Assembly (NCBI GenBank): GCA_950097015.1
Contig: CATNEN010000024.1
Coordinates: 4,960,001 to 5,024,000, forward strand
Direction: 5' to 3'
DNA length: 64,000 bases
Source of the DNA: Macrostomum hystrix
Taxonomy: Eukaryota > Animalia > Platyhelminthes
Shown: positions 1 to 64,000 of the stretch, piece after piece
How positions within the stretch are numbered: position 1 is the first letter of the stretch
How the letters are laid out: each line of letters starts with the position of its first letter
Program-made: the position numbers and the translations under genes
Notes under the pieces: model-generated
Told to the model about the DNA's origin: nothing
Database searches by the model: none
Seen by the model: only the letters and a program-made list of their open reading frames with translations

Positions 1-3000
1 GACTATCACTTCATGTGGGATCCGAAGGATTTCGGTGGCATCACAAAGATCAACATCGATCCGAAACGTGTTTGGCGACCCGATATCCTACTGTATAACA
101 GGTGCGATCACTTTTTTCGGAGTAGGAATTCTGAATTATTGGGAGTATGAGCGATCCCTTATAACATACCTCTAGATTGCACTGAGGAATTTCTGAGCAG
201 TTTTTGGATGCGTTAATAGAATTCGGGATTTTAGTGAACCGGATCGCTAGATCATTGGGATTCGTAGGTAAGGGAATTGGATTTGTAGATAAGTGAATGG
301 GATTTGTAGATAAGTGAATGGGATTCGTAGATAAGTGAATGGGATTTGTAGATAAGTGAACGGGATTTGTAGATAAGTGAATGGGATTTGTAGATAAGTG
401 AATGGGATTCGTAGATAAGTGAATGGGATTCGTAGATTAGTGAATGGGATTCGTAGATAAGTGAACGGGATTTGTAGATAAATGAATGGGATTTGTAGAT
501 AAGTGAAGGGGATTTGTAGATAAGTGAACGGGATTTGTAGATAAGTGAATGGGATTTGTAGATAAGTGAACGGGATTTGTAGATAAGTGAATGGGATTCG
601 TAGATAAGTGATTGGGGTTTTAGATAAGTGAATGGGATTCGTAGATAAGTGAACGGGATTTGTAGATAAATGAATGGGATTTGTAGATAAGTTTATGGGA
701 TTTGTAGATAAGTGAATGGGATTTGTAGACAAGCGAATTGGATTTGTAGATAAGTTAATGGGATTTGTAAATAAGTGAATATTATTGTTGAATAAATTAA
801 GAATTCGAACCAATAAAATTTAGGAATTAAATTTTTTATGAACCAAAACAGCGCTGATGAGAAGTTCGATGGCACCTACCCCACAAATGTGGTGATCGAG
901 TACACAGGCAACGTGAACTTCATCCCGCCTGGCATGTTCCGCTCAACCTGCAAGATCGACACAACCTGGTTTCCGTTCGACACCCAGGTTTGCAAGCTGA
1001 AGTTCGGCTCCTGGTCGTACGATGGTGGCACGCTGGACCTCAGGCTGAAATGCTCAGACCAGGCTTTAAATACGACTGAAATGCGACTCAGCGATCCTAA
1101 AAACTGCTCAGAGATTGGCGAGGCTGATTTGGAGACCTATGTGTCTAGCGGCGAGTGGTACCTGGAAAGTGAGTTGTCGAGAAAAAAAATACGAAGTTGT
1201 GTACTCAAAGTAGCCGGATTTGAGTAAAACTATAATATGTTTCAGAAATATGGAACTTCAATGTAAAAGCCCCAATACCAGGATTCTGATCCCAGGATTC
1301 TGATCCCAGGATTCTGATCCCAGGATTCTGATCCCAGGATTCTGATCCCAGGATTCTGATCCCAGGATTCTGATCCCAGGATTCTGATCCCAGGATTCTG
1401 ATCCCAGGATTCTGATCCCAGGATTCTGATCCCAGGATTCTGATCCCAGGATTCTGATCCCAGGATTCTGATCCCAGGATTCTGATCCCAGGATTCTGAT
1501 CCCAGGATTCTGATCCCAGGATTCTGATCCCAGGATTCTGATCCCAGGATTCTGATCCCAGGATTCTGATCCCAGGATTCTGATCCCAGGATTCTGATCC
1601 CAGGATTCTGATCCCAGGATTCTGATCCCAGGATTCTGATCCCAGGATTCTGATCCCAGGATTCTGATCCCAGGATTCCACTTTTTTAATACTCGTTATG
1701 ACCACAAGACGCAAGATATTTCCTCAACTCGATATTTTTAGCTTAGCATTACGGTTTATTCCATTAACAATACTCAACTAACAAGAACCTCACTAAAATA
1801 CTTTGATTCTACAAATATGAGTTTTAACTAGACGGCCTAGATATTATTTTTGTGCTGTCTAACCCAGCGTACTCGTTTGGTTGCTCTTTAACACACAAGA
1901 TGTAGCTTGTCCAATACCTAAGCTTTCTAACAACTGCAGTTTAACTCCTTGGCGCTGTATTGCTGTTTTATAGATACAGAATTCGAAATGTTTTTGAATT
2001 TTAAGAAAATCATGAGAAAAATAGCTTTCACGAGCAAAAATGTCTGCAAATCATGGGTCCTATAAATTCCATTGTAAGTTTCATAGCTCCATAACAGAAA
2101 TCTCACAGCTATAGGAAATCCCATAGTTACATGAAACCCCATAGTTACAGGAAATCCCATAGTTACAGGAAATCCCATAGTTACAGGAAATCCCATAGTC
2201 ACAGGAAATCCCATAGTTACAGGAAATCCCATAGTCACAGGAAATCCCATAGTTACAGGAAATCCCATAGTTACAGGAAACCCCATAGTTACAGGAAATC
2301 CCATAGTTACAGGAAATCCCATAGTTACAGGAAACCCCATAGTTACAGGAAATCCCATAGTTACAGGAAATCCCATAGTCACAGGAAATCCCATAGTTAC
2401 AGGAAATCCCGTAGTCACAGGAAATCCCATAGTTACAGGAAACCCCATAGTTACAGGAAATCCCATAGTCACAGGAAATCCCATAGTTACAGGAAATCCC
2501 ATAGTTACAGGAAATCCCATAGTTACAGGAAATCCCATAGTTACAGGAAATCCCATAGTTACAGGAAATCCCGTAGTCACAGGAAATCCCATAGTTACAG
2601 GAAATCCCATAGTTACAGGAAATCCCATAGTTACAGGAAATCCCGTAGTCACAGTTCCAATTAAATTCTGTTGCAGGCGTGCCGGGCGTTCGCTACAGCG
2701 CCAAATACGACTGCTGCCCGCACCCCTTCATTGACCTGCAGTACAGCATTGGCATTCGCAGGCGCAGTCTATATTACCTGTTCAATCTAATTGGGCCGTG
2801 CATTTTCCTGGCCTGCCTAACCCTACTAAGCTTTATAATACCGCCAGACGCTGGCGAGAAAGTTAGCTTTGGTATGACCATCCGCGGCTACTGGCAATCC
2901 GTCGTCCAAATTTTGGGCAATAGATTAGTTTACTCCTGTCAAAGCTAATGGATGATCAAATTGGCCATTTTTGTTTAGCAATACATATAGGATGCTAGAC

Positions 3001-6000
3001 TAGGCGTTAGATTGAACACACATTGCTCAGAGTCGTCTTTTTTAATTCCAGTTTTTTAATTCTTGAATGGCTGTGACGCGGCAAAAAGGCGTCATAGTAT
3101 CGTTTTTCTATGCTAAATTTCCTCTTAACGCGCTAATGCTGCATGCTTCGCAACACAGCAGCTAACAATAGCATTTCAGATCCCAGTAAAGTAGTTTTTG
3201 TTGGATGTTAAATAGTTGGATGTTGTAAAATTCAATCGGAAATCACTATGGGATTCATTTTTAGGATTCCTGTTTTAGGATTTCTTCCGTGGTTTATTTT
3301 TAGTGATTTTCTTTCAGAATTCCCAAAAGATTTACTTCCAGGATTCCCTTCTTGAGATTTTCTCTTGGAATTCTTTTTTTAGGATTTCCTCCCGGGATTC
3401 CCTTTTTGAGATTTTCTATAGGGATTCTTTTTTAGGATTTCCTCCCGGGATTCCCTTTTAACGTTTCCTCTCAGGATTCCGTTTTGGGATTTCCTCTCAG
3501 GATTCCTATGTAGGATTTCCTCTCGGGATTCATGTGTAGGATTTCGTCTCGGTATTCCTATGTAGGATTTCCTCTCGGGATTCCTATGTAGGTTTTCCCC
3601 TCGGGATTCATATGTAGGATTGCCTCTCGGGATTCCCTTTTGAGATTTCCTCTCGGGATTCCCTTTTGAGATTTCCTCTCGGGATTCCCTTTTGAGATTT
3701 CCTCACGGGATTCCCTTGTGAGATTTCCTCTCGGGATTCCCTTTTGAGATTTCCTCTCGGGATTCCCTTTTGAGATTTCCTCTCGGGATTCCCTTTTGAG
3801 ATTTCCTCTCGGGATTCCCTTTTGAGATTTCCTCTCGGGATTCCCTTTTGAGATTTCCTCTCGGGATTCCCTTAGAACCTAGTCATCGAAGGAAGCAAGG
3901 TTGTTTTCCAATTTTACGCTGTCGCTCCTGTTTCTAATTAAATAGCCATCTAAAAGTCATCTAATGTCGTCGAAATATTTTTTCACGGCACACTTGGAGT
4001 ACTAAAAGTACTAAATTTAGTAGTTATTTTTACTCTTCTCAATGTGAGCATAGAATTTGTTTATCTATTGCCTTTCAATTATTGACTATTTTACTAACTA
4101 GTACTTGCATGTCAATTTTGTATGCCATCTAATAAAGAGAGTAAATGTGGCTGAGGAACAAAAGTACAAGCACTAGGGATTACATTGCTTCCTGAAATCT
4201 GCAGGCATGGACGGAAAGCGCACGGCAGCAGTGTACGACTGCTGCCCGTATCCGTTCATCGATCTGAGCTACTTTATCAAGATTCGCAGGCGCACACTGT
4301 ACTACGGCATCAACCTCATCATTCCCTGCGTGCTCATCTCATCAATGTCACTGCTCACGTTTGTGCTGCCGCCAGATGCAGGAGAAAAAATCTCCCTTGG
4401 TACGTGACGGTGACGTCATCGATAGAAATCGCTAAGAAATTTAAATGAGAAATTTATTTTTAAATTTAGATTGACTGAGTAGCATCACAACAGCATCGCA
4501 AAGAGACTGTCAGTGTGTGAGTGAGTAGAATCTCGAATAGACAGTCAGTGTGTGAGTGAGTTTGGGATTGGGACGAAGTTTGGGAGTTTTGGTTTGAGTT
4601 TGGGACAAAGCTAGACTTTAAGTGAGTGAGTAGCATCTCCCATAGACTGAGAGTGAGTGAGTAGCATCTCCCATAGACAAAGAGTGACTGAGTAGCATCT
4701 CCCATAGACAAAGAGTGAGTGGGTAGCATCTCCCATAGACTGAGAGTGAGTGAGTAGCATCTCCCATAGACATAGAGTGAGTGGGTAGCATCTCCCATAG
4801 ACATAGAGTGAGTGAGTAGCATCTCCCATAGACAAAGAGTGAGTGGGTAGCATCTCCCATAGACATAGAGTGAGTGAGTAGCATCTCCCATAGACATAGA
4901 GTGAGTGAGTAGCATCTCCCATAGACTGAGAGTGAGTGAGTAACATCTCCCATAGACAAAGAGTGAGTGGGTAGCATCTCCCATAGACAAAGAGTGAGTG
5001 AGTAGCATCTCCCATAGACAAAGAGTGAGTGGGTAGCATCTCCCATAGACATAGAGTGAGTGGGTAGCATCTCCCATAGACTGAGTGAGTGAGTAGCATC
5101 TCCCATAGACTGAGTGAGTGAGTAGCATCTCCCATAGACTGAGTGAGTGAGTAGCATCTACCATAGACTGAGTGAGTGAGTAGCTCCGTAACAAGCAGGC
5201 AGGTGAAATTGTAAATTAGTAACCGACCGCACGTGTGACAATCCAGGCGTGACAATCATGTTGTCACTGTCGATGTTTCAACTGCTGGTGGCAGACGCCA
5301 TGCCCCAGACCTCAGAGTCTGTGCCCCTGATCGGTAAGACATTGCGGCATTGCGGCTAAGCGATGGCATTAACAGCTTTGCGTCCCTTTGTTTTGAGATC
5401 GGTTTTGCGATGGTTTGGTTTTGGCTTTTTGTTCAGAAATTCTCTAACTAAGAATTGCACCGCCACTTATCGCAAGGACTAATCTTAACTAGCGGGGGGG
5501 ATTCAGTTTGAAATTTCATTGGCTGGGTAAATCTGGGCTCCCCCATAACATATTCATAACATATTCTAAAAATAGCAACAACGTAACAAGCTACGTTGAC
5601 TACCCGATTTCGCGGTGTTCAATAATTTAAGAAGTCCTTAACTAACCACTGCCTAACGAAAACAAGTTTTGCATAACGGATTTCTATTTTGTATTACTTT
5701 AACTTTGAATTAAATATTACTTAACTTAATCGGTTGGCTTGATAAGTTATTTTTCAACAGTTAACAAAGGCGCAGGTTTATATTTATGATTGACATGATG
5801 TACATGAAACGCATGCAAAATATGCTGGTTTAAGCCGGTCGCGGATGCCTTATTTTGCTTGCAATTGTTTTACTGCTTAAAGCACCACGCGGGGCTCCCG
5901 CCTCGTTAATTTCTGGTTTATTTCTTAACAAAGTTTTTAACATAATGAATATTTGCTAGGCAGCCTTGGTCATCCATTCTGGTATCAGGTTGATTTTGTT

Positions 6001-8628
6001 TGAAATCTAAAGCACTCCCAAACCCGAATTTCGCCTGTTTCGCTAACGCCAATGCCTCGCTAATGTCCTCATTATTTATCAGGGGTCACAATCCTGCTGT
6101 CACTAACAGTGTTTCTAATGATGGTCGCTGAGTCCATGCCGCCAACATCAGACGCTGTGCCACTAATAGGTGAGCTTCGCTGCTTCACCGCGTTCAAGGC
6201 AATCGACGATTCCGTGGCGATGCATCCATGAATTATAGTTAAAGAAAAATACGGACAAGTGAGAATCTACGAGCAGCACAGTGTACATTCAATTCGAGAA
6301 GGGTCCCTCGTAGCAAAATGTACTTGGTTTGGTTGTTAAAAGGTTAAAAGCTGTGTTATAAATAGCAACACTATGTACATGGCTTGGGATTGGAAGGGTT
6401 TAGAGCGGAGTTATAAATGGCAACACAATGTACATGGCTTGGGCTTAGAAGTGTTTAGAGCGGGGTTATAAATAGCAACACAATGTACATGGCTTGAGCT
6501 TAGAAGGGTTTAGAGCGGAGTTATAAATAGCAACACAATGTACATGGCTTGGGCGTGGAATGGTTGAGAGCTGGGTTATAAATAGCAACACAATGTACAT
6601 GGCTTGGGCGTGGAATGGCTGAGAGCTGGGTTATAAATAGCAACACAATGTACATGGTTTGGGTGTGGGTTTAGTGAGGAGATGGCAGTTGCTATTCAGA
6701 GGAGAAAAATAATCTCGTTGCTGATGTATGTTCGTGTGGAATTTAAGCGGTAGACAACGTGCGAATGCATCTCGCAAATTTCCAGCAAATAACTGAATTT
6801 GAAAATCTATAAATGATTAAATCAACAATACCAATAATCGACAAGGTAAGATCAACGACGCCAGGTAGCCCATCTACCCCCCTAAGCCTAACTCTAACCG
6901 CACGAAGTCAATCTTTCTATTTGCAATCTGGCATCATTGGACTGGCTACTAACTATCGAATGGCGAGCGCTGCTTAATTTGATATTAACAAATTTACAGT
7001 ATGCTGCTAAACTCAAGTTAATTATCTTCTCTGACTTTTATAGTTGCGATTTCAAGTGACGACTTTTATGATATTATCCACTTTAAAAAAGCAAAATAGA
7101 AAAACTAAGTGACAGGTATAAAAACTTCACAGCCTGAAATCTCAGCCTACAAAACATAAAATTACAGGCATGTACTTCTCCTGCACCATGGTCATGTGCA
7201 GCCTGTCCGTGGTCTTCACTGTCATCGTGCTCAACTATCATCATAGAGACGCGGAGTCACACCCCGTGCCTAACTGGGTACAGTACACAGCACATTGATT
7301 TAAACTTATAGATATATTCTTTGTTTAAATTTATACGCTAGAAGTAAAATGTGTGCCATCATTTCTGGTCTTGGGTAGAAATTTTGGTGCATGTAGCGGC
7401 CTGCCCAGTCCATGGACTGAACAACTTGGCTAGGTTTAATTTGTATTTGTATTCTATCTCTATTTTGTTTTACTGCTGCCAATCAGGTTTGAACACTTGC
7501 TAAATGACAACGTTTTTTTAAAAGGTTTAGGAGGCCTTCTCATTTAAAAACACAATACAGAGAGTGATAATTTTTTACATTTTCCACATTAAAATTGAGA
7601 TCGTTTTTTATAGGAAGCAGATCCAGAGCTCAACTTATGATATAACTTACCTAACATGCTGCTGCAACGAAATTTTACGAAGCTATATTCGGATACTTTT
7701 TCTTGGTTTTCCCCGCAAAAATTCTTCTAAAGTAAGTCATTATTCCCTTTAATAGGCCGAATATAAATAAGGTTACCAGAGAAATAAAAAGCAAAATTGT
7801 GAAACCGATGCTTTCACAAATAAAGCTTGACAGAAATAGATGAAGCTATAAAAAAGAGAACTATAATATCAAAACACGAGCCTTGGATCCTCTATAATCA
7901 AATAGAGTCACTAAATTTGTGCAAAATGTGAAAATGCAAATCTCAGTAAAACCAGCCTCCTGAACTTTTTCTAAGAAATGTAGTCCATCCTTCAACTCCT
8001 ACTGGTCCTTAGCATCAACATCCACTTTGCGTCTCTCCTTCAGGTGAAAAAGTTCATTTGCACCTACCTGGCTAACATCTTGTGCATGAAGAATCATCAC
8101 AGAGACGAAGAGAAGGAGCCTGTGTACCTGCGCCGTCGAAAGAACGCCTCCTTCCGCGCGTCTTCGTTTCGCGAGACGGCCAACGCCAACGTGGAACTGA
8201 AGGAGCGCTCATCGAAATCGTTGCTGGCCAACGTGCTCGACTTAGAAGACGACATCAGGACAGCCGTCGGAGTTGGCGGCGTCGGCGCCAGCAGCGGCGT
8301 CGGCGGTGGGGGCGGCGTATATTCGCCTCCGGCCTATCAGAATGTTATGGGCAGCAGCATGGACGGTGGCGGCGGCGCCATCGCTGGAGGAGTTGGCGGC
8401 GCCTGCGCCTCGAACTGCAGCACCCGAAACGATTTGGCTGCGGTCGTTCACGAGCTGCGCGTCATCACACAGAAGATCGCAGACGATACTGCGGATGGCG
8501 AGATCAGCAGCGAGTGGAAATTCGCCGCTCGAGTTGTAGACAGACTCTGCCTGATCATCTTCTCCTGTTTTACAGTCATTTCCACCTGCGCCATTCTGTT
8601 CTCCGCGCCGGACGTGTTTAAGGGCTGA
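1..8628 (+). CDS. Nicotinic acetylcholine receptor alpha subunit, alpha7-like (5'-partial, spliced, two alternative exon pairs)
   Basis: Exons read by hand with GT/AG ends and matching phases: <1..101 ([10 protein letters not shown], loop A), 852..1168 (Cys-loop [15 protein letters not shown], loop B GSWSYDG), 2677..2871 or 4205..4399 (vicinal CC loop C + M1), 5247..5333 or 6083..6169 (M2), 7168..7277 (M3), 8044..8628 (cytoplasmic loop, [15 protein letters not shown]4, TGA). Lengths 195/87/110 nt match recalled CHRNA7 exons 7/8/9. Confidence 0.95.
255..785. repeat. Intronic 21-nt minisatellite (GGGATTTGTAGATAAGTGAAT)n
   Basis: Visible tandem array; edges approximate. Confidence 0.93.
1278..1678. 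repeat. Intronic 14-nt minisatellite (CCAGGATTCTGATC)n
   Basis: About 28 near-perfect tandem copies. Confidence 0.97.
2113..2654. repeat. Intronic 18-nt minisatellite (AGGAAATCCCATAGTTAC)n
   Basis: About 30 copies, ending about 22 nt before the exon 7a acceptor. Confidence 0.97.
2677..2871 (+). CDS. nAChR alternative exon 7a (loop C + M1 + intracellular ring)
   Basis: 195 nt, ttgcag|GC...G|gtatga, phase 1/1; encodes [20 protein letters not shown]...[10 protein letters not shown]. Confidence 0.88.
3330..3872. repeat. Intronic 26-nt minisatellite (GGGATTCCCTTTTGAGATTTCCTCTC)n
   Basis: Degenerate at the 5' end, homogeneous from about 3629; lies between exons 7a and 7b. Confidence 0.92.
4205..4399 (+). 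CDS. nAChR alternative exon 7b (loop C + M1 + intracellular ring)
   Basis: 195 nt, ctgcag|GC...G|gtacgt, phase 1/1; encodes [20 protein letters not shown]...[10 protein letters not shown]; paralogous to 2677..2871. Confidence 0.9.
4618..5185. repeat. Intronic 26-30-nt minisatellite (GAGTGAGTGAGTAGCATCTCCCATAGACNNA)n
   Basis: Tandem array between exons 7b and 8a. Confidence 0.93.
5247..5333 (+). CDS. nAChR alternative exon 8a (pore helix M2 and M2-M3 loop)
   Basis: 87 nt, atccag|GC...G|gtaaga; [29 protein letters not shown]. Too short for the ORF track; read directly from sequence. Confidence 0.85.
6083..6169 (+). CDS. nAChR alternative exon 8b (pore helix M2 and M2-M3 loop)
   Basis: 87 nt, ttatcag|GG...G|gtgagc; [29 protein letters not shown], the canonical alpha7-like M2. 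Confidence 0.9.
6355..6665. repeat. Intronic 55-nt tandem repeat (ATAAATAGCAACACAATGTACATGGCTTGGG...)
   Basis: Five to six diverged copies at 55-nt spacing. Confidence 0.85.
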
Positions 8629-10987
8629 AAATATTCAAATACTTTTAAGCGACTTTTCTACCCCGAGAGCGCCTTCACTCACCCTCTGATTGAGTTGAAA
8701 ATCTATTGCTCGATTGTCCTAGCAATACTACTTGCCCTCCTTATACAGTAGGTACAGTAGGTACTTAAGCGCTTTTCAAACTGCTGTTCAAATAGGTATC
8801 TAATTGATCGAAGGTGATCAGTACGATGCTCTCTTTTGCGATTTTCTCATTCTTGCCCTAGAGCGAGTGTTGCGTTACAAAAATGTGCAAATTGAGCGAC
8901 TTATCGTAGATAAAAATTACTAATTTGTTGTACCTTTGTATAGCAGTTTACAAAATAAGATACACCAAATATAGATTATGCCGATTGCATCGAAAGTTAA
9001 CTACAGTCAATTAGCATACATATAGTTGAACGTTTCCTTTCAGCCAAATGTGAATTAAAAACGTTGGAAAAACCTTTAAATTGTGACTACTTGAATATTT
9101 AAACTAGGTAGTGCGAGCTAGTTTGTGCAGAGTTGCATGCAAACGAAATGCAAAATTAATTTACTAACAATTTCTATAATTCTTTATTGCGCCGCAAAAA
9201 TTTTCATCAATCAACAGAAAATTTGATGCTTTGTGTTCATTAAGATATTGTCAATTATAGAATACATCAGATACGAAGTTGGTGTGACTCTAAAAACGTG
9301 ATTATACAAGCTTTTTAACCTATATTAAAATTATAATTTGAGTAGTTTTTGTACCGATCAACTACTTACTTTCGTGTCGTTTACTGTTTTTCTTATTTTT
9401 CTATCACTTTTCCTGTCAACTAACTAAACTTTCGTTTTGGTTTTAAAGCTTACACACAAGAGCTTGTCTTAAATGTATCTTCTACTATGATTCATGCATC
9501 TGTTGTGTAAGAATAAAAATGGTTTCGTTTTGTACTACTGATTATAGTGTAGTCTGTTAGCGTATAACATGTAATTGAACAAATAATGTACTTTCACTAC
9601 TGATATAACTTATTGGGTAACGTATGTACTATATGCGGTGTGATTGTACGAGCAAATATCGTGTTTGCTGCCATTTTTAGCTGTACACTTAACGGACACT
9701 GATATTTCCAGCAGAATGAGCATTGCAGTTAAAATAAGAAGTGCACTTTGCTAGTTATAAAGCATGCAAAAAATGCAAGTTTGCTAAAATTATGATTTCT
9801 GTGCGCAATTTTTTTTCCGTATATAGCTTGATACGTATACGTTTTGTGTTCGCAGCACCGACTTAATAAATTCAAAATTTGCTGAATTATTTCAAGCCTA
9901 TAAACCCGTATTACGTCGAAATTCCGTCCTTCGAATTATATTACTACGCAGTATCAAAAGTGCAAGTTACAGTTATGTAATAATCAAAACATATTGCGTA
10001 AGGTAATTAAAAAACCGCTAGTTTGGTTTAATGGAAACCCGATGCTTTGTTATATGCTAGCTACGTGCACACAAAAGTGGTCCTTCTATACTCATCATGC
10101 AAAGTACATGTGGTAGCCGTAGGCACATTATATACAGAAATGGAAGAATAAAAATGTTCAAGAAAGGTAGACTTACTAGAAAACTATATATTTTTTAATT
10201 CGTTCATATAAAATATAATTACCCAGCTACCGCATTGCAACAATTTATAAAGGGCTGCAAAAGTGCAGATCAATTAAAATTAAATAGATTATAGTTAATG
10301 TAAAGACCATGAGGTTTACTTGCCAAATTCATACTATGTGATTGTATAACGGAAGGTCGTTTTAAATATATACAATAATCATTATTAATTTAAGCCTGCA
10401 CATATAAGAATGCATGCACATTCACAGCCAGGCCGGGGCGTAGCCAAGGGAGCTCATGGGGGGTCATGACCCCCCTGCAGCCGGCTGATCCAGGCCTAAT
10501 TTTATATGAGGCCTAGCACCCCATGCCCCCGATTGCCGCTGTGAGCCTGTGACTGTGACCCCACCCCGTGAGGAAATCCTTGCTACGCCACTTTTCACAG
10601 CAACGAACACTAGAAGACTAGACCACTACTTCTAATTCCCTGGTCCTAATTCCCTAGTTTAAACGAAATTTTGAGGTAAAACAAAAAGTTTCAAGTGCCT
10701 TTTCTGAACTACTGCTTTTTTGTATTAAAGTGGCTATAGTTAAAACTTAAAGTAAAAAATGATACTTTTTAGGCCTTTAATCTAATTTTAGTAATATATA
10801 TTTCTAGGAAAATTGCACAACTTTTGTGATCCATTAAGTACAGAATACGTTATTGTCCGCTACACTTGATCACTTCGCTACACTTAAGCAAGGTCAATTT
10901 TTTATTTTGCAACGTAGAGTACTACGTGGTTACAAAAAATAAATTGGTTGACAGTCATTGATTTTTTCATTTTGGAACGCCTGGATA

Positions 10988-13900
10988 ATGGGTAAGTTTA
11001 GTGTCACGCTACACATCATTTGTTTTAGTATGTGTAGGCCTAATATGTAATTTTGGCCTAGGCCAAAAATGTTCTAATTATATAATTGTAAATAGCTAAG
11101 CCATATCCCTGATGTTTATTCATTTAGTTTATGTGTTTTATTGTGGCTTTACTTACATCCAAAAGCTTGTAACATTTAAAAGCTTGTATTTTTGTCACCA
11201 TTATCTTGAATCTTAGTTGCATGTCCAACCATTCTTTAAATATTGGCTGTTATACAAAATTATATATTATTTCTTGTTATATCCTGTGTTGGTCGCATTA
11301 CCGAAATGTTAATAATTGTTACTGACCATTTGGTTATGGAAAAAAATTGCAACAAGAAATACCAAAAATGAGTAACAGTTGTTACTTATGATCATGACCT
11401 ATCACTTGCAATTTTTTATTGGCTGCATATTGGCTGCATTTGGCTGCATATTTAGCTTTTTGGGTCGTCTTGCAACTTAAAGTGATGCCTACTTTCAAAG
11501 TTCTTCTCTGCTTAGTTTTTGACAAATTTGTTTGAATTAATGTTAGGTGTTTAGTGTCATTTTATAGTTCCAGTATACAAACGTCCAGCCTAGCATTTAA
11601 GTCAAATGTTTTTTTTGTTTTTTAGACATTTTGGTTCAATGTTCTGCTAAAACATTCAATTAAAATGTTTCTTCTGAGAGTAAAAGAAAGATTTTAACTC
11701 TATACTGGCCCCTGGGGCTGTTCTCTAGGATATGAGCTCACATTAACTCCATCCCTTCTTTTCTGTCAGTATTTTATAGCTAGAGGGCACTTTTACAGCA
11801 AGAATAATCAAGGATAGAGCAGAGAGAAGAGATTGGAGGTTTTACACAGGAGCAGTTGGTTTTTATCCTACATTGCCAGCGCCATAGCTATGGCATTCTC
11901 AGTCTCCTTATCAATCCTGTGCCTGCTTCCTTGCTGAGCTGTACTTTTCAGCTGGCATTTCTTCTCTGAAAATTTGGGTATTGGCCATAGTCCAGATCAT
12001 GCTAAGTGCACACCAGAAGCAAAATTCAAGAGTTTATTTTTGCATGTCAGCACATAGGAAGGCAAAAGCGATGTAAACTGGACATGAGACATAGTTTTGA
12101 ATTTATGTATCATATTAGTATTTTTTTGCCAGTTTTGGATGGTGATAGTGTATTTCATTTAAAATACATCAAACTTTATGGTATTATTATGGCAAAACCA
12201 GAAGAAAGTGTAGATTTCATTCTTTAAAAAAATAGAGTTTAGAAATATATATTTTGTATAGAAAATTGTCTTGATCTTTTAAGTTCCAAAACCTTGTTTT
12301 AATGTAAAAAAACCACACAAAAAGCAAAAAAAAACTTCCCTAAAAATTAGAAAGTGGAATTTAATAAATGCATTAACAATTTCACCAAAATTGTGTATAC
12401 CAACTTTTTTATGTTATCCTTAGGTGCATGCCCAAGCATACAGCTATATACTACATGTATTAAAATGCATGCTAAATTCATTGTGCAGTCCAAAGTGCAT
12501 GCTGGAAAATTCTGGCATGCACAATGCCTTCCTGAATATAGGGCATTGGCTCTTGCATATTTTTGCATCACTTCACTGGGTTTAAAATGATTGATTGCTG
12601 AAAATGTATTCATTTATTATTTTTTGTGTGCTATAAAATAATAGAATACTGGTTAAAAAGTAGTTTTTTATTTCTTTTTCTTGTGCAAATACTAGCCAAA
12701 AAATATCTGGCTCAGTAAACCTATTTTTGGGCCTAAGCCTGTCTATTAACAATTTGTTGAATAAAATTGCAATTCTATCATTTTATCTTGAAAATTCTGC
12801 TAATAACAAAACAATCAAAAAATATATAGACAAGAATTAACTACCAAATAAAAAGCTACAAGGGGTTTTTCAAAAGTAACAATAATTTAGTCATAACTTT
12901 TTAATAGATAAACTTTTTAACTTGAAATTTTTACCTTTGAAATCTCACATTGAAGTAATAGTCCATATTTGCATAATTACAGGGTAAAAATTTCAAGCTA
13001 AAAAGTTTATCCATTAAAAAGTTATGCCTAAATTCTTGTTACTTTTGAAACACCCCTAGTAGCAATATTTTGCTTATCAAAGTCATTGTAAATTATACCT
13101 AGGTATCCTTTTATGAGAAATATAGTTATCAACTTTTCTAATTAGTAAATTCACTAAGATTAGAAACTGTTTAAAAGTACAATCTCATAAAATGTGATTA
13201 ATTTATATTGCTAGTTCATATCAATATCAATTAACATGTATTAATTGCATTTTAGTGCATGCTGGAATTCAGTGTCCTACTCAAGGAAACAATTTTTTTC
13301 TAGGAATGTGTCTTTTAAGCTTTCTGTCAGAAGTCCAAAGATCTAGACAATAATCATTATGCTATAAGGCTTTTTAGGTTTTATTCTGTTTAAATATTGG
13401 CAGTTAGTTTCTTTCACTTTTTATCTTTACATTACATTACATTGCACTAAGTGCAGGCAGCAGTTGCAACATTTGGATTGCAATTTTCTGCTTTCTTTTA
13501 ATCTACTACAACCTCCCGATACCTCTTTCGCCTCTGACAGACGTTGATCCCTATGCCGACTACGACGACGACGATGAAATCACTCACGACTTCTGGCAGG
13601 AGGCCTGCTGGATTGTCATCTCGTCTTACTTCGACGAAAAGGGCCTGGTGCGCCAGCAGCTGGACTCATTCGACGAGTTTATCCAGATGTCCGTCCAGCG
13701 CATTGTTGAGGACACGCCAGTTATCGAACTGCAGGCTGAGGCCACCCACGCTATGGGCATACGCGAGACCCCTGACAAATACCAGGTGAAGTTTGAGCAG
13801 ATCTACCTGACCAAGCCTGCTCATTGGGAGAAGGACGGCTCCAGCGCGCCTCTGATGCCAAATTACGCTCGTCTGCGCAACCTCACCTACTGCGCACCCC

Positions 13901-16900
13901 TGTACGTCGACATCACCAAGAAGACAATCAGATCTGACGAGGAGCCCCTGGAGCAGAAGCACAGCAAAATCTTTATTGGCAAGATGCCAATTATGCTGAG
14001 GTCAACCTACTGCCTGCTCAGCGGCCTGAGCGATATCGACCTGGCCCAGTTAAACGAGTGCCCTGTGGATCCTGGCGGCTATTTCATTATCAACGGCTCA
14101 GAGAAAGTGCTCATAGCGCAGGAGAAGATGGCCACTAACACTGTGTACGTGTTTCAACAGAAGGACTCGAAATATTCCTTTAAAACTGAGATTAGATCCT
14201 ACCTGGAGCATTCCTCTAGGCCGACTTCCACTCTGTGGGTGAACATGGTGGCCAAAGGCGGCGGCACAGCTGGCAAGAAGACAAGCGTCGGCTCCAAGAT
14301 TGTCGGCATCCTGCCCTACATCAAACAGGAAATTCCAATCATTATTGTGTTCAGAGCGTTGGGCTTCGTGTCCGATCGAGACATTCTTGAGCACATTATC
14401 TACGAATTCGACGATCCGGAAATGATGGAGATGGTCAAGCCGTCTCTTGATGACGCCTTCGTCATTCAGGAGCAGAATGTGGCGCTCAATTTCATTGGCT
14501 CCCGCGGCGCCCGGCCAGGCGTAACCAAAGAGAAACGCATCGCCTATGCCAAGGACATCCTACAGAAGGAGATGCTGCCGCATGTTGGCATCAGCGATTA
14601 CTGCGAGACTCGCAAGGCCTACTTCCTGGGGTGAGATGGCCGCCATGTGCTTCATTCGGTTCAACCATAGACAGCACATCCTATCATTTGATTGAATCAT
14701 AGGCAGCATTGGGTTAGACTATGAGCTGCGCCACATCAGGTCATTGGGTTAGACTATAAGCAGCGCCACATCAGGTCATTGGGTTGGACTATGAGCAGCG
14801 CCACATCAGGTCATTGGGTTGGACTATGAGCAGCGCCACATTAGGTCATTGGGTTAGACTATGAGCGGCACCACATCAGGTCATTGGGTTAGACTACGAG
14901 CAGCGCCACATCAGGTCATTGGGTTAGACTATGAGCAGCGCCACATCAGGTCATTGGGTTAGACTATGAGCAGCGCCACATCAGGTCATTGGGTTAGACT
15001 ATGAGCAGCGCCACATCAGGTCATTGGGTTAGACCCATAGACTATAGACTAGACTAAACCTACCCCATTTCCACACCTGGCCGCAGATACATGACTCACC
15101 GCCTGCTGTTGGCCGCACTCGGCCGTCGCGAAGTTGACGATCGCGATCACTATGGCAACAAACGCCTGGACCTGGCCGGGCCCCTATTGGCCTTCCTATT
15201 TCGCGGCCTATTCCGAAATCTGGCAAAAGAGTTCCGACTGTATGCCCAGCGCCAGATTGATCGACAAAAGAATGGCGACTTCGGCGTCGAAGCAGCCGTC
15301 ATCAACACCATCATCACCGACGGCCTGCGCTATTCATTGGCTACTGGCAACTGGGGCGACCAGAAGAAGGCCCACCAGGCCCGCGCAGGCGTCTCCCAGG
15401 TGCTAAATCGCCTGACCTTCACCAGTACGCTCAGCCATCTGCGACGATTGAACTCGCCGATAGGACGCGACGGCAAACTGGCCAGGCCGCGCCAGCTGCA
15501 CAATACCCACTGGGGCATGATCTGCCCGGCTGAAACGCCTGAAGGTCAAGCGGTCGGCCTAGTGAAGAATCTGGCACTGATGGCCTACATTAGCGTGGGC
15601 TCACAGCCCAGCCCTATTCACGAATTCTTGGAGGAGTGGAGCATGGAGAATCTGGAGGAGATTGCTCCATCATCTATTGCAGAGTAAGCGTCAGTTTGTG
15701 TATTGCTTCTTTTTTAATAGTACCATGATTTTTAATAGACATTGAGGATTACAAATTTACCACATACAGTATAATACTACAGCTAGACATTCAGAATGCA
15801 CAGCAGACTGAGATTACAGCTAGACATTCAGAATGCACAGCAGACTGAGATTACAGCTAGACATTCAGAATGCACAGCAGACTGTTTGAGATTACAGCTA
15901 GACATTCAGAATGCATAGCAGACTGTTTGAGATTACAGCTAGACATTCAGAATGCACAGCAGACTGTTTGAGATTACAGCTAGACATTCAGAATGCACAG
16001 CAGACTGTTTGAGATTACAGCTAGACATTCAGAATGCATAGCAGACTGTTTGAGATTACAGCTAGACATTCAGAATGCACAGCAGACTGTTTGAGATTAC
16101 AGCTAGACATTCAGAATGCATAGCAGACTGTTTGAGATTACAGCTAGACATTCAGAATGCACAGCGGACTGTTTGAAATTACAGCTAGACATTCAGAATG
16201 CACAGCAGACTGTTTGAAATTACAGCTAGACATTCAGAATGCATAGCAGACTGTTTGAAATTACAGCTAGACATTCAGAATGCATAGCAGACTGTTTGAG
16301 ATTACAGCTAGACATTCAGAATGCACAGCGGACTGTTTGAGATTACAGCTAGACATTCAGAATGCATAGCAGACTGTTTGAGATTACAGTTAGACATTCA
16401 GAATGCATAGCAGACTGTTTGAGATTACAGCTAGACATTCAGAATGCATAGCAGACTGTTTGAAATTACAGTTAGACATTCAGAATGCATAGCAGACTGT
16501 TTGAGATTACAGCTAGACATTCAGAATGCATAGCAGACTGTTTGAGATTACAGCTAGACATTCAGAATGCACAGCGGACTGTTTGAGATTACAGCTAGAC
16601 ATTCAGAATGCACAGCAGACTGTTTGAAATTACAGCTAGACATTCAGAATGCACAGCGGACTGTTTGAAATTACAGTTAGACATTCAGAATGCATAGCAG
16701 ACTGTTTGAAATTACAGCTAGACATTCAGAATGCATAGCAGACTGTTTGAAATTACAGCTAGACATTCAGAATGCACAGCAGGCTAAGATTACCCCAACC
16801 CTTTCCACCAAACAGCGCCACGAAGATCTTCGTGAACGGCTGCTGGGTCGGAATCCACCGCAATCCGGACCAGCTCATGACCACGCTGAAGCGGCTTCGT

Positions 16901-19900
16901 CGCGAGATGGACATCATCGTCTCCGAGGTGACCATTGTGCGTGATTTTCGCGAGAAAGAGATTCGAATCTTCACAGACGCCGGCAGAATCTGTCGCCCGC
17001 TATTAATCGTTGAAAATCAGAAGCTTCTATTAAAGAAGCGTCACATTGATGAATTGCGCGAAGCTGAAGGCGGCGACGGTACTAGACGGTACGGCTGGCA
17101 GGATCTAGTCACTAGCGGTGTTGTTGAGTACATCGACACCCTGGAGGAGGAGACGGTCATGATTGCCATGACGCCAGACGATATTTCCAAATCCGGAGTG
17201 TACTGCTCCACTTACACGCATTGCGAAATTCATCCCAGCATGATTCTGGGCGTCTGCGCCTCCATCATACCGTTCCCGGATCACAACCAGAGCCCCAGGA
17301 ACACCTACCAATCTGCTATGGGCAAGCAGGCCATGGGTGTGTACATATCCAACTATCACATGCGCATGGACACCCTGGCCAATGTGCTCTACTATCCACA
17401 AAAGCCGTTAGTAACTACTCGAGCAATGGAGTACCTGCGCTTCCGCGAATTGCCAGCCGGTATTAACAGCATTGTGGCCATCGCCTCCTACACTGGCTAC
17501 AATCAGGAGGATTCCGTTGTTCTCAACGAGTCCGCCATTCATCGTGGCTTCTTCCGGTAATAAATCATTTTAATCTATTTCAGGTTCTTCCCCGCTGTAC
17601 TTTTCATAAAATTCCTCGACATGTACTTTTAAACGAGTCCTTCATGTGTAATTTTCAGCAAATCACTTATTTTAATCGAATCCCTCGCCGTTTACTGTAA
17701 TTTTTACTGAATCCTCACAAAATTTTTAACGTTAATAATTTTACCTGTATAGATATTTTTAACAAGCCTTTTTGTAAATATACATGTCTTAAAGTACGGG
17801 AAAAGAGATTAAAATGATTTCAATTTTGTTTCGTAAAAAAAACAGCTAGACATACGTGTGTAAGTTTTCCCTAAAGTGAGATTTGCCCACTCTGCTCAAA
17901 CCGCAGCTCTGAGTTCTACCGAACCTACCGCGACCAAGAGTCCAAACGGGGCCTCGACCAGGAGGAAGTGATCGAGAAGCCGCAGCGCACCGAAGTGCAG
18001 GGCATGCGGAACGCCATCTACGACAAGCTGGACGATGACGGGCTCATCGCACCCGGCGTGCGTGTCTCCGGCGACGACGTGCTGATTGGAAAGACCATCA
18101 CATTACCGGAGAATGAGGACGAGGTGAGATCCTCGAGTGGGATCTATTAGATTTGATTTCGCGTGTGTGATTGGGGAAAATGCAGATCCATCATCATGTG
18201 TGATTGGGGAAGAATCTATAGGCATAATAATGTGTGATTGGGGAAGAGTGTAGAGCCATCATCATGTGTGATTGGGGAAGAATCTATAGGCATAATAATG
18301 TGTGATTGGGGAAGAATCTATAGGCATAATAATGTGTGATTGGGGAAGAGTGTAGAGCCATCATCATGTGTGATTGGGGGAAGAATCTATAGGCATAATA
18401 ATGTGTGATTGGGGAAGAGTGTAGATCCATCATCATGTGTGATTGGGGAAGAATCTATAGGCATAATAATGTGTGATTGGGGAAGAATGTAGAGCCATCA
18501 TCATGTGTGATTGGGGAAGAATCTATAGCCATCATAATGTGTGATTGGGGAAGAATCTATAGCCATCATCATGTGTGATTGGGGAAGAATCTATAGCCAT
18601 CATAATGTGTGATTGGGGAAGAGTGTAGAGCCAGTTCCGTAAGCCTAATTCTCCCCCTGAATCCGCCACTGCAGCTGGAGGGCACCCAGCGCCGCTATAC
18701 CAAGCGAGACGCCTCGGTGTTCATGCGCCGGTCCGAGTACGGCATTGTTGACCAGGTCATGCTCACGGTGAATAACGAGGGCTACAAATTCTGCAAGGTG
18801 CGCATTCGCACCACCAAGATACCGCAGATTGGTGACAAATTCGCCAGCCGGCACGGCCAGAAGGGCACCTGCGGTATTCGCCTACAACAGCAGGACATGC
18901 CGTTCACCTGCGAAGGCATCACGCCGGATATCATCATCAATCCGCACGCTATTCCGTCTCGTATGACTGTTGGCCACCTGATTGAATGCCTACAGGGCAA
19001 GGTGTCAGCTAATAAAGGCGAGATTGGCGACGCTACACCGTTTAACGACACGGTGAATGTGCGCCGAATCTCGAAGCTGCTGTACGACTACGGCTACCAG
19101 CGTACCGGCAATGAGATTCTTTACAACGGCTTTACCGGCCGTAAACTCAACGCCCAGGTGTTTATCGGGCCTACTTATTATCAGCGACTGAAGCACATGG
19201 TCGACGACAAGATTCACTCGCGCGCCAGGGGCCCTGTGCAGATTCTGAACCGGCAGCCCATGGAGGGTCGGTCCAGGTCAGTTTTTGCTATTCTCTGTCT
19301 TCGATTATTTCATTTCTCATCGATTTTTTCTTATTTAATTCTTCCACGTACATGCACTTTACATTTAATTCGCCGCGTACTTTTCATCGAGTCTTTCATT
19401 GATTCGCCGTGTACTTTTCATCGAATCCTTCTATCATTCGCCGTGTACTTTTCATCGAATCTTTCTTTCATTCGCCGTGTACTTTTCATCGAATCCTTCT
19501 TTCATTCGCCGTGTACTTTTCATCGAATCCTTCTTTCATTCGCCGTGTACTTTTCATCGAATCCTTCTATCATTCGCCGTGTACTTTTCATCGAATCCTT
19601 CTATCATTCGCCGTGTACTTTTCATCGAATCCTTCTATCATTCGCCGTGTACTTTTCATCGAATCCTTCTATCATTCGCCGTGTACTTTTCATCGAGTCC
19701 TTCTTTCATTCGCCGTTTACTTTGCATCGAATCCTTCTATCATTCGCCGTGTACTTTTCATCGAATCCTTCTATCATTCGCCGTGTACTTTTCATCGAGT
19801 CCTTCTTTCATTCGCCGTGTACTTTTCATCGAATCCTTCATTGATTCGCATTGTACTTTTCATCGAATCCTTCTATCATTCGCCGTGTACTTTTCATCGA

Positions 19901-20454
19901 ATCCTTCTTTCATTCGCTGTGTACTTTTCATCGAATCCTTCTTTCATTCGCCGTGTACTTTTCATCGAATCCTTCTTTCATTCGCCGTGTACTTTTCATC
20001 GAATCCTTCTTTCATTCGCCGTGTACTTTTCATCGAATCCTTCTTTCATTCGCTGTGAAGTCTTTACTCAAATCATCCTTGAGTTCTTCGAATCCCGTAA
20101 TAAATCTCGTAAAAAATGGACTCCGCAAAAATATTTTCGCCCTCGCCTTCCGCCCAAATCGCTCACAGGGACGGCGGTCTCCGTTTCGGCGAGATGGAGC
20201 GCGACTGCCAGATTGCCCACGGCGCCGCCCAGTTCCTCAGAGAGCGCCTATTCCAGGTGTCCGATCCGTACCGGGTGCACGTGTGCAACCTCTGCGGCCT
20301 GATCTGCATCGCCAACCTGCGCAACAAGACCTACGAGTGTAGAGGCTGCCGCAACAAGACCCAGATAAGCCAGATCACCATTCCCTACGCCTGCAAGCTG
20401 CTGTTCCAGGAGCTCATGAGTATGAGCATCGCGCCAAGGCTTATGACCACCTGA
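10988..20454 (+). CDS. POLR2B: DNA-directed RNA polymerase II second-largest subunit
   Basis: join(10988..10991,13541..14630,15087..15683,16816..17556,17907..18123,18675..19276,20169..20454), all GT/AG and phase-compatible, 3537 nt = 1178 aa. Conserved motifs [43 protein letters not shown] and the C-terminal zinc site CNLC...CRGC. The 4-nt first exon (ATGG|gtaagt) is the least certain part. Confidence 0.97.
12859..13059. mobile_element. Tc1/mariner-like MITE in RPB2 intron 1
   Basis: About 77-nt imperfect terminal inverted repeats (12859..12935 vs 12983..13059; end CTAGGGGTGTTTCAAAAGT on the minus strand), TA on both sides (12857-58, 13060-61), no ORF. Confidence 0.75.
14700..15040. repeat. 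Intronic 35-nt minisatellite (GGTCATTGGGTTAGACTATGAGCAGCGCCACATCA)n
   Basis: RPB2 intron 2, about 9-10 copies. Confidence 0.95.
15780..16781. repeat. Intronic 41-nt minisatellite (GATTACAGCTAGACATTCAGAATGCACAGCAGACTGTTTGA)n
   Basis: RPB2 intron 3, about 24 copies, ending about 35 nt before the acceptor. Confidence 0.96.
18195..18632. repeat. Intronic 34-nt minisatellite (TGTGTGATTGGGGAAGAATCTATAGGCATAATAA)n
   Basis: RPB2 intron 5, about 13 copies with two variants. Confidence 0.95.
19360..20055. repeat. Intronic 34-nt minisatellite (TTCGCCGTGTACTTTTCATCGAATCCTTCTATCA)n
   Basis: RPB2 intron 6; source of several spurious repetitive ORFs. Confidence 0.95.
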
Positions 20455-21559
20455 CATGATCATGAGGCATTCTAGCTTGACCAATAACGCTAATACGAGC
20501 TAATAATAGGTCAGTCTTGTTGTTTGTGTTTCTAGTTCTTTAAGGCTTTATCGTTTGGAATGCCCGTGTACTATGAGTAGTATATTCGTGTTCGCTTGCT
20601 TGTGTCTGAAACTTTGCTTGTTGTTTGTAACTAACAAGAAATCACCGTGCATTTTTTTAATTTACATTTTCTGCCGTTGATCATCCGTTGAAAGTTAAAC
20701 CGTTTCCACGATTTCTAATCCTGCCTTTTGGTTGCGAAAATGGTTTTAAAACCCCTTAATAAAAATTCTGCTTCTATGCTTCTTGTTGCAGGTTTTTTTC
20801 AATAAATATACATGTATGGTACTCAGTAAATGCTATAATTCAACAACTCCCACACAAACGGGATTACAGACCGGTGGGTTTTGGCGAACGACAGAATTTT
20901 TTGTTCAGTCTTTGTTTTGGTTATTTGGTTATTTTTCGAATTGAATAATAATAAGTAGTACGCCAATACGCCATGAATGTTTGTTTGCTTTGTTATTAAC
21001 ACCGACTGATAAAAAAATGTTTTTTTACGGGTCCTGCCCTTTGCTTACCAATTTTATTTCTATTTAAGAGAGGAAAAGCGAAAAATAATAAAACGGGGGT
21101 GATTTGGCGTGCATTTCGTAGCTTTAAAACTATTTTTTTTAAATAAAATCAGTGCAAGTGCCCAGGTGGGTACAGGTGGTCTCACGAATTTCCTTTTTGC
21201 GAAGAACAATAAAACAGACAATTCGGATTTCTAATTTATAAAAATAGAATATTTCGAACCGACTCAACGAATAATATGGTATCGCTAAAGCATGCGCAGA
21301 TTTTGATTTCATACAAGCAATTTTTTGGAATTTGGACAACTCCACGCTCTGCATTTAACAGAATTCTTACTGAACCTCAATTAAACACCTGAGTGCATGC
21401 GATCGAAAAAAAAATTAATAAATCAAAACACCGAGTTTGTAAAGTGATAAATGTAACTTTGATGATGCCGCGCCTGAAGTACTAAATAATGATCTCTAGA
21501 TACTCATTGAGTAGTTTAATCGAATTATGATTTTTTATTCTATGTTATTTGAGTTCTTC

Positions 21560-21820
21560 CTATGCACGAGCACTTTGAGTCCTTCCCATGTAATTTAAGT
21601 CCTCATGTACTTTGAGTCCTTCCCATGTACTATAAGTCCTCATGTACTTTGAGTCCTTCCCATGTACTCTAAGTCCTCATGTACTTTGAGTCCTTCCTGT
21701 ATACTTTGAGTCCTTCCGGTGTACTTTGAGTCTTTTAGATGTACTTTGAGTCCTTACTAATTACTTTAAGCCCTTCCCGTGTACTCTCAGTCCTTCCCAT
21801 GTACTTTGAGTCCTTCCCAT
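21560..21820. repeat. 17/20-nt tandem repeat (CATGTACTTTGAGTCCTTCC)n
   Basis: Degenerate array between the convergent RPB2 and methyltransferase 3' ends. Confidence 0.8.
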
Positions 21821-22006
21821 GTTATTCCCGGATGTCTGAGTTAAAGCTGCCCTCTATGCATTTATATCTGTCATTTATCACAGTGAAAAGTATCTTTTTT
21901 GTAGTCCCTCAAGCTCGCAGCCAGAGAAATATCAGACTATGGCACATTAAAGAATTGCCGCACCTAAGCAACAGGCCAAGCAGAGCTCTATACTCAAACT
22001 CTCGAT

Positions 22007-25000
22007 TCACTTTGTGGCGTTGAGCATGACTACCGTGGGCTGGTCCACAATACTGTTCCAGAAGCCTGGCTCGAACATCGCCAGCCCAGCCGGCGACACC
22101 TCGGGCGGCTCGAGTCGCAGCTTGTCGGCCAAAAATCCGGCGGCCAGCAGAGCGGACCGGTAGGTGTCCCGGTGGTACCAGCGCAGCGGTATCCGGGTCT
22201 CAGTTGGGCTGGTGAACAAAACCAGCTGCATCTCGCTGCCGTCCACCGGATCTGGCGGCACCTCGTACATGCCGTTCACCTGGACGACGTGGTCCGGTGT
22301 GGGGTGGGAGCTGGCTGCTTATTCTACTACAGCACGTGTTTTTTCACTTGAATGTTAATCAATCACAGCCCGTATTTTCTGCCGCCCCGTTTTTCACACT
22401 TTTCGTTTGTCTCTTCGTGACATTTCCCTTTGTTCTCGCTTCTCTCCTTCACTCCTTCTTTCATCCTCCCCTCCTTCTCACCTCCTCCCCTCCTTCTATC
22501 CACCTCCCCTCCATCTCTCCACCTCCCCTCCTTCTCTCCACCTCCCCTCCATCTCTCCACCTCCCCTCCTTCTCTCCACCTCCCCTCCTTCTCTCCACCT
22601 CCCCTCCATCTCTCCACCTCCCCTCCTTCTATCCACCTCCCCTCCTTCTATCCACCTCCCCTCCTTCTGTCCACCTCCCCTCCTTCTATCCACCTCCTCT
22701 CCTCCTCTCCTTCCCCCTCTTTTCTCCGCCACCACCTCAAAGTTCTCCAAACATCTTTCTACCCTAATACATCTTCTCAGCATCCGCATTTCACCATCCC
22801 CCATAATTCTACCATCCTCACGCCACAATGTCCCATCCAAGTTGCTCACCTGGCGGCCGACCCTCTCTCGGCTGAAGTCCACGCCAGTGAAACAGTTGGG
22901 CAGGAAGCCGACTGCCCGACCGCCCGGCTTCAGCGCCGCGTAGATGTTGGCGCAGGTGCGCCTCAGTAGGTCGACGTTGGCGTTGAATGGCAGAAGAAAA
23001 TTGGCCACTATCAGATCGAAGCGGTTCCTAGCGTGGATGGGAGACATCGGAAGTGATGCAACATTTAGCTACTTAGTATTTATGACTAGCAATCAGCCCC
23101 CCTGCAGGTATTACGCGTAAAACGTTGCGAATTATTGCTGTGCACTTTATCGAAACCAAAACGAGAAACGCCTTGGAAAACTCTTCAGAAACCACCCTGC
23201 AACTGAATCCAAAGCATAAAGAAAGCCCAACTCAAAGCTCTTAAAACTATAATTATAGAACACGGAATGAGAAATGTCTTTGCAATTCTATTTGCCAAGG
23301 GTGCAAGAGAGATAGTAGTTTTTGAATTGCTCCATAAATTAGATGAGAAAATGTGGTATTTTACATTGCAGCCAACTCATATGCTCCAAACTAGAGTAAT
23401 TGTAGCATCAAAGGACGAACTGCCAGACACTGGAGACACACTGAGTCTCCAGACTCAAGCGCGCACTGAGCAGTGCAGGTAAGTTTGAGCCGAGAGCATG
23501 TGACTCCCCCGCTTTGTATGCGCAGCTTAACGAGTCCCACACGTTTATCTATTATAGTTCGTTGAAAGAAATAAACTTTGCTCTCTGAGAATTAGAAATT
23601 AGAAGAGCGAGATCGCCTTCTTTTCTAGACCAATCTTTCATTGGCTGCGCAGGTATAGAAATGGTCAGGTGCGAGAGATTGCTGAAAGCAGAACCAACCA
23701 ACAAAAAGGTACAAAGAATGGTAGAAAAATATATCTGGTTTAAACAGGGCAATTAATTATAACAACAACTATCGTGACCCAGTCCAACAGTTAAAGTACT
23801 CGCCAACTTAGAGGCTATGGATAGTTTCTGGATATTTCACATCGACTCAATTGATGCACTTGTAAATATTTTTCTGTGAAAATAAGTACATAAAGGCAAA
23901 ATATATATCTCAAGTAGCAGAGATAAGAGTTTGTGTTTCCAAAATATGTGAAACTTCTTCTAGCTTTGGTTATGCTTTCAACTTAAAAGCATTTTAGAAT
24001 GAGAGGACGGAGCGGACTTTTAATACAGGATTAAGATAGGGATTCGGGGCAGGATACCGGATGGGATCACAATTCGGATTCAAGATAATAAAACAAATCG
24101 ACTTCCAGGTGAGATTAAAAGAGCGATTCCGGAGAAGGATTATAACTTTGATTCCAGAATGGGATCACAATTCAGATTCCGGATTATAAATGGGATTCCA
24201 GGAATCGGATTATAAATGGGATTCCAGGAATCGGATTATAAATGGGATTCCAGGAATCAGATTATAAATGGGATTCCAGGAATCGGATTATAAATGGGAA
24301 TTCTAGGAATCGGGTTATAAATGGGATTCCAGGAATCGGATTATAAATGGGAATTCTAGGAATCGGATTATAAATGGGATTCCAGGAATCGGATAATAAA
24401 TGGAATCGGAACAGGAATCGGATTATAAATTTTGTTTATAACTGGTATTCCATGAATAGGATTGCAAATAGGATTATAAATGGGATTCCTAATAGGATTA
24501 TAAATGGGAATCCTAATAGGATTATAAATGGGATTCCTAATAGGATTATGAATGGGATTCCTAAAAGGATTGTAAATGGGATTCCTAAAAGGATTGTAAA
24601 TGGGATTCCTAAAAGGATTGTAAATGGGATTCCTAAAAGGATTGTAAATGGGATTCCTACAGATCAGATTAAGCTAGGATGCAATCAACAAAGCAATATC
24701 GGTCGCAATGGTGGCCCCACCTGTCTGGCAGCTCGGCGCAGTCCTCTACTCGGTATTCAATCAGCGGACAGTCCCGGTTGTAGGCTCGGGCCAGCACAAT
24801 AGCGTCTGCTGAAGCGTCCGTGGCAACAATGCTGTCGGGGTTGAGCTCAGCCAGACGCCGTGTGTAGCAGCCCCAGCCGCAGCCGAGGTCCAGCACCCGA
24901 CTACCCACCAAGGAGTAGCCGACGCACCTCATCAGGCTGTACTCCTCGCAGTGGACGGCGAATGGCGACGAACGCTTGAATGTCTGGTAGCGCTCGATGG

Positions 25001-25037
25001 CCAGCTGGGCAAAGTCCAACGATGGATTGTCCGCCAT
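22007..25037 (-). CDS. Class I SAM-dependent methyltransferase, ToxA (toxoflavin N-methyltransferase)-like
   Basis: complement(join(22007..22279,22850..23027,24721..25037)), GT/AG and phases consistent (2, 0), 255 aa from ATG 25037; an in-frame ATG at 25109 is possible. Motif I VLDLGCGWG, acidic ATDAS, FDLIVANFLL, ALKPGG, and C-terminal YRSALLAAGF...PGFW resembling recalled ToxA. Confidence 0.85.
22450..22710. repeat. Intronic 19-nt polypyrimidine minisatellite (CCACCTCCCCTCCTTCTCT)n
   Basis: Almost pure C/T on the + strand; methyltransferase intron 2. Confidence 0.9.
24170..24660. repeat. Intronic 26-nt then 24-nt related arrays (GGATTATAAATGGGATTCCAGGAATC; GGATTGTAAATGGGATTCCTAAAA)
   Basis: Methyltransferase intron 1; two related units in succession. 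Confidence 0.88.
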
Positions 25038-25894
25038 CTGGCGAAGGTTGTTCTGGATTAGCAGGGCCGTGTGGCGCAACAGGCAAGCAGGCCGGACTAG
25101 GCAGCGCATGGAGCACTTGCGAGTCCGAGCTCTCCTTCGATAGCCACAGATTCTTTATAGTTCTAAGAATGGATTGCTTGGGTTGGTTGCGACTAAGCGA
25201 CACGTGACCTTTAGGGAGGAGGTTGGGAAGGGCCGTCTGAATTTTTCTGTTTCCTTGTCGGGCCAAGCGGCGAGGGGCGGGCGCAAATTGTAGGCATTAG
25301 AAAAAGAGAAGTAGCTGGTTCACTCTCCATTGCGGGGAGGCTGGGGTGGGGGCCCATTTTTAATATTGCAGGCCTTGGGACGACAACCTCTACCTCCGCC
25401 ATGAGGGTCTCTAGCTCAATTAGAAACGAAAAAACTAATGAATTTTTTCAGCTGCTGAAATTTCAGCTCCGAGCGGCAGCCAATCCGAGTGCACCGAGTA
25501 AACTTTCTCTGGCGGAGGGGGAGGGGTTGGGGCGACTTTAGCGGCAAACATCCGAGACTCCCAACGAGGTGGCCAGGTTGGGGAGGTGGGCCATTCATGG
25601 GCGGACCGGTTTTATCAACCGCGTGGGGTCGTCGGGTGCGCGCACTTTTTGGACGGGGCACAAACACACCGAATTAAGATGCACTTGTTTATTACACTAG
25701 CAGATCAATTAACTGTTGCACCTTTGTTCAGCCAGCCGAGATAAGAGTTCTTCAACCAAGGCTGGCGACCTTAAACCTATTTTAAGCAATTTAATTTCGC
25801 CTCCAGATAAAACTTTTGTCTTCGCACTGTTTAAAACGGAAATAAATAAATAATAAATTAGCTCAAATTTTAGCTGCCCTTATAATAGACGTAA

Positions 25895-27900
25895 AAAGGC
25901 TTAGCGGCCCTTTTAAAAACCGGGACAGGCTTAGCGGCCCTTTTAAAAACCGAGAAAGGATTAGCGGCCCTTTTCTGAAATGTGGAAGGATTAGCGGCCC
26001 CTTTAAGAATCGATAAAGGATTAGCGCCCTTTTCTGAAACGGGGAAGGATTAGCGGCCCCTTTAAGAACCGATAAAGGATTAGCGGCCCTTTTCTGAAAC
26101 GGGGAAGGATTAGCGGCCCCTTTAAGAATCGATAAAGGATTAGCGGCCCTTTTCTGAAACGGGGAAGGATTAGCGGCCTCTTTAAGAATCGATAAAGGAT
26201 TAGCGGCCCTTTTCTGAAACGGGGAAGGATTAGCAGCCCCTTTAAGAATCGATAAAGGATTAACGGCCTCTTTAAGAATCGATAAAGGATTAGCGGCCCT
26301 TTTCTTAAACGGGGAAGGATTAGCAGCCCCTTTTAAGAACCGATAAAGGATTAGCGGCCTCTTTAAGAATCGATAAATGATTAGCGGCCCTTTTCTGAAA
26401 CGGGGAAGGATTAGCGGCCCCTTTAAGAATCGATAAAGGATTAGCGGCCCTTTTCTGAAACGGGGAAGGATTAGCAGCCCCTTTAAGAACCGATAAAGGA
26501 TTAGCGGCCTCTTTAAGAATCGATAAAGGATTAGCGGCCGTTTTCTGAAACGGGGAAGGATTAGCAGCCCCTTTAAGAATCGATAAAGGATTAACGGCCT
26601 CTTTAAGAATCGATAAATGATTAGCGGCCCTTTTCTGAAACGGGGAAGGATTAGCAGCCCCTTTAAGAACCGATAAAGGATTAGCGGCCCTTTTCTGAAA
26701 CGGGGAAGGATTAGCAGCCTCTTTAAGAACCGATAAAGGATTAGCGGCCTCTTTAAGAATCGATAAAGGATTAGCGGCCGTTTTCTGAAACGGGGAAGGA
26801 TTAGCGGCCCCTTTAAGAATCGATAAATGATTAGCGGCCCTTTTCTGAAACGGGGAAGGATTAGCAGCCCCTTTAAGAACCGATAAAGGATTAGCGGCCC
26901 TTTTCTGAAACGGGGAAGGATTAGCAGCCCCTTTAAGAACCGATAAAGGATTAGCGGCCTCTTTAAGAATCGATAAAGGATTAGCGGCCGTTTTCTGAAA
27001 CGGGGAAGGATTAGCGGCCCCTTTAAGAATCGATAAAGGATTAGCGGCCCTTTTCTGAAACGAGGAAGGATTAGCAGCCCCTTTAAGAACCGATAAAGGA
27101 TTAGCGGCCTCTTTAAGAATCGATAAAGGATTAGTGGCCCTTTTCTGAAACGGGGAAGGATTAGCAGCCCCTTTAAGAACCGATAAAGGATTAGCGGCCT
27201 CTTTAAGAATCGATAAAGGATTAGCGGCCCTTTTCTGAAACGGGGAAGGATTAGCAGCCCCTTTAAGAACCGATAAAGGATTAGCGGCCCTTTTCTGAAA
27301 CGGGAAAGGATTAGCAGCCCCTTTAAGAATCGATAAAGGATTAACGGCCTCTTTAACAATTGATAAAGGATTAACGGCCTCTTTAAGAATCGATAAAGGA
27401 TTAGCGGCCCTTTTCTGAAACGAGGAAGGATTAGCAGCCCCTTTAAGAACCGAGAAAGGATTGGCGGCCCTTTTCTGAAACGAGGAAGGATTAGCGGCCC
27501 CTTTAAAAACAGAGAAAGGATTAGCGGCCCTTTTCTGAAATGTGGAAGGATTAGCGGCCCCTTTAAGAATCGATAAAGGATTAGCGGCCCTTTTCTGAAA
27601 CGGGAAAGGATTAGCAGCCCCTTTAAGAATCGATAAAGGATTAACGGCCTCTTTAACAATTGATAAAGGATTAACGGCCTCTTTAAGAATCGATAAAGGA
27701 TTAGCGGCCCTTTTCTGAAACGAGGAAGGATTAGCGGCCCCTTTAAGAATCGATAAAGGATTAACGGCGTCTTTAAGAATCGATAAAGGATTAACGGCCG
27801 CTTTAAGAATCGATAAAGGATTAGCGGCCCTTTTAAGAACCGGCAAAGGATTAGCGCCCCATTTAGGAATCCGGGAAGGATAAGCAGCCCAATTTAAGAA
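25895..27900. repeat. Satellite of two alternating 30-nt monomers sharing AAGGATTAGCGGCC
   Basis: About 2-kb array; monomer A ...TTTTCTGAAACGGGG, monomer B ...CTTTAAGAATCGATA. Confidence 0.96.
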
Positions 27901-28809
27901 CAGGGTAAGAATTAACGACCCCTTTAATAATCAGGAAAACATTAGCGACTCAATAGATAACTAGGGAATGACTAAAGAGGCAGAGGGGCTGCTAAATGAG
28001 TATTAGGTAGTCCCTGCAGAGGCAATATAAAACGGTGAAGGGATTAGACCCTATTAACGGTCTAATACCATGGTACTTTCCAGATAGCTTCTCAGATAGA
28101 CGTTTTGTTTGATAAAAGTTTTTTTGAGAGAGACGTACAGAGACTAAAAATTTAAGTTGGTTGGCTATTAGGCAAAAGTACTTTTTTAGTTGGTAACACA
28201 ACCCGAGAGCATGCATGCTTTACCGAAAATTCAAAGCAACTCTGCGGCGATAACGGAACGTTTCATTAAAAATATGCTTTTGTCATATCGGATTTGAGTT
28301 TCGAGTGACTCAAAATCAGATTCTACGAATATATAGACTACACTATCAAACAAAAAATATTGCATTTGCACTTTTCCCTGCATGCAGTTCTCTTCTGTAG
28401 AAGCTTCTTTAAATCTTTCACTCCGTAGTAATATAATGTGTCAGTGCAGCAACTGTTAACAATTTATAAGCATTCAAATTCCAACTGCTAATAAAAAAGT
28501 GACAACTTTGTAAAATAATTTTTTTCAATTTCAAAATGCTTTCCAATGCTGATTAAATCTAGAATCTAATGAAGCATAAGTTTATAATGTTGTCACCTGC
28601 AATAAAAGTACAAATCTTTCCCAAAGAGTTTCCCAAGCATGCCCGCATGGTCTGACTTGGGCGCCCTAAAATTGAATCGAATGCTTCTCTTGTCAATGTA
28701 GGAATTCAAAGGTCAAAAGACAAGCGTAAAATGTCATAACTCAAAGTTAAATGATGCTCCGTACATGTTTATATAACCTACGAGAGTACGAGCTACATTG
28801 CAAATTTAA

Positions 28810-29700
28810 GGTGTAACTAATTTGAGCATAATCTACGGAGGTCTACTTATATGGGCAATATGTATGGATGTGTACTAATTTGAGCACAAAGGTCAGAGGT
28901 GTACTAATTTGAGCATAGAGGTCGGAGGCGTACTAATTTGAGCATAATGTACAGAGGCGTACTAATTTGAGCATAATGTACAGAGGTGTACTAATTTAAT
29001 CATTATGTACAGAGGCGTACTAATTTAATCATTATGTACAGAGGCGTACTAATTTAATCATAATGTACAGAGGCGTACTAATTTGAGCATAATGTACAGA
29101 GGCGTACTAATTTATTCATGATGTACAGAGGTGTACTAATTTAATCATGATGCACAGAGGCGTACTAATTTGAGCATAATGTACAGAGGCGTACTAATTG
29201 AATCATGATGTACAGAGGCGTACTAATTTAATCATAATGAACAGAGGCGGACTAATTAAATCATAATGTACAGAGGCGTACTAATTTAATCATAATGTAC
29301 AGAGGCGTACTAATTTGAGCATAATGTACAGAGGCGTACTAATTTAATCATGATGTACAGAGGTGTACTACTTTAATCATAATGTACAGAGGCGTACTAA
29401 TTTGAGCATAATGTACAGAGGTGTACTAATTTAATCATTATGTACAGAGGCGTACTAATTTGAGCATAATGTACAGAGGCGTACTAATTTAATCATAATG
29501 TGCAGAGGTGTACTAATTTAATCATGATGTACAGAGGCGTACTAATTTAATCATAATGTGCAGAGGTGTACTAATTTGAGCATTATGTACCTAGGTGTAC
29601 CTATAGGAGCATTATGTACGGAGGCGTACTAATTTGAGCATAAAAATGTGCAGATGTACTAATGTGAACATAATAATGTGCAGGGGGACTAATGAGTATA
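28810..29700. repeat. 29-nt minisatellite (GTACAGAGGCGTACTAATTTGAGCATAAT)n
   Basis: Homogeneous core with degenerate edges. Confidence 0.93.
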
Positions 29701-29904
29701 TTAATATGCACGTATACTAACAAGCGAAATCCCGTGTGTAAATACTCGTAGTTTAAATAAAATAGTTAAATCATTTTAATGCTCATTTTAGTGCCATTGA
29801 GCATCATCATTAAAATATTTACTAATGAGCACAATTATGTGTGGATACCGGTATACTAATTAGCAAAATCACTTGAAGGATGTACATATCAGTATAATGA
29901 TATA

Positions 29905-30228
29905 ATAATAATAATAACAATAATTGATTACACCTGCCCCAATTGGGTCAGATGTGCAGCCGACAGCACAGCCGCAGCTAATGCGCGGCGCATCTGAAGG
30001 CTGCGTACAGCTGTTCAGTCCATGGACTGGGGGGACGCCACACCCACCTTCAATTATCCCAGCTGCTGCTGGTACCCATTTAACAGCTGGGTGAACTGAA
30101 GCAATGCAGAGTTAAGTGTCTTGCTAAAGGACACAAATTGTTCAGTGGAGTCGGGAATCGAACCCCCGACCTTCAAGTCGTGAGTCCGACGCCCTAACCA
30201 CTAGGCTACAACCTCTGCTTAGAGGTTG
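29905..30228 (-). mobile_element. tRNA-derived SINE with conserved central domain, (TTA)n tail and 11-bp target-site duplication
   Basis: Minus strand: A box TAGCCTAGTGGTTAGG, B box GGTTCGATTCC, central TGTGTCCTTTAGCAAGACACTTAAC...CACCCAGCTGTTAAATGGGTACC (CORE/Meta/V-type SINE domain by recollection), TTA tail. ATAATGATATA lies at both 29894..29904 and 30229..30239. Confidence 0.82.
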
Positions 30229-31074
30229 ATAATGATATACAGGTGTACTAGCTAGCACATGGATGTTCAGATGTACAAATTCAATATGCTGCGTGCACTT
30301 TTCAGCAAGCAAGGGCTACATTGACTGAGAAAGCCCATACTGATCGTAACTGTGTGTTTCGCAGAAATTCAAACAAAAGTATTCCTTCCCACGTACTCGA
30401 CAGCTGAGCATATTACACTAAAGAAGTGACTCTAGCGTCACGTGCTATTACAGTACGTCTCTAAAATACCTACGGGAGGTCATTGCATTTTATCAGAGCC
30501 GCACCATTGTACTATCATGGATCCGTTTAAAAGTACTTTAGTACGCATCGGGTTGCCATTACCAACTCCCACGACTCCCTCAACAAGTGTGTAATAGTGC
30601 AAGCGGCTCACAAGAGTGTGCTGTATTAAAAAAATTCTCAGTTCGATAAGAGGTCGGGGAGGTTGGTTGTTAAGCAAAAACCGCAGCCAACCAGCAAAGA
30701 ATACTTTCAACACCAAAAGCCTATCTGAATTGCGCCAGTGAATTTGAATATGGGGAGACTACAATGTCGGAAAGTTGAAAGTTCAGAGATAAGTACAATT
30801 TTGCTTTATGGAATCCTCTCTGTATAAATCGCGACTTCCCATGGCGAAATTCCACCATACCATGCTAGAAATTTTGGACTTGAAATATAGTACAGGCAAG
30901 GGCATACAAACTTTATAATAGTACATACTGTGCAGAGAATAATTTGAGACAAAACTAGCTAGACACAAGCTGCTTTCTGCGGGACAAAACTAGGTAAAAA
31001 AAACCTGCTTGTGCGAATTCCATTCCACGGGTTGTGAAAGCATTTTAGCTGCAGCATTATTTATGAATTGCATC

Positions 31075-31370
31075 TTGTAGGATGAGAGTTGCGATTGTGT
31101 GAAATCTCACCCTCTGCATCTTGCAGTATGAGAGTTGCATTGGTGTGAAATCTCACCCTCTGCATCTGGCAGTATGAGAGTTGCATTTGTGTGAAATCTC
31201 ACCCTCTGCATCTGGCAGCATGAGAGTTGCATTGGTGTGAAATCTCACCCTCTGCATCTGGCAGTATGAAAGTTGCATTGGTGTGAAATCTCACCCTCTG
31301 CATCTTGTAGGATGAGAGTTGCATTGGTGTGAAATCTCACCCTCTGCATCTGGCAGTATGAGAGTTGAAT
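31075..31370. repeat. 46-nt tandem repeat (GAGAGTTGCATTGGTGTGAAATCTCACCCTCTGCATCTGGCAGTAT)n
   Basis: About 6 copies. Confidence 0.9.
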
Positions 31371-31837
31371 ATGTTCGCCCTCGAGTGGCCACGGGACCCA
31401 GAGCAGGACTGCAGACGTTCTCCAAGTTTACTTTACTTTTAAATTAAAAAAACAGTAATCAGCCAAAATATGTAAATTTAAATTTTAACAATTTTTAACG
31501 TAGTTTATTTAAACTGCATAAAATGCAACGATTTTTATGCGAAATTTGAGACAATAAACTACAGAATAAACCATATTTACAGTTAGAAACAAAACGCTCG
31601 CACAGGAAAGAATAAGAGTATAGAGATCAAACTATTTTAAAAAGCTAGAAAATATAAAATGCTAATTTGTGCGCTGCGGAAGGACCATAATTTGTGACAG
31701 ATGGGGAACACTGCAATTTTATGGCACTGCTAATCCGCTTTTAGCAAACTACGAGTATCAATAGCTAATAACTATAATGTGAGAAAGATAACTTAAGGCA
31801 CACCAACAACTGCCAGTTGACTCACAAATACAACAAG

Positions 31838-33655
31838 TGACAGACACACAGGCACAGTCTGATAACTGGTTGGAGTGTGACAGACACACAGAGACAGTCT
31901 GATCACTGGTTGGAGTGTGACAGACACACAGGCACAGTCTGATAACTGGTTGGAGTGTGACAGACACACAGAGACAGTCTGATCACTGGTTGGAGTGTGA
32001 CAGACACACAGTCACAGTCTGATAACTGGTTGGAGTGTGACAGACACACAGGCACAGTCTGATCACTGGTTGGAGTGTGACAGACACACAGGCACAGTCT
32101 GATAACTGGTTGGAGTGTGACAGACACACAGGCACAGTCTGATCACTGGTTGGAGTGTGACAGACACACAGGCACAGTCTGATAACTGGTTGGAGTGTGA
32201 CAGACACACAGGCACAGTCTGATCACTGGTTGGAGTGTGACAGACACACAGGCACAGTCTGATAACTGGTTGGAGTGTGACAGACACACAGGCACAGTCT
32301 GATCACTGGTTGGAGTGTGACAGACACACAGGCACAGTCTGATCACTGGTTGGAGTGTGACAGACACACAGGCACAGTCTGATCACTGGTTGGAGTGTGA
32401 CAGACACACAGGCACAGTCTGATCACTGGTTGGAGTGTGACAGACACACAGACACAGTCTGATAACTGGTTGGAGTGTGACAGACGCACAGGCACAGTCT
32501 GATCACTGGTTGGAGTGTGACAGACACACAGGCACAGTCTGATAACTGGTTGGAGTGACAGACACACAGGCACAGTCTGATCACTGGTTGGAGTGTGACA
32601 GACACACAGGCACAGTCTGATCACTGGTTGGAGTGTGACAGACACACAGGCACAGTCTGATCACTGGTTGGAGTGTGACAGACACACAGGCACAGTCTGA
32701 TCACTGGTTGGAGTGTGACAGACACACAGACACAGTCTGATAACTGGTTGGAGTGTGACAGACGCACAGGCACAGTCTGATCACTGGTTGGAGTGTGACA
32801 GACACACAGGCACAGTCTGATAACTGGTTGGAGTGACAGACACACAGGCACAGTCTGATCACTGGTTGGAGTGTGACAGACACACAGGCACAGTCTGATC
32901 ACTGGTTGGAGTGTGACAGACACACAGGCACAGTCTGATCACTGGTTGGAGTGTGACAGACACACAGGCACAGTCTGATAACTGGTTGGAGTGTGACAGA
33001 CGCACAGGCACAGTCTGATAACTGGTTGGAGTGTGACAGACACACAGGCACAGTCTGATCACTGGTTGGAGTGTGACAGACACACAGGCACAGTCTGATA
33101 ACTGGTTGGAGTGACAGACACACAGGCACAGTCTGATCACTGGTTGGAGTGTGACAGACACACAGGCACAGTCTGATCACTGGTTGGAGTGTGACAGACA
33201 CACAGGCACAGTCTGATCACTGGTTGGAGTGTGACAGACACACAGGCACAGTCTGATCACTGGTTGGAGTGTGACAGACACACAGACACAGTCTGATAAC
33301 TGGTTGGAGTGTGACAGACGCACAGGCACAGTCTGATAACTGGTTGGAGTGTGACAGACACACAGGCACAGTCTGATCACTGGTTGGAGTGTGACAGACA
33401 CACAGGCACAGTCTGATCACTGGTTGGAGTGTGACAGACACACAGGCACAGTCTGATCACTGGTTGGAGTGTGACAGACACACAGGCACAGTCTGATCAC
33501 TGGTTGGAGTGTGACAGACACACAGGCACAGTCTGATAACAGGTTGGAGTGTGACAGACGCACAGGCACAGTCTGATCACTGGTTGGAGTGTGACAGACG
33601 CACAGGCACAGTCTGATAACAGGTTCGAGTGTGACAGACACACAGGAACAGTCTG
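31838..33655. repeat. 40-nt satellite (GTGACAGACACACAGGCACAGTCTGATAACTGGTTGGAGT)n
   Basis: About 45 copies with GATAAC/GATCAC variants and occasional 38-nt units. Confidence 0.97.
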
Positions 33656-34332
33656 AGAACAATAAAATATTTGTGAAGCATAAAAGACATTGTTATTACG
33701 TAAGGCAAGATAAAAATATAGTTGACTAATATATCAATAAGAATAGTTTCATATACCTAAGTTGCTGCAAAGTACGCTAATAACTAAAAAAAATGGAAGA
33801 GAAACGCTACTCAACAGTCATGATCAGTCTAACACAGAATAATCGAACAATTACAAAAAGGCAAACTATTCATAAATAGTCTTCCTATTCTCAAAGAAGT
33901 GCTCACGTCCTAACGCTAATAAAACTGCACTTGCGGCTTATTGAATTTTAGCCACAGCCGCTAATTGTGACGCATATTTTGAGTCCATTAAGCTGACGAC
34001 TCAAACTAAAAAATTACTGACAAGGGGAGAAGAACTTTTGGAGTTTAGTAGCAATTACTAGCTGAAGTTAAAATGACATCTGCGCACAATGGGTCCAAAA
34101 AATAAAATTCTGTTTTGGGAAGTTCAGTTGGACAGCTGGATTGGCTAAGGCTTGACTAGCTATTGAAAATGTCATCGATTAGCTTCTCAAATTACAATAG
34201 ATTAGCGATCCCTAATGGGGATAGATTAGCAATCCATTATGGGGATAGATTAGCAATCCATTATGGGGATAGATTAGCAATCCATTATGGGGATAGATTA
34301 GCAATCCACATGAGCAATCACATTGTCATATG

Positions 34333-37300
34333 TCAGCGCCTGGCAGAGTGCCGCTTAGAAGGACTGCTGCCACCGCCACTGCCACCGCCACTGCGGCCGC
34401 CACAACCGTCGCCGTCATCAGCTGGCTGCTGCTGCTGCTGCTGCTGTTGTTGTCTGATGGAGCGGCGCAGCTCAAGGCCGCCTGGGCGGAAGCTACCAGA
34501 TGACTGCGAGTCGCCAGTAGACGGAGTGAATCTAGCCAGCTGCGACAGTCGGCCGCTACTGCCACCGCCGCCGTCATCAACTGGGACGCTGGAACTTTTA
34601 AAATCGGCTAGCGCCCGGCGAAGCTTCTGCGCGTCGTCCAAAGTCATGCCGGGACCGTTAGGCCAGCTGGCGATGAGGCTGGCGGTCCTCATCCTGGCTA
34701 GCTGTGCTGTCTGGCTGCAGCCGAGCTTTGCAAAGTGCCCGGAGTAGCGCGTTAAACCAAGCATTTCTAGGACATGGCCGACGTCAGCTGGGTAGAGCTG
34801 CCTCGGCTGCTGCTGCTGCTGACCGTCCTCTAGATCTTCGAGACTGACTCCAACTGTCTCCGTGCTGAGAGTGTCCAATCGCGGCCGCTGCGACGGAGGC
34901 GGAGCCGCAGCCAGGTTGTCCGATTCCTGAGGGACAGAGCAAGAAAACAGTGAGCAAGACCAAAAGTGAAGCATCAGGGCAGGTGAGAGCCCAACCTGAT
35001 GCATCAGGGCAGGTGAAAGCCCAACCTGATGCATCAGGGCAGGTGACAGCCCAACCTGAATCATCAAAACAGGTGAGAGCCCAACCTGAAGCATCATAAC
35101 AGGTGAGAGCCCACCCTGAAGCATCAAAACAGGTGAGAGCCCCAACCTGATGCATCAGGGCAGGTGAGAGCCCAACCTGAAGCATCAGGGCAGGTGAGAG
35201 CCTAACCTGAAGCATCAGGGCAGGTGAGAACCTAACCTGAAGAATCAGGGCAGGTGAGAGCCTAACCTGAAGAATCAGGGCAGGTGAGAACCTAACCTGA
35301 AGAATCAGGTAGGAGAGAAAGACTACAAAGACATCAGCGGCACTTACCTCTTGATTGGCAGTAGACAGTAGAATGGTCGGCTGACTAGACAGCAACGGAC
35401 GCGTGCTATCGATAGTTACAGTTGCAGTAGCAGCTGTAGCAGCAGCAGCAGCAGCAGCAGCAGTCGGTATTATCGGCAGACTGCTTAACGACGGCGACGC
35501 TATCGGCTGCGAGAAAGAAAGCCGTTGCAATGGTGACTGAGAATGCTGCGGCTGTGACAGCGGCTGTGATAGCGGCTGCGACAGCGGCTGCGACAGCGGC
35601 TGCGACAGCGGCTGTGATAGCGGCTGCGACAGCAAAAAGTCACTTAGCTGTCGCGGGCCATTGCCAGTGTAAGACGAATTCGATAGACTGCGCAACAGCT
35701 GCTGAATGGTGTCAAAGCGAGTTAGCGATGGTTGCTGGGTGAGCTGGGGCACATTCGGCTGCTGTGCGGAAAGGAACAACGGCGCGGAGAGCATCGGATC
35801 ACCCAGAAGTACGTTGCCGCTGCTTCCAGACGAGGAGCCCTGACTGCCTGTCGGCGGTTGGTTGGCCGTCACAGCGAGTATGTCCTGCTGCTGAGGCATG
35901 CAGGCCGTGCTTTTTAGCGTAGCCAGCATGCTCTGCACCAGATGGAATGTTAGGAAATTCAGGGTCGGAGACTGGCTACGGACGCGAAATTCGTTAGGAT
36001 CGTCAGCCATGTAGCACATTGTGTCGAATTGGAACGAATTAATTGCTGTCTGAGGCAGCTGCTGTTGCTGTTGCCGCTGCTGCTGTTGCTGTTCCTGCTG
36101 CTGCTGTTGCTGCGGTTGCTGCTGTTGCTGGTCCTTCTGAGGAGCCGGCAGAGGCGGGGTGTGAGCAGGCGTGCCGTCTTCAACGGAGCATCGCTTAACT
36201 CCCCTGAGTTTCGTGCTCTGGTGTCGCGTTTTCTCCAGATGTGGGCACCTGTATGGAGATTGAGAGCGGGACGGGTGCACTGGGTGACTGGAAGTCTTAT
36301 GACTGATGCACCTGGATGACTGGAAGTCTAATGACTGATGCACCTGGCTGACTGGCAGTCTAATGACTGATGCACCTGGCTGACTGGCAGTCTAATGACT
36401 GATGCACCTGGCTGACTGGCAGTCTAATGACTGATGCACCTGGCTGACTGGCAGTCTAATGACTGATGCACCTGGCTGACTGGCAGTCTAATGACTGATG
36501 CACCTGGCTGACTGGCAGTCTAATGACTGATGCACCTGGCTGACTGGCAGTCTAATGACTGATGCACCTGGCTGACTGGCAGTCTAATGACTGATGCACT
36601 GAATACAGAGTACATTAGAATAGAAATGAAACCTTACCCTATTGGAACCTATGAATGAAAGAAACCTTAAGAAACCTACCTGCCCAACTTTCTGGTGGGT
36701 GAGCTGAAGCGCAGGGGAGTTGTGTTGCTCAATGACAGATTTTTTCCATGGAGTGAGCAGTCTGTAGCTTCAAACACTGGGCATTCAGAGGCCCTGAGTG
36801 ATAGCCCCTTTAATTACCCTGGCGGACAGCCGAACTGATCCTCGGTGAATAGTTCGTAAACCTCAGCTGTCAGATCGCGATACGGCGACGCTACGGCGCG
36901 CACGCGAAAGGCGAATCGCCCGGCGACGGTCCAATTGGAAGTGCTAGGCGGAGTGGACTCCAGGCAGACTGTGACACAGATGCCGTGTTTACTATTCTTA
37001 TCCACATGCGAGCTGGGGCAGGTGATGGTCACAGGTACGTTCACCTCTGCCAGCGGCGCGTTTCCAGACGGCGGTGCGCAGTCTAGCGTCCCCAGGACGC
37101 AGTCACCGGCGCAGGTGTACACAGCATCTGGCAAGGTTATTAGCAGCGCCGAGCCGTAATGCCCCGGGTCGCCCTGCTGCGAATAGACAGAGCCTATGTT
37201 CGATGGCAGCCGGCGATTGCCGCTCCTCGAGTTGCTGCCGTCGTAGATGCCGCGGGCGTGGGCCTCGGCGCATTGGGGACACTCGAGCAGACTGTTCTGC

Positions 37301-38917
37301 TTGCCGAATACGAAGATGTTGAAAACCAGGCGGTAGTGCAACTGCCGATTGTAGCGGAATCTGAAACGGATACGAGAATATTGAAGGTCACTTTTCTAAC
37401 CTCAAATTCTGTTAACTGTCAACTTGAGAATCGCTAACCTACTAATCCCCTTCTTGAGAATCGCTATCCTACTAATCCCCTTCTTGAGAATCGCTATCCT
37501 ACTAATCCCCTTCTTGAGAATCGCTATCCTACTAATCCCCTACCTGAGAATCGCTATCCTACTAATCCCCTTCTTGAGAATCGCTATCCTACTAATCCCC
37601 TTCTTGAGAATCGCTATCCTACTAATCCCCTACCTGAGAATCGCTATCCTACTAATCCCCTTCTTGAGAATCGCTATCCTACTAATCCCCTTCTTGAGAA
37701 TCGCTATCCTACTAATCCCCTACCTGAGAATCGCTATCCTACTAATCCCCTTCTTGAGAATCGCTATCCTACTAATCTCCTACCTGAGAATCGCTATCCT
37801 ACTAATCCCCTTCTTGAGAATCGCTATCCTACTAATCCCCTTCTTGAGAATCGCTATCCTACTAATCCCCTACCTGAGAATCGCTAACCTACTAATCCCC
37901 TTCTTGAGAATCGCTATCCTACTAATCCCCTTCTTGAGAATCGCTATCCTACTAATCCCCTACCTGAGAATCGCTATCCTACTAATCCCCTTCTTGAGAA
38001 TCGCTATCCTACTAATCTCCTACCTGAGAATCGCTATCCTACTAATCCCCTTCTTGAGAATCGCTATCCTACTAATCCCCTTCTTGAGAATCGCTATCCT
38101 ACTAATCCCCTACCTGAGAATCGCTAACCTACTAATCCCCTTCTTGAGAATCGCTATCCTACTAATCCCCTTCTTGAGAATCGCTATCCTACTAATCCCC
38201 TTCTTGAGAATCGCTATCCTACTAATCCCCTTCTTGAGAATCGCTATCCTACTAATCCCCTACCTGAGAATCGCTATCCTACTAATCCCCTTCTTGAGAA
38301 TCGCTATCCTACTAATCCCCTACCTGAGAATCGCTAACCTACTAATCCCCTTCTTGAGAATCGCTATCCTACTAATCCCCTTCTTGAGAATCACCATCTT
38401 ATTACTCGCAATTCCGTGCCTGAGAAATCACCTACTGAATAATAATAAATGTTGAATGTTTAGGAGGCCATACTTTGCCTATAGGATAATCATTAATCCT
38501 CGCCTACTTGACAATCGTCTACCTCAATTGTCAATCGATTTGATTGAGTCGATTCTCAATCGGCGTAGAAAATCATATCCTAGGCCTATGAGAATCAATA
38601 TAATTTTGAATCAAGTTTTCAACGCACTTAGCCTTCAGCAACACCTGGTCCATTGGTTTCAACCAGAGTGTTGGCAGAACCTCCGGGTGCTTCAAGATCT
38701 GGCTGTGGTTGCTGGGCCGGGGGCTGGCGATGGCTTCGGTGAGTTTAGCTTTCTCCTCAGCTGACCAGCCAACAAAGCAGTGCGGCACGCAGCCGCTCTT
38801 AGCGAATCTCTGGTGGAGGGTGCTGCCTAAAACCTCGCGGTTCTGAATATCGACGGAGAATTCCGACTCGCCACCGGTGGTTTCAGTTTGAAAGTACTTT
38901 TGATAGCAGGCGGCCAT
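34333..38917 (-). CDS. Divergent p53/p63/p73-family protein (DNA-binding domain + putative oligomerisation domain + Q/S-rich linker + SAM domain)
   Basis: complement(join(34333..34926,35348..36248,36818..37341,38645..38917)), 763 aa, phases 0/2/0 consistent; the first donor GTGTTG is weak. GRFAFRVRAVASPYRD aligns without gaps to p53 GRNSFEVRVCACPGRD; CPSSHVDKNSKHGICVTVCLE to [21 protein letters not shown]; CPQC to CPHH; GGESEFSVDI and FAKSGC to the start of the domain and loop L1. The last exon has SAM-like VGHVLEMLGLTRYSGHF...GMTLDDAQKLRRAL. Confidence 0.75.
34965..35310. repeat. Intronic 30-nt minisatellite (AGGTGAGAGCCCAACCTGAAGCATCAGGGC)n
   Basis: p53-like intron 3. Confidence 0.92.
36295..36600. 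repeat. Intronic 32-nt minisatellite (GACTGATGCACCTGGCTGACTGGCAGTCTAAT)n
   Basis: p53-like intron 2, about 9 copies. Confidence 0.95.
37424..38395. repeat. Intronic 30-nt minisatellite (GAGAATCGCTATCCTACTAATCCCCTTCTT)n
   Basis: p53-like intron 1, about 32 copies; produces the spurious 343-aa ORF. Confidence 0.97.
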
Positions 38918-39909
38918 AATTTATCTTTTAGGCTGGAAAAACTTATAGTTTCATTTATTGTTCATTTATAGCCAAGCTCGCTAAAAGCCCTACAGAAACT
39001 TTGAAATTTTTCCTATTTTAAGGTAAACTTAGACGGCGAGAGTAACTATGGCGTCGCTTAATGCCTCGTCATCTAATTACACAAGTAGGCGTGGCAGATT
39101 TATACACATGGCAGAAAGGACACTGATTTGCTACTACAACGCGCATCAATGATAAAGGATGACAGTTTGAAGTCTGTTAAATATACTTTATTGTTTCCTA
39201 TATGGATGTAAGTCTAAAAAACAGTTAGAATCCGTGCTAATAAAATGTTATTGCTTTTGCGCAAAATGTAATCAATTTGGAAAAATCTATCAATCAAAAA
39301 TAAATGAAAGGCATCGCAAAAAATAGTTATTGCCAATCAATAAATTAACTAATTTGCAACATTTGAAAGGTACTTAAAATATCCCAATAGGGGGATAAAC
39401 TCTTCAAGCGAAGCGAACCAAATTTTCATCGGATCAATGAAAATGAGCTCGGAAAAGCTCAAAGACACAGATAGCTGTGAATGGAAAAATAGTCTCGAAT
39501 TTCATGACAAAAACTAGTCGACTGTCATACAGCAACACATTTCTAGTACAATATATTACGATGCCTAGTTATTTATTATGTCATCCCACGTTGACATAAA
39601 AGAATAGCTACACCGCTGAGCAGGAATCCCTAGTTGCTATGCAAAAATACTTCGTTGCTATGCAAGACTTTTTCGTTGCTATGCAAGAATCTCTAGTTGC
39701 TATGCGATAATCTCTAGTTGGTATGAAACAATCTCTAGTTGCTATGCGAGAATCAATCGATACTGCGCGAAAACCGTAGATGGTTTTTCTGTCATTCAGG
39801 AATTCAATATGCTCTAACTGTGTTATCAGTAGCGTGAAAAATCGCTATCAGTTGCTAATACTCTCTTCCACAATGCAAACAAAAAATAGAAATAATCGCA
39901 AGCTCCAGC

Positions 39910-42900
39910 CTACAGTTCAAACAGAGCCGCCTTGGGCACCTGGCCGCACAGAGCGTCCCGAATCTGGTCCAGACAGAGCATCTGCATTCCCAGCCGGGTC
40001 TGGCGCGTGTGCGTCCCGAAATGCGGCGTCACCCAGACGTTCAGCCGGCCATTGGCCAGCAGCGGATGCTCAGCCGGCAGCGGCTCCGGCTCCGTGACGT
40101 CCAGCCCGGCGCCTGCGATGATGCCAGCCTCCAGAGCAGCCAGCAGGGCCTCAGTGTCGACGATGCCGCCGCGGGCCACGTTGATAAGCGCCGCCGTCGG
40201 CCGCATGAGTTGCAGGGTGTCGGCGTTGATCAGGTGCCAAGTTTCCGGCCCCAGCGGGCAGGCGGTGACAACGAAGTCACACCGCGGCAACAGGTCAGCC
40301 AGGCTGACGCAATACTCCGCGCCACCCAACTGCACCTCCAGCTGGGGCTCCGCCCGATGACGCTGATGATAGAATAAGCGACAGCCGAAGCCCAGGCCGC
40401 ATCGTCTGGCGATGCAGCGGCCGATGGCACCGAGGCCGACAATGCCGACGCTCGCGCCGGCCAGGTCGCTGCCCAGAGGCACAACGGAGCCGCTCCAATT
40501 GGCTGGGCCAACGGCATGGATCTGCTCGAACACCTGGCGCTGCCGTCTAGCCACATTCAGCATGAGCAGCAGGGCAACGTCGGCGGTGGCCTCGGCGATG
40601 ACTACCGGCGTGTGCGTCACTAGGATGCCACGCGATCTGCAGAATATTCACCATTATTTGCCAACATTTCTACTCAGAGTAGCAAAAACTTACACTTAAA
40701 CTTCGTCTTACACTGCCGTTTCTCTCTCTTACACCTGCCTTTTCTCTCTCTCTCTTACACTTCACCGTTTCTCTCTCTCTTTCTCCTCGCCGTTTCTCTC
40801 TTCTCTCTCTCACCTCGCCGTTTCTCTCTCTCTTTCACCTCGCCGTCTCTCTCTCTCTCTCTCTCTTAGACCTCGCTATCTCTCTCTCTTAGACCTCGCC
40901 GTCTCCCTCTCTCTCTCTCTTAGACCTCGCCGTCTCTCTCTCTCCTTCACCTCACCGTTTCTCTCTCTCTCTCTTAGACCTCGCAGTCTCTCTCTCTCTC
41001 CCTCTCTTAGACCTCGCCGTTTCGGCCGCGTCGGCGGCTTCATCGGCGGCGTCGTCGGCGGCTTCGTCGGCGGCTTCAACGGTGGCTTCAACGACAGCTT
41101 CTACGGCGACTTCAACGGCGTCCTCTCTATTGCCAGGCTCTGGAAGGCCAGTTTGTCCAACATCAGGAGGGCTTTCCCGGCCGCGACCATTTGGGTGGTA
41201 CAGGTGGTCTGCCCCCGGATTCGCCTGCTGTCCTGAAGAGTAACTGCGACAAGACAAACCAGCTACTGAGCAGCCACCGGTCCAACAACTTGATATCGCT
41301 GGACACCTCGGAGCTAATATTTCGAAGGGACCGGATCACTCTGGAGCGAAAATCGGCTGATGAGGCATTCGCTGCCACCCTGAAGGCAGTGAACGAACCG
41401 GCAAAAAACTGAGCGGCTCACTCACCGAACACTTACACCGGACGAACAGAAACTACTGGAACGGGGCCAGTCCTTTGTAGTGGCTCCCCGCTACACCTCG
41501 GCGGCAGCAATGTCGTCAGGCATAAGCGACTTCAGCAAGCGTCTGGCCGTTTCGGCAGTTTGAGGCTACAAGCGTGAATTACCAAGGAAAGAAGGACCAA
41601 CCCCGCCGAACCGTCCACTAGCCAGCATCAACCCACTCCATCTCAGGCCCGACACACAAGCCATGCTACTGGAGCTGGAAGAAATCAAGAACGGCATCCA
41701 CGACTGCAAGAACATTCCAAACATCAGCGAAGCCGAGGCAAGAGCACTGCGGGACCTTCGCGCCGACAAGTTCATCGTCATCAAGCCGGCCGACAAGGGC
41801 AGTCAGCTGGTTATAATCGACCGACAGAACTATGTGCGCGAATGCCGGCGGCAACTGGAGGACCCACTCTTCTATCAAGACCCAAGCGGTTGATGAAGCG
41901 CCGATCAACCGCTTCACGGCCCAATGGATTCGAGCAGTCTTCCAGTCACTCCTAGACCGCAGGATAATCGACAGGCGCCAATTCAACGCCTTCAACCCGA
42001 AGGAGGAGTTCCGGACCCGGTGTTTCTACGTCCTGCCAAAAATTCACAAACCGGTCGAGACGTGCCCACTAGACAGTATCCCTCCAGGTCGGCCCATCAT
42101 ATCGGACGTGGACAGCGTGTCCTACGCCATCGGCCGCTTCATCGATAGCTATCTACAACCAATAGTGATCAAGTTTACTCAATCAATAGTGATTGAGTAA
42201 GATAGCCTGACGCTAGCTTACTCACTTTGCTCAAGCTGAACCTGGAGCGTAACGATGTGGGTTCGAAGGCAAATTTTTCCTTCAGTGAAATGCACTGCGA
42301 TGGGCAAGTCATTTGCACCCAGCTATAGCAATATTTACATGGGCTACTGGGAGCGTAGAGGCTTGGAGTCCAGTCCCATCAAACCCGCTCTGTGGCTACG
42401 ATACATCGACGACATTTTCGGCGTCTGGCGGGGAACAAAGGACGAACTCATCCGCTTCCACCAACATCTGAACGAACTGGATCCAAACATCAAACTTCAG
42501 CTGAGTTATAGCGACACCAAAGTGAATTTTCTGGGCATAAAAGTCTTCTGGGACCGCGACAAAGACAAGAAGAGGCTAGGCACGAAGGTGTACTTCAAGC
42601 CCACTGATAGCCGAGCCCTCATCCACCGCGAATCATTCCATCCTAAGCGAACATTCAAAGCCCGACGCTGTTCCCGGATGGCCGACTTCGATCAGTGTTA
42701 CAGCAGACGATTCTTGCGCGACACTAAATATGAAGTGCTGACGGAACTGAGATTCTACCCAACCAAGCAATGGGAATTCGACTTTCTGCCCTGAAACGCG
42801 AGTCGACTCTGCAAGGCTTGCCGAGCACACGCGAGGTTCACCTCGGTCTGTCCAGGATCCGCGGCCACGACAGTTAAGTTAGTCATCCGCCAAAGAGTCA

Positions 42901-45900
42901 ATTGCAACTTCGTCAACGCCGTCTACACCGTGTTCTGCCGCCGATGCGACCACACGGTGTATGTCGGGGAGACAGCGAACAGCATCCGAGCACGCATACT
43001 GGCGCATATGGGCGACATCAGGAACTCGCGCGACACACCAGTGGCCCGACACTTCACCAACGAGGGCCACAACCTGGCAGACTGCCTTCACCGGTGTGGA
43101 CACGCCGTCCACACGATGACTCGGGACCACGAACTGGTGAGCGACGTCAACGCCACGAGGCTAAACTCATCGAAGCCCTGAGGACTGGCGTCCCACACGG
43201 CGTCAATGAGTCAATGAGTGTACTGCACAACCCGGCCATCCCCCTGATACTGCCACACTGTACAAGGTCCGACAGCCTGGTCGCTACAGTCAGGGACAGC
43301 GTAGCTCGCCACTGCACCGCCCCGATTCTACCGGCTTTTACTAAGGGACGAAGCCTACGCGAGTTACTCTGCCACAGCCGTCTAGAACCGGCACAATGAT
43401 CTTTGATTGCGTATTTTGCTCCACTGCACTCTCCGGTCATTCAATGCTCTATTTTATTCGACTTTTAGGGTCAGAGTGGCCCTTGGTTTTTACACACTCT
43501 GCAACCAGTCATCCTAGGCGCTTTTACTTAAGAGTCTACGACTCACTCTACATTGCAAACATGTACGAGTACATACCATATTCACGCACACAGCTCATTT
43601 CGCTATCGTTCTCTTACACCTATACATCACCGTTTTCACTGCACCTATGAAAATCGCTCATTTTGCCCTGACGAAGATTATAATATAATCGAAAATTCAG
43701 CACTTTTTAATCTTGACGGACTTTCCTCCTTTTTTGCCGTGTCAGTGTCTGCGAGGTTCGAGGCGCTCCTCCTCTCTCCCTCTCTCTCTTATACCTCGCC
43801 GTTTCTCTCTCTCTCTGTGTTAGACCTCGCCGTTCCTCTCTCCCTTTTTTACCCGCCTGGCTTTTTGGTCCGGATTTCATCCGGATTTGGTCCGGAATAA
43901 TCCGTTTTAAGGGGTTTTTCCGGATGAACCAGAATTTCGTCCGGTTTCGCTCCGGTTTTAAGTATCCGGCAAATAAGCGGACCACTTTACGGACCAAAAC
44001 CGGATAAAGTTGCCTAATGTTAGTGATTTTAGTCCGGTTTTCATCCGAATTTTTTCCGGTTGCTTGTCTGTCCAAAAAACGTACAAGAACCGGGCTCAGA
44101 TCCGGATTAACTCCGGATGAAGATCGAATTTTGCCCGGAAAGTGGTCCGCTTTCTCTTCCGGTGATTCGTACGCACTCAACCGGATAAAAGCAGGAGCGG
44201 GAACCGGACGAAGAGCGGCAGTAATCCCTGTTAAGCAATGCTGTACAGCAGAATGATTTAATCACAAACTGATGTCCGTGGTGAACAGCCAAATATAACT
44301 ATGGCTAAAGGACTACATTTTAGATGCGTCTAATTCCTGTCCCGTAAAACCATCCGCCTCATCAGTGTCACAAAATGTAATCACTGTAATGGCTGTCATA
44401 AATTTAATCACAAATAAATTTAAACGCTGTGAAAAATTTCATCACTATAGTCTCTGTAATCACAGTGACTAGCAAAAATTCGTATTATTCGCTTCCTTTC
44501 TCAGTCACCTAGATATACGCTTAATCTCCAAATTGTGGCTATAAAGACATGGGTATGAACAGATAAAAAGGTTTCAGGGTACCAACCTAAGGGTACAGCT
44601 TAGAGCATTACAAATTTTTACAAGTCTAGTATTCCGTCTTAGAAATCTATGTATAATAACATGTTTCAGCGTATACCAAGAAATCAGCTGCCGGAGTAAA
44701 AGAAATAAAAAGGCAATGGAAGACTCGTAAAAGAAATAAAAAGGCAATGGAAGACTCGTCCCTACATCGTCGCCTCTACATGCGCAGGTACATGAACCGC
44801 AAGCGCGTTCAGGCTCGCCTTAACAGATGCTCACGCTCTCCTCTAGGTGACGGGCGTAGGAGGACACCCGACGAGGGCGACTCTGATGCCAGCCCCGCTG
44901 ACGCTGACAGGCACAGCGATACCTCCGACGAGGGCGACTCTGATGCCAGCCCCGCTGACGCTGACAGGCACAGCGATACCTCCGACGAGGGCGACTCTGA
45001 TGCCAGCCCCGCTGACGCTGACAGGCACAGCGATACCTCCGACGAGGGCGACTCTGATGCCAGCCCCGCTGACGCTGACAGGCACAGCGATACCTCCGAC
45101 GAGGGCGACTCTGATGTCAACCCCGCTGACACTGACGATGACGCCGACGCTAACAAGCGCAGCGAGACCTCCGAGGAGGGCGACTCCGAATCCGATGACG
45201 GTGAAACTGGTAAGTGTGGTATACCAACGTAACAACAGGCCATTATTAGCACTCTGTGACAGAATACGATGAGGCACAAAATCGCTACCAACATTTCTTC
45301 TCTTTGAAGGCGACGACGCTGCTCACGAAGATGAACATGCACTCGATGTCAAGTTGCTGCGTCCCTGGCATCCCGCACTGCCACGAACCGTTGGAGAGGC
45401 GCTTAGCGAGATCCTGTCATGCGCCACCGACCTGAAAGTATCCCGTGGTGGCGTGACCAGAATTTTGCGTCTGCTGCACCGTTTGGTTCCCGGAAACGCG
45501 TTGCCCAAAGGTGGTCGAGCAGCCCGCGAAGCCATTTCATCGGCGCAGTCAGTTATGCACAGTTCGAGGTGCTCGACAGTGTGCAACGACTGTCACTCGA
45601 ATTTTCCTGGCCAACAATGCGACTCCGAACGGGATCAGTGCCCCCAATGTGGATCGGTAAACATCGGCAACTTCTGGGACTTCGACGTCCAGAGACAGCT
45701 ACGGACACTGGTATTGCACCGCCAGTTGTTGGAGCATGCCACCTTTCCTATTGACCAGCAAGTCAGTACCGAAACAATCCACATGGTGAACAGCGAACTG
45801 TATAAGGTCTTTGTTGAGGGCATAGACCCGGGAAGTCGCAGCGATCTCTCTGGAATGATCTGTGGAGACGGCTTTCCCTTGCGTACGACCAGCTGCACTG

Positions 45901-48900
45901 AGGTCTACCCTGTCTACCTTAGCATAAACGAAATAGCAGATCCATTTAAACTGCGGTTTGTGATGAAGGTAGCCGCCTATGTCTCAAAGAAGAAGCTACA
46001 TCCTGCGGCGTTTATGCCGATCGTGGTGGATAAGTTAAATGCTCTTCGTATTGATGGCATCCAGTTCATCGACAGCCACAACGTTCGACGGCGTCTACGT
46101 GTACACACACTAATTGCTATGTTTGACGCACCCGCGCGTGCCGACGCTCTGAGTCTGAGACGTTTCTCCGCAACGTATGGCTGCGACAAATGCTATATTC
46201 GAACAGCTCTGCACCCATCCCGCTCTGGTCGCGTCTACGACGTTGACATCACGCCTGCTATGCAGAATGATGCGCGTCGCCTAGGCTGTGAACAGACGGT
46301 AGTACGCTCGGCGCATGACACCCAGCATTTGGCTGAGTATCATGCTCAGCAAGGACGCACGTTTCTAACCGATACATTGGGCGTGCGCGGATGTTCGCCA
46401 CTTACTCGCTTGTACGGTTTCGACATCATACGGGGAACCCCGCCATGTTTTCTTCATCAACTCTGCTCTGGTCTTGTGCGCTACATGCTATTTCAACTAT
46501 TCCTTGTGCGCGCTGAAAAACCAGACAAGGGTCCGACTAATTGTCCCGATTTGCATGCTCGCATAAGGGTCATTAAGACGAGAATGGATCTCATTCGAGT
46601 GCCCCGCTGTGTTCAGCGCCATAATGTCCGAGGACTGACTGACGTCCGGCACCTTCGGGGTCACGAACTGGCTATCTACATTCTGGCCTACGCACCTTTA
46701 GTTCTCGAGGAGTTTCTCCCCGACGAACACTATTGGCACCTGCTGATCCTGTCCTCTGCCGTCTTCTGGATGTGCCTTGATAGCGCGCCGAAGTCCGAGC
46801 TGCGTCACGTGGAGACGTCTCTCAGGCATTTCCATGCCAACTTGCCGCGGTTGTACTCTCTAAGAGCCCTGACTTACAATGCGCATCAAGTTTGTTGCCA
46901 TATGCTGCCCTCCGTGTTGCTCGCCGGGCCACTGCACAGGCTGTCGGCTGGTCTCTTTGAGTCAATGCACGTTCGACTGAGAGACCAACTGCATGGGACC
47001 CGCCGGACAGACATCGAATTGGTCGGCGCAATTGAACGCGAGTTTGCTGCCATTCAGGCGCAGGCCTCTACTTTTGGCGACAATGCAGAACTCGGTGGCC
47101 AGATGCGTGCGATGCTCACAGAGTCAATCGTCTGCGGCAATGTTGTTCTGAAGCGACCTAAACATATGGTCGATGGCTGGCAGACAGCCACACTGCAGTC
47201 CGGCTTCGAGGTCGAAGTCTTCAATCCAGAATTGGATGCGGACAACGAGAAGTGCAGACGATCGTGCAGCAGCTTTGTAGCCATTAAACGACAGTTTGAC
47301 CAGACATCGTTCGCATTTGCACGTGTGGCTGCTATCAATGTCGACGGTGAGGACGTGGAGATGACGGTCGACATAGTCCCCGTAGAAGACGACTATTTCG
47401 ATCCACTAGAGTCCCTGTGTCGTGTGCGTGCGACGACAGAAGAGCGCGGTTGTCGCTTCGCTCACGTGCGCCGGCTTCTGGGCAATCCGTTCGGCCCTGC
47501 GACAACCTGGAACGCATCCCGTGTGCCTGTGCGTGATATTGTCGGATCGTGTGTATTGACGGCTGGTAAAATCGCGCTGCTACCCTATTCGCAGCTCAAT
47601 TACCACTGACTCTGTTTCCTTTCTTCTCATAGCACGCTCCCTGCTCATACACACTTCCCTAGCACCGCTCTCAGTAGACATTGAAGCCCAATGCGTCAAG
47701 AGTCTCCCGATTCACATTTCCTGTTATATCGCTGTCTGGATACAGTTTTCTGTTGCTTTAAACTAACTTTTTTACACTGCAGCACGAATTAAGAGGATGC
47801 TTAATTATGCCCAATTATTAGTCACGTTTTCCCATGTAGCGGTAATGTTATTTTTTATAATCATCATGTTGGCTGTCTGTAATTACTTCATTTGCTGGAT
47901 GTCGTGTGTACGTAGTACTAAAACAAAATAAACTGCGCTCCTCGATTTGAAACTATTACAACTTCGATTCATGGCCATGGACGGTTCTTCCCGTGTCGCA
48001 TAATCCATTCCATACGTTGCCACCAGAATCCACACCCTAATCAAACTCAAATTCCCAGAAAATGTTGAGCTCACGTCTCACATCAATACTCTGACGTGTG
48101 TAGAAAATATACTTCGGCTCTATATAGAAGACCTTCTATTTTCAGTCCACGCCAGCCACAAAGGACCACTGGACGCACGCCGCTAGTTGCCCAGTCTGTA
48201 CCGCGTTATCTGAAGACAACAAGATGCTGCGGGCCGAGCTGCACCGGCTTCGCGAAGGCAGCCAGAGTCGACCGACGTCGCCTGTTTTTCACTCCAGTTT
48301 GGCTTTGCGATACCACCGAGCACTTTGCGCTTCAGACGAGCTACCATCAACGCAGGTGATGTCAGGCGCATGGCCGAATCTGCAGCATCAGGCCGAAAGC
48401 GTGACGCCCCGGCGTCCATTGGCGGCATCCACTGGCCAATGGTCCGGACCCCTGCATTTAGACGACGGCTCAGACAACGTTCCGTCTGATGCTGCCATTG
48501 GAGCCCCTGCTGATGCCGCCGGAGCTGCTGCAGTCACCGGAGCCCCTGCTGATGTCGCCGGATCGGCTGCCGCCGGAGCTGCTGCTGGAGACCTTGTGTT
48601 CGTCGGCCGACCAGGTGGCCTTTTCTTTGGAAAGTCAGCGGCAGAAATGAAAGCTGACTACAACCGGCTTCCAGAGAAGAAGGCCGCCGGTCCAGCGAGC
48701 GTGTACGTCTGCCGCCGACAAGCCGACCGAATGGAACTGGAGGCCCATTGCTGCCCGGAGTGTGAAGGCTGGTATGCAGGTATGTCACCCGACAGCCGTA
48801 GAAAGCGTCTGCAGCTGGCGGGCAGACATAGAAGCAACCAGCCGAAGCTGAATCACGACGCCCAGTTCTGGGCAATAGACATGCCCCCCACCCCACCGGA

Positions 48901-51900
48901 GGCACCCATCGAGGCCATGCGGCCACTGCGCCGACGCAGACGGCCGCTGCGAGATTTGCAGCATCGCAGCCCGAAAACCTGAATCTGTCTTCCATATATG
49001 GATTGATATATCAATATGTTCGAAAATATCACTTTAAAAATATCACGAAGTTTCGACGAAGTGATCACTTAAATGAATTTATTTGTTGGTTGACAATCGG
49101 CGTTTTTAGTTGCAGACTAAGGCGAACATCTACGAGACTAAATATATTTCACCTCCGAACCAGTTTAACGGCTTGATCTCGGGATTAAGGCTTTCGGTCT
49201 TTCAGACTTACCTCCATTTAAAACCTTCATCCTTTCACAAGGATACTCATTTCTCGGAGACGCCACTTTGAGCAAAACAATATGATAATTCATTTCCCCT
49301 CCTTCAGATCTATCAGCGCTGAAAAATGGTGCGCGACAGAAAAGTATTGAAAGAAATGAAAGAAGCAGAACAGAGCAAACACCGAAAACGTCGTTCTGAG
49401 ATCTCAGAAGCGAAGCGCAAACCTGAGAAGCGCAAACCTGAGAAGCGCAAACCAGGCACTTCGGAGCTGACGGGAGCGGTGCCAACAGACGATGCCGCAC
49501 GGTCATCGGTCGTGTCTGAACCCCCTCCCCCGCCACCTCCTCCAACGAAGAAGCGCGTAATGCTAATTTCTGATCGAGCTCATCTTGCGAATGCGGGTGA
49601 CAGACCAGGGACTTCAGGCAATGGAACTGCCCGTGACGATGAGATCGGGGACGAAGAGAATTTAAACCCCTCGTTTGACGTGGCACCCTGCATGGTAGAC
49701 ATGGAACCGTACAAGGCGGAGAACCGAGCTCGCTATTTTCTTTTCCAGTATGAGAATTACCACGAACGTACGGAGGTCGTGGGTACCGACGGGGCCACTT
49801 CAACGCCACTCATCGTGGCTCGTAAGCGCGATTCCCCCGTCCCAGTTGAACTCGGCAGCGTCGTACTCATCGTCACCGCTAAAACAAACCGCAAATCGGC
49901 TCGGCGTTACCGGGGCACACTCGTGCGAGGACCTTTCGAAGACAAAGCTGCAGCTACGGGAGCAGCCAAATTAACAAACGTCCACTCGCAGCCCGTTGAG
50001 CTGCCACGCTCCTGCCAGTCCTGTAGGGGACTGCAGCTCGAGCTGCAAAGGGCCGCGTCGCTTTCAGAAACTCTGGGTAAGACTTTGGGGACTAACGGGG
50101 AGAAACAGGGAAGAAGGCTGCAGATCGAGATGCAGCTAGGTTATGCAGGTACAGGCTGTGCGAATTCAAAGTGCTTAACTTACGTTCTTCAGACAAAGTA
50201 CGTCATATGATTTCATTTAGGCACTCAACTCCGGAAGACACGCGCCGAGGCCGCTCACCTGAAGGAGGCTTGTCGAGATCTGGAGCAAAAAATCACGGTT
50301 TCGTCGAAAATGGAGGCCAAACTGCTGCGACAAGTTGAGGCTGCGGAGGCCAAATGCGTTGCACTGCAGCGAACGGCAGCTAACGCCAACTCGCATTTGG
50401 TCAGCGCCTCGCAGATTCTCGCAGCCGGCTGCAAAAACAATGCTTCAGTGTCCAGGTCACAGCAGGACGCGGACGAAGACGACAGCGCGAACACCGGCGA
50501 CGAATCGAATTTAGAATCCGAATTTATGGCCCACGGTACCCTGTCCGCTTCGCAGACGCGAGCTTTGGTGGCTGCCTGCCACAAGGCCAGCTCGCATACC
50601 GATGCAGGACATTCATCCAACACAGACGCCTGTCTCGTCAGCCTGTCGGATTCACAAAACTTTGTCAAGGTGTCATCCTCGTCGCGAATTCAGCTAGACC
50701 AGCGGCTCGAGGACTTCCGCGAAGCCTCGAAGCCATCCGTCGATATCGATGCACCGCAAAGTGATAATGGCCATTTCGCCAAATTGGCCGTACTAAGAGC
50801 CCTGTTCAGGGCCCTCTTTACGGAGCAGGAGTTGGCCCACTCAACCATCTCCGGGCGCAAGACGCCCGGCTATGTGTCTACGCCCGCGAATCCTGGTAAG
50901 CTGGCAGCCGCTAAAGAGTGGCTGCGCAGCAGCAATGTGGCTTTCAACGACCGCCAGCTGCGTCGGGCATTTACGCGCTGCGGTGAAACTGCCCGGCAGC
51001 GCCTGGGTCTACCGAAGCACGTGCGATCAAAGAATTGCGACAAGGCAGCCCCGCGTCCGAAGCAGTCGTCGACGCAGAAGCCTTCCAGATCCGCCAGAGC
51101 CAGTAACGTCGCCGGATCGGCTGCCGCCGGAGCTGCTGCAGCCGCCGGAGCCACTGCTGATGTCGCCGGATCGGCTGCTGCCGGAGCTGCTGCAGCCGCC
51201 GGAGCCACTGCTGCAGCCGCTGGAGCCACTGCTGATGTCGCCGGATCGGCTGCTGCCGGAGCTGCTGCAGCCGCCGGAGCCACTGCTGCAGCCGCTGGAG
51301 CCACTGCTGATGTCGCCGGATCGGCTGCCGCCGAAGCTGCTGCAGTCGCCGGAGGCAGTCAAGTGCTAGGCAGTCTTCTTGGGGATGTGCAGGACGACTT
51401 CATGGCGAACTTGCTGCAGAAGGACGCAGCCTAGTCTGTTCGTCCCGAAGGACACGAAGGCGACAAACTGCTTCAATTTCGCCAAATTCACTTTAATTAT
51501 AAACAGTATAGGCAGCAAATTTATTTTTACTAGCTCTTTAGGCCCTGAGATATAGTGTTCGTGCACAGCTGGTGCACTGTGTAAAGTCCCTGACTGGACT
51601 CTCCCTGACTGTGTTCGTGCAGAGTTTCGATCGTGTTCCATTGTGTTCGTGCAGAGTTTCGATCGTGCAGAATAAATGTTTTGTGCGCAGAGAGTGCTAC
51701 TTTGCACTTTGCACTTTGCACTTAGCTAATGACGAAACAGGGATGTTCTCATCGATTATATCTTCAATGTTTTTATGCATCGTGAGTAGGCTGAAAGCAC
51801 CAGAAAATTTAGAATACGAGGCAACTATTCTCCATACAACGGATACATTTCATATGCATATAAATATGCGTCGTATGAACCTGCTTAGAATAGTATGAAA

Positions 51901-52825
51901 TTTCTGGCACCTTTCGTCCGGTAACGTACCCGGAAACTGGTCCGGTTTCACTGTCAGGTATATTCGTCCGGATTTTATCCGGAAACTAGTCCGGAAACTG
52001 ATCCGGTTTTACTGTCAGGTATATTCGTCCGGATTTTATCCGGAAACTAGTCCGGAAACTGATCCGGTTTTACTGTCAGGTATGGTCGTCCGGTTTTCGT
52101 CCGGAATTTGCTCAGATTATCGTCCGGCCAAAGCCGGACTGCACTCTGGATGAATTTCCGGACCAACACCGGACAGTCAACCGGACGAAAGGCCAAAATT
52201 TTCACGCGTTGGTCCGTTTTGTTAACTATACTCCGGTTTTCGTCCGGTTTTTTAAATGGGAAAAATGCATTACGTACCGGATGAAGCACCGGAACAACCA
52301 CCGGGCTATTTTCTTGTTTTCCGGACTAAAAAGGCCAGGCGGGTAGACCTCGCCGTTTCTCTCTCCCTTTCTTAGACCTCGCCGTTCCTCTCTCCCTTTC
52401 TTAGACCTCGCCGTTCCTCTCTCCCTTTCTTAGACCTCGCCGTTCCTCTCTCCCTTTCTTAGACCTCGCCGTTTCTCTCTCTCTCTCTCTCTGTCTCTCA
52501 GACCTCGCCGCTTCTCTCTCACAGTAAGAAGAACAGTCAAGCCAGCCCACCTGAACAGCTCCTGCCTGACGTGCTCCACGCCCACTCCGTGATTGGCCAC
52601 AATTCGCAGATTAGGCAGCCTGTCCAGTACAGCCGGTGAGTCGATGAAGTTGGCCACCACGGCTATGACGGCGGCCACGATCTCCGGCCACTGCCGATCC
52701 GGATCCGAGTCGAACTCTTCCGTGGTCACAATGCGATAATGCTTCTCCGCCTCAGTAAAAAACTCCGGCAATAGGAAGCCCCACTTCTTGGGTACCAGCA
52801 GGCCCGACAGCTCCTGTGACGTCAT
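39910..52825 (-). CDS. D-isomer 2-hydroxyacid dehydrogenase (glyoxylate/2-ketogluconate reductase-like), two exons split by an 11.9-kb intron
   Basis: complement(join(39910..40636,52551..52825)), 333 aa from ATG 52825. The phase-2 junction restores GVGVEHVRQELFR|SRGILVTHTP; motifs GIVGLGAIG, INVARG, GLDV, EPL and TPHFG are present. Confidence 0.9.
40720..41023. repeat. CT-rich repeat with (AGACCTCGCCGT) core; recurs at about 43767..43851 and 52344..52520
   Basis: The same motif appears in three pieces separated by the two large insertions. Confidence 0.85.
41024..43766 (+). mobile_element. Degraded Penelope-like retroelement (RT + GIY-YIG endonuclease)
   Basis: Fragmented frames: IVIKPADKGSQLVI, FYVLPKIHK...PGRPIIS, TAMGKSFAPSYSNIYM, WLRYIDDIF, VNFLG, TKVYFKPT, and GIY-YIG-like CRRCDHTVYVGETANSIRARILAH. 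Frameshifts and an internal RT deletion; boundaries approximate. Confidence 0.9.
43661..43705 (+). ncRNA. Candidate minimal type I hammerhead ribozyme at the 3' end of the Penelope-like element
   Basis: CTGACGA (43668..43674), stem II GATTAT/ATAATC, GAAA (43691..43694), palindromic AATT stem III, UUC cleavage triplet; stem I is short with a mismatch. Confidence 0.55.
44747..47609 (+). CDS. CACTA/EnSpm-type DDE transposase (two exons)
   Basis: join(44747..45209,45310..47609), 100-nt intron G|gtaagt...ttgaag|GC, about 920 aa. CMC-type motifs: CGDG (D1), VYPVYLSINE, FDAPARA (D2), GCDKC (C(2)C), FLH, HQVCCH, LFESMH (E). N-terminal acidic 19-aa repeats and two CxxC pairs. Confidence 0.9.
48146..48982 (+). 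CDS. Transposon-encoded miniature CtIP/Sae2/Ctp1-like protein
   Basis: ORF 48224..48982 is open upstream to an acceptor at 48146 (ctattttcag|TCC), adding CPVCTALSEDNKMLRAELHRLRE (CxxC + coiled coil). 48707..48895 encodes VCRRQADRMELEAHCCPECEGWYAGM...GRHR...NHDAQFWAIDMPPTP, which aligns without gaps to the recalled CtIP C-terminal domain (CxxC, RHR, FW). True start codon unresolved. Confidence 0.8.
   Translation, partial: STPATKDHWTHAASCPVCTALSEDNKMLRAELHRLREGSQSRPTSPVFHSSLALRYHRALCASDELPSTQVMSGAWPNLQHQAESVTPRRPLAASTGQWSGPLHLDDGSDNVPSDAAIGAPADAAGAAAVTGAPADVAGSAAAGAAAGDLVFVGRPGGLFFGKSAAEMKADYNRLPEKKAAGPASVYVCRRQADRMELEAHCCPECEGWYAGMSPDSRRKRLQLAGRHRSNQPKLNHDAQFWAIDMPPTPPEAPIEAMRPLRRRRRPLRDLQHRSPKT
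49326..51434 (+). CDS. Transposon accessory protein: basic N-terminus, CxxC + coiled coil, C-terminal BEN-like domain (two exons)
   Basis: join(49326..50076,50221..51434), G|gtaaga...ttcatttag|GC, 654 aa. LRALFRALFTEQELAHSTISG...NPGKLAAAKEWL...RRAFTRCGETARQR fits the BEN pattern. Confidence 0.7.
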
Positions 52826-52964
52826 CTGCTGTGAGAGAGGGCGCGGCTGCGATATTTTAGCGACTGTGAGCCAGTCTGCCACGAATCCAGATCGATATAA
52901 ATTCACAAGCTCGATAAAACTGTATGGCCACTTCATGTTCACGCAACTCCACTACCACTCTCAT

Positions 52965-53425
52965 CCTTCCCTGACCAGCTCACTCACATCCTTCCCTGAC
53001 CAGCTCACTCATATCCTTCCCTGACCAGCTCACTCACATCCTTCCCTGACCAGCTCACTCACATCCTTCACTGACCAGCTCACTCTCATCCTTCCCTGAC
53101 CAGCTCATTCACATCCTTCACTGACCAGCTCACTCACATCCTTCCCTGACCAGCTCACTCCCATCCTTCACTGACCAGCTCACTCCGATCCTTCCCTGAC
53201 CAGCTCACTCACATCCTTCACTGACCAGCTCACTCACATCCTTCCCTGACCAGCTCACTCTCATCCTTCCCTGACCAGCTCACTCCGATCCTTCCCTGAC
53301 CAGCTCACTCACATCCTTCACTGACCAGCTCACTCTCATCCTTCCCTGACCAGCTCATTCACATCCTTCACTGACCAGCTCACTCCCATCCTTCACTGAC
53401 CAGCTCATTCACGTCCTTCCCTCTC
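52965..53425. repeat. 25-nt minisatellite (CCTTCCCTGACCAGCTCACTCACAT)n
   Basis: About 18 copies just upstream of dehydrogenase exon 1. Confidence 0.94.
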
Positions 53426-54459
53426 CAGATCACTCCTGTTGCAATATTTGCAAGCTAGTTTCGCTTTCATCCTTCATTATCCACTCCGCTCTTGTAGTCA
53501 ATACGAAATAAAGCAATGAGCTTTGAACAGTGCCACAATGGCTATAGTTTTTGTGGCGCACAATGCGCACTATTTTTGTCGTATATAATTTTCAATATAA
53601 GGTAGGCAGATATATAAAAAAGGACAGATTCGCACAGGTCAACAAAGACAACTAACAGGCAACGCGTAATAAACAAACGCGCCAACCAAACAAATGATAT
53701 GCAAGAGGAAACGCGGAACAAAAAACACTGGCAATCTAAAGGGCACATCTCTAATAAAAATCGAACGAAAAAAATAAGATAAAAAACTGACGTATGATTA
53801 TCGATTGACACAGCTTCCAATACCGCACTAATTAATATCATTGAAAACGAACAAGCGTTTCTTATCTATGATCAAAGCTGGCTTGACCAACAACTCCGCA
53901 GCAAGCAGTTAAGATATTGGCAGCTTTTCGTAGTGTAGAACAGTCATTAAATAAGCACAAACGCTACCATTAAGCCAAATAATCAGGACAATATGGAAAA
54001 AACAAAGACTGCAAGAATAGAAAGCTAAAAAAATAACAAACTCGATATAAACCAGTGGATCTTATAATGTAAAATCTGAAATATTTTACAATTGAATGCG
54101 AAAACTAGCTATTTTAATATTTTTTGTATTTCTACAGAGACATATAGATTGTACTTTTAATGGCTAATCAAGATTTCAGATTGCTAAGAACGAGACTAAA
54201 CAAATTATAATAGTTTTTATAAAAATACAAAATTTAAAAGAATGTTGGACTTTTTAATAGTATGAGCGGCAAGCAAATGCAAACAGATAAACTTGTAGCA
54301 AATAGCACCAAAAGCGCTTCGTGTTTTTTTTTAATAAAAAAGCTTTGATTCTTGTCATGAAATAAAACTGGTTTTACTGTGTAGTTTGCTTCAATATGTG
54401 CGTGTAATTTATAGAGATTAGTCAATTGGTGTACAGGGGGTACAGTACAGTAATTCTGT

Positions 54460-57400
54460 AGGGGGTTGGTCTAAGTGCATACATTTGGGAAGGGGTTGGT
54501 CTAAGTGCATACATTTGGGAAGGGGTTGGTCTAAGTGCATACATTTGGGAAGGGGTTGGTCTAAGTGCATACATTTGGGAAGGGGTTGGTCTAAGTGCAT
54601 ACATTTGGGAAGGGGTTGGTCTAAGTACGCACATTCTGGAAGGGGTTGGTCTAAGTGCATACATTCTGGAAGTGGTTGGTCTAAGTGCGCACATTCTGGA
54701 AGTGGTTGGTCTAAGTGCGCACATTCTGGAAGGGGTTGGTCTAAGTGCGCACATTCTGGAGGTGGTTGGTCTAAGTGCGCACATTCTGGAAGCGGTTGAT
54801 CTAAGTGCGCACATTCTGGAAGTGGTTGATATAAGTGCGCACATTCTGTAGGTGGTTGGTCTAAGTGCGCACATTCTGTAGGTGGTTGGTCTAAGTGCAT
54901 ACATTTGGGAAGGGGTTGGTCTAAGTGCGCACATTCTGTAGGTGGTTGGTCTAAGTGCGCACATTCTGTAGGTGGTTGGTCTAAGTGCGCACATTCTGTA
55001 GGTGGTTGGTCTAAGTGCGCACATTCTGGAAGTGGTTGGTCTAAGTGCGCACATTCTGGAAGTGGTTGGTCTAAGTGCGCACATTCTGGAAGTGGTTGGT
55101 CTAAGTGCGCATTCTGGAAGGGGTTGGTCTAAGTGCGCACATTCTGTAGGTGGTTGGTCTAAGTGCGCACATTCTGGAAGTGGTTGATATAAGTGCGCAC
55201 ATTCTTTAGGTGGTTGGTCTAAGTGCGCACATTCTGTAGGTGGTTGGTCTAAGTGCATACATTTGGGAAGGGGTTGGTCTAAGTGCGCACATTCTGTAGG
55301 TGGTTGGTCTAAGTGCGCACATTCTGTAGGTGGTTGGTCTAAGTGCGCACATTCTGTAGGTGGTTGGTCTAAGTGCGCACATTCTGGAAGTGGTTGGTCT
55401 AAGTGCGCACATTCTGGAAGTGGTTGGTCTAAGTGCGCACATTCTGGAAGTGGTTGGTCTAAGTGCGCATTCTGGAAGGGGTTGGTCTAAGTGCGCACAT
55501 TCTGTAGGTGGTTGGTCTAAGTGCGCACATTCTGGAAGTGGTTGGTCTAAGTGCGCACATTCTGGAAGTGGTTGATCTAAGTGCGCACATTCTGGAAGTG
55601 GTTGATCTAAGTGCGCACATTCTGGAAGTGGTTGATCTAAGTGCGCACATTCTGGAAGTGGTTGGTCTAAGTGCGCACATTCTGGAAGGGGTTGGTCTAA
55701 GTGCGCACATTCTGGAGGTGGTTGGTCTAAGTGCGCACATTCTGGAAGCGGTTGATCTAAGTGCGCACATTCTGGAAGTGGTTGATATAAGTGCGCACAT
55801 TCTGTAGGTGGTTGGTCTAAGTGCGCACATTCTGTAGGTGGTTGGTCTAAGTGCATACATTTGGGAAGGGGTTGGTCTAAGTGCGCACATTCTGTAGGTG
55901 GTTGGTCTAAGTGCGCACATTCTGTAGGTGGTTGGTCTAAGTGCGCACATTCTGTAGGTGGTTGGTCTAAGTGCGCACATTCTGTAGGTGGTTGGTCTAA
56001 GTGCGCATTCTGGAAGGGGTTGGTCTAAGTGCGCACATTCTGGAGGGGGTTGGTCTAAGTGCGCGCATTCTGTAGGTGGTTGGTCTAAGTGCGCACATTC
56101 TGGAAGTGGTTGGTCTAAGTGCGCACATTCTGGAAGTGGTTGATCTAAGTGCGCACATTCTGGAAGTGGTTGATCTAAGTGCGCACATTCTGGAAGTGGT
56201 TGATCTAAGTGCGCACATTCTGGAAGGGGTTGGTCTAAGTGCGCACATTCTGGAGGTGGTTGGTCTAAGTGCGCACATTCTGGAAGCGGTTGATCTAAGT
56301 GCGCACATTCTGGAAGTGGTTGATATAAGTGCGCACATTCTGTAGGTGGTTGGTCTAAGTGCGCACATTCTGTAGGTGGTTGGTCTAAGTGCATACATTT
56401 GGGAAGGGGTTGGTCTAAGTGCGCACATTCTGTAGGTGGTTGGTCTAAGTGCGCACATTCTGTAGGTGGTTGGTCTAAGTGCGCACATTCTGTAGGTGGT
56501 TGGTCTAAGTGCGCACATTCTGGAAGTGGTTGGTCTAAGTGCGCACATTCTGGAAGTGGTTGGTCTAAGTGCGCACATTCTGGAAGTGGTTGGTCTAAGT
56601 GCGCATTCTGGAAGGGGTTGGTCTAAGTGCGCACATTCTGTAGGTGGTTGGTCTAAGTGCGCACATTCTGGAAGTGGTTGATATAAGTGCGCACATTCTT
56701 TAGGTGGTTGGTCTAAGTGCGCACATTCTGTAGGTGGTTGGCCTAAGTGCATACATTTGGGAAGGGGTTGGTCTAAGTGCGCACATTCTGTAGGTGGTTG
56801 GTCTAAGTGCGCACATTCTGTAGGTGGTTGGTCTAAGTGCGCACATTCTGTAGGTGGTTGGTCTAAGTGCGCACATTCTGGAAGTGGTTGGTCTAAGTGC
56901 GCACATTCTGGAAGTGGTTGGTCTAAGTGCGCACATTCTGGAAGTGGTTGGTCTAAGTGCGCATTCTGGAAGGGGTTGGTCTAAGTGCGCACATTCTGTA
57001 GGTGGTTGGTCTAAGTGCGCACATTCTGGAAGTGGTTGGTCTAAGTGCGCACATTCTGGAAGTGGTTGATCTAAGTGCGCACATTCTGGAAGTGGTTGAT
57101 CTAAGTGCGCACATTCTGGAAGTGGTTGATCTAAGTGCGCACATTCTGGAAGGGGTTGGTCTAAGTGCGCACATTCTGGAGGTGGTTGGTCTAAGTGCGC
57201 ACATTCTGGAAGCGGTTGATCTAAGTGCGCACATTCTGGAAGTGGTTGATATAAGTGCGCACATTCTTTAGGTGGTTGGTCTAAGTGCGCACATTCTGTA
57301 GGTGGTTGGTCTAAGTGCATACATTTGGGAAGGGGTTGGTCTAAGTGCGCACATTCTGTAGGTGGTTGGTCTAAGTGCGCACATTCTGTAGGTGGTTGGT

Positions 57401-59960
57401 CTAAGTGCGCATTCTGGAAGGGGTTGGTCTAAGTGCGCACATTCTGGAGGGGGTTGGTCTAAGTGCGCACATTCTGTAGGTGGTTGGTCTAAGTGCATAC
57501 ATTTGGGAAGGGGTTGGTCTAAGTGCGCACATTCTGTAGGTGGTTGGTCTAAGTGCGCACATTCTGTAGGTGGTTGGTCTAAGTGCGCACATTCTGTAGG
57601 TGGTTGGTCTAAGTGCATACATTTGGGAAGGGGTTGGTCTAAGTGCGCACATTCTGTAGGTGGTTGGTCTAAGTGCGCACATTCTGTAGGTGGTTGGTCT
57701 AAGTGCGCACATTCTGTAGGTGGTTGGTCTAAGTGCGCACATTCTGGAAGTGGTTGGTCTAAGTGCGCATTCTGGAAGGGGTTGGTCTAAGTGCGCACAT
57801 TCTGTAGGTGGTTGGTCTAAGTGCGCATTCTGGAAGGGGTTGGTCTAAGTGCGCACATTCTGTAGGTGGTTGGTCTAAGTGCGCACATTCTGGAAGTGGT
57901 TGGTCTAAGTGCGCACATTCTGGAAGTGGTTGATCTAAGTGCGCACATTCTGGAAGTGGTTGATCTAAGTGCGCACATTCTGGAAGTGGTTGGTCTAAGT
58001 GCGCACATTCTGGAAGGGGTTGGTCTAAGTGCGCACATTCTGGAGGTGGTTGGTCTAAGTGCGCACATTCTGGAAGCGGTTGATCTAAGTGCGCACATTC
58101 TGGAAGTGGTTGATATAAGTGCGCACATTCTGTAGGTGGTTGGTCTAAGTGCGCACATTCTGTAGGTGGTTGGTCTAAGTGCATACATTTGGGAAGGGGT
58201 TGGTCTAAGTGCGCACATTCTGTAGGTGGTTGGTCTAAGTGCGCACATTCTGTAGGTGGTTGGTCTAAGTGCGCACATTCTGTAGGTGGTTGGTCTAAGT
58301 GCATACATTTGGGAAGGGGTTGGTCTAAGTGCGCACATTCTGTAGGTGGTTGGTCTAAGTGCGCACATTCTGTAGGTGGTTGGTCTAAGTGCATACATTT
58401 GGGAAGGGGTTGGTCTAAGTGCGCACATTCTGTAGGTGGTTGGTCTAAGTGCGCACATTCTGGAAGGGGTTGGTCTAAGTGCGCACATTCTGTAGGTGGT
58501 TGGTCTAAGTGCGCACATTCTGGAAGTGGTTGGTCTAAGTGCGCATTCTGGAAGGGGTTGGTCTAAGTGCGCACATTCTGTAGGTGGTTGGTCTAAGTGC
58601 GCATTCTGGAAGGGGTTGGTCTAAGTGCGCACATTCTGTAGGTGGTTGGTCTAAGTGCGCACATTCTGGAAGTGGTTGGTCTAAGTGCGCACATTCTGGA
58701 AGTGGTTGATCTAAGTGCGCACATTCTGGAAGTGGTTGATCTAAGTGCGCACATTCTGGAAGTGGTTGGTCTAAGTGCGCACATTCTGGAAGGGGTTGGT
58801 CTAAGTGCGCACATTCTGGAGGTGGTTGGTCTAAGTGCGCACATTCTGGAAGCGGTTGATCTAAGTGCGCACATTCTGGAAGTGGTTGATATAAGTGCGC
58901 ACATTCTGTAGGTGGTTGGTCTAAGTGCGCACATTCTGTAGGTGGTTGGTCTAAGTGCATACATTTGGGAAGGGGTTGGTCTAAGTGCGCACATTCTGTA
59001 GGTGGTTGGTCTAAGTGCGCACATTCTGTAGGTGGTTGGTCTAAGTGCGCACATTCTGTAGGTGGTTGGTCTAAGTGCGCACATTCTGTAGGTGGTTGGT
59101 CTAAGTGCGCATTCTGGAAGGGGTTGGTCTAAGTGCGCACATTCTGGAGGGGGTTGGTCTAAGTGCGCGCATTCTGTAGGTGGTTGGTCTAAGTGCGCAC
59201 ATTCTGGAAGTGGTTGGTCTAAGTGCGCACATTCTGGAAGTGGTTGATCTAAGTGCGCACATTCTGGAAGTGGTTGATCTAAGTGCGCACATTCTGGAAG
59301 TGGTTGATCTAAGTGCGCACATTCTGGAAGGGGTTGGTCTAAGTGCGCACATTCTGGAGGTGGTTGGTCTAAGTGCGCACATTCTGGAAGCGGTTGATCT
59401 AAGTGCGCACATTCTGGAAGTGGTTGATATAAGTGCGCACATTCTTTAGGTGGTTGGTCTAAGTGCGCACATTCTGTAGGTGGTTGGTCTAAGTGCATAC
59501 ATTTGGGAAGGGGTTGGTCTAAGTGCGCACATTCTGTAGGTGGTTGGTCTAAGTGCGCACATTCTGTAGGTGGTTGGTCTAAGTGCGCATTCTGGAAGGG
59601 GTTGGTCTAAGTGCGCACATTCTGGAGGGGGTTGGTCTAAGTGCGCACATTCTGGATGTGGTTGGTCTAAGTGCATACATTTGGGAAGGGGTTGGTCTAA
59701 GTGCGCACATTCTGTAGGTGGTTGGTCTAAGTGCGCACATTCTGTAGGTGGTTGGTCTAAGTGCATACATTTGGGAAGGGGTTGGTCTAAGTGCGCACAT
59801 TCTGTAGGTGGTTGGTCTAAGTGCGCACATTCTGTAGGTGGTTGGTCTAAGTGCGCACATTCTGGAGGTGGTTGGTCTAAGTGCGCACATTCTGGAAGTG
59901 GTTGGTCTAAGTGCGCATTCTGGAAGGGGTTGGTCTAAGTGCGCACATTCTCTAGGGAGG
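54460..59960. repeat. 5.5-kb satellite, 30-nt unit (GGTTGGTCTAAGTGCGCACATTCTGTAGGT) with 28-nt variants
   Basis: About 180 copies; variant blocks recur in the same order. Confidence 0.98.
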
Positions 59961-60769
59961 TTGGTCAAATTATAATTCACATTAGTTAGCGATTGAAGTA
60001 AAATATAAAACGACAAGAACAGTTTCCTTAAAAAACAAAATCTACCAAAAAAATAAAATACTGCAACTAAATAAAAATAGATGACGGGTCACACGTTTTG
60101 CTTAGTTTTGCTAATTGCGTTCTGTAGTTGAAGCTAAGAACAGCTAAGTCAAAGTAAAAAACTTAATGATTAAATCACTGAATAAACATCTAAATAAGAT
60201 TTGAGACACCAGGACAAGTACGAGTATTATGCAAAACAAGCAAACTTCAAATTTCAATTCTAATCGACTAAGACAAAACGGACTGCAAGTTGAATTAATT
60301 GACGCCTAGAGAGCAGAACAAGCGACCGATTGGCCGTTGAGTCTTTTAAATGCTTTTAAGTTTTGTTTCGAACTGAAGTAAACTCAGAAACAAAAACCAA
60401 AAATATTGCTAGATTGATTCGCGGAACAGCTGAACACTTAATTAATGGAATTGTACAAATGAAACACCTGAACACAATGAGCAAAAAATAAAGCTGCTTA
60501 ATTAATACATCGACAAAGCATTCGAGTACAAAAACTGGTGTCAGGCGAACAAGAAATGAGACAAGAACAGTGCGAATATTAATTGAGAAATAAATAATTA
60601 GCAAAATTACATTTTATAACTTGTAAAAAAGCAATTGACGGACGCATGTAATGCAGCTTGAAAAATAATAACTTAAAGCGTAAAAAATAACTAGATCATC
60701 GACTACTTTAACTTACAAACTAATTAACAATCACCAGAGGCACACATTTTGGAGATTTGAAAGGACTAT

Positions 60770-61232
60770 TTGCAGGGTGGCTGGCACTGCGATGCAGGGT
60801 GGCTGGCACTGCGATGCAGGGTGGCTGGCACTGCGATGCAGGGTGGCTGGCACTGCGATGCAGTTTGGCTGGCACTGCGATGCAGGTGGCTGGCACTGCG
60901 ATGCAGGGTGGCTGACACTGAGCGACAGGGTTGGCTGAGACTGAGATGCAGGGTGGCTGACACCGAGAGACTGAGATGCAGGGTGGCTGACATTGAGAGA
61001 CTGAGATGCAGGGTGGCTGACACCGAGAGACTGAGATGCAGGGTGTCTGACACCGAGAGACTGAGATGCAGGGTGGCTGACATTGAGAGACTGAGATGCA
61101 GGGTGGCTGACATTGAGAGACTGAGATGCAGGGTGGTTGACACCGAGAGACTGAGATGCAGGGTGGCTGACATTGAGAGACTGAGATGCAGGGTGGCTGA
61201 CACCGAGAGACTGAGATGCAGGGTGGGCTGAC
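60770..61232. repeat. Compound minisatellite: 22-nt (GCAGGGTGGCTGGCACTGCGAT) then 30-nt (GCAGGGTGGCTGACACCGAGAGACTGAGAT)
   Basis: Two related units sharing GATGCAGGGTGGCTG. Confidence 0.92.
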
Positions 61233-61751
61233 ACAGGTAGCAGGAGAGGTATGAAAGTGAAAGTAAAAGAGAAAAGTAACCAAACTTGAACAGAAAAAAC
61301 GACTATCGCTAAAATGTGAGCCAAGTAGAATGAAAAGTCAATATAATATAACAAAAATACCGTTCCGGCAACAACAGTGCACACTGATTTGTGGCAGCAA
61401 TAAGACAAATACGAAATAATGAAAAGCTCCTAAATGAAAAAATCGTGAAATCTAGAAGCATCTAAACATGAGATGAAAAAAGTCACAACCAAACAATCGT
61501 AAAGTGAACAAAGACTCTGCGAGTGAATTTCGCATTTATCGGAGTGGGAACAAGTATTATTGACATTGAGAATGAAGTGGACAGCAACAAATTTCTACTT
61601 GAATATTAAATTACTACTAATTGTGTTAATGCAGTTGGTTTTCGAATTCAAAGTTTTCAGGTTATAAATCTATTAGGAGAAAACAAAAACAACAGAGCAA
61701 ACAGTAAACGCTTATCATTCACCAAAACTAGGAACAGAAGCAGCCAGACTA

Positions 61752-62503
61752 TCAGTGTGAGCACAGCCGGCTGCTACTAGCAGCAGTTGCAGATGAGGCA
61801 GGGCAGCGGCCGAGCGCAGGCGGAACGCCGCCATTGGCGCCGACACTGACGCTGAGTTGGCGACTACGAGTAGAATCGCCGCTGCCGTGACGCCTAGTTA
61901 CTGAGACACGCATTGCCCGACAACAGCCCAGGTGCTGCTGCTGCTGCTGGAAATTTTGCTTCCTCTGCTGTTGATGCCGCGTAAGGTCTGAATAATTCAC
62001 CTGGGCAGCACAGGCCGCGAAGCTGCTGGCGTTGCTAACCATGGCAATAGCGAAATCGTCTTCATCAAGAAGCGAGGTTGTTGAAAGCGGCGGAGGAGAA
62101 GATGAAGCTGATGACGATGAGAGCGGCGTCTGTGGCGGAGCCGGCTGCAACGGAATCGCCAGCGAAGACGAGGGTGCGAGCGGAGGTGGCAGCGGCGGCT
62201 GCAGCAACGGAGGCGTACACGACGAGGAAGAATCGAGCGGGCCAAGCAAAGAGGCCAAATCGGCCAAGTCGGCGCATTCAACATCATCGCCAGAGGTCAG
62301 CTGAAGCAGGTCGGCTGGCAGCAGCGACATCAGATCGCTGGAGAGCTCGCCACCGGACAGGGGCTCTGAACCGCCAGCGTTGCAATTATTAACTATTGAA
62401 TCGTAGTTGACGGCAATGGGCTGTTTAGGATGCGGATCCAGGGTGACCAATTGCAGCTTTTGTTGCTGTGACAGCTGGGGCATTGCTTGCACTGGGACCG
62501 GCA
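61752..62503 (-). CDS. Uncharacterised low-complexity protein-coding exon (Pro/Ser/Gln-rich with acidic patches)
   Basis: GC-rich 250-codon ORF within AT-rich flanks, preceded by acceptor ctctcaatacag|; no recognisable domain. Confidence 0.5.
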
Positions 62504-63610
62504 CTGTATTGAGAGATTGTTTTAGGAAAATTAAAATGACTGGTACAGTATAGAAATTATAGTAGGCTCTTAATAAAAAGCATGGTATACGCTGTTATGA
62601 TATATTATCGAACACAGAGAGCAAAATATATCGAAAAAGTTCACCCACTTCAATCTGATAACCCGATCTACAGCTGGCACCTATTTCACAGCCTCTCAAT
62701 TTCTCAAATTGAGTTGCTCAAGAGAGATTCGAACTCAAAGCCTCTCGGTTTGAAGTACGAAGCTCTTTGATTTGCCGCCGAGATTTCGACGCTATGCGTT
62801 CGCTTTTATTATACTCGTAATTATAAGACAAAAGAAGCAGAACTTAAAAGATAAAAGCAACAAGGCCTCATTAACACAAACAGGCAGATTATGGAGACGA
62901 TTATAAACGATTAAATGACGGTAGCGCCATGCATAGATACTATCCGGTAGTGCATCAAGCTTCTTATTTGTATTTAAGTTATAAAAAGTAAGAAGCTAAC
63001 TTTTTAGGAAGGAAAATGCAGCAATAAAGCTAGTTTTTCTGAATGCAATGAGAATGTCACATTAAATCACATTGGGCGAAACCATACATCAGACAGGATA
63101 GGGTTTAAAAATGTCCTACCAGCGTACGTTATTTTTTGCTTCTATTATAAAAAGAATTTAAAATATTCCAGCAAAAGATGACACCATATTGCTTCTTACT
63201 AAGTAGAAAAACAAAAGCTGCAACTTTAGTTCAAACTAATAAATAGTCTTTGAGGAATTTGAAAATGGGTTACAATGAAAAAGTGCGACTATTAATTATA
63301 AAACAATCATCAATCAATAAAAATTTTGACAAGTTTATTAGCCGATTCTTCATACAAAATGAATCATCAATCATCAATTATAAAGCTAATTTAGGAAGTC
63401 AGCTGCAAACATACGAGCCGTACAATGAGTTTATATGTAAACAAAGACTTTGATATAAAAATGGTGGGACAATCTATTAAATCATTTAGTCGGATAAGTC
63501 TAAAGCTTTATAACTAAAAAACTGGGTAGTTGGGGATTATAAACCTGTGCAGATGAGATCTCAAATATTTTTATATACTTCTGATTAAGTTCAGACGAAG
63601 CTTACAAGCC

Positions 63611-64000
63611 TCAATTGTGAGCGGAAATTGGCGATTCGGCGTCGGTAATTAGGCGGGCCAGGTAGGGCGAGCCCGGCTGCAGCTGGGAGCAATTGGCCAC
63701 AGACAGGCACTTGGCGCTGCGGTACTTCTGGTAGACAAACCGATGGTGATGGTGCTGCTGCTCATGCCTGGAGTCGGCAACGGCGGCAGCTCTGAGCAGG
63801 GCGCGGGCCATGCCAGCCGACACTGGCCGGAGCGCCTCAACAGTGTAACCAGAGTAGAATGCGAGCTGACTAGACCAGTCTAGAGCATCGACTCCCAAGG
63901 CGATGCGCAGTGCGGCGGCGGCCAGCTGACTGGCTGGTCGGCAGGAGAGCTCGGCGCTAAGCGTGGCCAGTTCTAGCAAGTATTTGGCAATAAAGTGCAA
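63611..64000 (-). CDS. Cyclin B-like, C-terminal cyclin-box region (5'-partial, last exon)
   Basis: HFIAKYLLELA...PASQLAAAAL...W...L.FYSGY...L.PV...VYQKYRSAK...VA matches the cyclin A/B C-terminal pattern; TGA at 63611..63613. Confidence 0.8.
   Translation of the reverse strand: MHFIAKYLLELATLSAELSCRPASQLAAAALRIALGVDALDWSSQLAFYSGYTVEALRPVSAGMARALLRAAAVADSRHEQQHHHHRFVYQKYRSAKCLSVANCSQLQPGSPYLARLITDAESPISAHN

What the first reader, a model, noticed from the sequence alone, without database searches (positions are those of the whole stretch)
5247..6169. Second exon pair swaps the ion pore, giving a 2x2 ligand-site by pore combinatorial receptor
Two 87-nt M2 exons: 8b is canonical ([14 protein letters not shown]) while 8a has 8'M, 12'S, 13'M, 15'Q and 20'D ([14 protein letters not shown]). 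The 13' position lines the pore and substitutions there are known to alter gating and permeation. The order 7a-7b-8a-8b shows two independent exon duplications, allowing up to four isoforms. It parallels the mutually exclusive exon 8 cluster of insect nAChR alpha6, so it is either convergent or very old.
Basis: partly seen in the sequence, partly recalled or inferred. Interest (0 to 1): 0.72.

Follow-up and report, generated by a model that had tools for sequence, protein, structure and literature searches.

The report
Flatworm nicotinic receptor alternative pore exons
A Macrostomum flatworm acetylcholine-receptor gene carries two interchangeable copies of the small exon that builds the ion pore; the unusual copy is the one seen in RNA, while the ancestral-looking copy is skipped there yet strictly conserved.

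Summary
Window 5247-5333 (8a) and 6083-6169 (8b) are two homologous 87-nt exons with the same phase and AG/GT sites. Both encode M2 of an alpha7-like nAChR subunit.

RNA-like contigs from four runs of one study join 7b to 8a to exon 9 to exon 10 and skip 8b. So the non-canonical 8a is the expressed default. No spliced 8b was seen.

8b is still not a relic. Four of five paralogous genes in this genome keep 8a and 8b in the same order. Synonymous sites are saturated, and amino-acid change is as low as in constitutive exon 9. The M. lignano orthologue has identical 8a and 8b peptides.

8b is the ancestral lophotrochozoan M2. It differs from the nemertean and annelid M2 at 3 of 28 residues. 8a is a flatworm type shared with trematodes, whose genes keep only that type. 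A nemertean gene has 7a/7b but a single M2.

The exon 8 duplication is therefore old within flatworms and most likely independent of the insect alpha6 cluster. The 2x2 claim is only partly supported: 7b+8a is seen in RNA, and 7a+8b only in M. lignano gene models.

The scan noted the same arrangement earlier in a paralogue (s1-337213).

The parts
1..101 (+). Ligand-binding-domain exon, cut by the window start (equivalent to alpha7 exon 4)
   Evidence: Pfam PF02931, E 1.8e-08. The GT donor follows base 101.
852..1168 (+). Ligand-binding-domain exon holding the Cys-loop
   Evidence: Pfam PF02931, E 7.6e-23. AG/GT boundaries read.
2677..2871 (+). Exon 7a: loop C with vicinal Cys, M1, the M1-M2 loop and M2 positions -1' to 3'. 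Alternative to 7b.
   Evidence: 195 nt with AG/GT sites. PF02932 start. The 7a type is shared with Lineus and Capitella. Its use in RNA was not examined here.
4205..4399 (+). Exon 7b: same segment as 7a. This is the copy found joined to 8a in RNA.
   Evidence: 195 nt with AG/GT sites. The loose end before 5247 in runs X2 and X4 equals the 3' end of 7b.
5247..5333 (+). Exon 8a: M2 positions 4' onward plus the start of the M2-M3 linker. Flatworm-type pore (Met 13', Asp 20'). Expressed default.
   Evidence: A GT..AG joint from 5333 to 7168 is present in all four runs at contig depth 18-23.
5334..6082 (.). 749-nt intron between the two alternative exons
   Evidence: GT..AG ends. It is covered by low-depth unspliced contigs. 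It has no complementarity to the neighbouring introns beyond chance.
6083..6169 (+). Exon 8b: same segment as 8a. Ancestral-type pore (Val 13', Glu 20') with Met-Met at 16'/17'. Skipped in the RNA seen, but conserved.
   Evidence: Non-synonymous difference 0.016-0.08 against synonymous 0.46-0.88 among four paralogues. 25 of 28 residues match the nemertean/annelid M2.
7168..7277 (+). Exon 9 (M3), constitutive
   Evidence: Joints 5333>7168 and 7277>8044 in all four runs.
8044..8628 (+). Last exon: cytoplasmic loop, M4 and the TGA stop at 8626-8628

Best explanation
The stretch holds a pair of alternative, mutually exclusive cassette exons for the pore helix M2 of an alpha7-like, alpha-type, cation-selective nicotinic receptor subunit of a Macrostomum flatworm (not M. 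lignano). One of the two 87-nt exons is spliced between exon 7 and exon 9.

Shown. 8a is used, in the chain 7b-8a-9-10 with 8b skipped. Both exons are intact. Both have been kept under strong purifying selection in four paralogous genes and across two species.

Inferred. 8b is included instead of 8a in a minority of cells, stages or conditions. The swap exchanges residues at 13', 16', 17', 20' and at the start of the M2-M3 linker. In vertebrate alpha7 these places set desensitisation, Ca2+ permeability and allosteric modulation. The two forms should therefore differ in gating kinetics and permeation rather than in charge selectivity, because the -1' Glu ring lies in exon 7.

History. 8b keeps the ancestral lophotrochozoan sequence. 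8a is a flatworm innovation that arose by tandem duplication before the split of Macrostomorpha and Neodermata. Trematodes and one Macrostomum paralogue later kept only 8a, together with 7b.

How double inclusion is prevented is unknown. It is not steric hindrance, U12 incompatibility or frame-dependent decay.
For: Anatomy.

Splicing: the 8a>exon 9 joint has GT..AG ends in 4 of 4 runs. The loose end before 8a equals the end of 7b. No 8a>8b joint is listed.

Conservation: the same order 7a-7b-8a-8b holds in paralogues on C39 and C11. On C37, 7a is truncated. Every exon 8 copy is 87 nt with AG/GT sites. Non-synonymous differences are far below saturated synonymous ones for both types, as for exon 9. 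The M. lignano orthologue models contain both exons with identical peptides.

Polarity: nemertean, annelid and mollusc M2 are close to 8b, and trematode M2 is close to 8a.

Loci: one M2 exon in Opisthorchis, Trichobilharzia and Lineus.

Function of the positions: L247, V251, L254 and L255 affect desensitisation, and E237, L254 and L255 affect Ca2+ permeability in alpha7 (PMC4959957).
Against: No transcript with 8b was seen. 8b is covered only by contigs at intron-like depth (6-8 against 18-23) that run into both flanking introns. All the RNA comes from one study, as contigs, which drop rare forms. One paralogue (C7) and the trematodes did without 8b, so it is dispensable in some genes. The runs are not on record as RNA; that they are RNA is inferred from the spliced contigs. 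The functional consequences are extrapolated from vertebrate alpha7.
Confidence: 0.7

Rival explanations
1. The choices at exon 7 and exon 8 are coupled. Only two receptors are made, 7b+8a and 7a+8b, not four.
For: RNA and the M. lignano model P0182 show 7b+8a. Two M. lignano models of the C39 orthologue show 7a+8b. 7a>8b needs just one intron that removes 7b and 8a together. Paralogue C7 and the trematode genes lost 7a and 8b together.
Against: On C37 in this genome, 7a is a truncated relic without loop C, while 8b is intact and conserved. That implies 7b+8b there. The nemertean uses both 7a and 7b with one 8b-like M2. The M. lignano models may be predictions rather than transcripts.
Confidence: 0.25
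2. 8b is an unused relic. Only the 8a form is ever made from this gene.
For: No spliced 8b in four runs. 8b has been lost in C7 and in trematodes.
Against: 8b has intact AG/GT sites and length in four paralogues. Synonymous sites are saturated while 25-27 of 28 residues are kept. The peptide is identical in M. lignano, whereas exon 10 differs at 26 of 193 aligned residues. Compare the decayed 7a of C37, which shows what an unused exon looks like here.
Confidence: 0.1
3. The 8a/8b pair is homologous to the insect alpha6 exon 8 cluster. An M2 exon pair would then already have been present in the protostome ancestor.
For: The last of four tandem M2 copies in the Ephemera danica model P0034, conserved in many hemimetabolous insects, shares Asp 20', Ala 21', Gln 24' and Glu 27' with flatworm 8a. 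On 27 columns the flatworm 8a clade sits next to arthropod types with support 89/72.
Against: The order is reversed: the divergent copy is first in flatworms and last in insects. There is a single M2 exon in the Lineus locus and in the annelid and mollusc models and isoform sets examined. Holding all flatworm copies as one clade gives a likelihood 0.5 higher than the free tree, p-AU 0.545. A gastropod shows a further, clearly separate duplication.
Confidence: 0.08
4. This is an assembly artefact: 8a belongs to a collapsed second gene copy.
For: None found.
Against: The same tandem arrangement is found at three other loci of this genome and in M. lignano models. Unspliced contigs of an independent study tile most of the interval from 8a to 8b. 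The other copies of the gene lie on different contigs and are only 78-85% identical in exons.
Confidence: 0.01

Closest known systems
Insect nAChR alpha6 mutually exclusive exon 8 cluster (8a/8b/8c; Grauso et al. 2002; Jin et al. 2007, PMC1919356)
   Same: It is the same exon of the same gene group: the M2 exon of alpha7-like subunits. Both are tandem copies with unequal usage, where one form dominates and another is rare.
   Different: The phylum differs. There are two copies, not two to four. The divergent copy lies upstream, not downstream. The dominant form here is the divergent one, whereas in insects the most conserved copy dominates. Orthology of the copies is not supported. There is also an additional alternative exon 7 pair next to it.
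Vertebrate alpha7 (CHRNA7) constitutive exon 8
   Same: It gives the best structural match for both exons. From memory, the human exon sizes of 195, 87 and 110 nt for exons 7-9 are identical to those here. A paper search for this found nothing.
   Different: Vertebrates have a single M2 exon.
Lophotrochozoan alpha7/acr-16-like genes with alternative exons 3, 4 and 7 (RefSeq isoforms of Lineus, Tubulanus, Haliotis, Biomphalaria, Aplysia)
   Same: The 7a and 7b types and their order are shared with Lineus. The loop D alternatives are widespread.
   Different: These genes show one M2 exon. The exception is the Gigantopelta aegis model, which has its own pair of M2 exons.
Trematode alpha7-like subunits (Opisthorchis, Clonorchis, Cryptocotyle, Trichobilharzia, Paragonimus)
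   Same: Their M2 is of the 8a type: Met 13', Asp 20', Gln 24'.
   Different: The two loci read have a single exon 7 type and a single M2 exon.

Membership tests
Alpha-type, alpha7-like nicotinic acetylcholine receptor subunit (Cys-loop receptor) | Ligand-binding and four-helix membrane domains | tested here: met
   PF02931 and PF02932 match exon by exon. The best PDB matches are human alpha7.
Alpha-type, alpha7-like nicotinic acetylcholine receptor subunit (Cys-loop receptor) | Vicinal cysteines in loop C, and the 15-residue Cys-loop | tested here: met
   Tyr-x-Cys-Cys is present in both 7a and 7b. Two Cys 14 residues apart are present in exon 852-1168 (translations).
Alpha-type, alpha7-like nicotinic acetylcholine receptor subunit (Cys-loop receptor) | Cation-type intermediate ring (Gly-Glu-Lys before M2) | tested here: met
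   Present at the end of both 7a and 7b. Actual ion selectivity was not measured.
Mutually exclusive exon pair | Adjacent homologous exons of equal length and phase with their own splice sites | tested here: met
Mutually exclusive exon pair | Each exon found alone in mature transcripts | tested here: inconclusive
   8a is found alone, in 4 runs of one study. 8b has not been seen spliced. It appears only in gene models of M. lignano.
Mutually exclusive exon pair | The two exons are not included together | tested here: met
   The 8a>exon 9 joint skips 8b, and no 8a>8b joint is listed. Contigs cannot exclude rare double inclusion.
Mutually exclusive exon pair | Both copies under purifying selection | tested here: met
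   Also identity with M. lignano.
Orthologue of the insect alpha6 exon 8 cluster | Exon copies group with their insect counterparts, and the pair occurs in intervening lineages | tested here: not met
   Weak grouping only (89/72 on 27 columns). Flatworm monophyly is not rejected. There is a single M2 exon in the Lineus locus and in the other spiralian models. Copy order is reversed.

The most novel reading that the evidence does not exclude
The flatworm 8a type and the divergent last exon 8 copy of pancrustacean alpha6 genes descend from one ancestral alternative pore exon. An M2 exon choice would then already have existed in the protostome ancestor and been lost many times since.
Probability: 0.08. 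Interest if true: 0.75.

Novelty: new member of a known kind. Interest (0 to 1): 0.45.

Why it matters
Alternative pore exons in Cys-loop receptors are known mainly from insect alpha6, where they matter for insecticide action. This is a second, probably independent case, in a laboratory-tractable flatworm genus. It has a clear polarity: an ancestral pore exon kept as a silent or minor option beside a lineage-specific default. Nature has here made a clean M2 swap at alpha7 positions 13', 16', 17' and 20'. That swap can be tested directly in oocytes for desensitisation and Ca2+ permeability.

The comparison also shows that the M2 exon of alpha7-like genes has been duplicated repeatedly, in pancrustaceans, a gastropod and flatworms. 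Public gene models often fuse such alternatives in tandem, which yields impossible five-helix proteins.

For parasitic flatworms, it shows that their alpha7-like channels carry the derived 8a-type pore only.

Tried and rejected
1. The look-up of sequencing runs listed no run on record as RNA. I still treat X1-X4 as RNA, because their contigs carry exact GT..AG exon joints.
2. A word search with exon 10 found no Macrostomum fragments, so it gave no extra transcript evidence for 8b.
3. Mechanism of exclusion. The introns between 8a and 8b are 207-749 nt, and all sites are GT-AG without U12 donors. That rules out steric and spliceosome incompatibility. 87 nt is a multiple of three, so frame-dependent decay cannot remove double inclusion or double skipping.
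4. Inverted repeats in the window gene are no longer than in shuffles. Only A/T-rich stems in C39 and C37 exceed shuffles. The paralogues share no intronic 10-mers. An RNAduplex scan timed out. I therefore claim no docking/selector structure.
5. Literature searches found no report of alternative M2 exons in flatworms or other spiralians. This covers the held library only.
6. A search for the human CHRNA7 exon sizes found nothing, so that point rests on memory.
The joined protein was never built or searched.
The step was redone by extracting the segments from stored proteins with a general pattern.
9. In X2 and X4, contigs end exactly at the 8b acceptor. This could reflect a branch caused by 7>8b reads, but it is too weak to count.

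Full report
**What is there.** The first 8.6 kb of the window carry, on the + strand, the 3' two thirds of a nicotinic receptor subunit gene. I mapped the exons by eye and by translation:
- 1-101 and 852-1168: ligand-binding domain with the Cys-loop.
- 2677-2871 (7a) and 4205-4399 (7b): each 195 nt, covering loop C with the vicinal cysteines, M1 and the first residues of M2.
- 5247-5333 (8a) and 6083-6169 (8b): each 87 nt, covering M2 from 4' onward and the start of the M2-M3 linker.
- 7168-7277: M3.
- 8044-8628: cytoplasmic loop, M4 and the stop codon.

Pfam places every piece in PF02931 or PF02932, in the right order. Both exon 8 copies align over their full length to M2 of human alpha7 structures.

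**The observation.** 8a and 8b have identical length and phase, and each has an AG acceptor and a GT donor. They share 17 of 28 internal residues, and their DNA similarity ends at the splice sites. The eleven differences lie at 8', 12', 13', 15', 16', 17', 20', 21', 24', 27' and 28'. The finding's coordinates are exact.

**Expression.**
- The run search listed four runs of one study. They are kept as contigs and are not on record as RNA.
- Laid on 5195-8640, they behave as RNA. All four hold a contig that joins 5333 to 7168 and 7277 to 8044 with GT..AG ends, at contig depth 18-23. That is 8a joined directly to exon 9 and then exon 10, skipping 8b.
- The overhang before 5247 in two runs equals the 3' end of exon 7b, not 7a.
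- 8b is covered only by contigs at depth 6-8 that continue into both flanking introns. That is the same depth as the introns themselves.
- No 8a>8b and no 8b>9 joint is listed.

So the expressed form is 7b-8a-9-10, and the non-canonical exon is the default. Contigs drop rare variants, so this does not show that 8b is never used.

**Is 8b alive?** The window is C24:4960001-5024000 of a 220-Mb assembly. Four paralogous genes lie on other contigs:
- C39 and C11 have 7a, 7b, 8a-type and 8b-type exons in the same order.
- C37 has the same, except that its 7a is a truncated relic without loop C.
- C7 has only 7b and an 8a-type exon.

All nine exon 8 copies are 87 nt with AG and GT. Among the paralogues, synonymous differences are saturated: 0.46-0.88 for 8b and 0.45-0.84 for 8a. 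Non-synonymous differences stay low: 0.016-0.08 for 8b and 0.03-0.165 for 8a. That is the pattern of constitutive exon 9.

The closest proteins in the public collections are from Macrostomum lignano. The orthologue of this gene has identical 8a, 8b and exon 9 peptides, while exon 10 differs at 26 of 193 aligned residues. The species is therefore a Macrostomum other than M. lignano. An exon kept like this in four genes and two species is translated somewhere.

The M. lignano records are instructive in three ways:
- One model (P0182) is 7b+8a, like the RNA here.
- Several (P0178-P0181) string 7a+7b and 8a+8b in tandem, which cannot be a real receptor.
- Two models of the C39 orthologue (P0209, P0331) are 7a+8b.

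**Which copy is ancestral?** The M2 of nemertean and annelid alpha7-like proteins differs from 8b at three of 28 positions, and mollusc and brachiopod M2 is nearly as close. The 8a type (Met 13', Asp 20', Gln 24', Glu 27') is the M2 of trematode alpha7-like proteins: Opisthorchis, Clonorchis, Cryptocotyle and, more diverged, Trichobilharzia and Paragonimus.

I fetched four foreign loci:
- Opisthorchis and Trichobilharzia have one exon 7 type and one M2 exon, of the 8a type.
- Lineus has 7a-type and 7b-type exons in the Macrostomum order, but a single 8b-like M2 exon.
- Gigantopelta is described below.

RefSeq isoforms of equal length confirm alternative exons 3, 4 and 7 in Lineus, and alternative exon 3 in Tubulanus and several molluscs. 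None of them has an alternative M2. The Capitella model also carries 3a+3b and 7a+7b in tandem with one M2.

Thus 7a/7b is an old spiralian pair. 8a/8b arose later, in the flatworm line. Because trematodes share the derived 8a states, it most likely arose before Macrostomorpha and Neodermata split. On a tree of 27 columns, a clade of Macrostomum copies alone is 7.3 log-likelihood units worse but is not rejected (p 0.29).

**Relation to insects.** Insect alpha6 has alternative exons 3 and 8, with one exon 8 copy dominant and another rare (PMC1919356). Ticks share the exon 3 pair (PMC13578988). Arthropod records in the collection show up to four tandem M2 copies. The last copy, conserved from mayflies to hemipterans, resembles flatworm 8a at 20', 21', 24' and 27'. 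On 27 columns the flatworm 8a clade (support 85/89) sits beside arthropod types with weak support (89/72).

Three results argue against a shared origin:
- Holding all flatworm copies together gives a likelihood slightly better than the free tree (p-AU 0.545).
- The divergent copy is first in flatworms and last in insects.
- The intervening spiralians examined have one M2 exon.

A gastropod, Gigantopelta aegis, has its own pair of M2 exons 1.3 kb apart, fused in its RefSeq model. I conclude that the M2 exon of alpha7-like genes has been duplicated repeatedly, and that the flatworm pair is convergent with the insect cluster. Deep homology keeps a probability of roughly 0.08.

**How it probably works.** The -1' Glu ring and 2' lie in exon 7, so charge selectivity is not swapped. 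The fixed differences between the two exon types across all paralogues are 13' (Met/Val), 16' and 17' (Leu-Leu/Met-Met), 20' (Asp/Glu), 24' and 27'. In vertebrate alpha7, residues 247, 251, 254 and 255 control desensitisation. Residues 237, 254 and 255 control Ca2+ permeability. The segment after M2 affects allosteric modulators (PMC4959957). The inferred effect is a change in gating kinetics and divalent permeation. This is inference and was not measured.

How exclusivity is enforced is open. The introns are long, and all sites are GT-AG. Both double inclusion and double skipping stay in frame. I found no conserved or above-chance intron pairing.

**Is it 2x2?** It is possible but not shown. 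The data fit a free choice, and they also fit a coupled choice of 7b+8a and 7a+8b. Coupling is suggested by three things: the joint loss of 7a and 8b in C7 and in trematodes, the M. lignano 7a+8b models, and the fact that 7a>8b needs only one intron. Against strict coupling, C37 keeps an intact 8b beside a dead 7a, and the nemertean uses both exon 7 types with one M2.

**Novelty.** The paper searches found no description of alternative M2 exons in flatworms or other spiralians. The scan itself had already noted the same arrangement in a paralogue (s1-337213) and the loop D pair of this gene (s1-348874). I file it as a new member of a known kind.

Noticed in passing
window 256-780, 1278-1678, 2097-2654, 3341-3873, 4621-5184, 6355-6663: Most introns of this gene within 1-9000 hold a different tandem array. 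Periods are 21, 14, 18, 26, 31 and 55 nt, with 5 to 31 copies and 86-100% matches. The intron between 8a and 8b has none.
   Followed up: no
L014 (G000:C7:9259000-9268999), minus strand: This paralogue has only a 7b-type and an 8a-type exon. The intron from 8a to exon 9 is just 94 nt. It is the same reduced set as in trematode genes.
   Followed up: partly
L012 (G000:C37:1591000-1600999), around 8773-8886, minus strand: Exon 7a of this paralogue is a truncated relic. Only the M1 half is left, with no acceptor and a stop in frame. The M. lignano orthologue model P0181 still has a complete 7a.
   Followed up: partly
L022 (Lineus longissimus) 69562-69819 and 76698-77870: The nemertean alpha7-like gene has tandem alternative copies of the exon before the Cys-loop exon, and of exon 7 (7a type, then 7b type). 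These match RefSeq isoforms of equal length.
   Followed up: partly
L023 (Gigantopelta aegis) 21110-21190 and 22531-22614; also 14220-15239: The gastropod gene has two M2 exons, divergent copy first, and its RefSeq model fuses them. An intron holds about 25 tandem fragments that repeat the end of the preceding coding exon.
   Followed up: partly
L021 (Opisthorchis viverrini) 44619-44801 and 45653-45835: There are two copies of exon 7 with identical peptides 1 kb apart. This is either a very recent duplication or an assembly duplication.
   Followed up: no
Proteins P0178-P0181, P0003, P0183, P0192, P0034: Public gene models of M. lignano, Capitella, Gigantopelta and Ephemera string alternative exons in tandem. 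They carry two loop C/M1 segments or two to four M2 helices. They are annotation errors that betray alternative-exon clusters.
   Followed up: partly
window 13540-13998 (+): The next gene downstream starts an RNA polymerase II second-largest-subunit homologue (PF04563, E 3.4e-33).
   Followed up: partly
window 5220-5246 versus 6056-6082: The acceptor of the dominant exon 8a has a poor pyrimidine tract. The skipped 8b has a better one. The choice is therefore not explained by splice-site strength.
   Followed up: no

Follow-up and report, generated by a model that had tools for sequence, protein, structure and literature searches.

A minus-strand locus of the flatworm Macrostomum hystrix is a spliced, expressed gene with four coding exons and a product of 775 amino acids. 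In our judgment, it is highly probable that this gene is functional and encodes a very divergent member of the p53/p63/p73 family of transcription factors. The locus lies in a stretch of 64,000 nucleotides of genomic DNA (the window), to whose positions all coordinates refer. An earlier note on this DNA had proposed a p53-family DNA-binding domain here, and this proposal is supported by the fold, by sequence motifs and by the domain architecture. Divergence from p53 and p63 is so great that standard domain searches miss the gene and, because the threshold of the P53 profile is not reached, membership of the family is argued from remote homology.

Gene structure and the Macrostomum lignano ortholog

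Translation of the four coding exons (38917-38628, 37360-36818, 36248-35348 and 34926-34333, minus strand) yields an intact frame of 775 codons, and an ORF check of the window finds the open frames on this strand. Coding exon 1 (38628..38917) encodes residues 1-96 and contributes two further nucleotides; translation starts from the ATG at 38917, which an in-frame TAA (38923-38921) closely precedes. This exon holds the N-terminal part of the predicted DNA-binding domain: S1 and S2 separated by a long L1, then a helical insertion and S3 (LPTLWL). Coding exon 2 (36818..37360, residues 97-278) supplies S4, L2/H1, S5-S10, L3 and helix H2. Transcript contigs from four runs span 36816-37360 and are joined to 36246. 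They differ from the window within exon 2 by only two mismatches (37189 and 36937), which fall at third codon positions and leave serine unchanged.

The end of exon 2 at 36818 is set by a GT..AG joint found in the contigs of all four runs, which defines intron 2 (36249..36817) with its 32-nucleotide minisatellite (36276-36599, found by TRF). Coding exon 3 (35348..36248, residues 278-578), delimited by contigs and translation, is mostly of low complexity and is poorly conserved in comparison with M. lignano. Within it lie a basic patch that resembles an NLS (KLRGVKR, 36211-36191), a run of poly-Q (36130-36059) and a coding repeat, (LSQP)x7 (35632-35549). Intron 3 (34927..35347) is a GT..AG intron of phase 0, again with its joint in four runs and with a 30-nucleotide minisatellite (34967-35309, TRF). 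Coding exon 4 (34333..34926) encodes residues 579-775 and the stop codon (34335-34333), and is covered by contigs at 34461-34925.

The boundary between exons 1 and 2 differs from the one originally proposed. The earlier note had joined 38645 to 37341, but in the contigs of all four runs the match to the window ends exactly at 37360 (acceptor tttcag|ATTCCG), with 88-327 further letters upstream. Given this acceptor, the donor must be of phase 2, and 38628 (GCTAA|GTGCGT) fits. This donor yields ...PMDQVLLKAKFRYNRQLHYRL..., which is collinear with ...PMDEVSLVASFRYDRRFQYRM... in the protein of M. lignano, and the M. lignano intron occupies the same codon and phase as an intron 1 joined at 38628. 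Phase, the GT, collinearity and the M. lignano intron thus point to 38628 as the probable donor of exon 1. Intron 1 would then extend over 37361..38627, most of which is a 30-nucleotide minisatellite (37423-38392, 32 copies by TRF). Compared with this junction, the earlier splice loses 12 residues; it leaves both frames intact, and so does not alter the remainder of the hand alignment.

The ortholog in Macrostomum lignano is PAA59970.1 (A0A267EEJ4), with which exon 2 is 65% identical (E 7.6e-68); identity is 62% within the DNA-binding domain and 54% for the protein as a whole. The two genes have in common the same neighbour gene, two of three introns (1 and 3, at the same positions) and every key motif. 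The neighbour, located upstream, is a 2-hydroxyacid dehydrogenase whose last exon (39910..40620, minus strand) is 78% identical to PAA55773.1, with the same order and strand in M. lignano. PAA59970.1 is shorter (698 versus 775 amino acids), and its gene has no intron 2 (the DNA is contiguous there), nor does it encode the long run of poly-Q or the (LSQP)x7 repeat. It is labelled 'hypothetical protein' or 'SAM domain-containing protein', and the names returned by the sources do not include p53. Over the DNA-binding domain, the comparison with M. lignano gives a dN/dS of approximately 0.25, i.e., purifying selection, and the best-conserved blocks are L2/H1, L3 and S10-H2. A second, divergent M. 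lignano paralog is 25% identical, and this species has at least two very divergent groups of p53-like paralogs.

These data bear on the idea that the locus is a decaying or non-functional copy whose likeness to p53 motifs arose by chance. It is true that no curated profile matches at threshold, that minisatellites fill all three introns and that low-complexity repeats lie within the coding sequence. However, the frame is intact over four exons, transcripts are correctly spliced in four runs, the ortholog is syntenic with a dN/dS of 0.25, and fold matches found with Foldseek (see below) are well beyond chance. We regard this explanation as extremely improbable.

A predicted p53-type DNA-binding domain

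The fold was modelled with AF2 on the M. lignano ortholog, which is 62-65% identical, using an alignment of Macrostomum sequences only, and the overall confidence of the model is low (pLDDT 51.8, pTM 0.53). In this model, the domain forms a p53-type beta-sandwich with L2 and L3 loops and a loop-sheet-helix surface. Foldseek finds 268 matches in the PDB with E<=1e-3 (best E 1.6e-8), and the best 50 of these 268 are all p53, p63, p73 or an annelid p53 homolog. With VIA, the model aligns to p53 with Z 10.0 over 171 of 193 residues (model 2-272, p53 95-289). A wide structural search that is independent of Foldseek places p53 and CEP-1 in its top four positions (p53 at Z 9.2), and P53 clusters come first in the Atlas by shape (TM 0.50-0.53) and lead a language-model feature search at 0.92. 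The latter search does not recognise exon 2 of the window alone. Long insertions of helical or loop type, which had been noted previously, are seen after L1/S2 and in L2 as stretches modelled with low confidence (26-81 and 136-169).

Neither the exon products of the window nor residues 1-300 of the ortholog match Pfam P53 (PF00870), even at E 10. The M. lignano paralog has a weak match (E 0.003-0.012, 15.9-18 bits), below the curated gathering score of 27 bits, which is a criterion for detection and not a biological feature. Searches of the PDB with single sequences (phmmer) found nothing. A profile of the family, searched against the whole PDB, retrieves only p63 and p53, weakly (E 0.16-0.75), and aligns L3 and S10-H2 to p63 without gaps (HMMER).

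A p53-like fold is also found in the DNA-binding domain of the CP2/Grainyhead family, whose LSF/CP2 branch has a SAM-like domain downstream. The gene might therefore belong to that family and not to the p53 family proper, and the order of a DNA-binding domain followed by a SAM domain, as in LSF, fits this idea. In the wide structural search, the Grhl2 DNA-binding domain (Z 8.4) and CP2c/LSF (Z 7.7) score near p53 (9.2), which is less than one Z unit above Grainyhead. CP2 clusters also reach 0.80-0.83 in the feature search and TM 0.44 by shape. However, their structural scores are below those of p53, as is the number of aligned residues (142 for Grhl2 versus 171-180 for p53). No family member matches Pfam CP2 (PF04516) at E<=10, while the only Pfam match of the paralog is P53, and the family profile retrieves p63 and p53 chains alone although Grhl and CP2 structures are present in the PDB. 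The p53-specific motifs of L3 (C-x-S-S-C/H) and H2 (R-x-x-A-x-P-x-R-D) are present, and conserved Cys/His motifs occupy the putative equivalents of the p53 zinc positions; Grh/CP2 domains are not known to bind zinc. Assignment to the CP2/Grainyhead family appears very improbable.

Candidate zinc ligands, predicted DNA contacts and the C-terminal region

The zinc tetrad of p53, which bridges L2 and L3, consists of Cys176, His179, Cys238 and Cys242 (PMC8901663). In the M. hystrix protein, the earlier note had aligned CPQC (residues 124-127, 37270..37281) and CPSSH (residues 211-215, 37006..37020) to these ligands by hand, giving a C/C/C/H set in which C176 and C238 are kept, H179 becomes C and C242 becomes H. 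Both motifs start where it had placed them, at 37281 and 37020, and both are retained by the ortholog (CAQC and TCPSSH) and the paralog (CTVC and TCMTTH). The L3 half of the set is upheld by HMMER, which aligns TCPSSH to MCNSSC of p63 in a block without gaps. The L2 half corresponds by position: in the ortholog model, C-x-x-C is at the start of a predicted helix (125-132) after S4, as are C176 and H179 in p53. No sequence tool aligns the L2 stretch alone to p53, and a profile of L2 does not find p53. CPQC is the putative equivalent of C176/H179, and the candidate cysteines and histidine may bind zinc.

DNA contacts conserved in the p53 family are made by Arg248, Arg273 and Arg280 (PMC8901663). 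VDKNSKHG directly follows CPSSH, so that K replaces R248 and H replaces R249. The S10-H2 loop-sheet-helix element, FRVRAVASPYRDL (residues 248-260, 36871..36909), is identical in M. lignano and is aligned by HMMER to FEARICACPGRDR of p63. This alignment bears out the proposed retention of R273, A276, R280 and D281, adds P278 and the S241 equivalent in L3, and confirms the replacement of C275 by V, C277 by S and R282 by L. The positions of R273 and R280 are therefore occupied by R, and that of R248 by K. The retained R273, A276, R280 and S241 equivalents, with the conservative K at R248, argue for a p53-like half-site as the probable target of the predicted domain, and the altered DNA specificity that the earlier note had predicted finds no support. 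Among changes at hotspot positions (R175E, G245K, R249H, R282L and C277S), the assignments combine the HMMER alignment with inference; five cancer hotspot positions would be replaced, namely R175, G245, R248, R249 and R282. An AKS motif had also been proposed to retain K120 of p53. The motif lies at 38795..38803, and it possibly corresponds to A119-K120-S121 of L1, but this equivalence is uncertain: the motif lies in the poorly modelled stretch 26-81, and its counterpart is NKS in the ortholog (K and S kept) and NAS in the paralog (K lost).

The SAM domain claimed by the earlier note is borne out, at the C-terminus, by the predicted fold of exon 4 together with weak SAM matches in Pfam and the PDB. 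The AF2 model of 34552-34839 (minus strand) has a pLDDT of 73, and of 76-90 in its core, a five-helix bundle (34591..34782) identified from the model with Foldseek. The top 50 Foldseek matches of this model are all SAM domains (TM by target 0.6-0.8), with the p63 SAM at ranks 7 and 27. Pfam matches to SAM are below the cut-offs for both the window (E 0.096) and the ortholog (E 6e-4), and the PDB profile matches, to Eph and SHIP2 SAM domains, are also weak. A C-terminal SAM domain is a feature of the p63/p73-type subfamily.

A plausible oligomerisation segment had been proposed as well, EFRVRSQS...ATLK (residues 364-390, 35912..35992, exon 3). This candidate and the SAM-like stretch are in one transcript and one reading frame. 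However, neither exon 3 nor the segment has a match in Pfam (tetramerisation domain, PF07710) or in the PDB, and the segment is weakly conserved in M. lignano; its proposed role finds no support. Schistosome p53-1 and p53-2 also lack a tetramerisation domain, and so the domain is not universal in the p53 family; the M. hystrix product may yet oligomerise.

We propose that the product opens directly with its DNA-binding domain, without an N-terminal transactivation domain, and continues with the basic NLS-like patch, Q-rich low-complexity linkers and the SAM domain, an order like that of p63/p73. H2 (R280 equivalent) and S10 (R273 equivalent) would touch the major groove and the backbone, while L3, with K in place of R248, would enter the minor groove. 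A single zinc ion would tie L2 (Cys124, Cys127) to L3 (Cys211, His215), the usual Cys3His set but with its histidine in L3 instead of L2. Activation may come from the Q-rich linkers, and protein contacts from the SAM domain.

It is also conceivable that this is a true p53-family protein that is no longer a classical activator, being either a deltaN-like repressor or competitor, or a scaffold with drifted DNA specificity. Nothing precedes the domain, as model residue 1 corresponds to the ATG and a stop lies just upstream, and the M. lignano gene model starts in the same way; such a protein would act like a deltaN isoform. Differences are found at several structural hotspots (R175E, G245K, R249H, R282L, C277S), and a second, divergent paralog, for whose sites the protein could compete, exists in M. 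lignano. However, the Q-rich tracts could serve as activation regions, the base and backbone contacts R273, A276, R280 and S241 are retained, and schistosome p53-1 and p53-2 are functional with no recognisable transactivation, tetramerisation or SAM domain (PMC9478680). A loss of activator function is, on balance, unlikely, and we prefer the reading proposed above.

Comparison with known p53-family proteins

Vertebrate p63 and p73 (TP63, TP73) have the fold in common with the M. hystrix gene (VIA Z 9.1-9.6 to their domains), as well as the order of DNA-binding domain, linker and SAM, and the structural matches of the SAM include that of p63. In comparison with these proteins, identity is approximately 12-21% over structure-aligned residues, and the M. 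hystrix protein has neither a TA domain nor a detectable tetramerisation domain. It has insertions of approximately 25 residues after L1/S2 and in L2, and long linkers with poly-Q and repeats. Its proposed zinc set is Cys-Cys/Cys-His, where theirs is Cys-His/Cys-Cys, and R175, G245, R249, R282, C275 and C277 are substituted.

C. elegans CEP-1 (PDB 1T4W) is a precedent for a p53 homolog recognised chiefly by its fold and a few motifs. It aligns to the ortholog model with VIA Z 9.2 over 169-173 residues. CEP-1 reportedly has canonical Cys/His/Cys/Cys ligands and its own C-terminal OD-SAM module.

Among homologs of the p53 family in the same phylum, Smed-p53 and Schistosoma mansoni p53-1 and p53-2, the latter two likewise have no recognisable transactivation or tetramerisation domain (PMC9478680). 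Schistosome genes have a P53 domain that Pfam recognises and no SAM (PMC9478680), whereas the M. hystrix gene has a SAM and a sub-threshold P53. No p53-2 ortholog was reported in 19 free-living flatworms (PMC9478680). We tentatively suggest that macrostomids may have at least two ancient, very divergent p53-family paralogs, which standard domain models overlook or only just detect, both with the rearranged Cys-Cys/Cys-His zinc tetrad, and that the M. hystrix paralog may retain an ancestral, p63-like SAM. If this is true, then the view that free-living flatworms possess a single canonical p53, with a further duplicate specific to parasites, would need revisiting. Pfam-based censuses of flatworm p53 genes can overlook real members.

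The p53 family is among the most studied protein families, and strict conservation from annelids to humans has been described for its zinc ligands and DNA contacts (PMC8901663). If our reading is correct, macrostomids would offer a natural experiment in how much rewiring the p53 zinc site and hotspots tolerate without loss of the fold. Should the ligand swap, the five hotspot replacements and the kept fold hold together, work on the folding and stability of p53 would profit from this natural, selected domain. The gene would add to the family a cryptic SAM-bearing member and a second paralog, in a genus whose M. lignano is free-living and experimentally tractable. It bears on a question raised previously (PMC9478680), namely the ancestral role of p53 in flatworms and the timing of the family's duplication.

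Gene structure and transcripts

The gene on the minus strand of the window (coding exons 38917-38628, 37360-36818, 36248-35348 and 34926-34333) is a real, expressed and selected p53/p63-like gene. The main idea of the earlier note, that it belongs to the p53 family, holds. The window as a whole looks eukaryotic and of Macrostomum type, since the best protein relative and the neighbouring gene both point to Macrostomum lignano.

Several long open frames lie on the minus strand at 38917-34333, with repeat-rich DNA between them. Our transcript evidence consists of contigs from four public runs, all of one study, with 0-2 differences from the window. Because parts of the window are skipped at GT..AG boundaries, these contigs represent spliced RNA. 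They define exon 2 (37360-36818), exon 3 (36248-35348) and exon 4 (starting at 34926 and reaching at least 34461), as well as intron 3 (35347-34927) and intron 2 (36817-36249), which is removed in every one of the four runs. No stop codon occurs where the frames join in the spliced translation, and in exon 2 the transcripts depart from the window at two sites, both of them synonymous changes at third codon positions. Contig depth reaches thousands at 36036-36143 and 34740-34847 versus approximately 8 elsewhere, with many false joints; this depth is due to CAG/CTG-type low-complexity sequence common to many transcripts, and not to expression of this gene.

The acceptor of exon 2 had been placed at 37341, joined to a donor at 38645. 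This acceptor is wrong, because the contig match in every run ends exactly at 37360 (tttcag/ATTCCG), with 88-327 further letters upstream. An acceptor at 37360 needs a phase-2 donor, and position 38628 (GCTAA/GTGCGT) fits. The product of this donor (...PMDQVLLKAKFRYNRQLHYRL...) is collinear, residue for residue, with the Macrostomum lignano protein, and the first intron of the M. lignano gene lies at the same codon and phase (AG/GTATTC ... CCGCAG/T). From phase, collinearity and the M. lignano intron, we infer that exon 1 ends at 38628, with ATTCCGCTAC as the expected continuation in exon 2. The resulting model has 775 amino acids, and an in-frame TAA precedes its ATG at 38917. Upstream of this ATG there are a TATAAAT motif (38970-38964) and an acceptor-like ttttccag (38940-38933). 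The contig with 327 letters upstream of 37360 would reach approximately 38954, if collinear.

Minisatellites of 30-32 nt units, which differ from one another, fill most of all three introns (37423-38392, 36276-36599 and 34967-35309; 32, 10 and 11 copies). The unit in intron 1 is 30 nt, and a 32-nt repeat makes up most of intron 2. A 24-nt array of 4.7 copies (34197-34308) lies just beyond the stop codon, and large tandem arrays are found further downstream at 31750-33700 and 31060-31430, with unit lengths of roughly 80 and 46 nt; they appear as many overlapping repeated ORFs on the minus strand.

The ortholog in M. lignano is PAA59970.1 (P0002). At its locus, too, the 2-hydroxyacid dehydrogenase gene (78% identity) lies upstream in the same orientation, and introns 1 and 3 are common to the window gene and its ortholog. 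Intron 2 (36249-36817) is missing from the ortholog, where the GCPAGCSH codons are contiguous (at about 8550-8560 of L001, the M. lignano locus DNA); it is a lineage-specific gain or loss. Over the DNA-binding domain, the Nei-Gojobori method gives dN 0.29 and a dS of about 1.2, which is near saturation, for a dN/dS of about 0.25. Conservation is highest in L2/H1, L3 and S10-H2, the blocks that in p53 make up the DNA-binding face. Public annotation names the ortholog only 'hypothetical protein' or 'SAM domain-containing protein'. Entries for a second M. lignano gene, the paralog P0006/P0009, bear the names 'START domain-containing' and 'SH2 domain-containing', and Pfam finds neither domain in them. 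The M. lignano gene models P0008, P0006 and P0009 look chimeric, P0006 lacks an internal stretch present in P0009, and in A0A1I8HBP9 the 2-hydroxyacid dehydrogenase and the p53-like gene are joined into one model.

A divergent DNA-binding domain

Direct sequence searches detect little. Each exon product alone matches no Pfam family at E<=10, including P53, SAM and the tetramerisation domain, and phmmer searches of PDB sequences with the exon products return no p53 chain and nothing relevant. The paralog domain likewise finds nothing relevant among PDB sequences, and a word-indexed protein search, restricted by a length window, gives no match for exon 2 and M. lignano copies only for the paralog. 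When exon 2 was searched with phmmer against 1.84 billion representatives, the two relevant proteins were both from M. lignano: P0002 (698 aa, 65% identical to exon 2, E 7.6e-68) and, more weakly, P0006 (E 7e-4). The fuller paralog version, P0009, shares 25% identity with P0002 across the domain and has a weak Pfam P53 match (18 bits, E 0.003; cut-off 27). A family profile made of the window exons, P0002 and P0009 matches, among all PDB sequences, p63/p53 DNA-binding domains only, at E 0.16-0.75. Its alignment to p63 is gap-free in two places, namely the ...ITCPSSHVDKNSK.GICVTVCLE block and GRFAFRVRAVASP.RD, the latter against p63 GRRCFEARICACPGRD.

Structure was predicted with AlphaFold2 for P0002 residues 1-300, using the ortholog as a proxy for the window's DNA-binding domain and a Macrostomum-only alignment. 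Confidence in this model is modest (mean pLDDT 51.8, pTM 0.53), with strands at 65-83 and residues 26-81 and 136-169 below 50. Foldseek gives 268 PDB matches at E<=1e-3 (best E 1.6e-8), and the best 50 of these are all p53, p63, p73 or the Alvinella p53 homolog. Re-alignment with VIA places model residues 2-272 on p53 95-289 (Z 10.0, rmsd 4.1 Å, 171 residues), and gives 9.2 for CEP-1.

An unlikely rival reading is that the domain belongs to the Grainyhead/CP2 family; only a small structural margin separates p53 from it. Grhl2 and CP2c are known p53-like relatives. In a wide VIA search of 48,161 representatives, p53 and CEP-1 take the top four places (Z 8.8-9.2), followed by Grhl2 (8.4) and CP2c (7.7), and then by generic Ig folds (at most 8.1) with far fewer residues aligned. 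The Atlas, searched by shape, ranks P53 clusters first (TM 0.50-0.53), with Grainyhead at 0.44. Language-model features of P0002 residues 1-300 also rank P53-domain clusters first (0.92, 210 of 256 features shared), with CP2/Grainyhead clusters at 0.80-0.83; window exon 2 alone is unrecognised by this search, its best score being 0.84, to unnamed clusters. What speaks against Grainyhead/CP2 is mainly sequence: the matches are to P53 only, with none to CP2, and the L3 and H2 signatures are present. Taken together, the fold searches and sequence motifs are good evidence that this is a true but very divergent p53-family domain.

Candidate zinc ligands and contact residues

Residues were assigned by combining the HMMER alignment against p63 with the standard correspondence between p63 and p53. 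The motifs CPQC (from 37281) and CPSSH (from 37020) had been located correctly. In L3, C238 is retained and C242 is replaced by H. Other replacements are G245>K, R248>K, R249>H, C275>V, C277>S and R282>L, while S241, R273, A276, P278, R280 and D281 are retained. In L2, the window's E-C-P-Q-C (residues 123-127) lies 6-8 residues past strand S4, at the start of a helix predicted at 125-132 in the P0002 model. The p53 residues R175-C176-P177-H178-H179 sit before and within helix H1. Purely from position relative to S4 and the helix, we infer R175>E and H179>C. A profile of L2 only, searched against the PDB, gave chance CxxC matches such as phage primase, and no p53 chain. Of the permuted zinc ligands proposed in the earlier note, the L3 half is supported by the alignment to p63, and the L2 half is plausible by position.

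Both the ortholog (CAQC, TCPSSH) and the 25%-identical paralog (CTVC, TCMTTH) keep the four candidate ligands, and this conservation argues for a constrained site. A fifth conserved histidine, in CAEAH, sits a helical turn beyond and may itself belong to the ligand set. The assignment of AKS as the K120 equivalent is uncertain: it falls in a poorly modelled stretch, and the paralog lacks the lysine. The insertions that had been described are real: S2 and S3 are separated by about 25 additional residues, predicted to be partly helical, and L2 is longer by about 20. The altered DNA specificity proposed in the earlier note is a conjecture.

Remaining protein regions and known p53 genes

There is no transactivation domain, because the DNA-binding domain begins at residue 2; the M. 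lignano ortholog model starts likewise. Exon 3 codes on the minus strand for a basic KLRGVKR patch, a 24-residue Q-rich tract (36059-36130), an (LSQP)x7 repeat (35549-35632) and other low complexity, and a word-indexed protein search with it found a low-complexity bacterial match only. The repeat and the Q-rich tract are missing or much shorter in the ortholog. The proposed oligomerisation segment has a plausible strand-turn-helix pattern and no match in Pfam or the PDB. It is barely conserved in M. lignano, and its alignment with ortholog and paralog is uninformative; an oligomerisation domain is thus an unproven guess. The SAM domain in exon 4 is confirmed. An AlphaFold2 model of the window's own residues (pLDDT 73) has five helices, and its best 50 Foldseek matches are all SAM domains, including that of p63 (TM by target up to 0.8), with E-values of 0.1 and above, which are weak for so small a domain. 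Pfam and PDB sequence matches to SAM are weak but consistent.

Our literature search yielded no account of a p53 or p63 gene from Macrostomum. In schistosomes, p53-1 and p53-2 carry P53 domains that Pfam recognises and lack transactivation, tetramerisation and SAM domains, and a survey of 19 free-living flatworms turned up no p53-2 ortholog (PMC9478680). Even annelids reportedly conserve the canonical zinc site together with the contacts R248, R273 and R280 (PMC8901663). The gene described here differs by its SAM domain, by a DNA-binding domain below the profile threshold and by the rearrangement of its proposed zinc tetrad; M. lignano, moreover, has the second, very different paralog. According to a preprint whose study includes Macrostomum, p53-type motifs are conserved markers of the flatworm epidermal lineage (10.1101/2024.09.03.611027). 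Although the preprint does not state which paralog is concerned, its result is in keeping with binding specificity having been conserved in one paralog or more.

Follow-up and report, generated by a model that had tools for sequence, protein, structure and literature searches.

The question raised by this locus is whether a DNA transposon of Macrostomum hystrix has taken up part of the end-resection factor CtIP/Sae2, and what such a gene might do for the element. In the window, which is the whole stretch of 64,000 nucleotides analysed here, we found a complete transposon of 8.5 kb (43852-52343) with the gene order transposase, CtIP-tail gene, orf3, orf4. Its features are listed in Table 1. As the earlier note on this DNA had claimed, the CtIP-like open reading frame (ORF) sits inside the paired inverted ends of one element. 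The left and right inverted repeats agreed at 23/24 nt, differing by a single mismatch and a single indel, and the 29-bp minisatellite runs on through the insertion site, where TA is doubled by the element. The right subterminal field contained 61-bp tandem units (tandem repeat at 51930-52106). Outside the element, the density of the CCGGA motif was <1 per kb.

Table 1. Coordinates of the transposon and its genes in the window
Feature	Position	Strand	Basis
Left target-site duplication TA	43850..43851	.	both flanks are one 29-bp minisatellite
Left terminal inverted repeat, first letters CCCGCCTGG	43852..43874	+	pairs with right end
Left subterminal CCGGA/TCCGG repeat field	43852..44250	.	55 motifs per kb
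Transposase exon 1, acidic, with 57-bp tandem repeat	44747..45209	+	ORF up to GTAAGT donor at 45210
Transposase exon 2, DDE core	45310..47609	+	motif residues, Atlas clusters, P0001 similarity
In-frame open leader	48128..48223	+	frame open after stop at 48125-48127
CtIP-tail gene, intact, 252 aa	48224..48982	+	ORF list; RNA contig over 5' part
Linker segment in common with orf4 tail repeat	48507..48585	+	88-94% DNA identity
CtIP/Sae2 C-terminal domain, about 102 aa	48653..48958	+	Pfam SAE2, phmmer, alignment, independent profile, host CtIP identity
orf3, element gene	49326..50210	+	L001 homologue in same position, 32% identity, E 2e-14
orf4, element gene with Ala-rich repeat tail	50310..51434	+	L001 homologue, 30% identity, E 4e-11
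Right subterminal CCGGA/TCCGG repeat field	51901..52343	.	72 motifs per kb
Right terminal inverted repeat	52320..52343	-	pairs with left end
Right target-site duplication TA	52344..52345	.	copy of left TA

No CACTA core was found at the termini of the element; both begin with CCCGCCTGG and are of the CCC type. Transposons of the CACTA/EnSpm-Mirage-Chapaev group have a CACTA core in plants or a CCC core in their animal members, with target duplications of 2-4 bp. CCC termini with 2-bp duplications have been published as characteristic of animal CACTA elements (SmTRC1; PMC1636069; DeMarco et al. 2006), and the CCC termini and TA duplication observed here fit this pattern. SmTRC1/Mirage-type elements (CMC/CMCT clade, PMC12730594) also have more than one gene and subterminal repeat fields, as the window element does, but their described members lack a gene with a CtIP/Sae2 domain. 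These results place the element among the DNA transposons of the CACTA/EnSpm-Mirage-Chapaev group, in its CCC-ended animal branch. The name CACTA element given in the earlier note thus held for the group but not for the termini, which start with CCC and not with CACTA.

The transposase frame was restored by a phase-1 junction from exon 1 to 45310, as read from the sequence. In the numbering of the 751-aa ORF, exon 2 carries the motif residues D172, D258, C277-x2-C280, H511-x4-H516, and E536. A marine metagenome contained a complete related element, L001. Its transposase, P0001, was 44% identical to the window transposase, and these DDE/C2C/H4H residues were invariant between the two. The nearest Atlas clusters bear Transposase_21/DUF1258 (score 0.98). 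Compared with the SmTRC1/Mirage type, the Pfam Transposase_21 (PF02992) match was below significance, with no match to the window transposase at E<=1 or to P0001 at E<=10. L001 has 33-nt inverted ends beginning CCCGC and carries transposase, orf3, and orf4 in the same order as the window element. Neither orf3 nor orf4 matched any Pfam family, and the orf4 tail holds a 75-bp tandem repeat (51108-51354). With these genes, the element appears to be autonomous. CtIP similarity was looked for throughout L001, and none was found. Since L001 is complete yet has no CtIP-tail gene, this points to acquisition by the lineage of the window element.

The relationship of the ORF to CtIP was then assessed. 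The Pfam SAE2 profile (PF08573), to which the earlier note had pointed, scored 20.5 bits with the whole ORF and 23.8 bits with its last 110 aa, above the curated cut-off of 19.8 bits. A profile made from 17 metazoan CtIP tails, with no flatworm sequence included, was searched against 1079 six-frame segments of the window. Its sole match was 48128-48979 (70.7 bits, E 7.6e-21), and the runner-up segment had E 0.48. A phmmer search against 1.8 billion proteins gave 50 matches at E<=1e-3, and the matches that were checked were annotated RBBP8/Ctp1 and matched at their own C-terminus. In a 20-sequence alignment, all 7 invariant columns (V, R, C, C, R, H, R) were kept in the ORF together with most of the near-invariant columns, and F73 and W74 were present. 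The 63-residue ungapped alignment proposed earlier (48707-48895) was reproduced: 24 positions were identical in Silurus RBBP8, and 22-24 in other metazoan CtIPs. The motifs named with it, H-x-C-x-E-C, RHR, and FW, were all found. The CDK site (human T847, yeast S267) was absent from the ORF, where the aligned column has His and the next residue is Asp. Thr was kept at the T859-equivalent column, but with Pro after it. No solved structure of a CtIP/Sae2 C-terminal domain was found for comparison. At the level of sequence, these results show that the tail of the ORF is a genuine CtIP/Sae2 C-terminal domain.

The ORF had also been described as a complete miniature CtIP with an N-terminal CxxC and coiled coil mimicking the dimerisation end. 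This was not borne out, as only the last-exon tail derives from CtIP. The CPVC motif (48188-48199) lies in the leader, upstream of the first ATG (48224), and is lost from a co-existing element variant, which has 3 nt in place of the 92 bp at 48113-48204. The CtIP_N profile did not match the ORF even at E<=10, and in BLASTP against host CtIP the similarity was confined to the last ~102 residues. The sole predicted N-terminal helix has ~20 residues, in a structure model with a mean pLDDT of 40. The leader also contains an acceptor-like TTTCAG (48140-48145). This sequence agrees with the SL trans-splice acceptor of M. lignano, whose SL has ATG at its end (PMC8629364). The motif was not enriched here, and the single RNA contig over the site reads through unspliced.

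An open frame as long as that of the CtIP-tail gene occurred in 4/20000 composition shuffles, and the N-terminal non-CtIP half alone was open in 84/20000. The gene has 62% GC, compared with 37-41% in the spacers on either side. Its linker is in the same reading frame as the 75-bp tandem repeat of orf4, and this reuse of the orf4 repeat indicates that the gene is a chimera assembled inside the element. These results show that, outside the CtIP tail, the gene is new sequence, partly derived from the element.

The nearest relative of the domain was found in Macrostomum lignano, whose host CtIP, encoded by gene Mlig004387 (PAA54340.1 / PAA88737.1), showed 53% identity. In the tree, the two M. lignano proteins joined the ORF with an SH-aLRT of 96, and P0003 came next (95). 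Both the M. lignano protein and the ORF have ADYN-LPE, RHR-x-NQ, MPPTP, and a basic RRxRPL tail, and the T847-type site is lost in both. The M. lignano gene has introns and encodes an N-terminal coiled coil, whereas the ORF is intronless with an unrelated N-terminal half. In M. lignano CtIP, the entire domain lies inside the single last exon, and the homology to the ORF ends where this exon starts. The last exon of a CtIP gene from the Macrostomum lineage may have been taken up by an ancestor of the element and then joined to element sequence, giving a new open reading frame. Between the ORF and M. lignano host CtIP, dN was 0.47-0.53, with synonymous sites saturated and a third-position identity of 35%. 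The long-term constraint is not assignable to the transposon branch alone.

The host comparison also bears on the explanation that the ORF is the host CtIP locus itself, trapped between unrelated transposon ends or misassembled. M. lignano host CtIP is short (about 480 aa), so a short CtIP-like gene would be unsurprising in this lineage. However, the M. lignano gene has a syntenic position of its own: at each of two loci in that species it is flanked by ACS and EMP24 genes, and no element genes were found in the vicinity. The ORF is thus distinct from host CtIP, a point that the earlier note had put forward for checking. The ORF lies between the genes of one element, in an order common to L001 except for the CtIP-tail gene, and the linker consists of element sequence. 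The two termini form an inverted-repeat pair, flanked by duplicated TA within an unbroken minisatellite, and independent DNA runs assembled identical element junctions. By gene order, paired ends, DNA runs, and element-derived linker, a misjoined host locus is close to refuted, and we give it almost no credence.

DNA runs under two further organism labels contained the ORF at >99% identity, and one DNA run held at least two element variants, with the ORF kept in both. Of the five variants found within the ORF, 2 were synonymous and 3 were non-synonymous; among them is a Leu to Pro change in the domain. Because the read copies are >99% alike, their intact frames reveal little on selection within the family. 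RNA contigs span the four ORFs and not the spacers, including one (48085-48583) over the 5' part of the CtIP-tail gene; these contigs have low depth, come from wastewater metatranscriptomes, and could include DNA.

The youth of the present copies would also explain an intact ORF if the last exon of host CtIP had been picked up and the chimeric ORF carried and transcribed without benefit to the element. We regard this as possible but unlikely. In plants, both CACTA and Mutator elements take up gene fragments, and such capture is documented for CACTA-type elements (Pack-CACTA, PMC6379663). The ORF holds just one exon's worth of CtIP without the oligomerisation domain, and the sole known related element lacks the gene; the near-identity of the read copies and the ratio of 3 non-synonymous to 2 synonymous variants, with Leu to Pro among them, also agree with it. 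However, all invariant CtIP residues and the 252-codon frame survive despite saturated synonymous sites relative to the nearest host gene, which is hard to reconcile with long neutral drift, and the N-terminal half is open beyond chance. Unlike Pack elements, this element looks autonomous, and AT-rich spacers set the GC-rich ORF apart as a gene of its own. In Pack-CACTA/Pack-MULE, a host gene fragment lies between transposon ends and is fused in a chimeric frame, as here. Pack elements are not autonomous, and the fragments inside them are usually in decay, whereas the window element retains a transposase and accessory genes, and its captured domain has kept all invariant residues at saturated synonymous divergence. 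A Pack-type (transduplicating) element, with nothing but captured host fragments in its interior, does not agree with the full transposase and accessory genes found here.

Our preferred reading, to which we give somewhat less than an even chance, is an element with a captured and fused host CtIP tail whose protein aids the processing of transposase-made breaks. The small protein would apply the MRE11-RAD50-activating CtIP tail at these breaks, and end processing would favour clean-up of the ends and repair of the donor site from a homologous template. The break ends would be hairpin-capped or transposase-blocked, as would be expected for Transib/RAG1 relatives. CACTA/Mirage/Chapaev transposases have motifs in common with Transib and RAG1 (PMC12730594), and hairpin formation by CACTA-type transposases would be expected by analogy with these relatives. 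One report describes that phosphorylated Sae2/CtIP stimulates MRX/MRN cleavage of hairpin or protein-blocked ends (PMC11662671). In a yeast Ac/Ds excision assay, zero revertants were recovered without Mre11 or Sae2 (PMC3299998). Since the oligomerisation end, which CtIP requires in vivo, is missing, the protein probably partners host CtIP or an element protein and would not work as a stand-alone CtIP. We also propose, with considerable doubt, that selection maintains the CtIP-tail gene as an accessory gene of this transposon family, which would recruit or activate host MRE11-RAD50-NBS1 at hairpin or protein-blocked ends made by the transposase.

In human cells, both the CtIP C-terminal fragment alone (790-897) and a Sae2-like CtIP without 165-790 work poorly in vivo (PMC7261161). 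This poor activity of truncated human CtIP and the missing T847-equivalent are two points against the simple version of the function proposed in the earlier note, in which the excision break would be steered to resection and sister-templated repair. They also touch on an alternative in which host CtIP would face competition from the tail-only protein for MRE11-RAD50-NBS1. This would damp resection or checkpoint signalling and favour quick end joining at transposition breaks, letting the host cell survive. The tail is conserved while the N-terminal domain is missing, the human C-terminus alone fails to complement in cells (PMC7261161), and the CDK-site column is altered. However, host flatworm CtIP also has no CDK site, so the altered column is a trait of the lineage and not of a decoy. 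Moreover, C-terminal CtIP/Sae2 fragments are described in vitro as the MRN/MRX-regulating part and not as inhibitors (PMC7261161). We consider such competition improbable.

A protein that aids break processing can be compared with known systems. Yeast Sae2 (345 aa) and fission-yeast Ctp1 are also short, with a conserved C-terminal tail regulating MRE11-RAD50, but they retain an N-terminal oligomerisation domain and the CDK site (S267), neither of which was detectable in the ORF. Fungal Kyakuja/Dileera/Zisupton, Plavaka, and EnSpm-like elements with TET/JBP dioxygenase genes (PMC12730594) likewise carry an accessory gene of cellular origin, and in these lineages, as in the window element, the gene plausibly alters how the host treats the element. 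Those fungal elements carry a DNA-modification enzyme, whereas this animal element carries the domain of a cofactor for double-strand-break resection. We found no literature description of a CtIP/Sae2 cargo gene in such transposons, in line with the earlier note, which knew of no such cargo in CACTA elements.

For cut-and-paste transposons, surviving excision and increasing in copy number both depend on double-strand-break repair by the host. Break repair is normally thought to be left to the host, whereas the window element retains part of the host resection trigger. If the CtIP-tail gene is a selected accessory gene as proposed above, this would be the first eukaryotic cut-and-paste transposon shown with its own break-resection cofactor, biasing repair of the donor site. 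The element would be a natural experiment on the minimum portion of CtIP needed to act on MRE11-RAD50, on the presence of hairpin or blocked ends after cutting by CACTA-type transposases, and on the influence of transposons over the choice of repair pathway. As Macrostomum lignano is a transgenic and RNAi-amenable model, the function would be directly testable there.

The CtIP/Sae2 C-terminal domain made up the last ~102 residues of the window ORF. The Pfam SAE2 profile (PF08573; curated cut-off, 19.8 bits) scored 20.5 bits on the whole ORF and 23.8 bits on its last 110 aa, and it was the sole meaningful Pfam family for this protein. An earlier note had aligned 63 residues to CtIP without gaps, with about 23 identities, and this was reproduced, as 48707-48895 gave 24 identities to a fish RBBP8. 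In an alignment of 20 sequences, the window protein had 7 of the 7 invariant residues; FW and the final-motif Thr were kept too. The features of the element are shown in the table.

Features of the element and its CtIP-tail gene
Feature	Position	Strand	Remarks
Inverted terminal repeats	43852-43874 and 52320-52343		CCCGCCTGG...GTCCGGA; one mismatch, one indel
Transposase, two exons	44747-45209 and 45310-47609	+	
CtIP-tail ORF	48224-48982	+	252 aa; open frame reaches back to 48128
orf3	49326-50210	+	
orf4	50310-51434	+	

The last 110 aa, searched exhaustively with phmmer against 1.8 billion representative proteins, returned 50 matches at E<=1e-3. The matches that were checked contained Pfam SAE2, and one additionally contained CtIP_N; the exception was P0004, a low-complexity Cys-rich repeat protein. 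Their source names were RBBP8 or Ctp1-domain, from molluscs, amphioxus, fishes, a nemertean and an acoel, and the similarity to the window tail was always C-terminal in the checked RBBP8/Ctp1 proteins. This search was used in place of a word-indexed search with the 278-aa form, which gave no match, probably because the Ala-rich linker swamped it. Neither the protein collection nor the contig index had an exact copy of the window ORF, orf3 or orf4. Solved structures yielded no match to a profile of the tail alignment, and no locus was confirmed when JGI metagenome contigs were scanned with the tail alignment or with the transposase alignment. A further short CtIP-tail protein (P0015/P0053), 200 aa with an N-terminal C2H2 zinc finger and a CtIP-type tail, was seen outside the window on a 981-nt Logan contig.

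Chance similarity was examined with a profile of 17 metazoan tails, from which the window and two flatworm-type rows were excluded. Among 1079 six-frame segments of the window, this profile had a single match, 48128-48979 (70.7 bits, E 7.6e-21), and the runner-up segment had an E of 0.48. Chance was therefore rejected as the source of the CtIP tail.

The earlier note had also read an N-terminal CxxC and coiled coil as a mimic of the CtIP dimerisation end, and this reading was not supported. The CPVC precedes the first ATG (48224) and lies inside a 92-bp stretch absent from the other form of the element, the CtIP_N profile did not match the window ORF, and BLASTP of the window ORF against host CtIP showed no similarity beyond the tail. 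We therefore regard the gene as joining a CtIP tail to a new N-terminal half, and not as a miniature full CtIP. AlphaFold2 on the 278-aa form alone gave a pLDDT of 39.8, an unreliable single-sequence model. Composition shuffling left the frame of the window ORF open in 4 of 20000 trials, and that of its non-CtIP half in 84 of 20000. The ORF formed an island of 62% GC between spacers of 37-41% GC, as did the other genes of the element.

Spliced leader (SL) trans-splicing at TTTCAG 48140-48145 could be one way in which the start at 48146 taken in the earlier note is real. The SL trans-splice acceptor motif of Macrostomum lignano fits TTTCAG and its SL ends in ATG (PMC8629364), and an ATG supplied at this site would be in frame with the window ORF. 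However, TTTCAG occurs at 3.8 per kb in the element, so that its presence is not evidence for an SL acceptor, and the sole RNA contig over 48140-48145 reads through unspliced; this acceptor was rejected. A transposase-CtIP fusion, with transposase exon 1 spliced onto 48146, was also rejected since it would be out of frame (phase-1 donor versus phase-0 exon start).

A TA flanks each end of the element, and the DNA beyond both ends is one 29-bp minisatellite, continuous without loss. CCGGA/TCCGG occurred at 55-72 per kb in the 400 bp inside each end, compared with <1 per kb outside the element. Pfam did not recognise the transposase. Residue reading and comparison with the transposase of a related element (P0001) showed the residue series diagnostic of the CACTA/Mirage/Chapaev/Transib group (PMC12730594), namely D, D, C(2)C, H(4)H and E, and the nearest Atlas clusters carried Transposase_21 and DUF1258 (score 0.98). 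AlphaFold2 on the transposase with a two-row alignment was unusable (pLDDT 30.9). CCC-starting ends and a 2-bp duplication have been reported as the signature of animal CACTA-superfamily elements since SmTRC1 of Schistosoma (PMC1636069), and the window element has the same. The earlier assignment to CACTA was thus right as to the superfamily, from the motif series, the Atlas clusters and the CCC ends, but the CACTA motif itself is absent. For orf3, orf4 and their homologues in the related element, Pfam gave no family, BEN domain included.

A TC-rich minisatellite of 25-29 bp occurs in three blocks (40706-41120, 43773-43851 and 52344-52520), and the 8.5-kb element lies between the second and the third. 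Between the first two blocks are 2.7 kb of DNA in which one ORF resembles a reverse transcriptase (42255-42794; RVT_1 E 0.017) and another stretch weakly matches a transposase (41662-41934; 27% over 96 aa, E 0.002). Since insertions lie among its blocks, the array may collect insertions. A further 5.5-kb array at 54453-59951 repeats a 30-bp unit 184 times at 90% matching and has a strong GC skew (+0.35). The region 13648-17560, which from our own reading of its translations we take to be exons of the RNA polymerase II second-largest subunit, has introns filled by 35-bp and 41-bp minisatellites (14707-15034, 15778-16782); such introns were seen in both the window and the M. lignano loci. A 236-aa ORF on the minus strand (39913-40620) belongs to the D-2-hydroxyacid dehydrogenase / glyoxylate reductase family; its best matches were about 50% identical, many of them bacterial, with no close flatworm match.

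A complete related element of 9.9 kb was found at 97-10043 of a Tara Oceans marine metagenome contig (L001). Its transposase is 44% identical to that of the window; it has 33-nt inverted ends with the same CCCGC start, similar CCGG-rich subterminal fields, and homologues of orf3 and orf4. No clear 2-bp duplication was present (AT versus CC). No CtIP similarity was found in L001, and its 1-kb spacer at the position expected for the CtIP gene had no ORF >61 aa. Because this relative is complete without CtIP similarity, the CtIP gene appears to be an addition to an older three-gene plan.

The sequences closest to the window tail were the CtIP pair of M. lignano, P0002 and P0052 (53% identity over 102 residues, pairwise E 2e-32), followed by P0003, a 315-aa metagenome protein. 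A tree of 54 tails likewise placed the M. lignano pair next to the window (SH-aLRT 96), with P0003 joining them after that (95). The M. lignano CtIP gene is interrupted by introns, encodes an N-terminal coiled coil, and lies between acetyl-CoA synthetase and EMP24 genes on two separate contigs, with no similarity to the transposase, orf3 or orf4 within 10 kb. This marks it as a host gene in a stable position, and the cargo ORF is distinct from it. That the window ORF is the host's own CtIP locus caught between two transposon ends was given almost no weight and was rejected, because M. lignano has its host CtIP at its own locus and the element ends pair.

At 29924-30216 there is a repeat of ~300 bp that has four counterparts in two M. 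lignano loci (L002 and L003), at 83-86% identity; the four M. lignano copies are 84% alike mutually. The repeat probably represents a short non-autonomous element that also occurs in M. lignano. The apparent placement of the window near Macrostomum rests on the CtIP tree and on this shared repeat. Given the repeat and the minisatellite-filled introns present in both, we take the window to come from M. lignano or a close relative.

The similarity between the host gene and the window ORF is confined to the last exon of the host gene. Both tails share ADYN-LPE, RHR-x-NQ, MPPTP, a basic RRxRPL tail and the loss of a T847-type site, and in the 20-sequence alignment these traits were not found in other metazoan CtIPs. 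Synonymous sites between the window and host CtIP were saturated (third-position identity 35%) with a dN of about 0.5, so that the split is old and was under constraint for some of the path at least. The linker at 48507-48585 showed 88-94% DNA identity, in the same frame, to a 75-bp tandem repeat in the orf4 tail. As judged from these alignments, the window gene is chimeric and combines a captured last exon with sequence of the element.

Other copies and expression were assessed from sequencing runs over 45250-51100. One DNA run (X2) covered this whole region and had two forms at two places. At 46977-47049, just past the catalytic E, 71 bp were replaced by 4 bp, which would shift the transposase frame; at 48112-48205 there was a 92-bp replacement. 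The word depth at both places was about 90 for the replaced form and about 125-136 for the window form, and the replaced 46977-47049 form made up about 40% of the element word depth. ATG 48224 and the window ORF were kept in both forms. Given the frame shift, part of the family is probably non-autonomous, yet keeps the CtIP-tail ORF. A fragment in the same run that matched the transposase tail at about 90% identity continued into unlike sequence. DNA runs from a second sample under the organism label of X2, and from a third label, had the CtIP ORF at >99% identity. Variants in the ORF were 2 synonymous and 3 non-synonymous, and in the transposase 6 and 5, numbers too small for a selection test. 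RNA contigs, from low-depth wastewater metatranscriptomes in which DNA carry-over is possible, covered parts of the transposase, the CtIP gene (48085-48583), orf3 and orf4, and left the AT-rich spacers uncovered. The near-identical element RNA contigs (X7, X9-X11) came from wastewater, an unexpected place for a worm of the Macrostomum type.

Phosphorylated Sae2/CtIP promotes the cutting of hairpin or protein-blocked ends by MRX/MRN (PMC11662671). hAT excision leaves hairpins, and a yeast Ac/Ds assay gave zero revertants without Mre11 or Sae2 (PMC3299998). Catalytic-core motifs are common to CACTA-group transposases, Transib and RAG1 (PMC12730594). The element would use the CtIP tail that it encodes to act on MRN at its own breaks. 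Our leading interpretation, held at slightly under an even chance, is that the gene has been retained as an accessory and benefits the element through MRN. However, human CtIP cut to its tail, or a Sae2-like fusion of both ends, performs poorly in cells (PMC7261161), and the main CDK site is absent from the window protein. We consider it rather unlikely, at clearly lower weight, that the CtIP-tail gene is a passenger carried without benefit, and improbable that the tail protein is a decoy that dampens resection. The rest is left to some other explanation.

No account of CtIP/Sae2-type cargo in CACTA/EnSpm-type transposons was found in the literature searched. What is new in this study, beside the negative result on N-terminal dimerisation, is the syntenic locus of the host gene and the limit of homology to its last exon, the origin of the linker in orf4, a complete related element that lacks the CtIP gene, and the two co-existing forms of the element.
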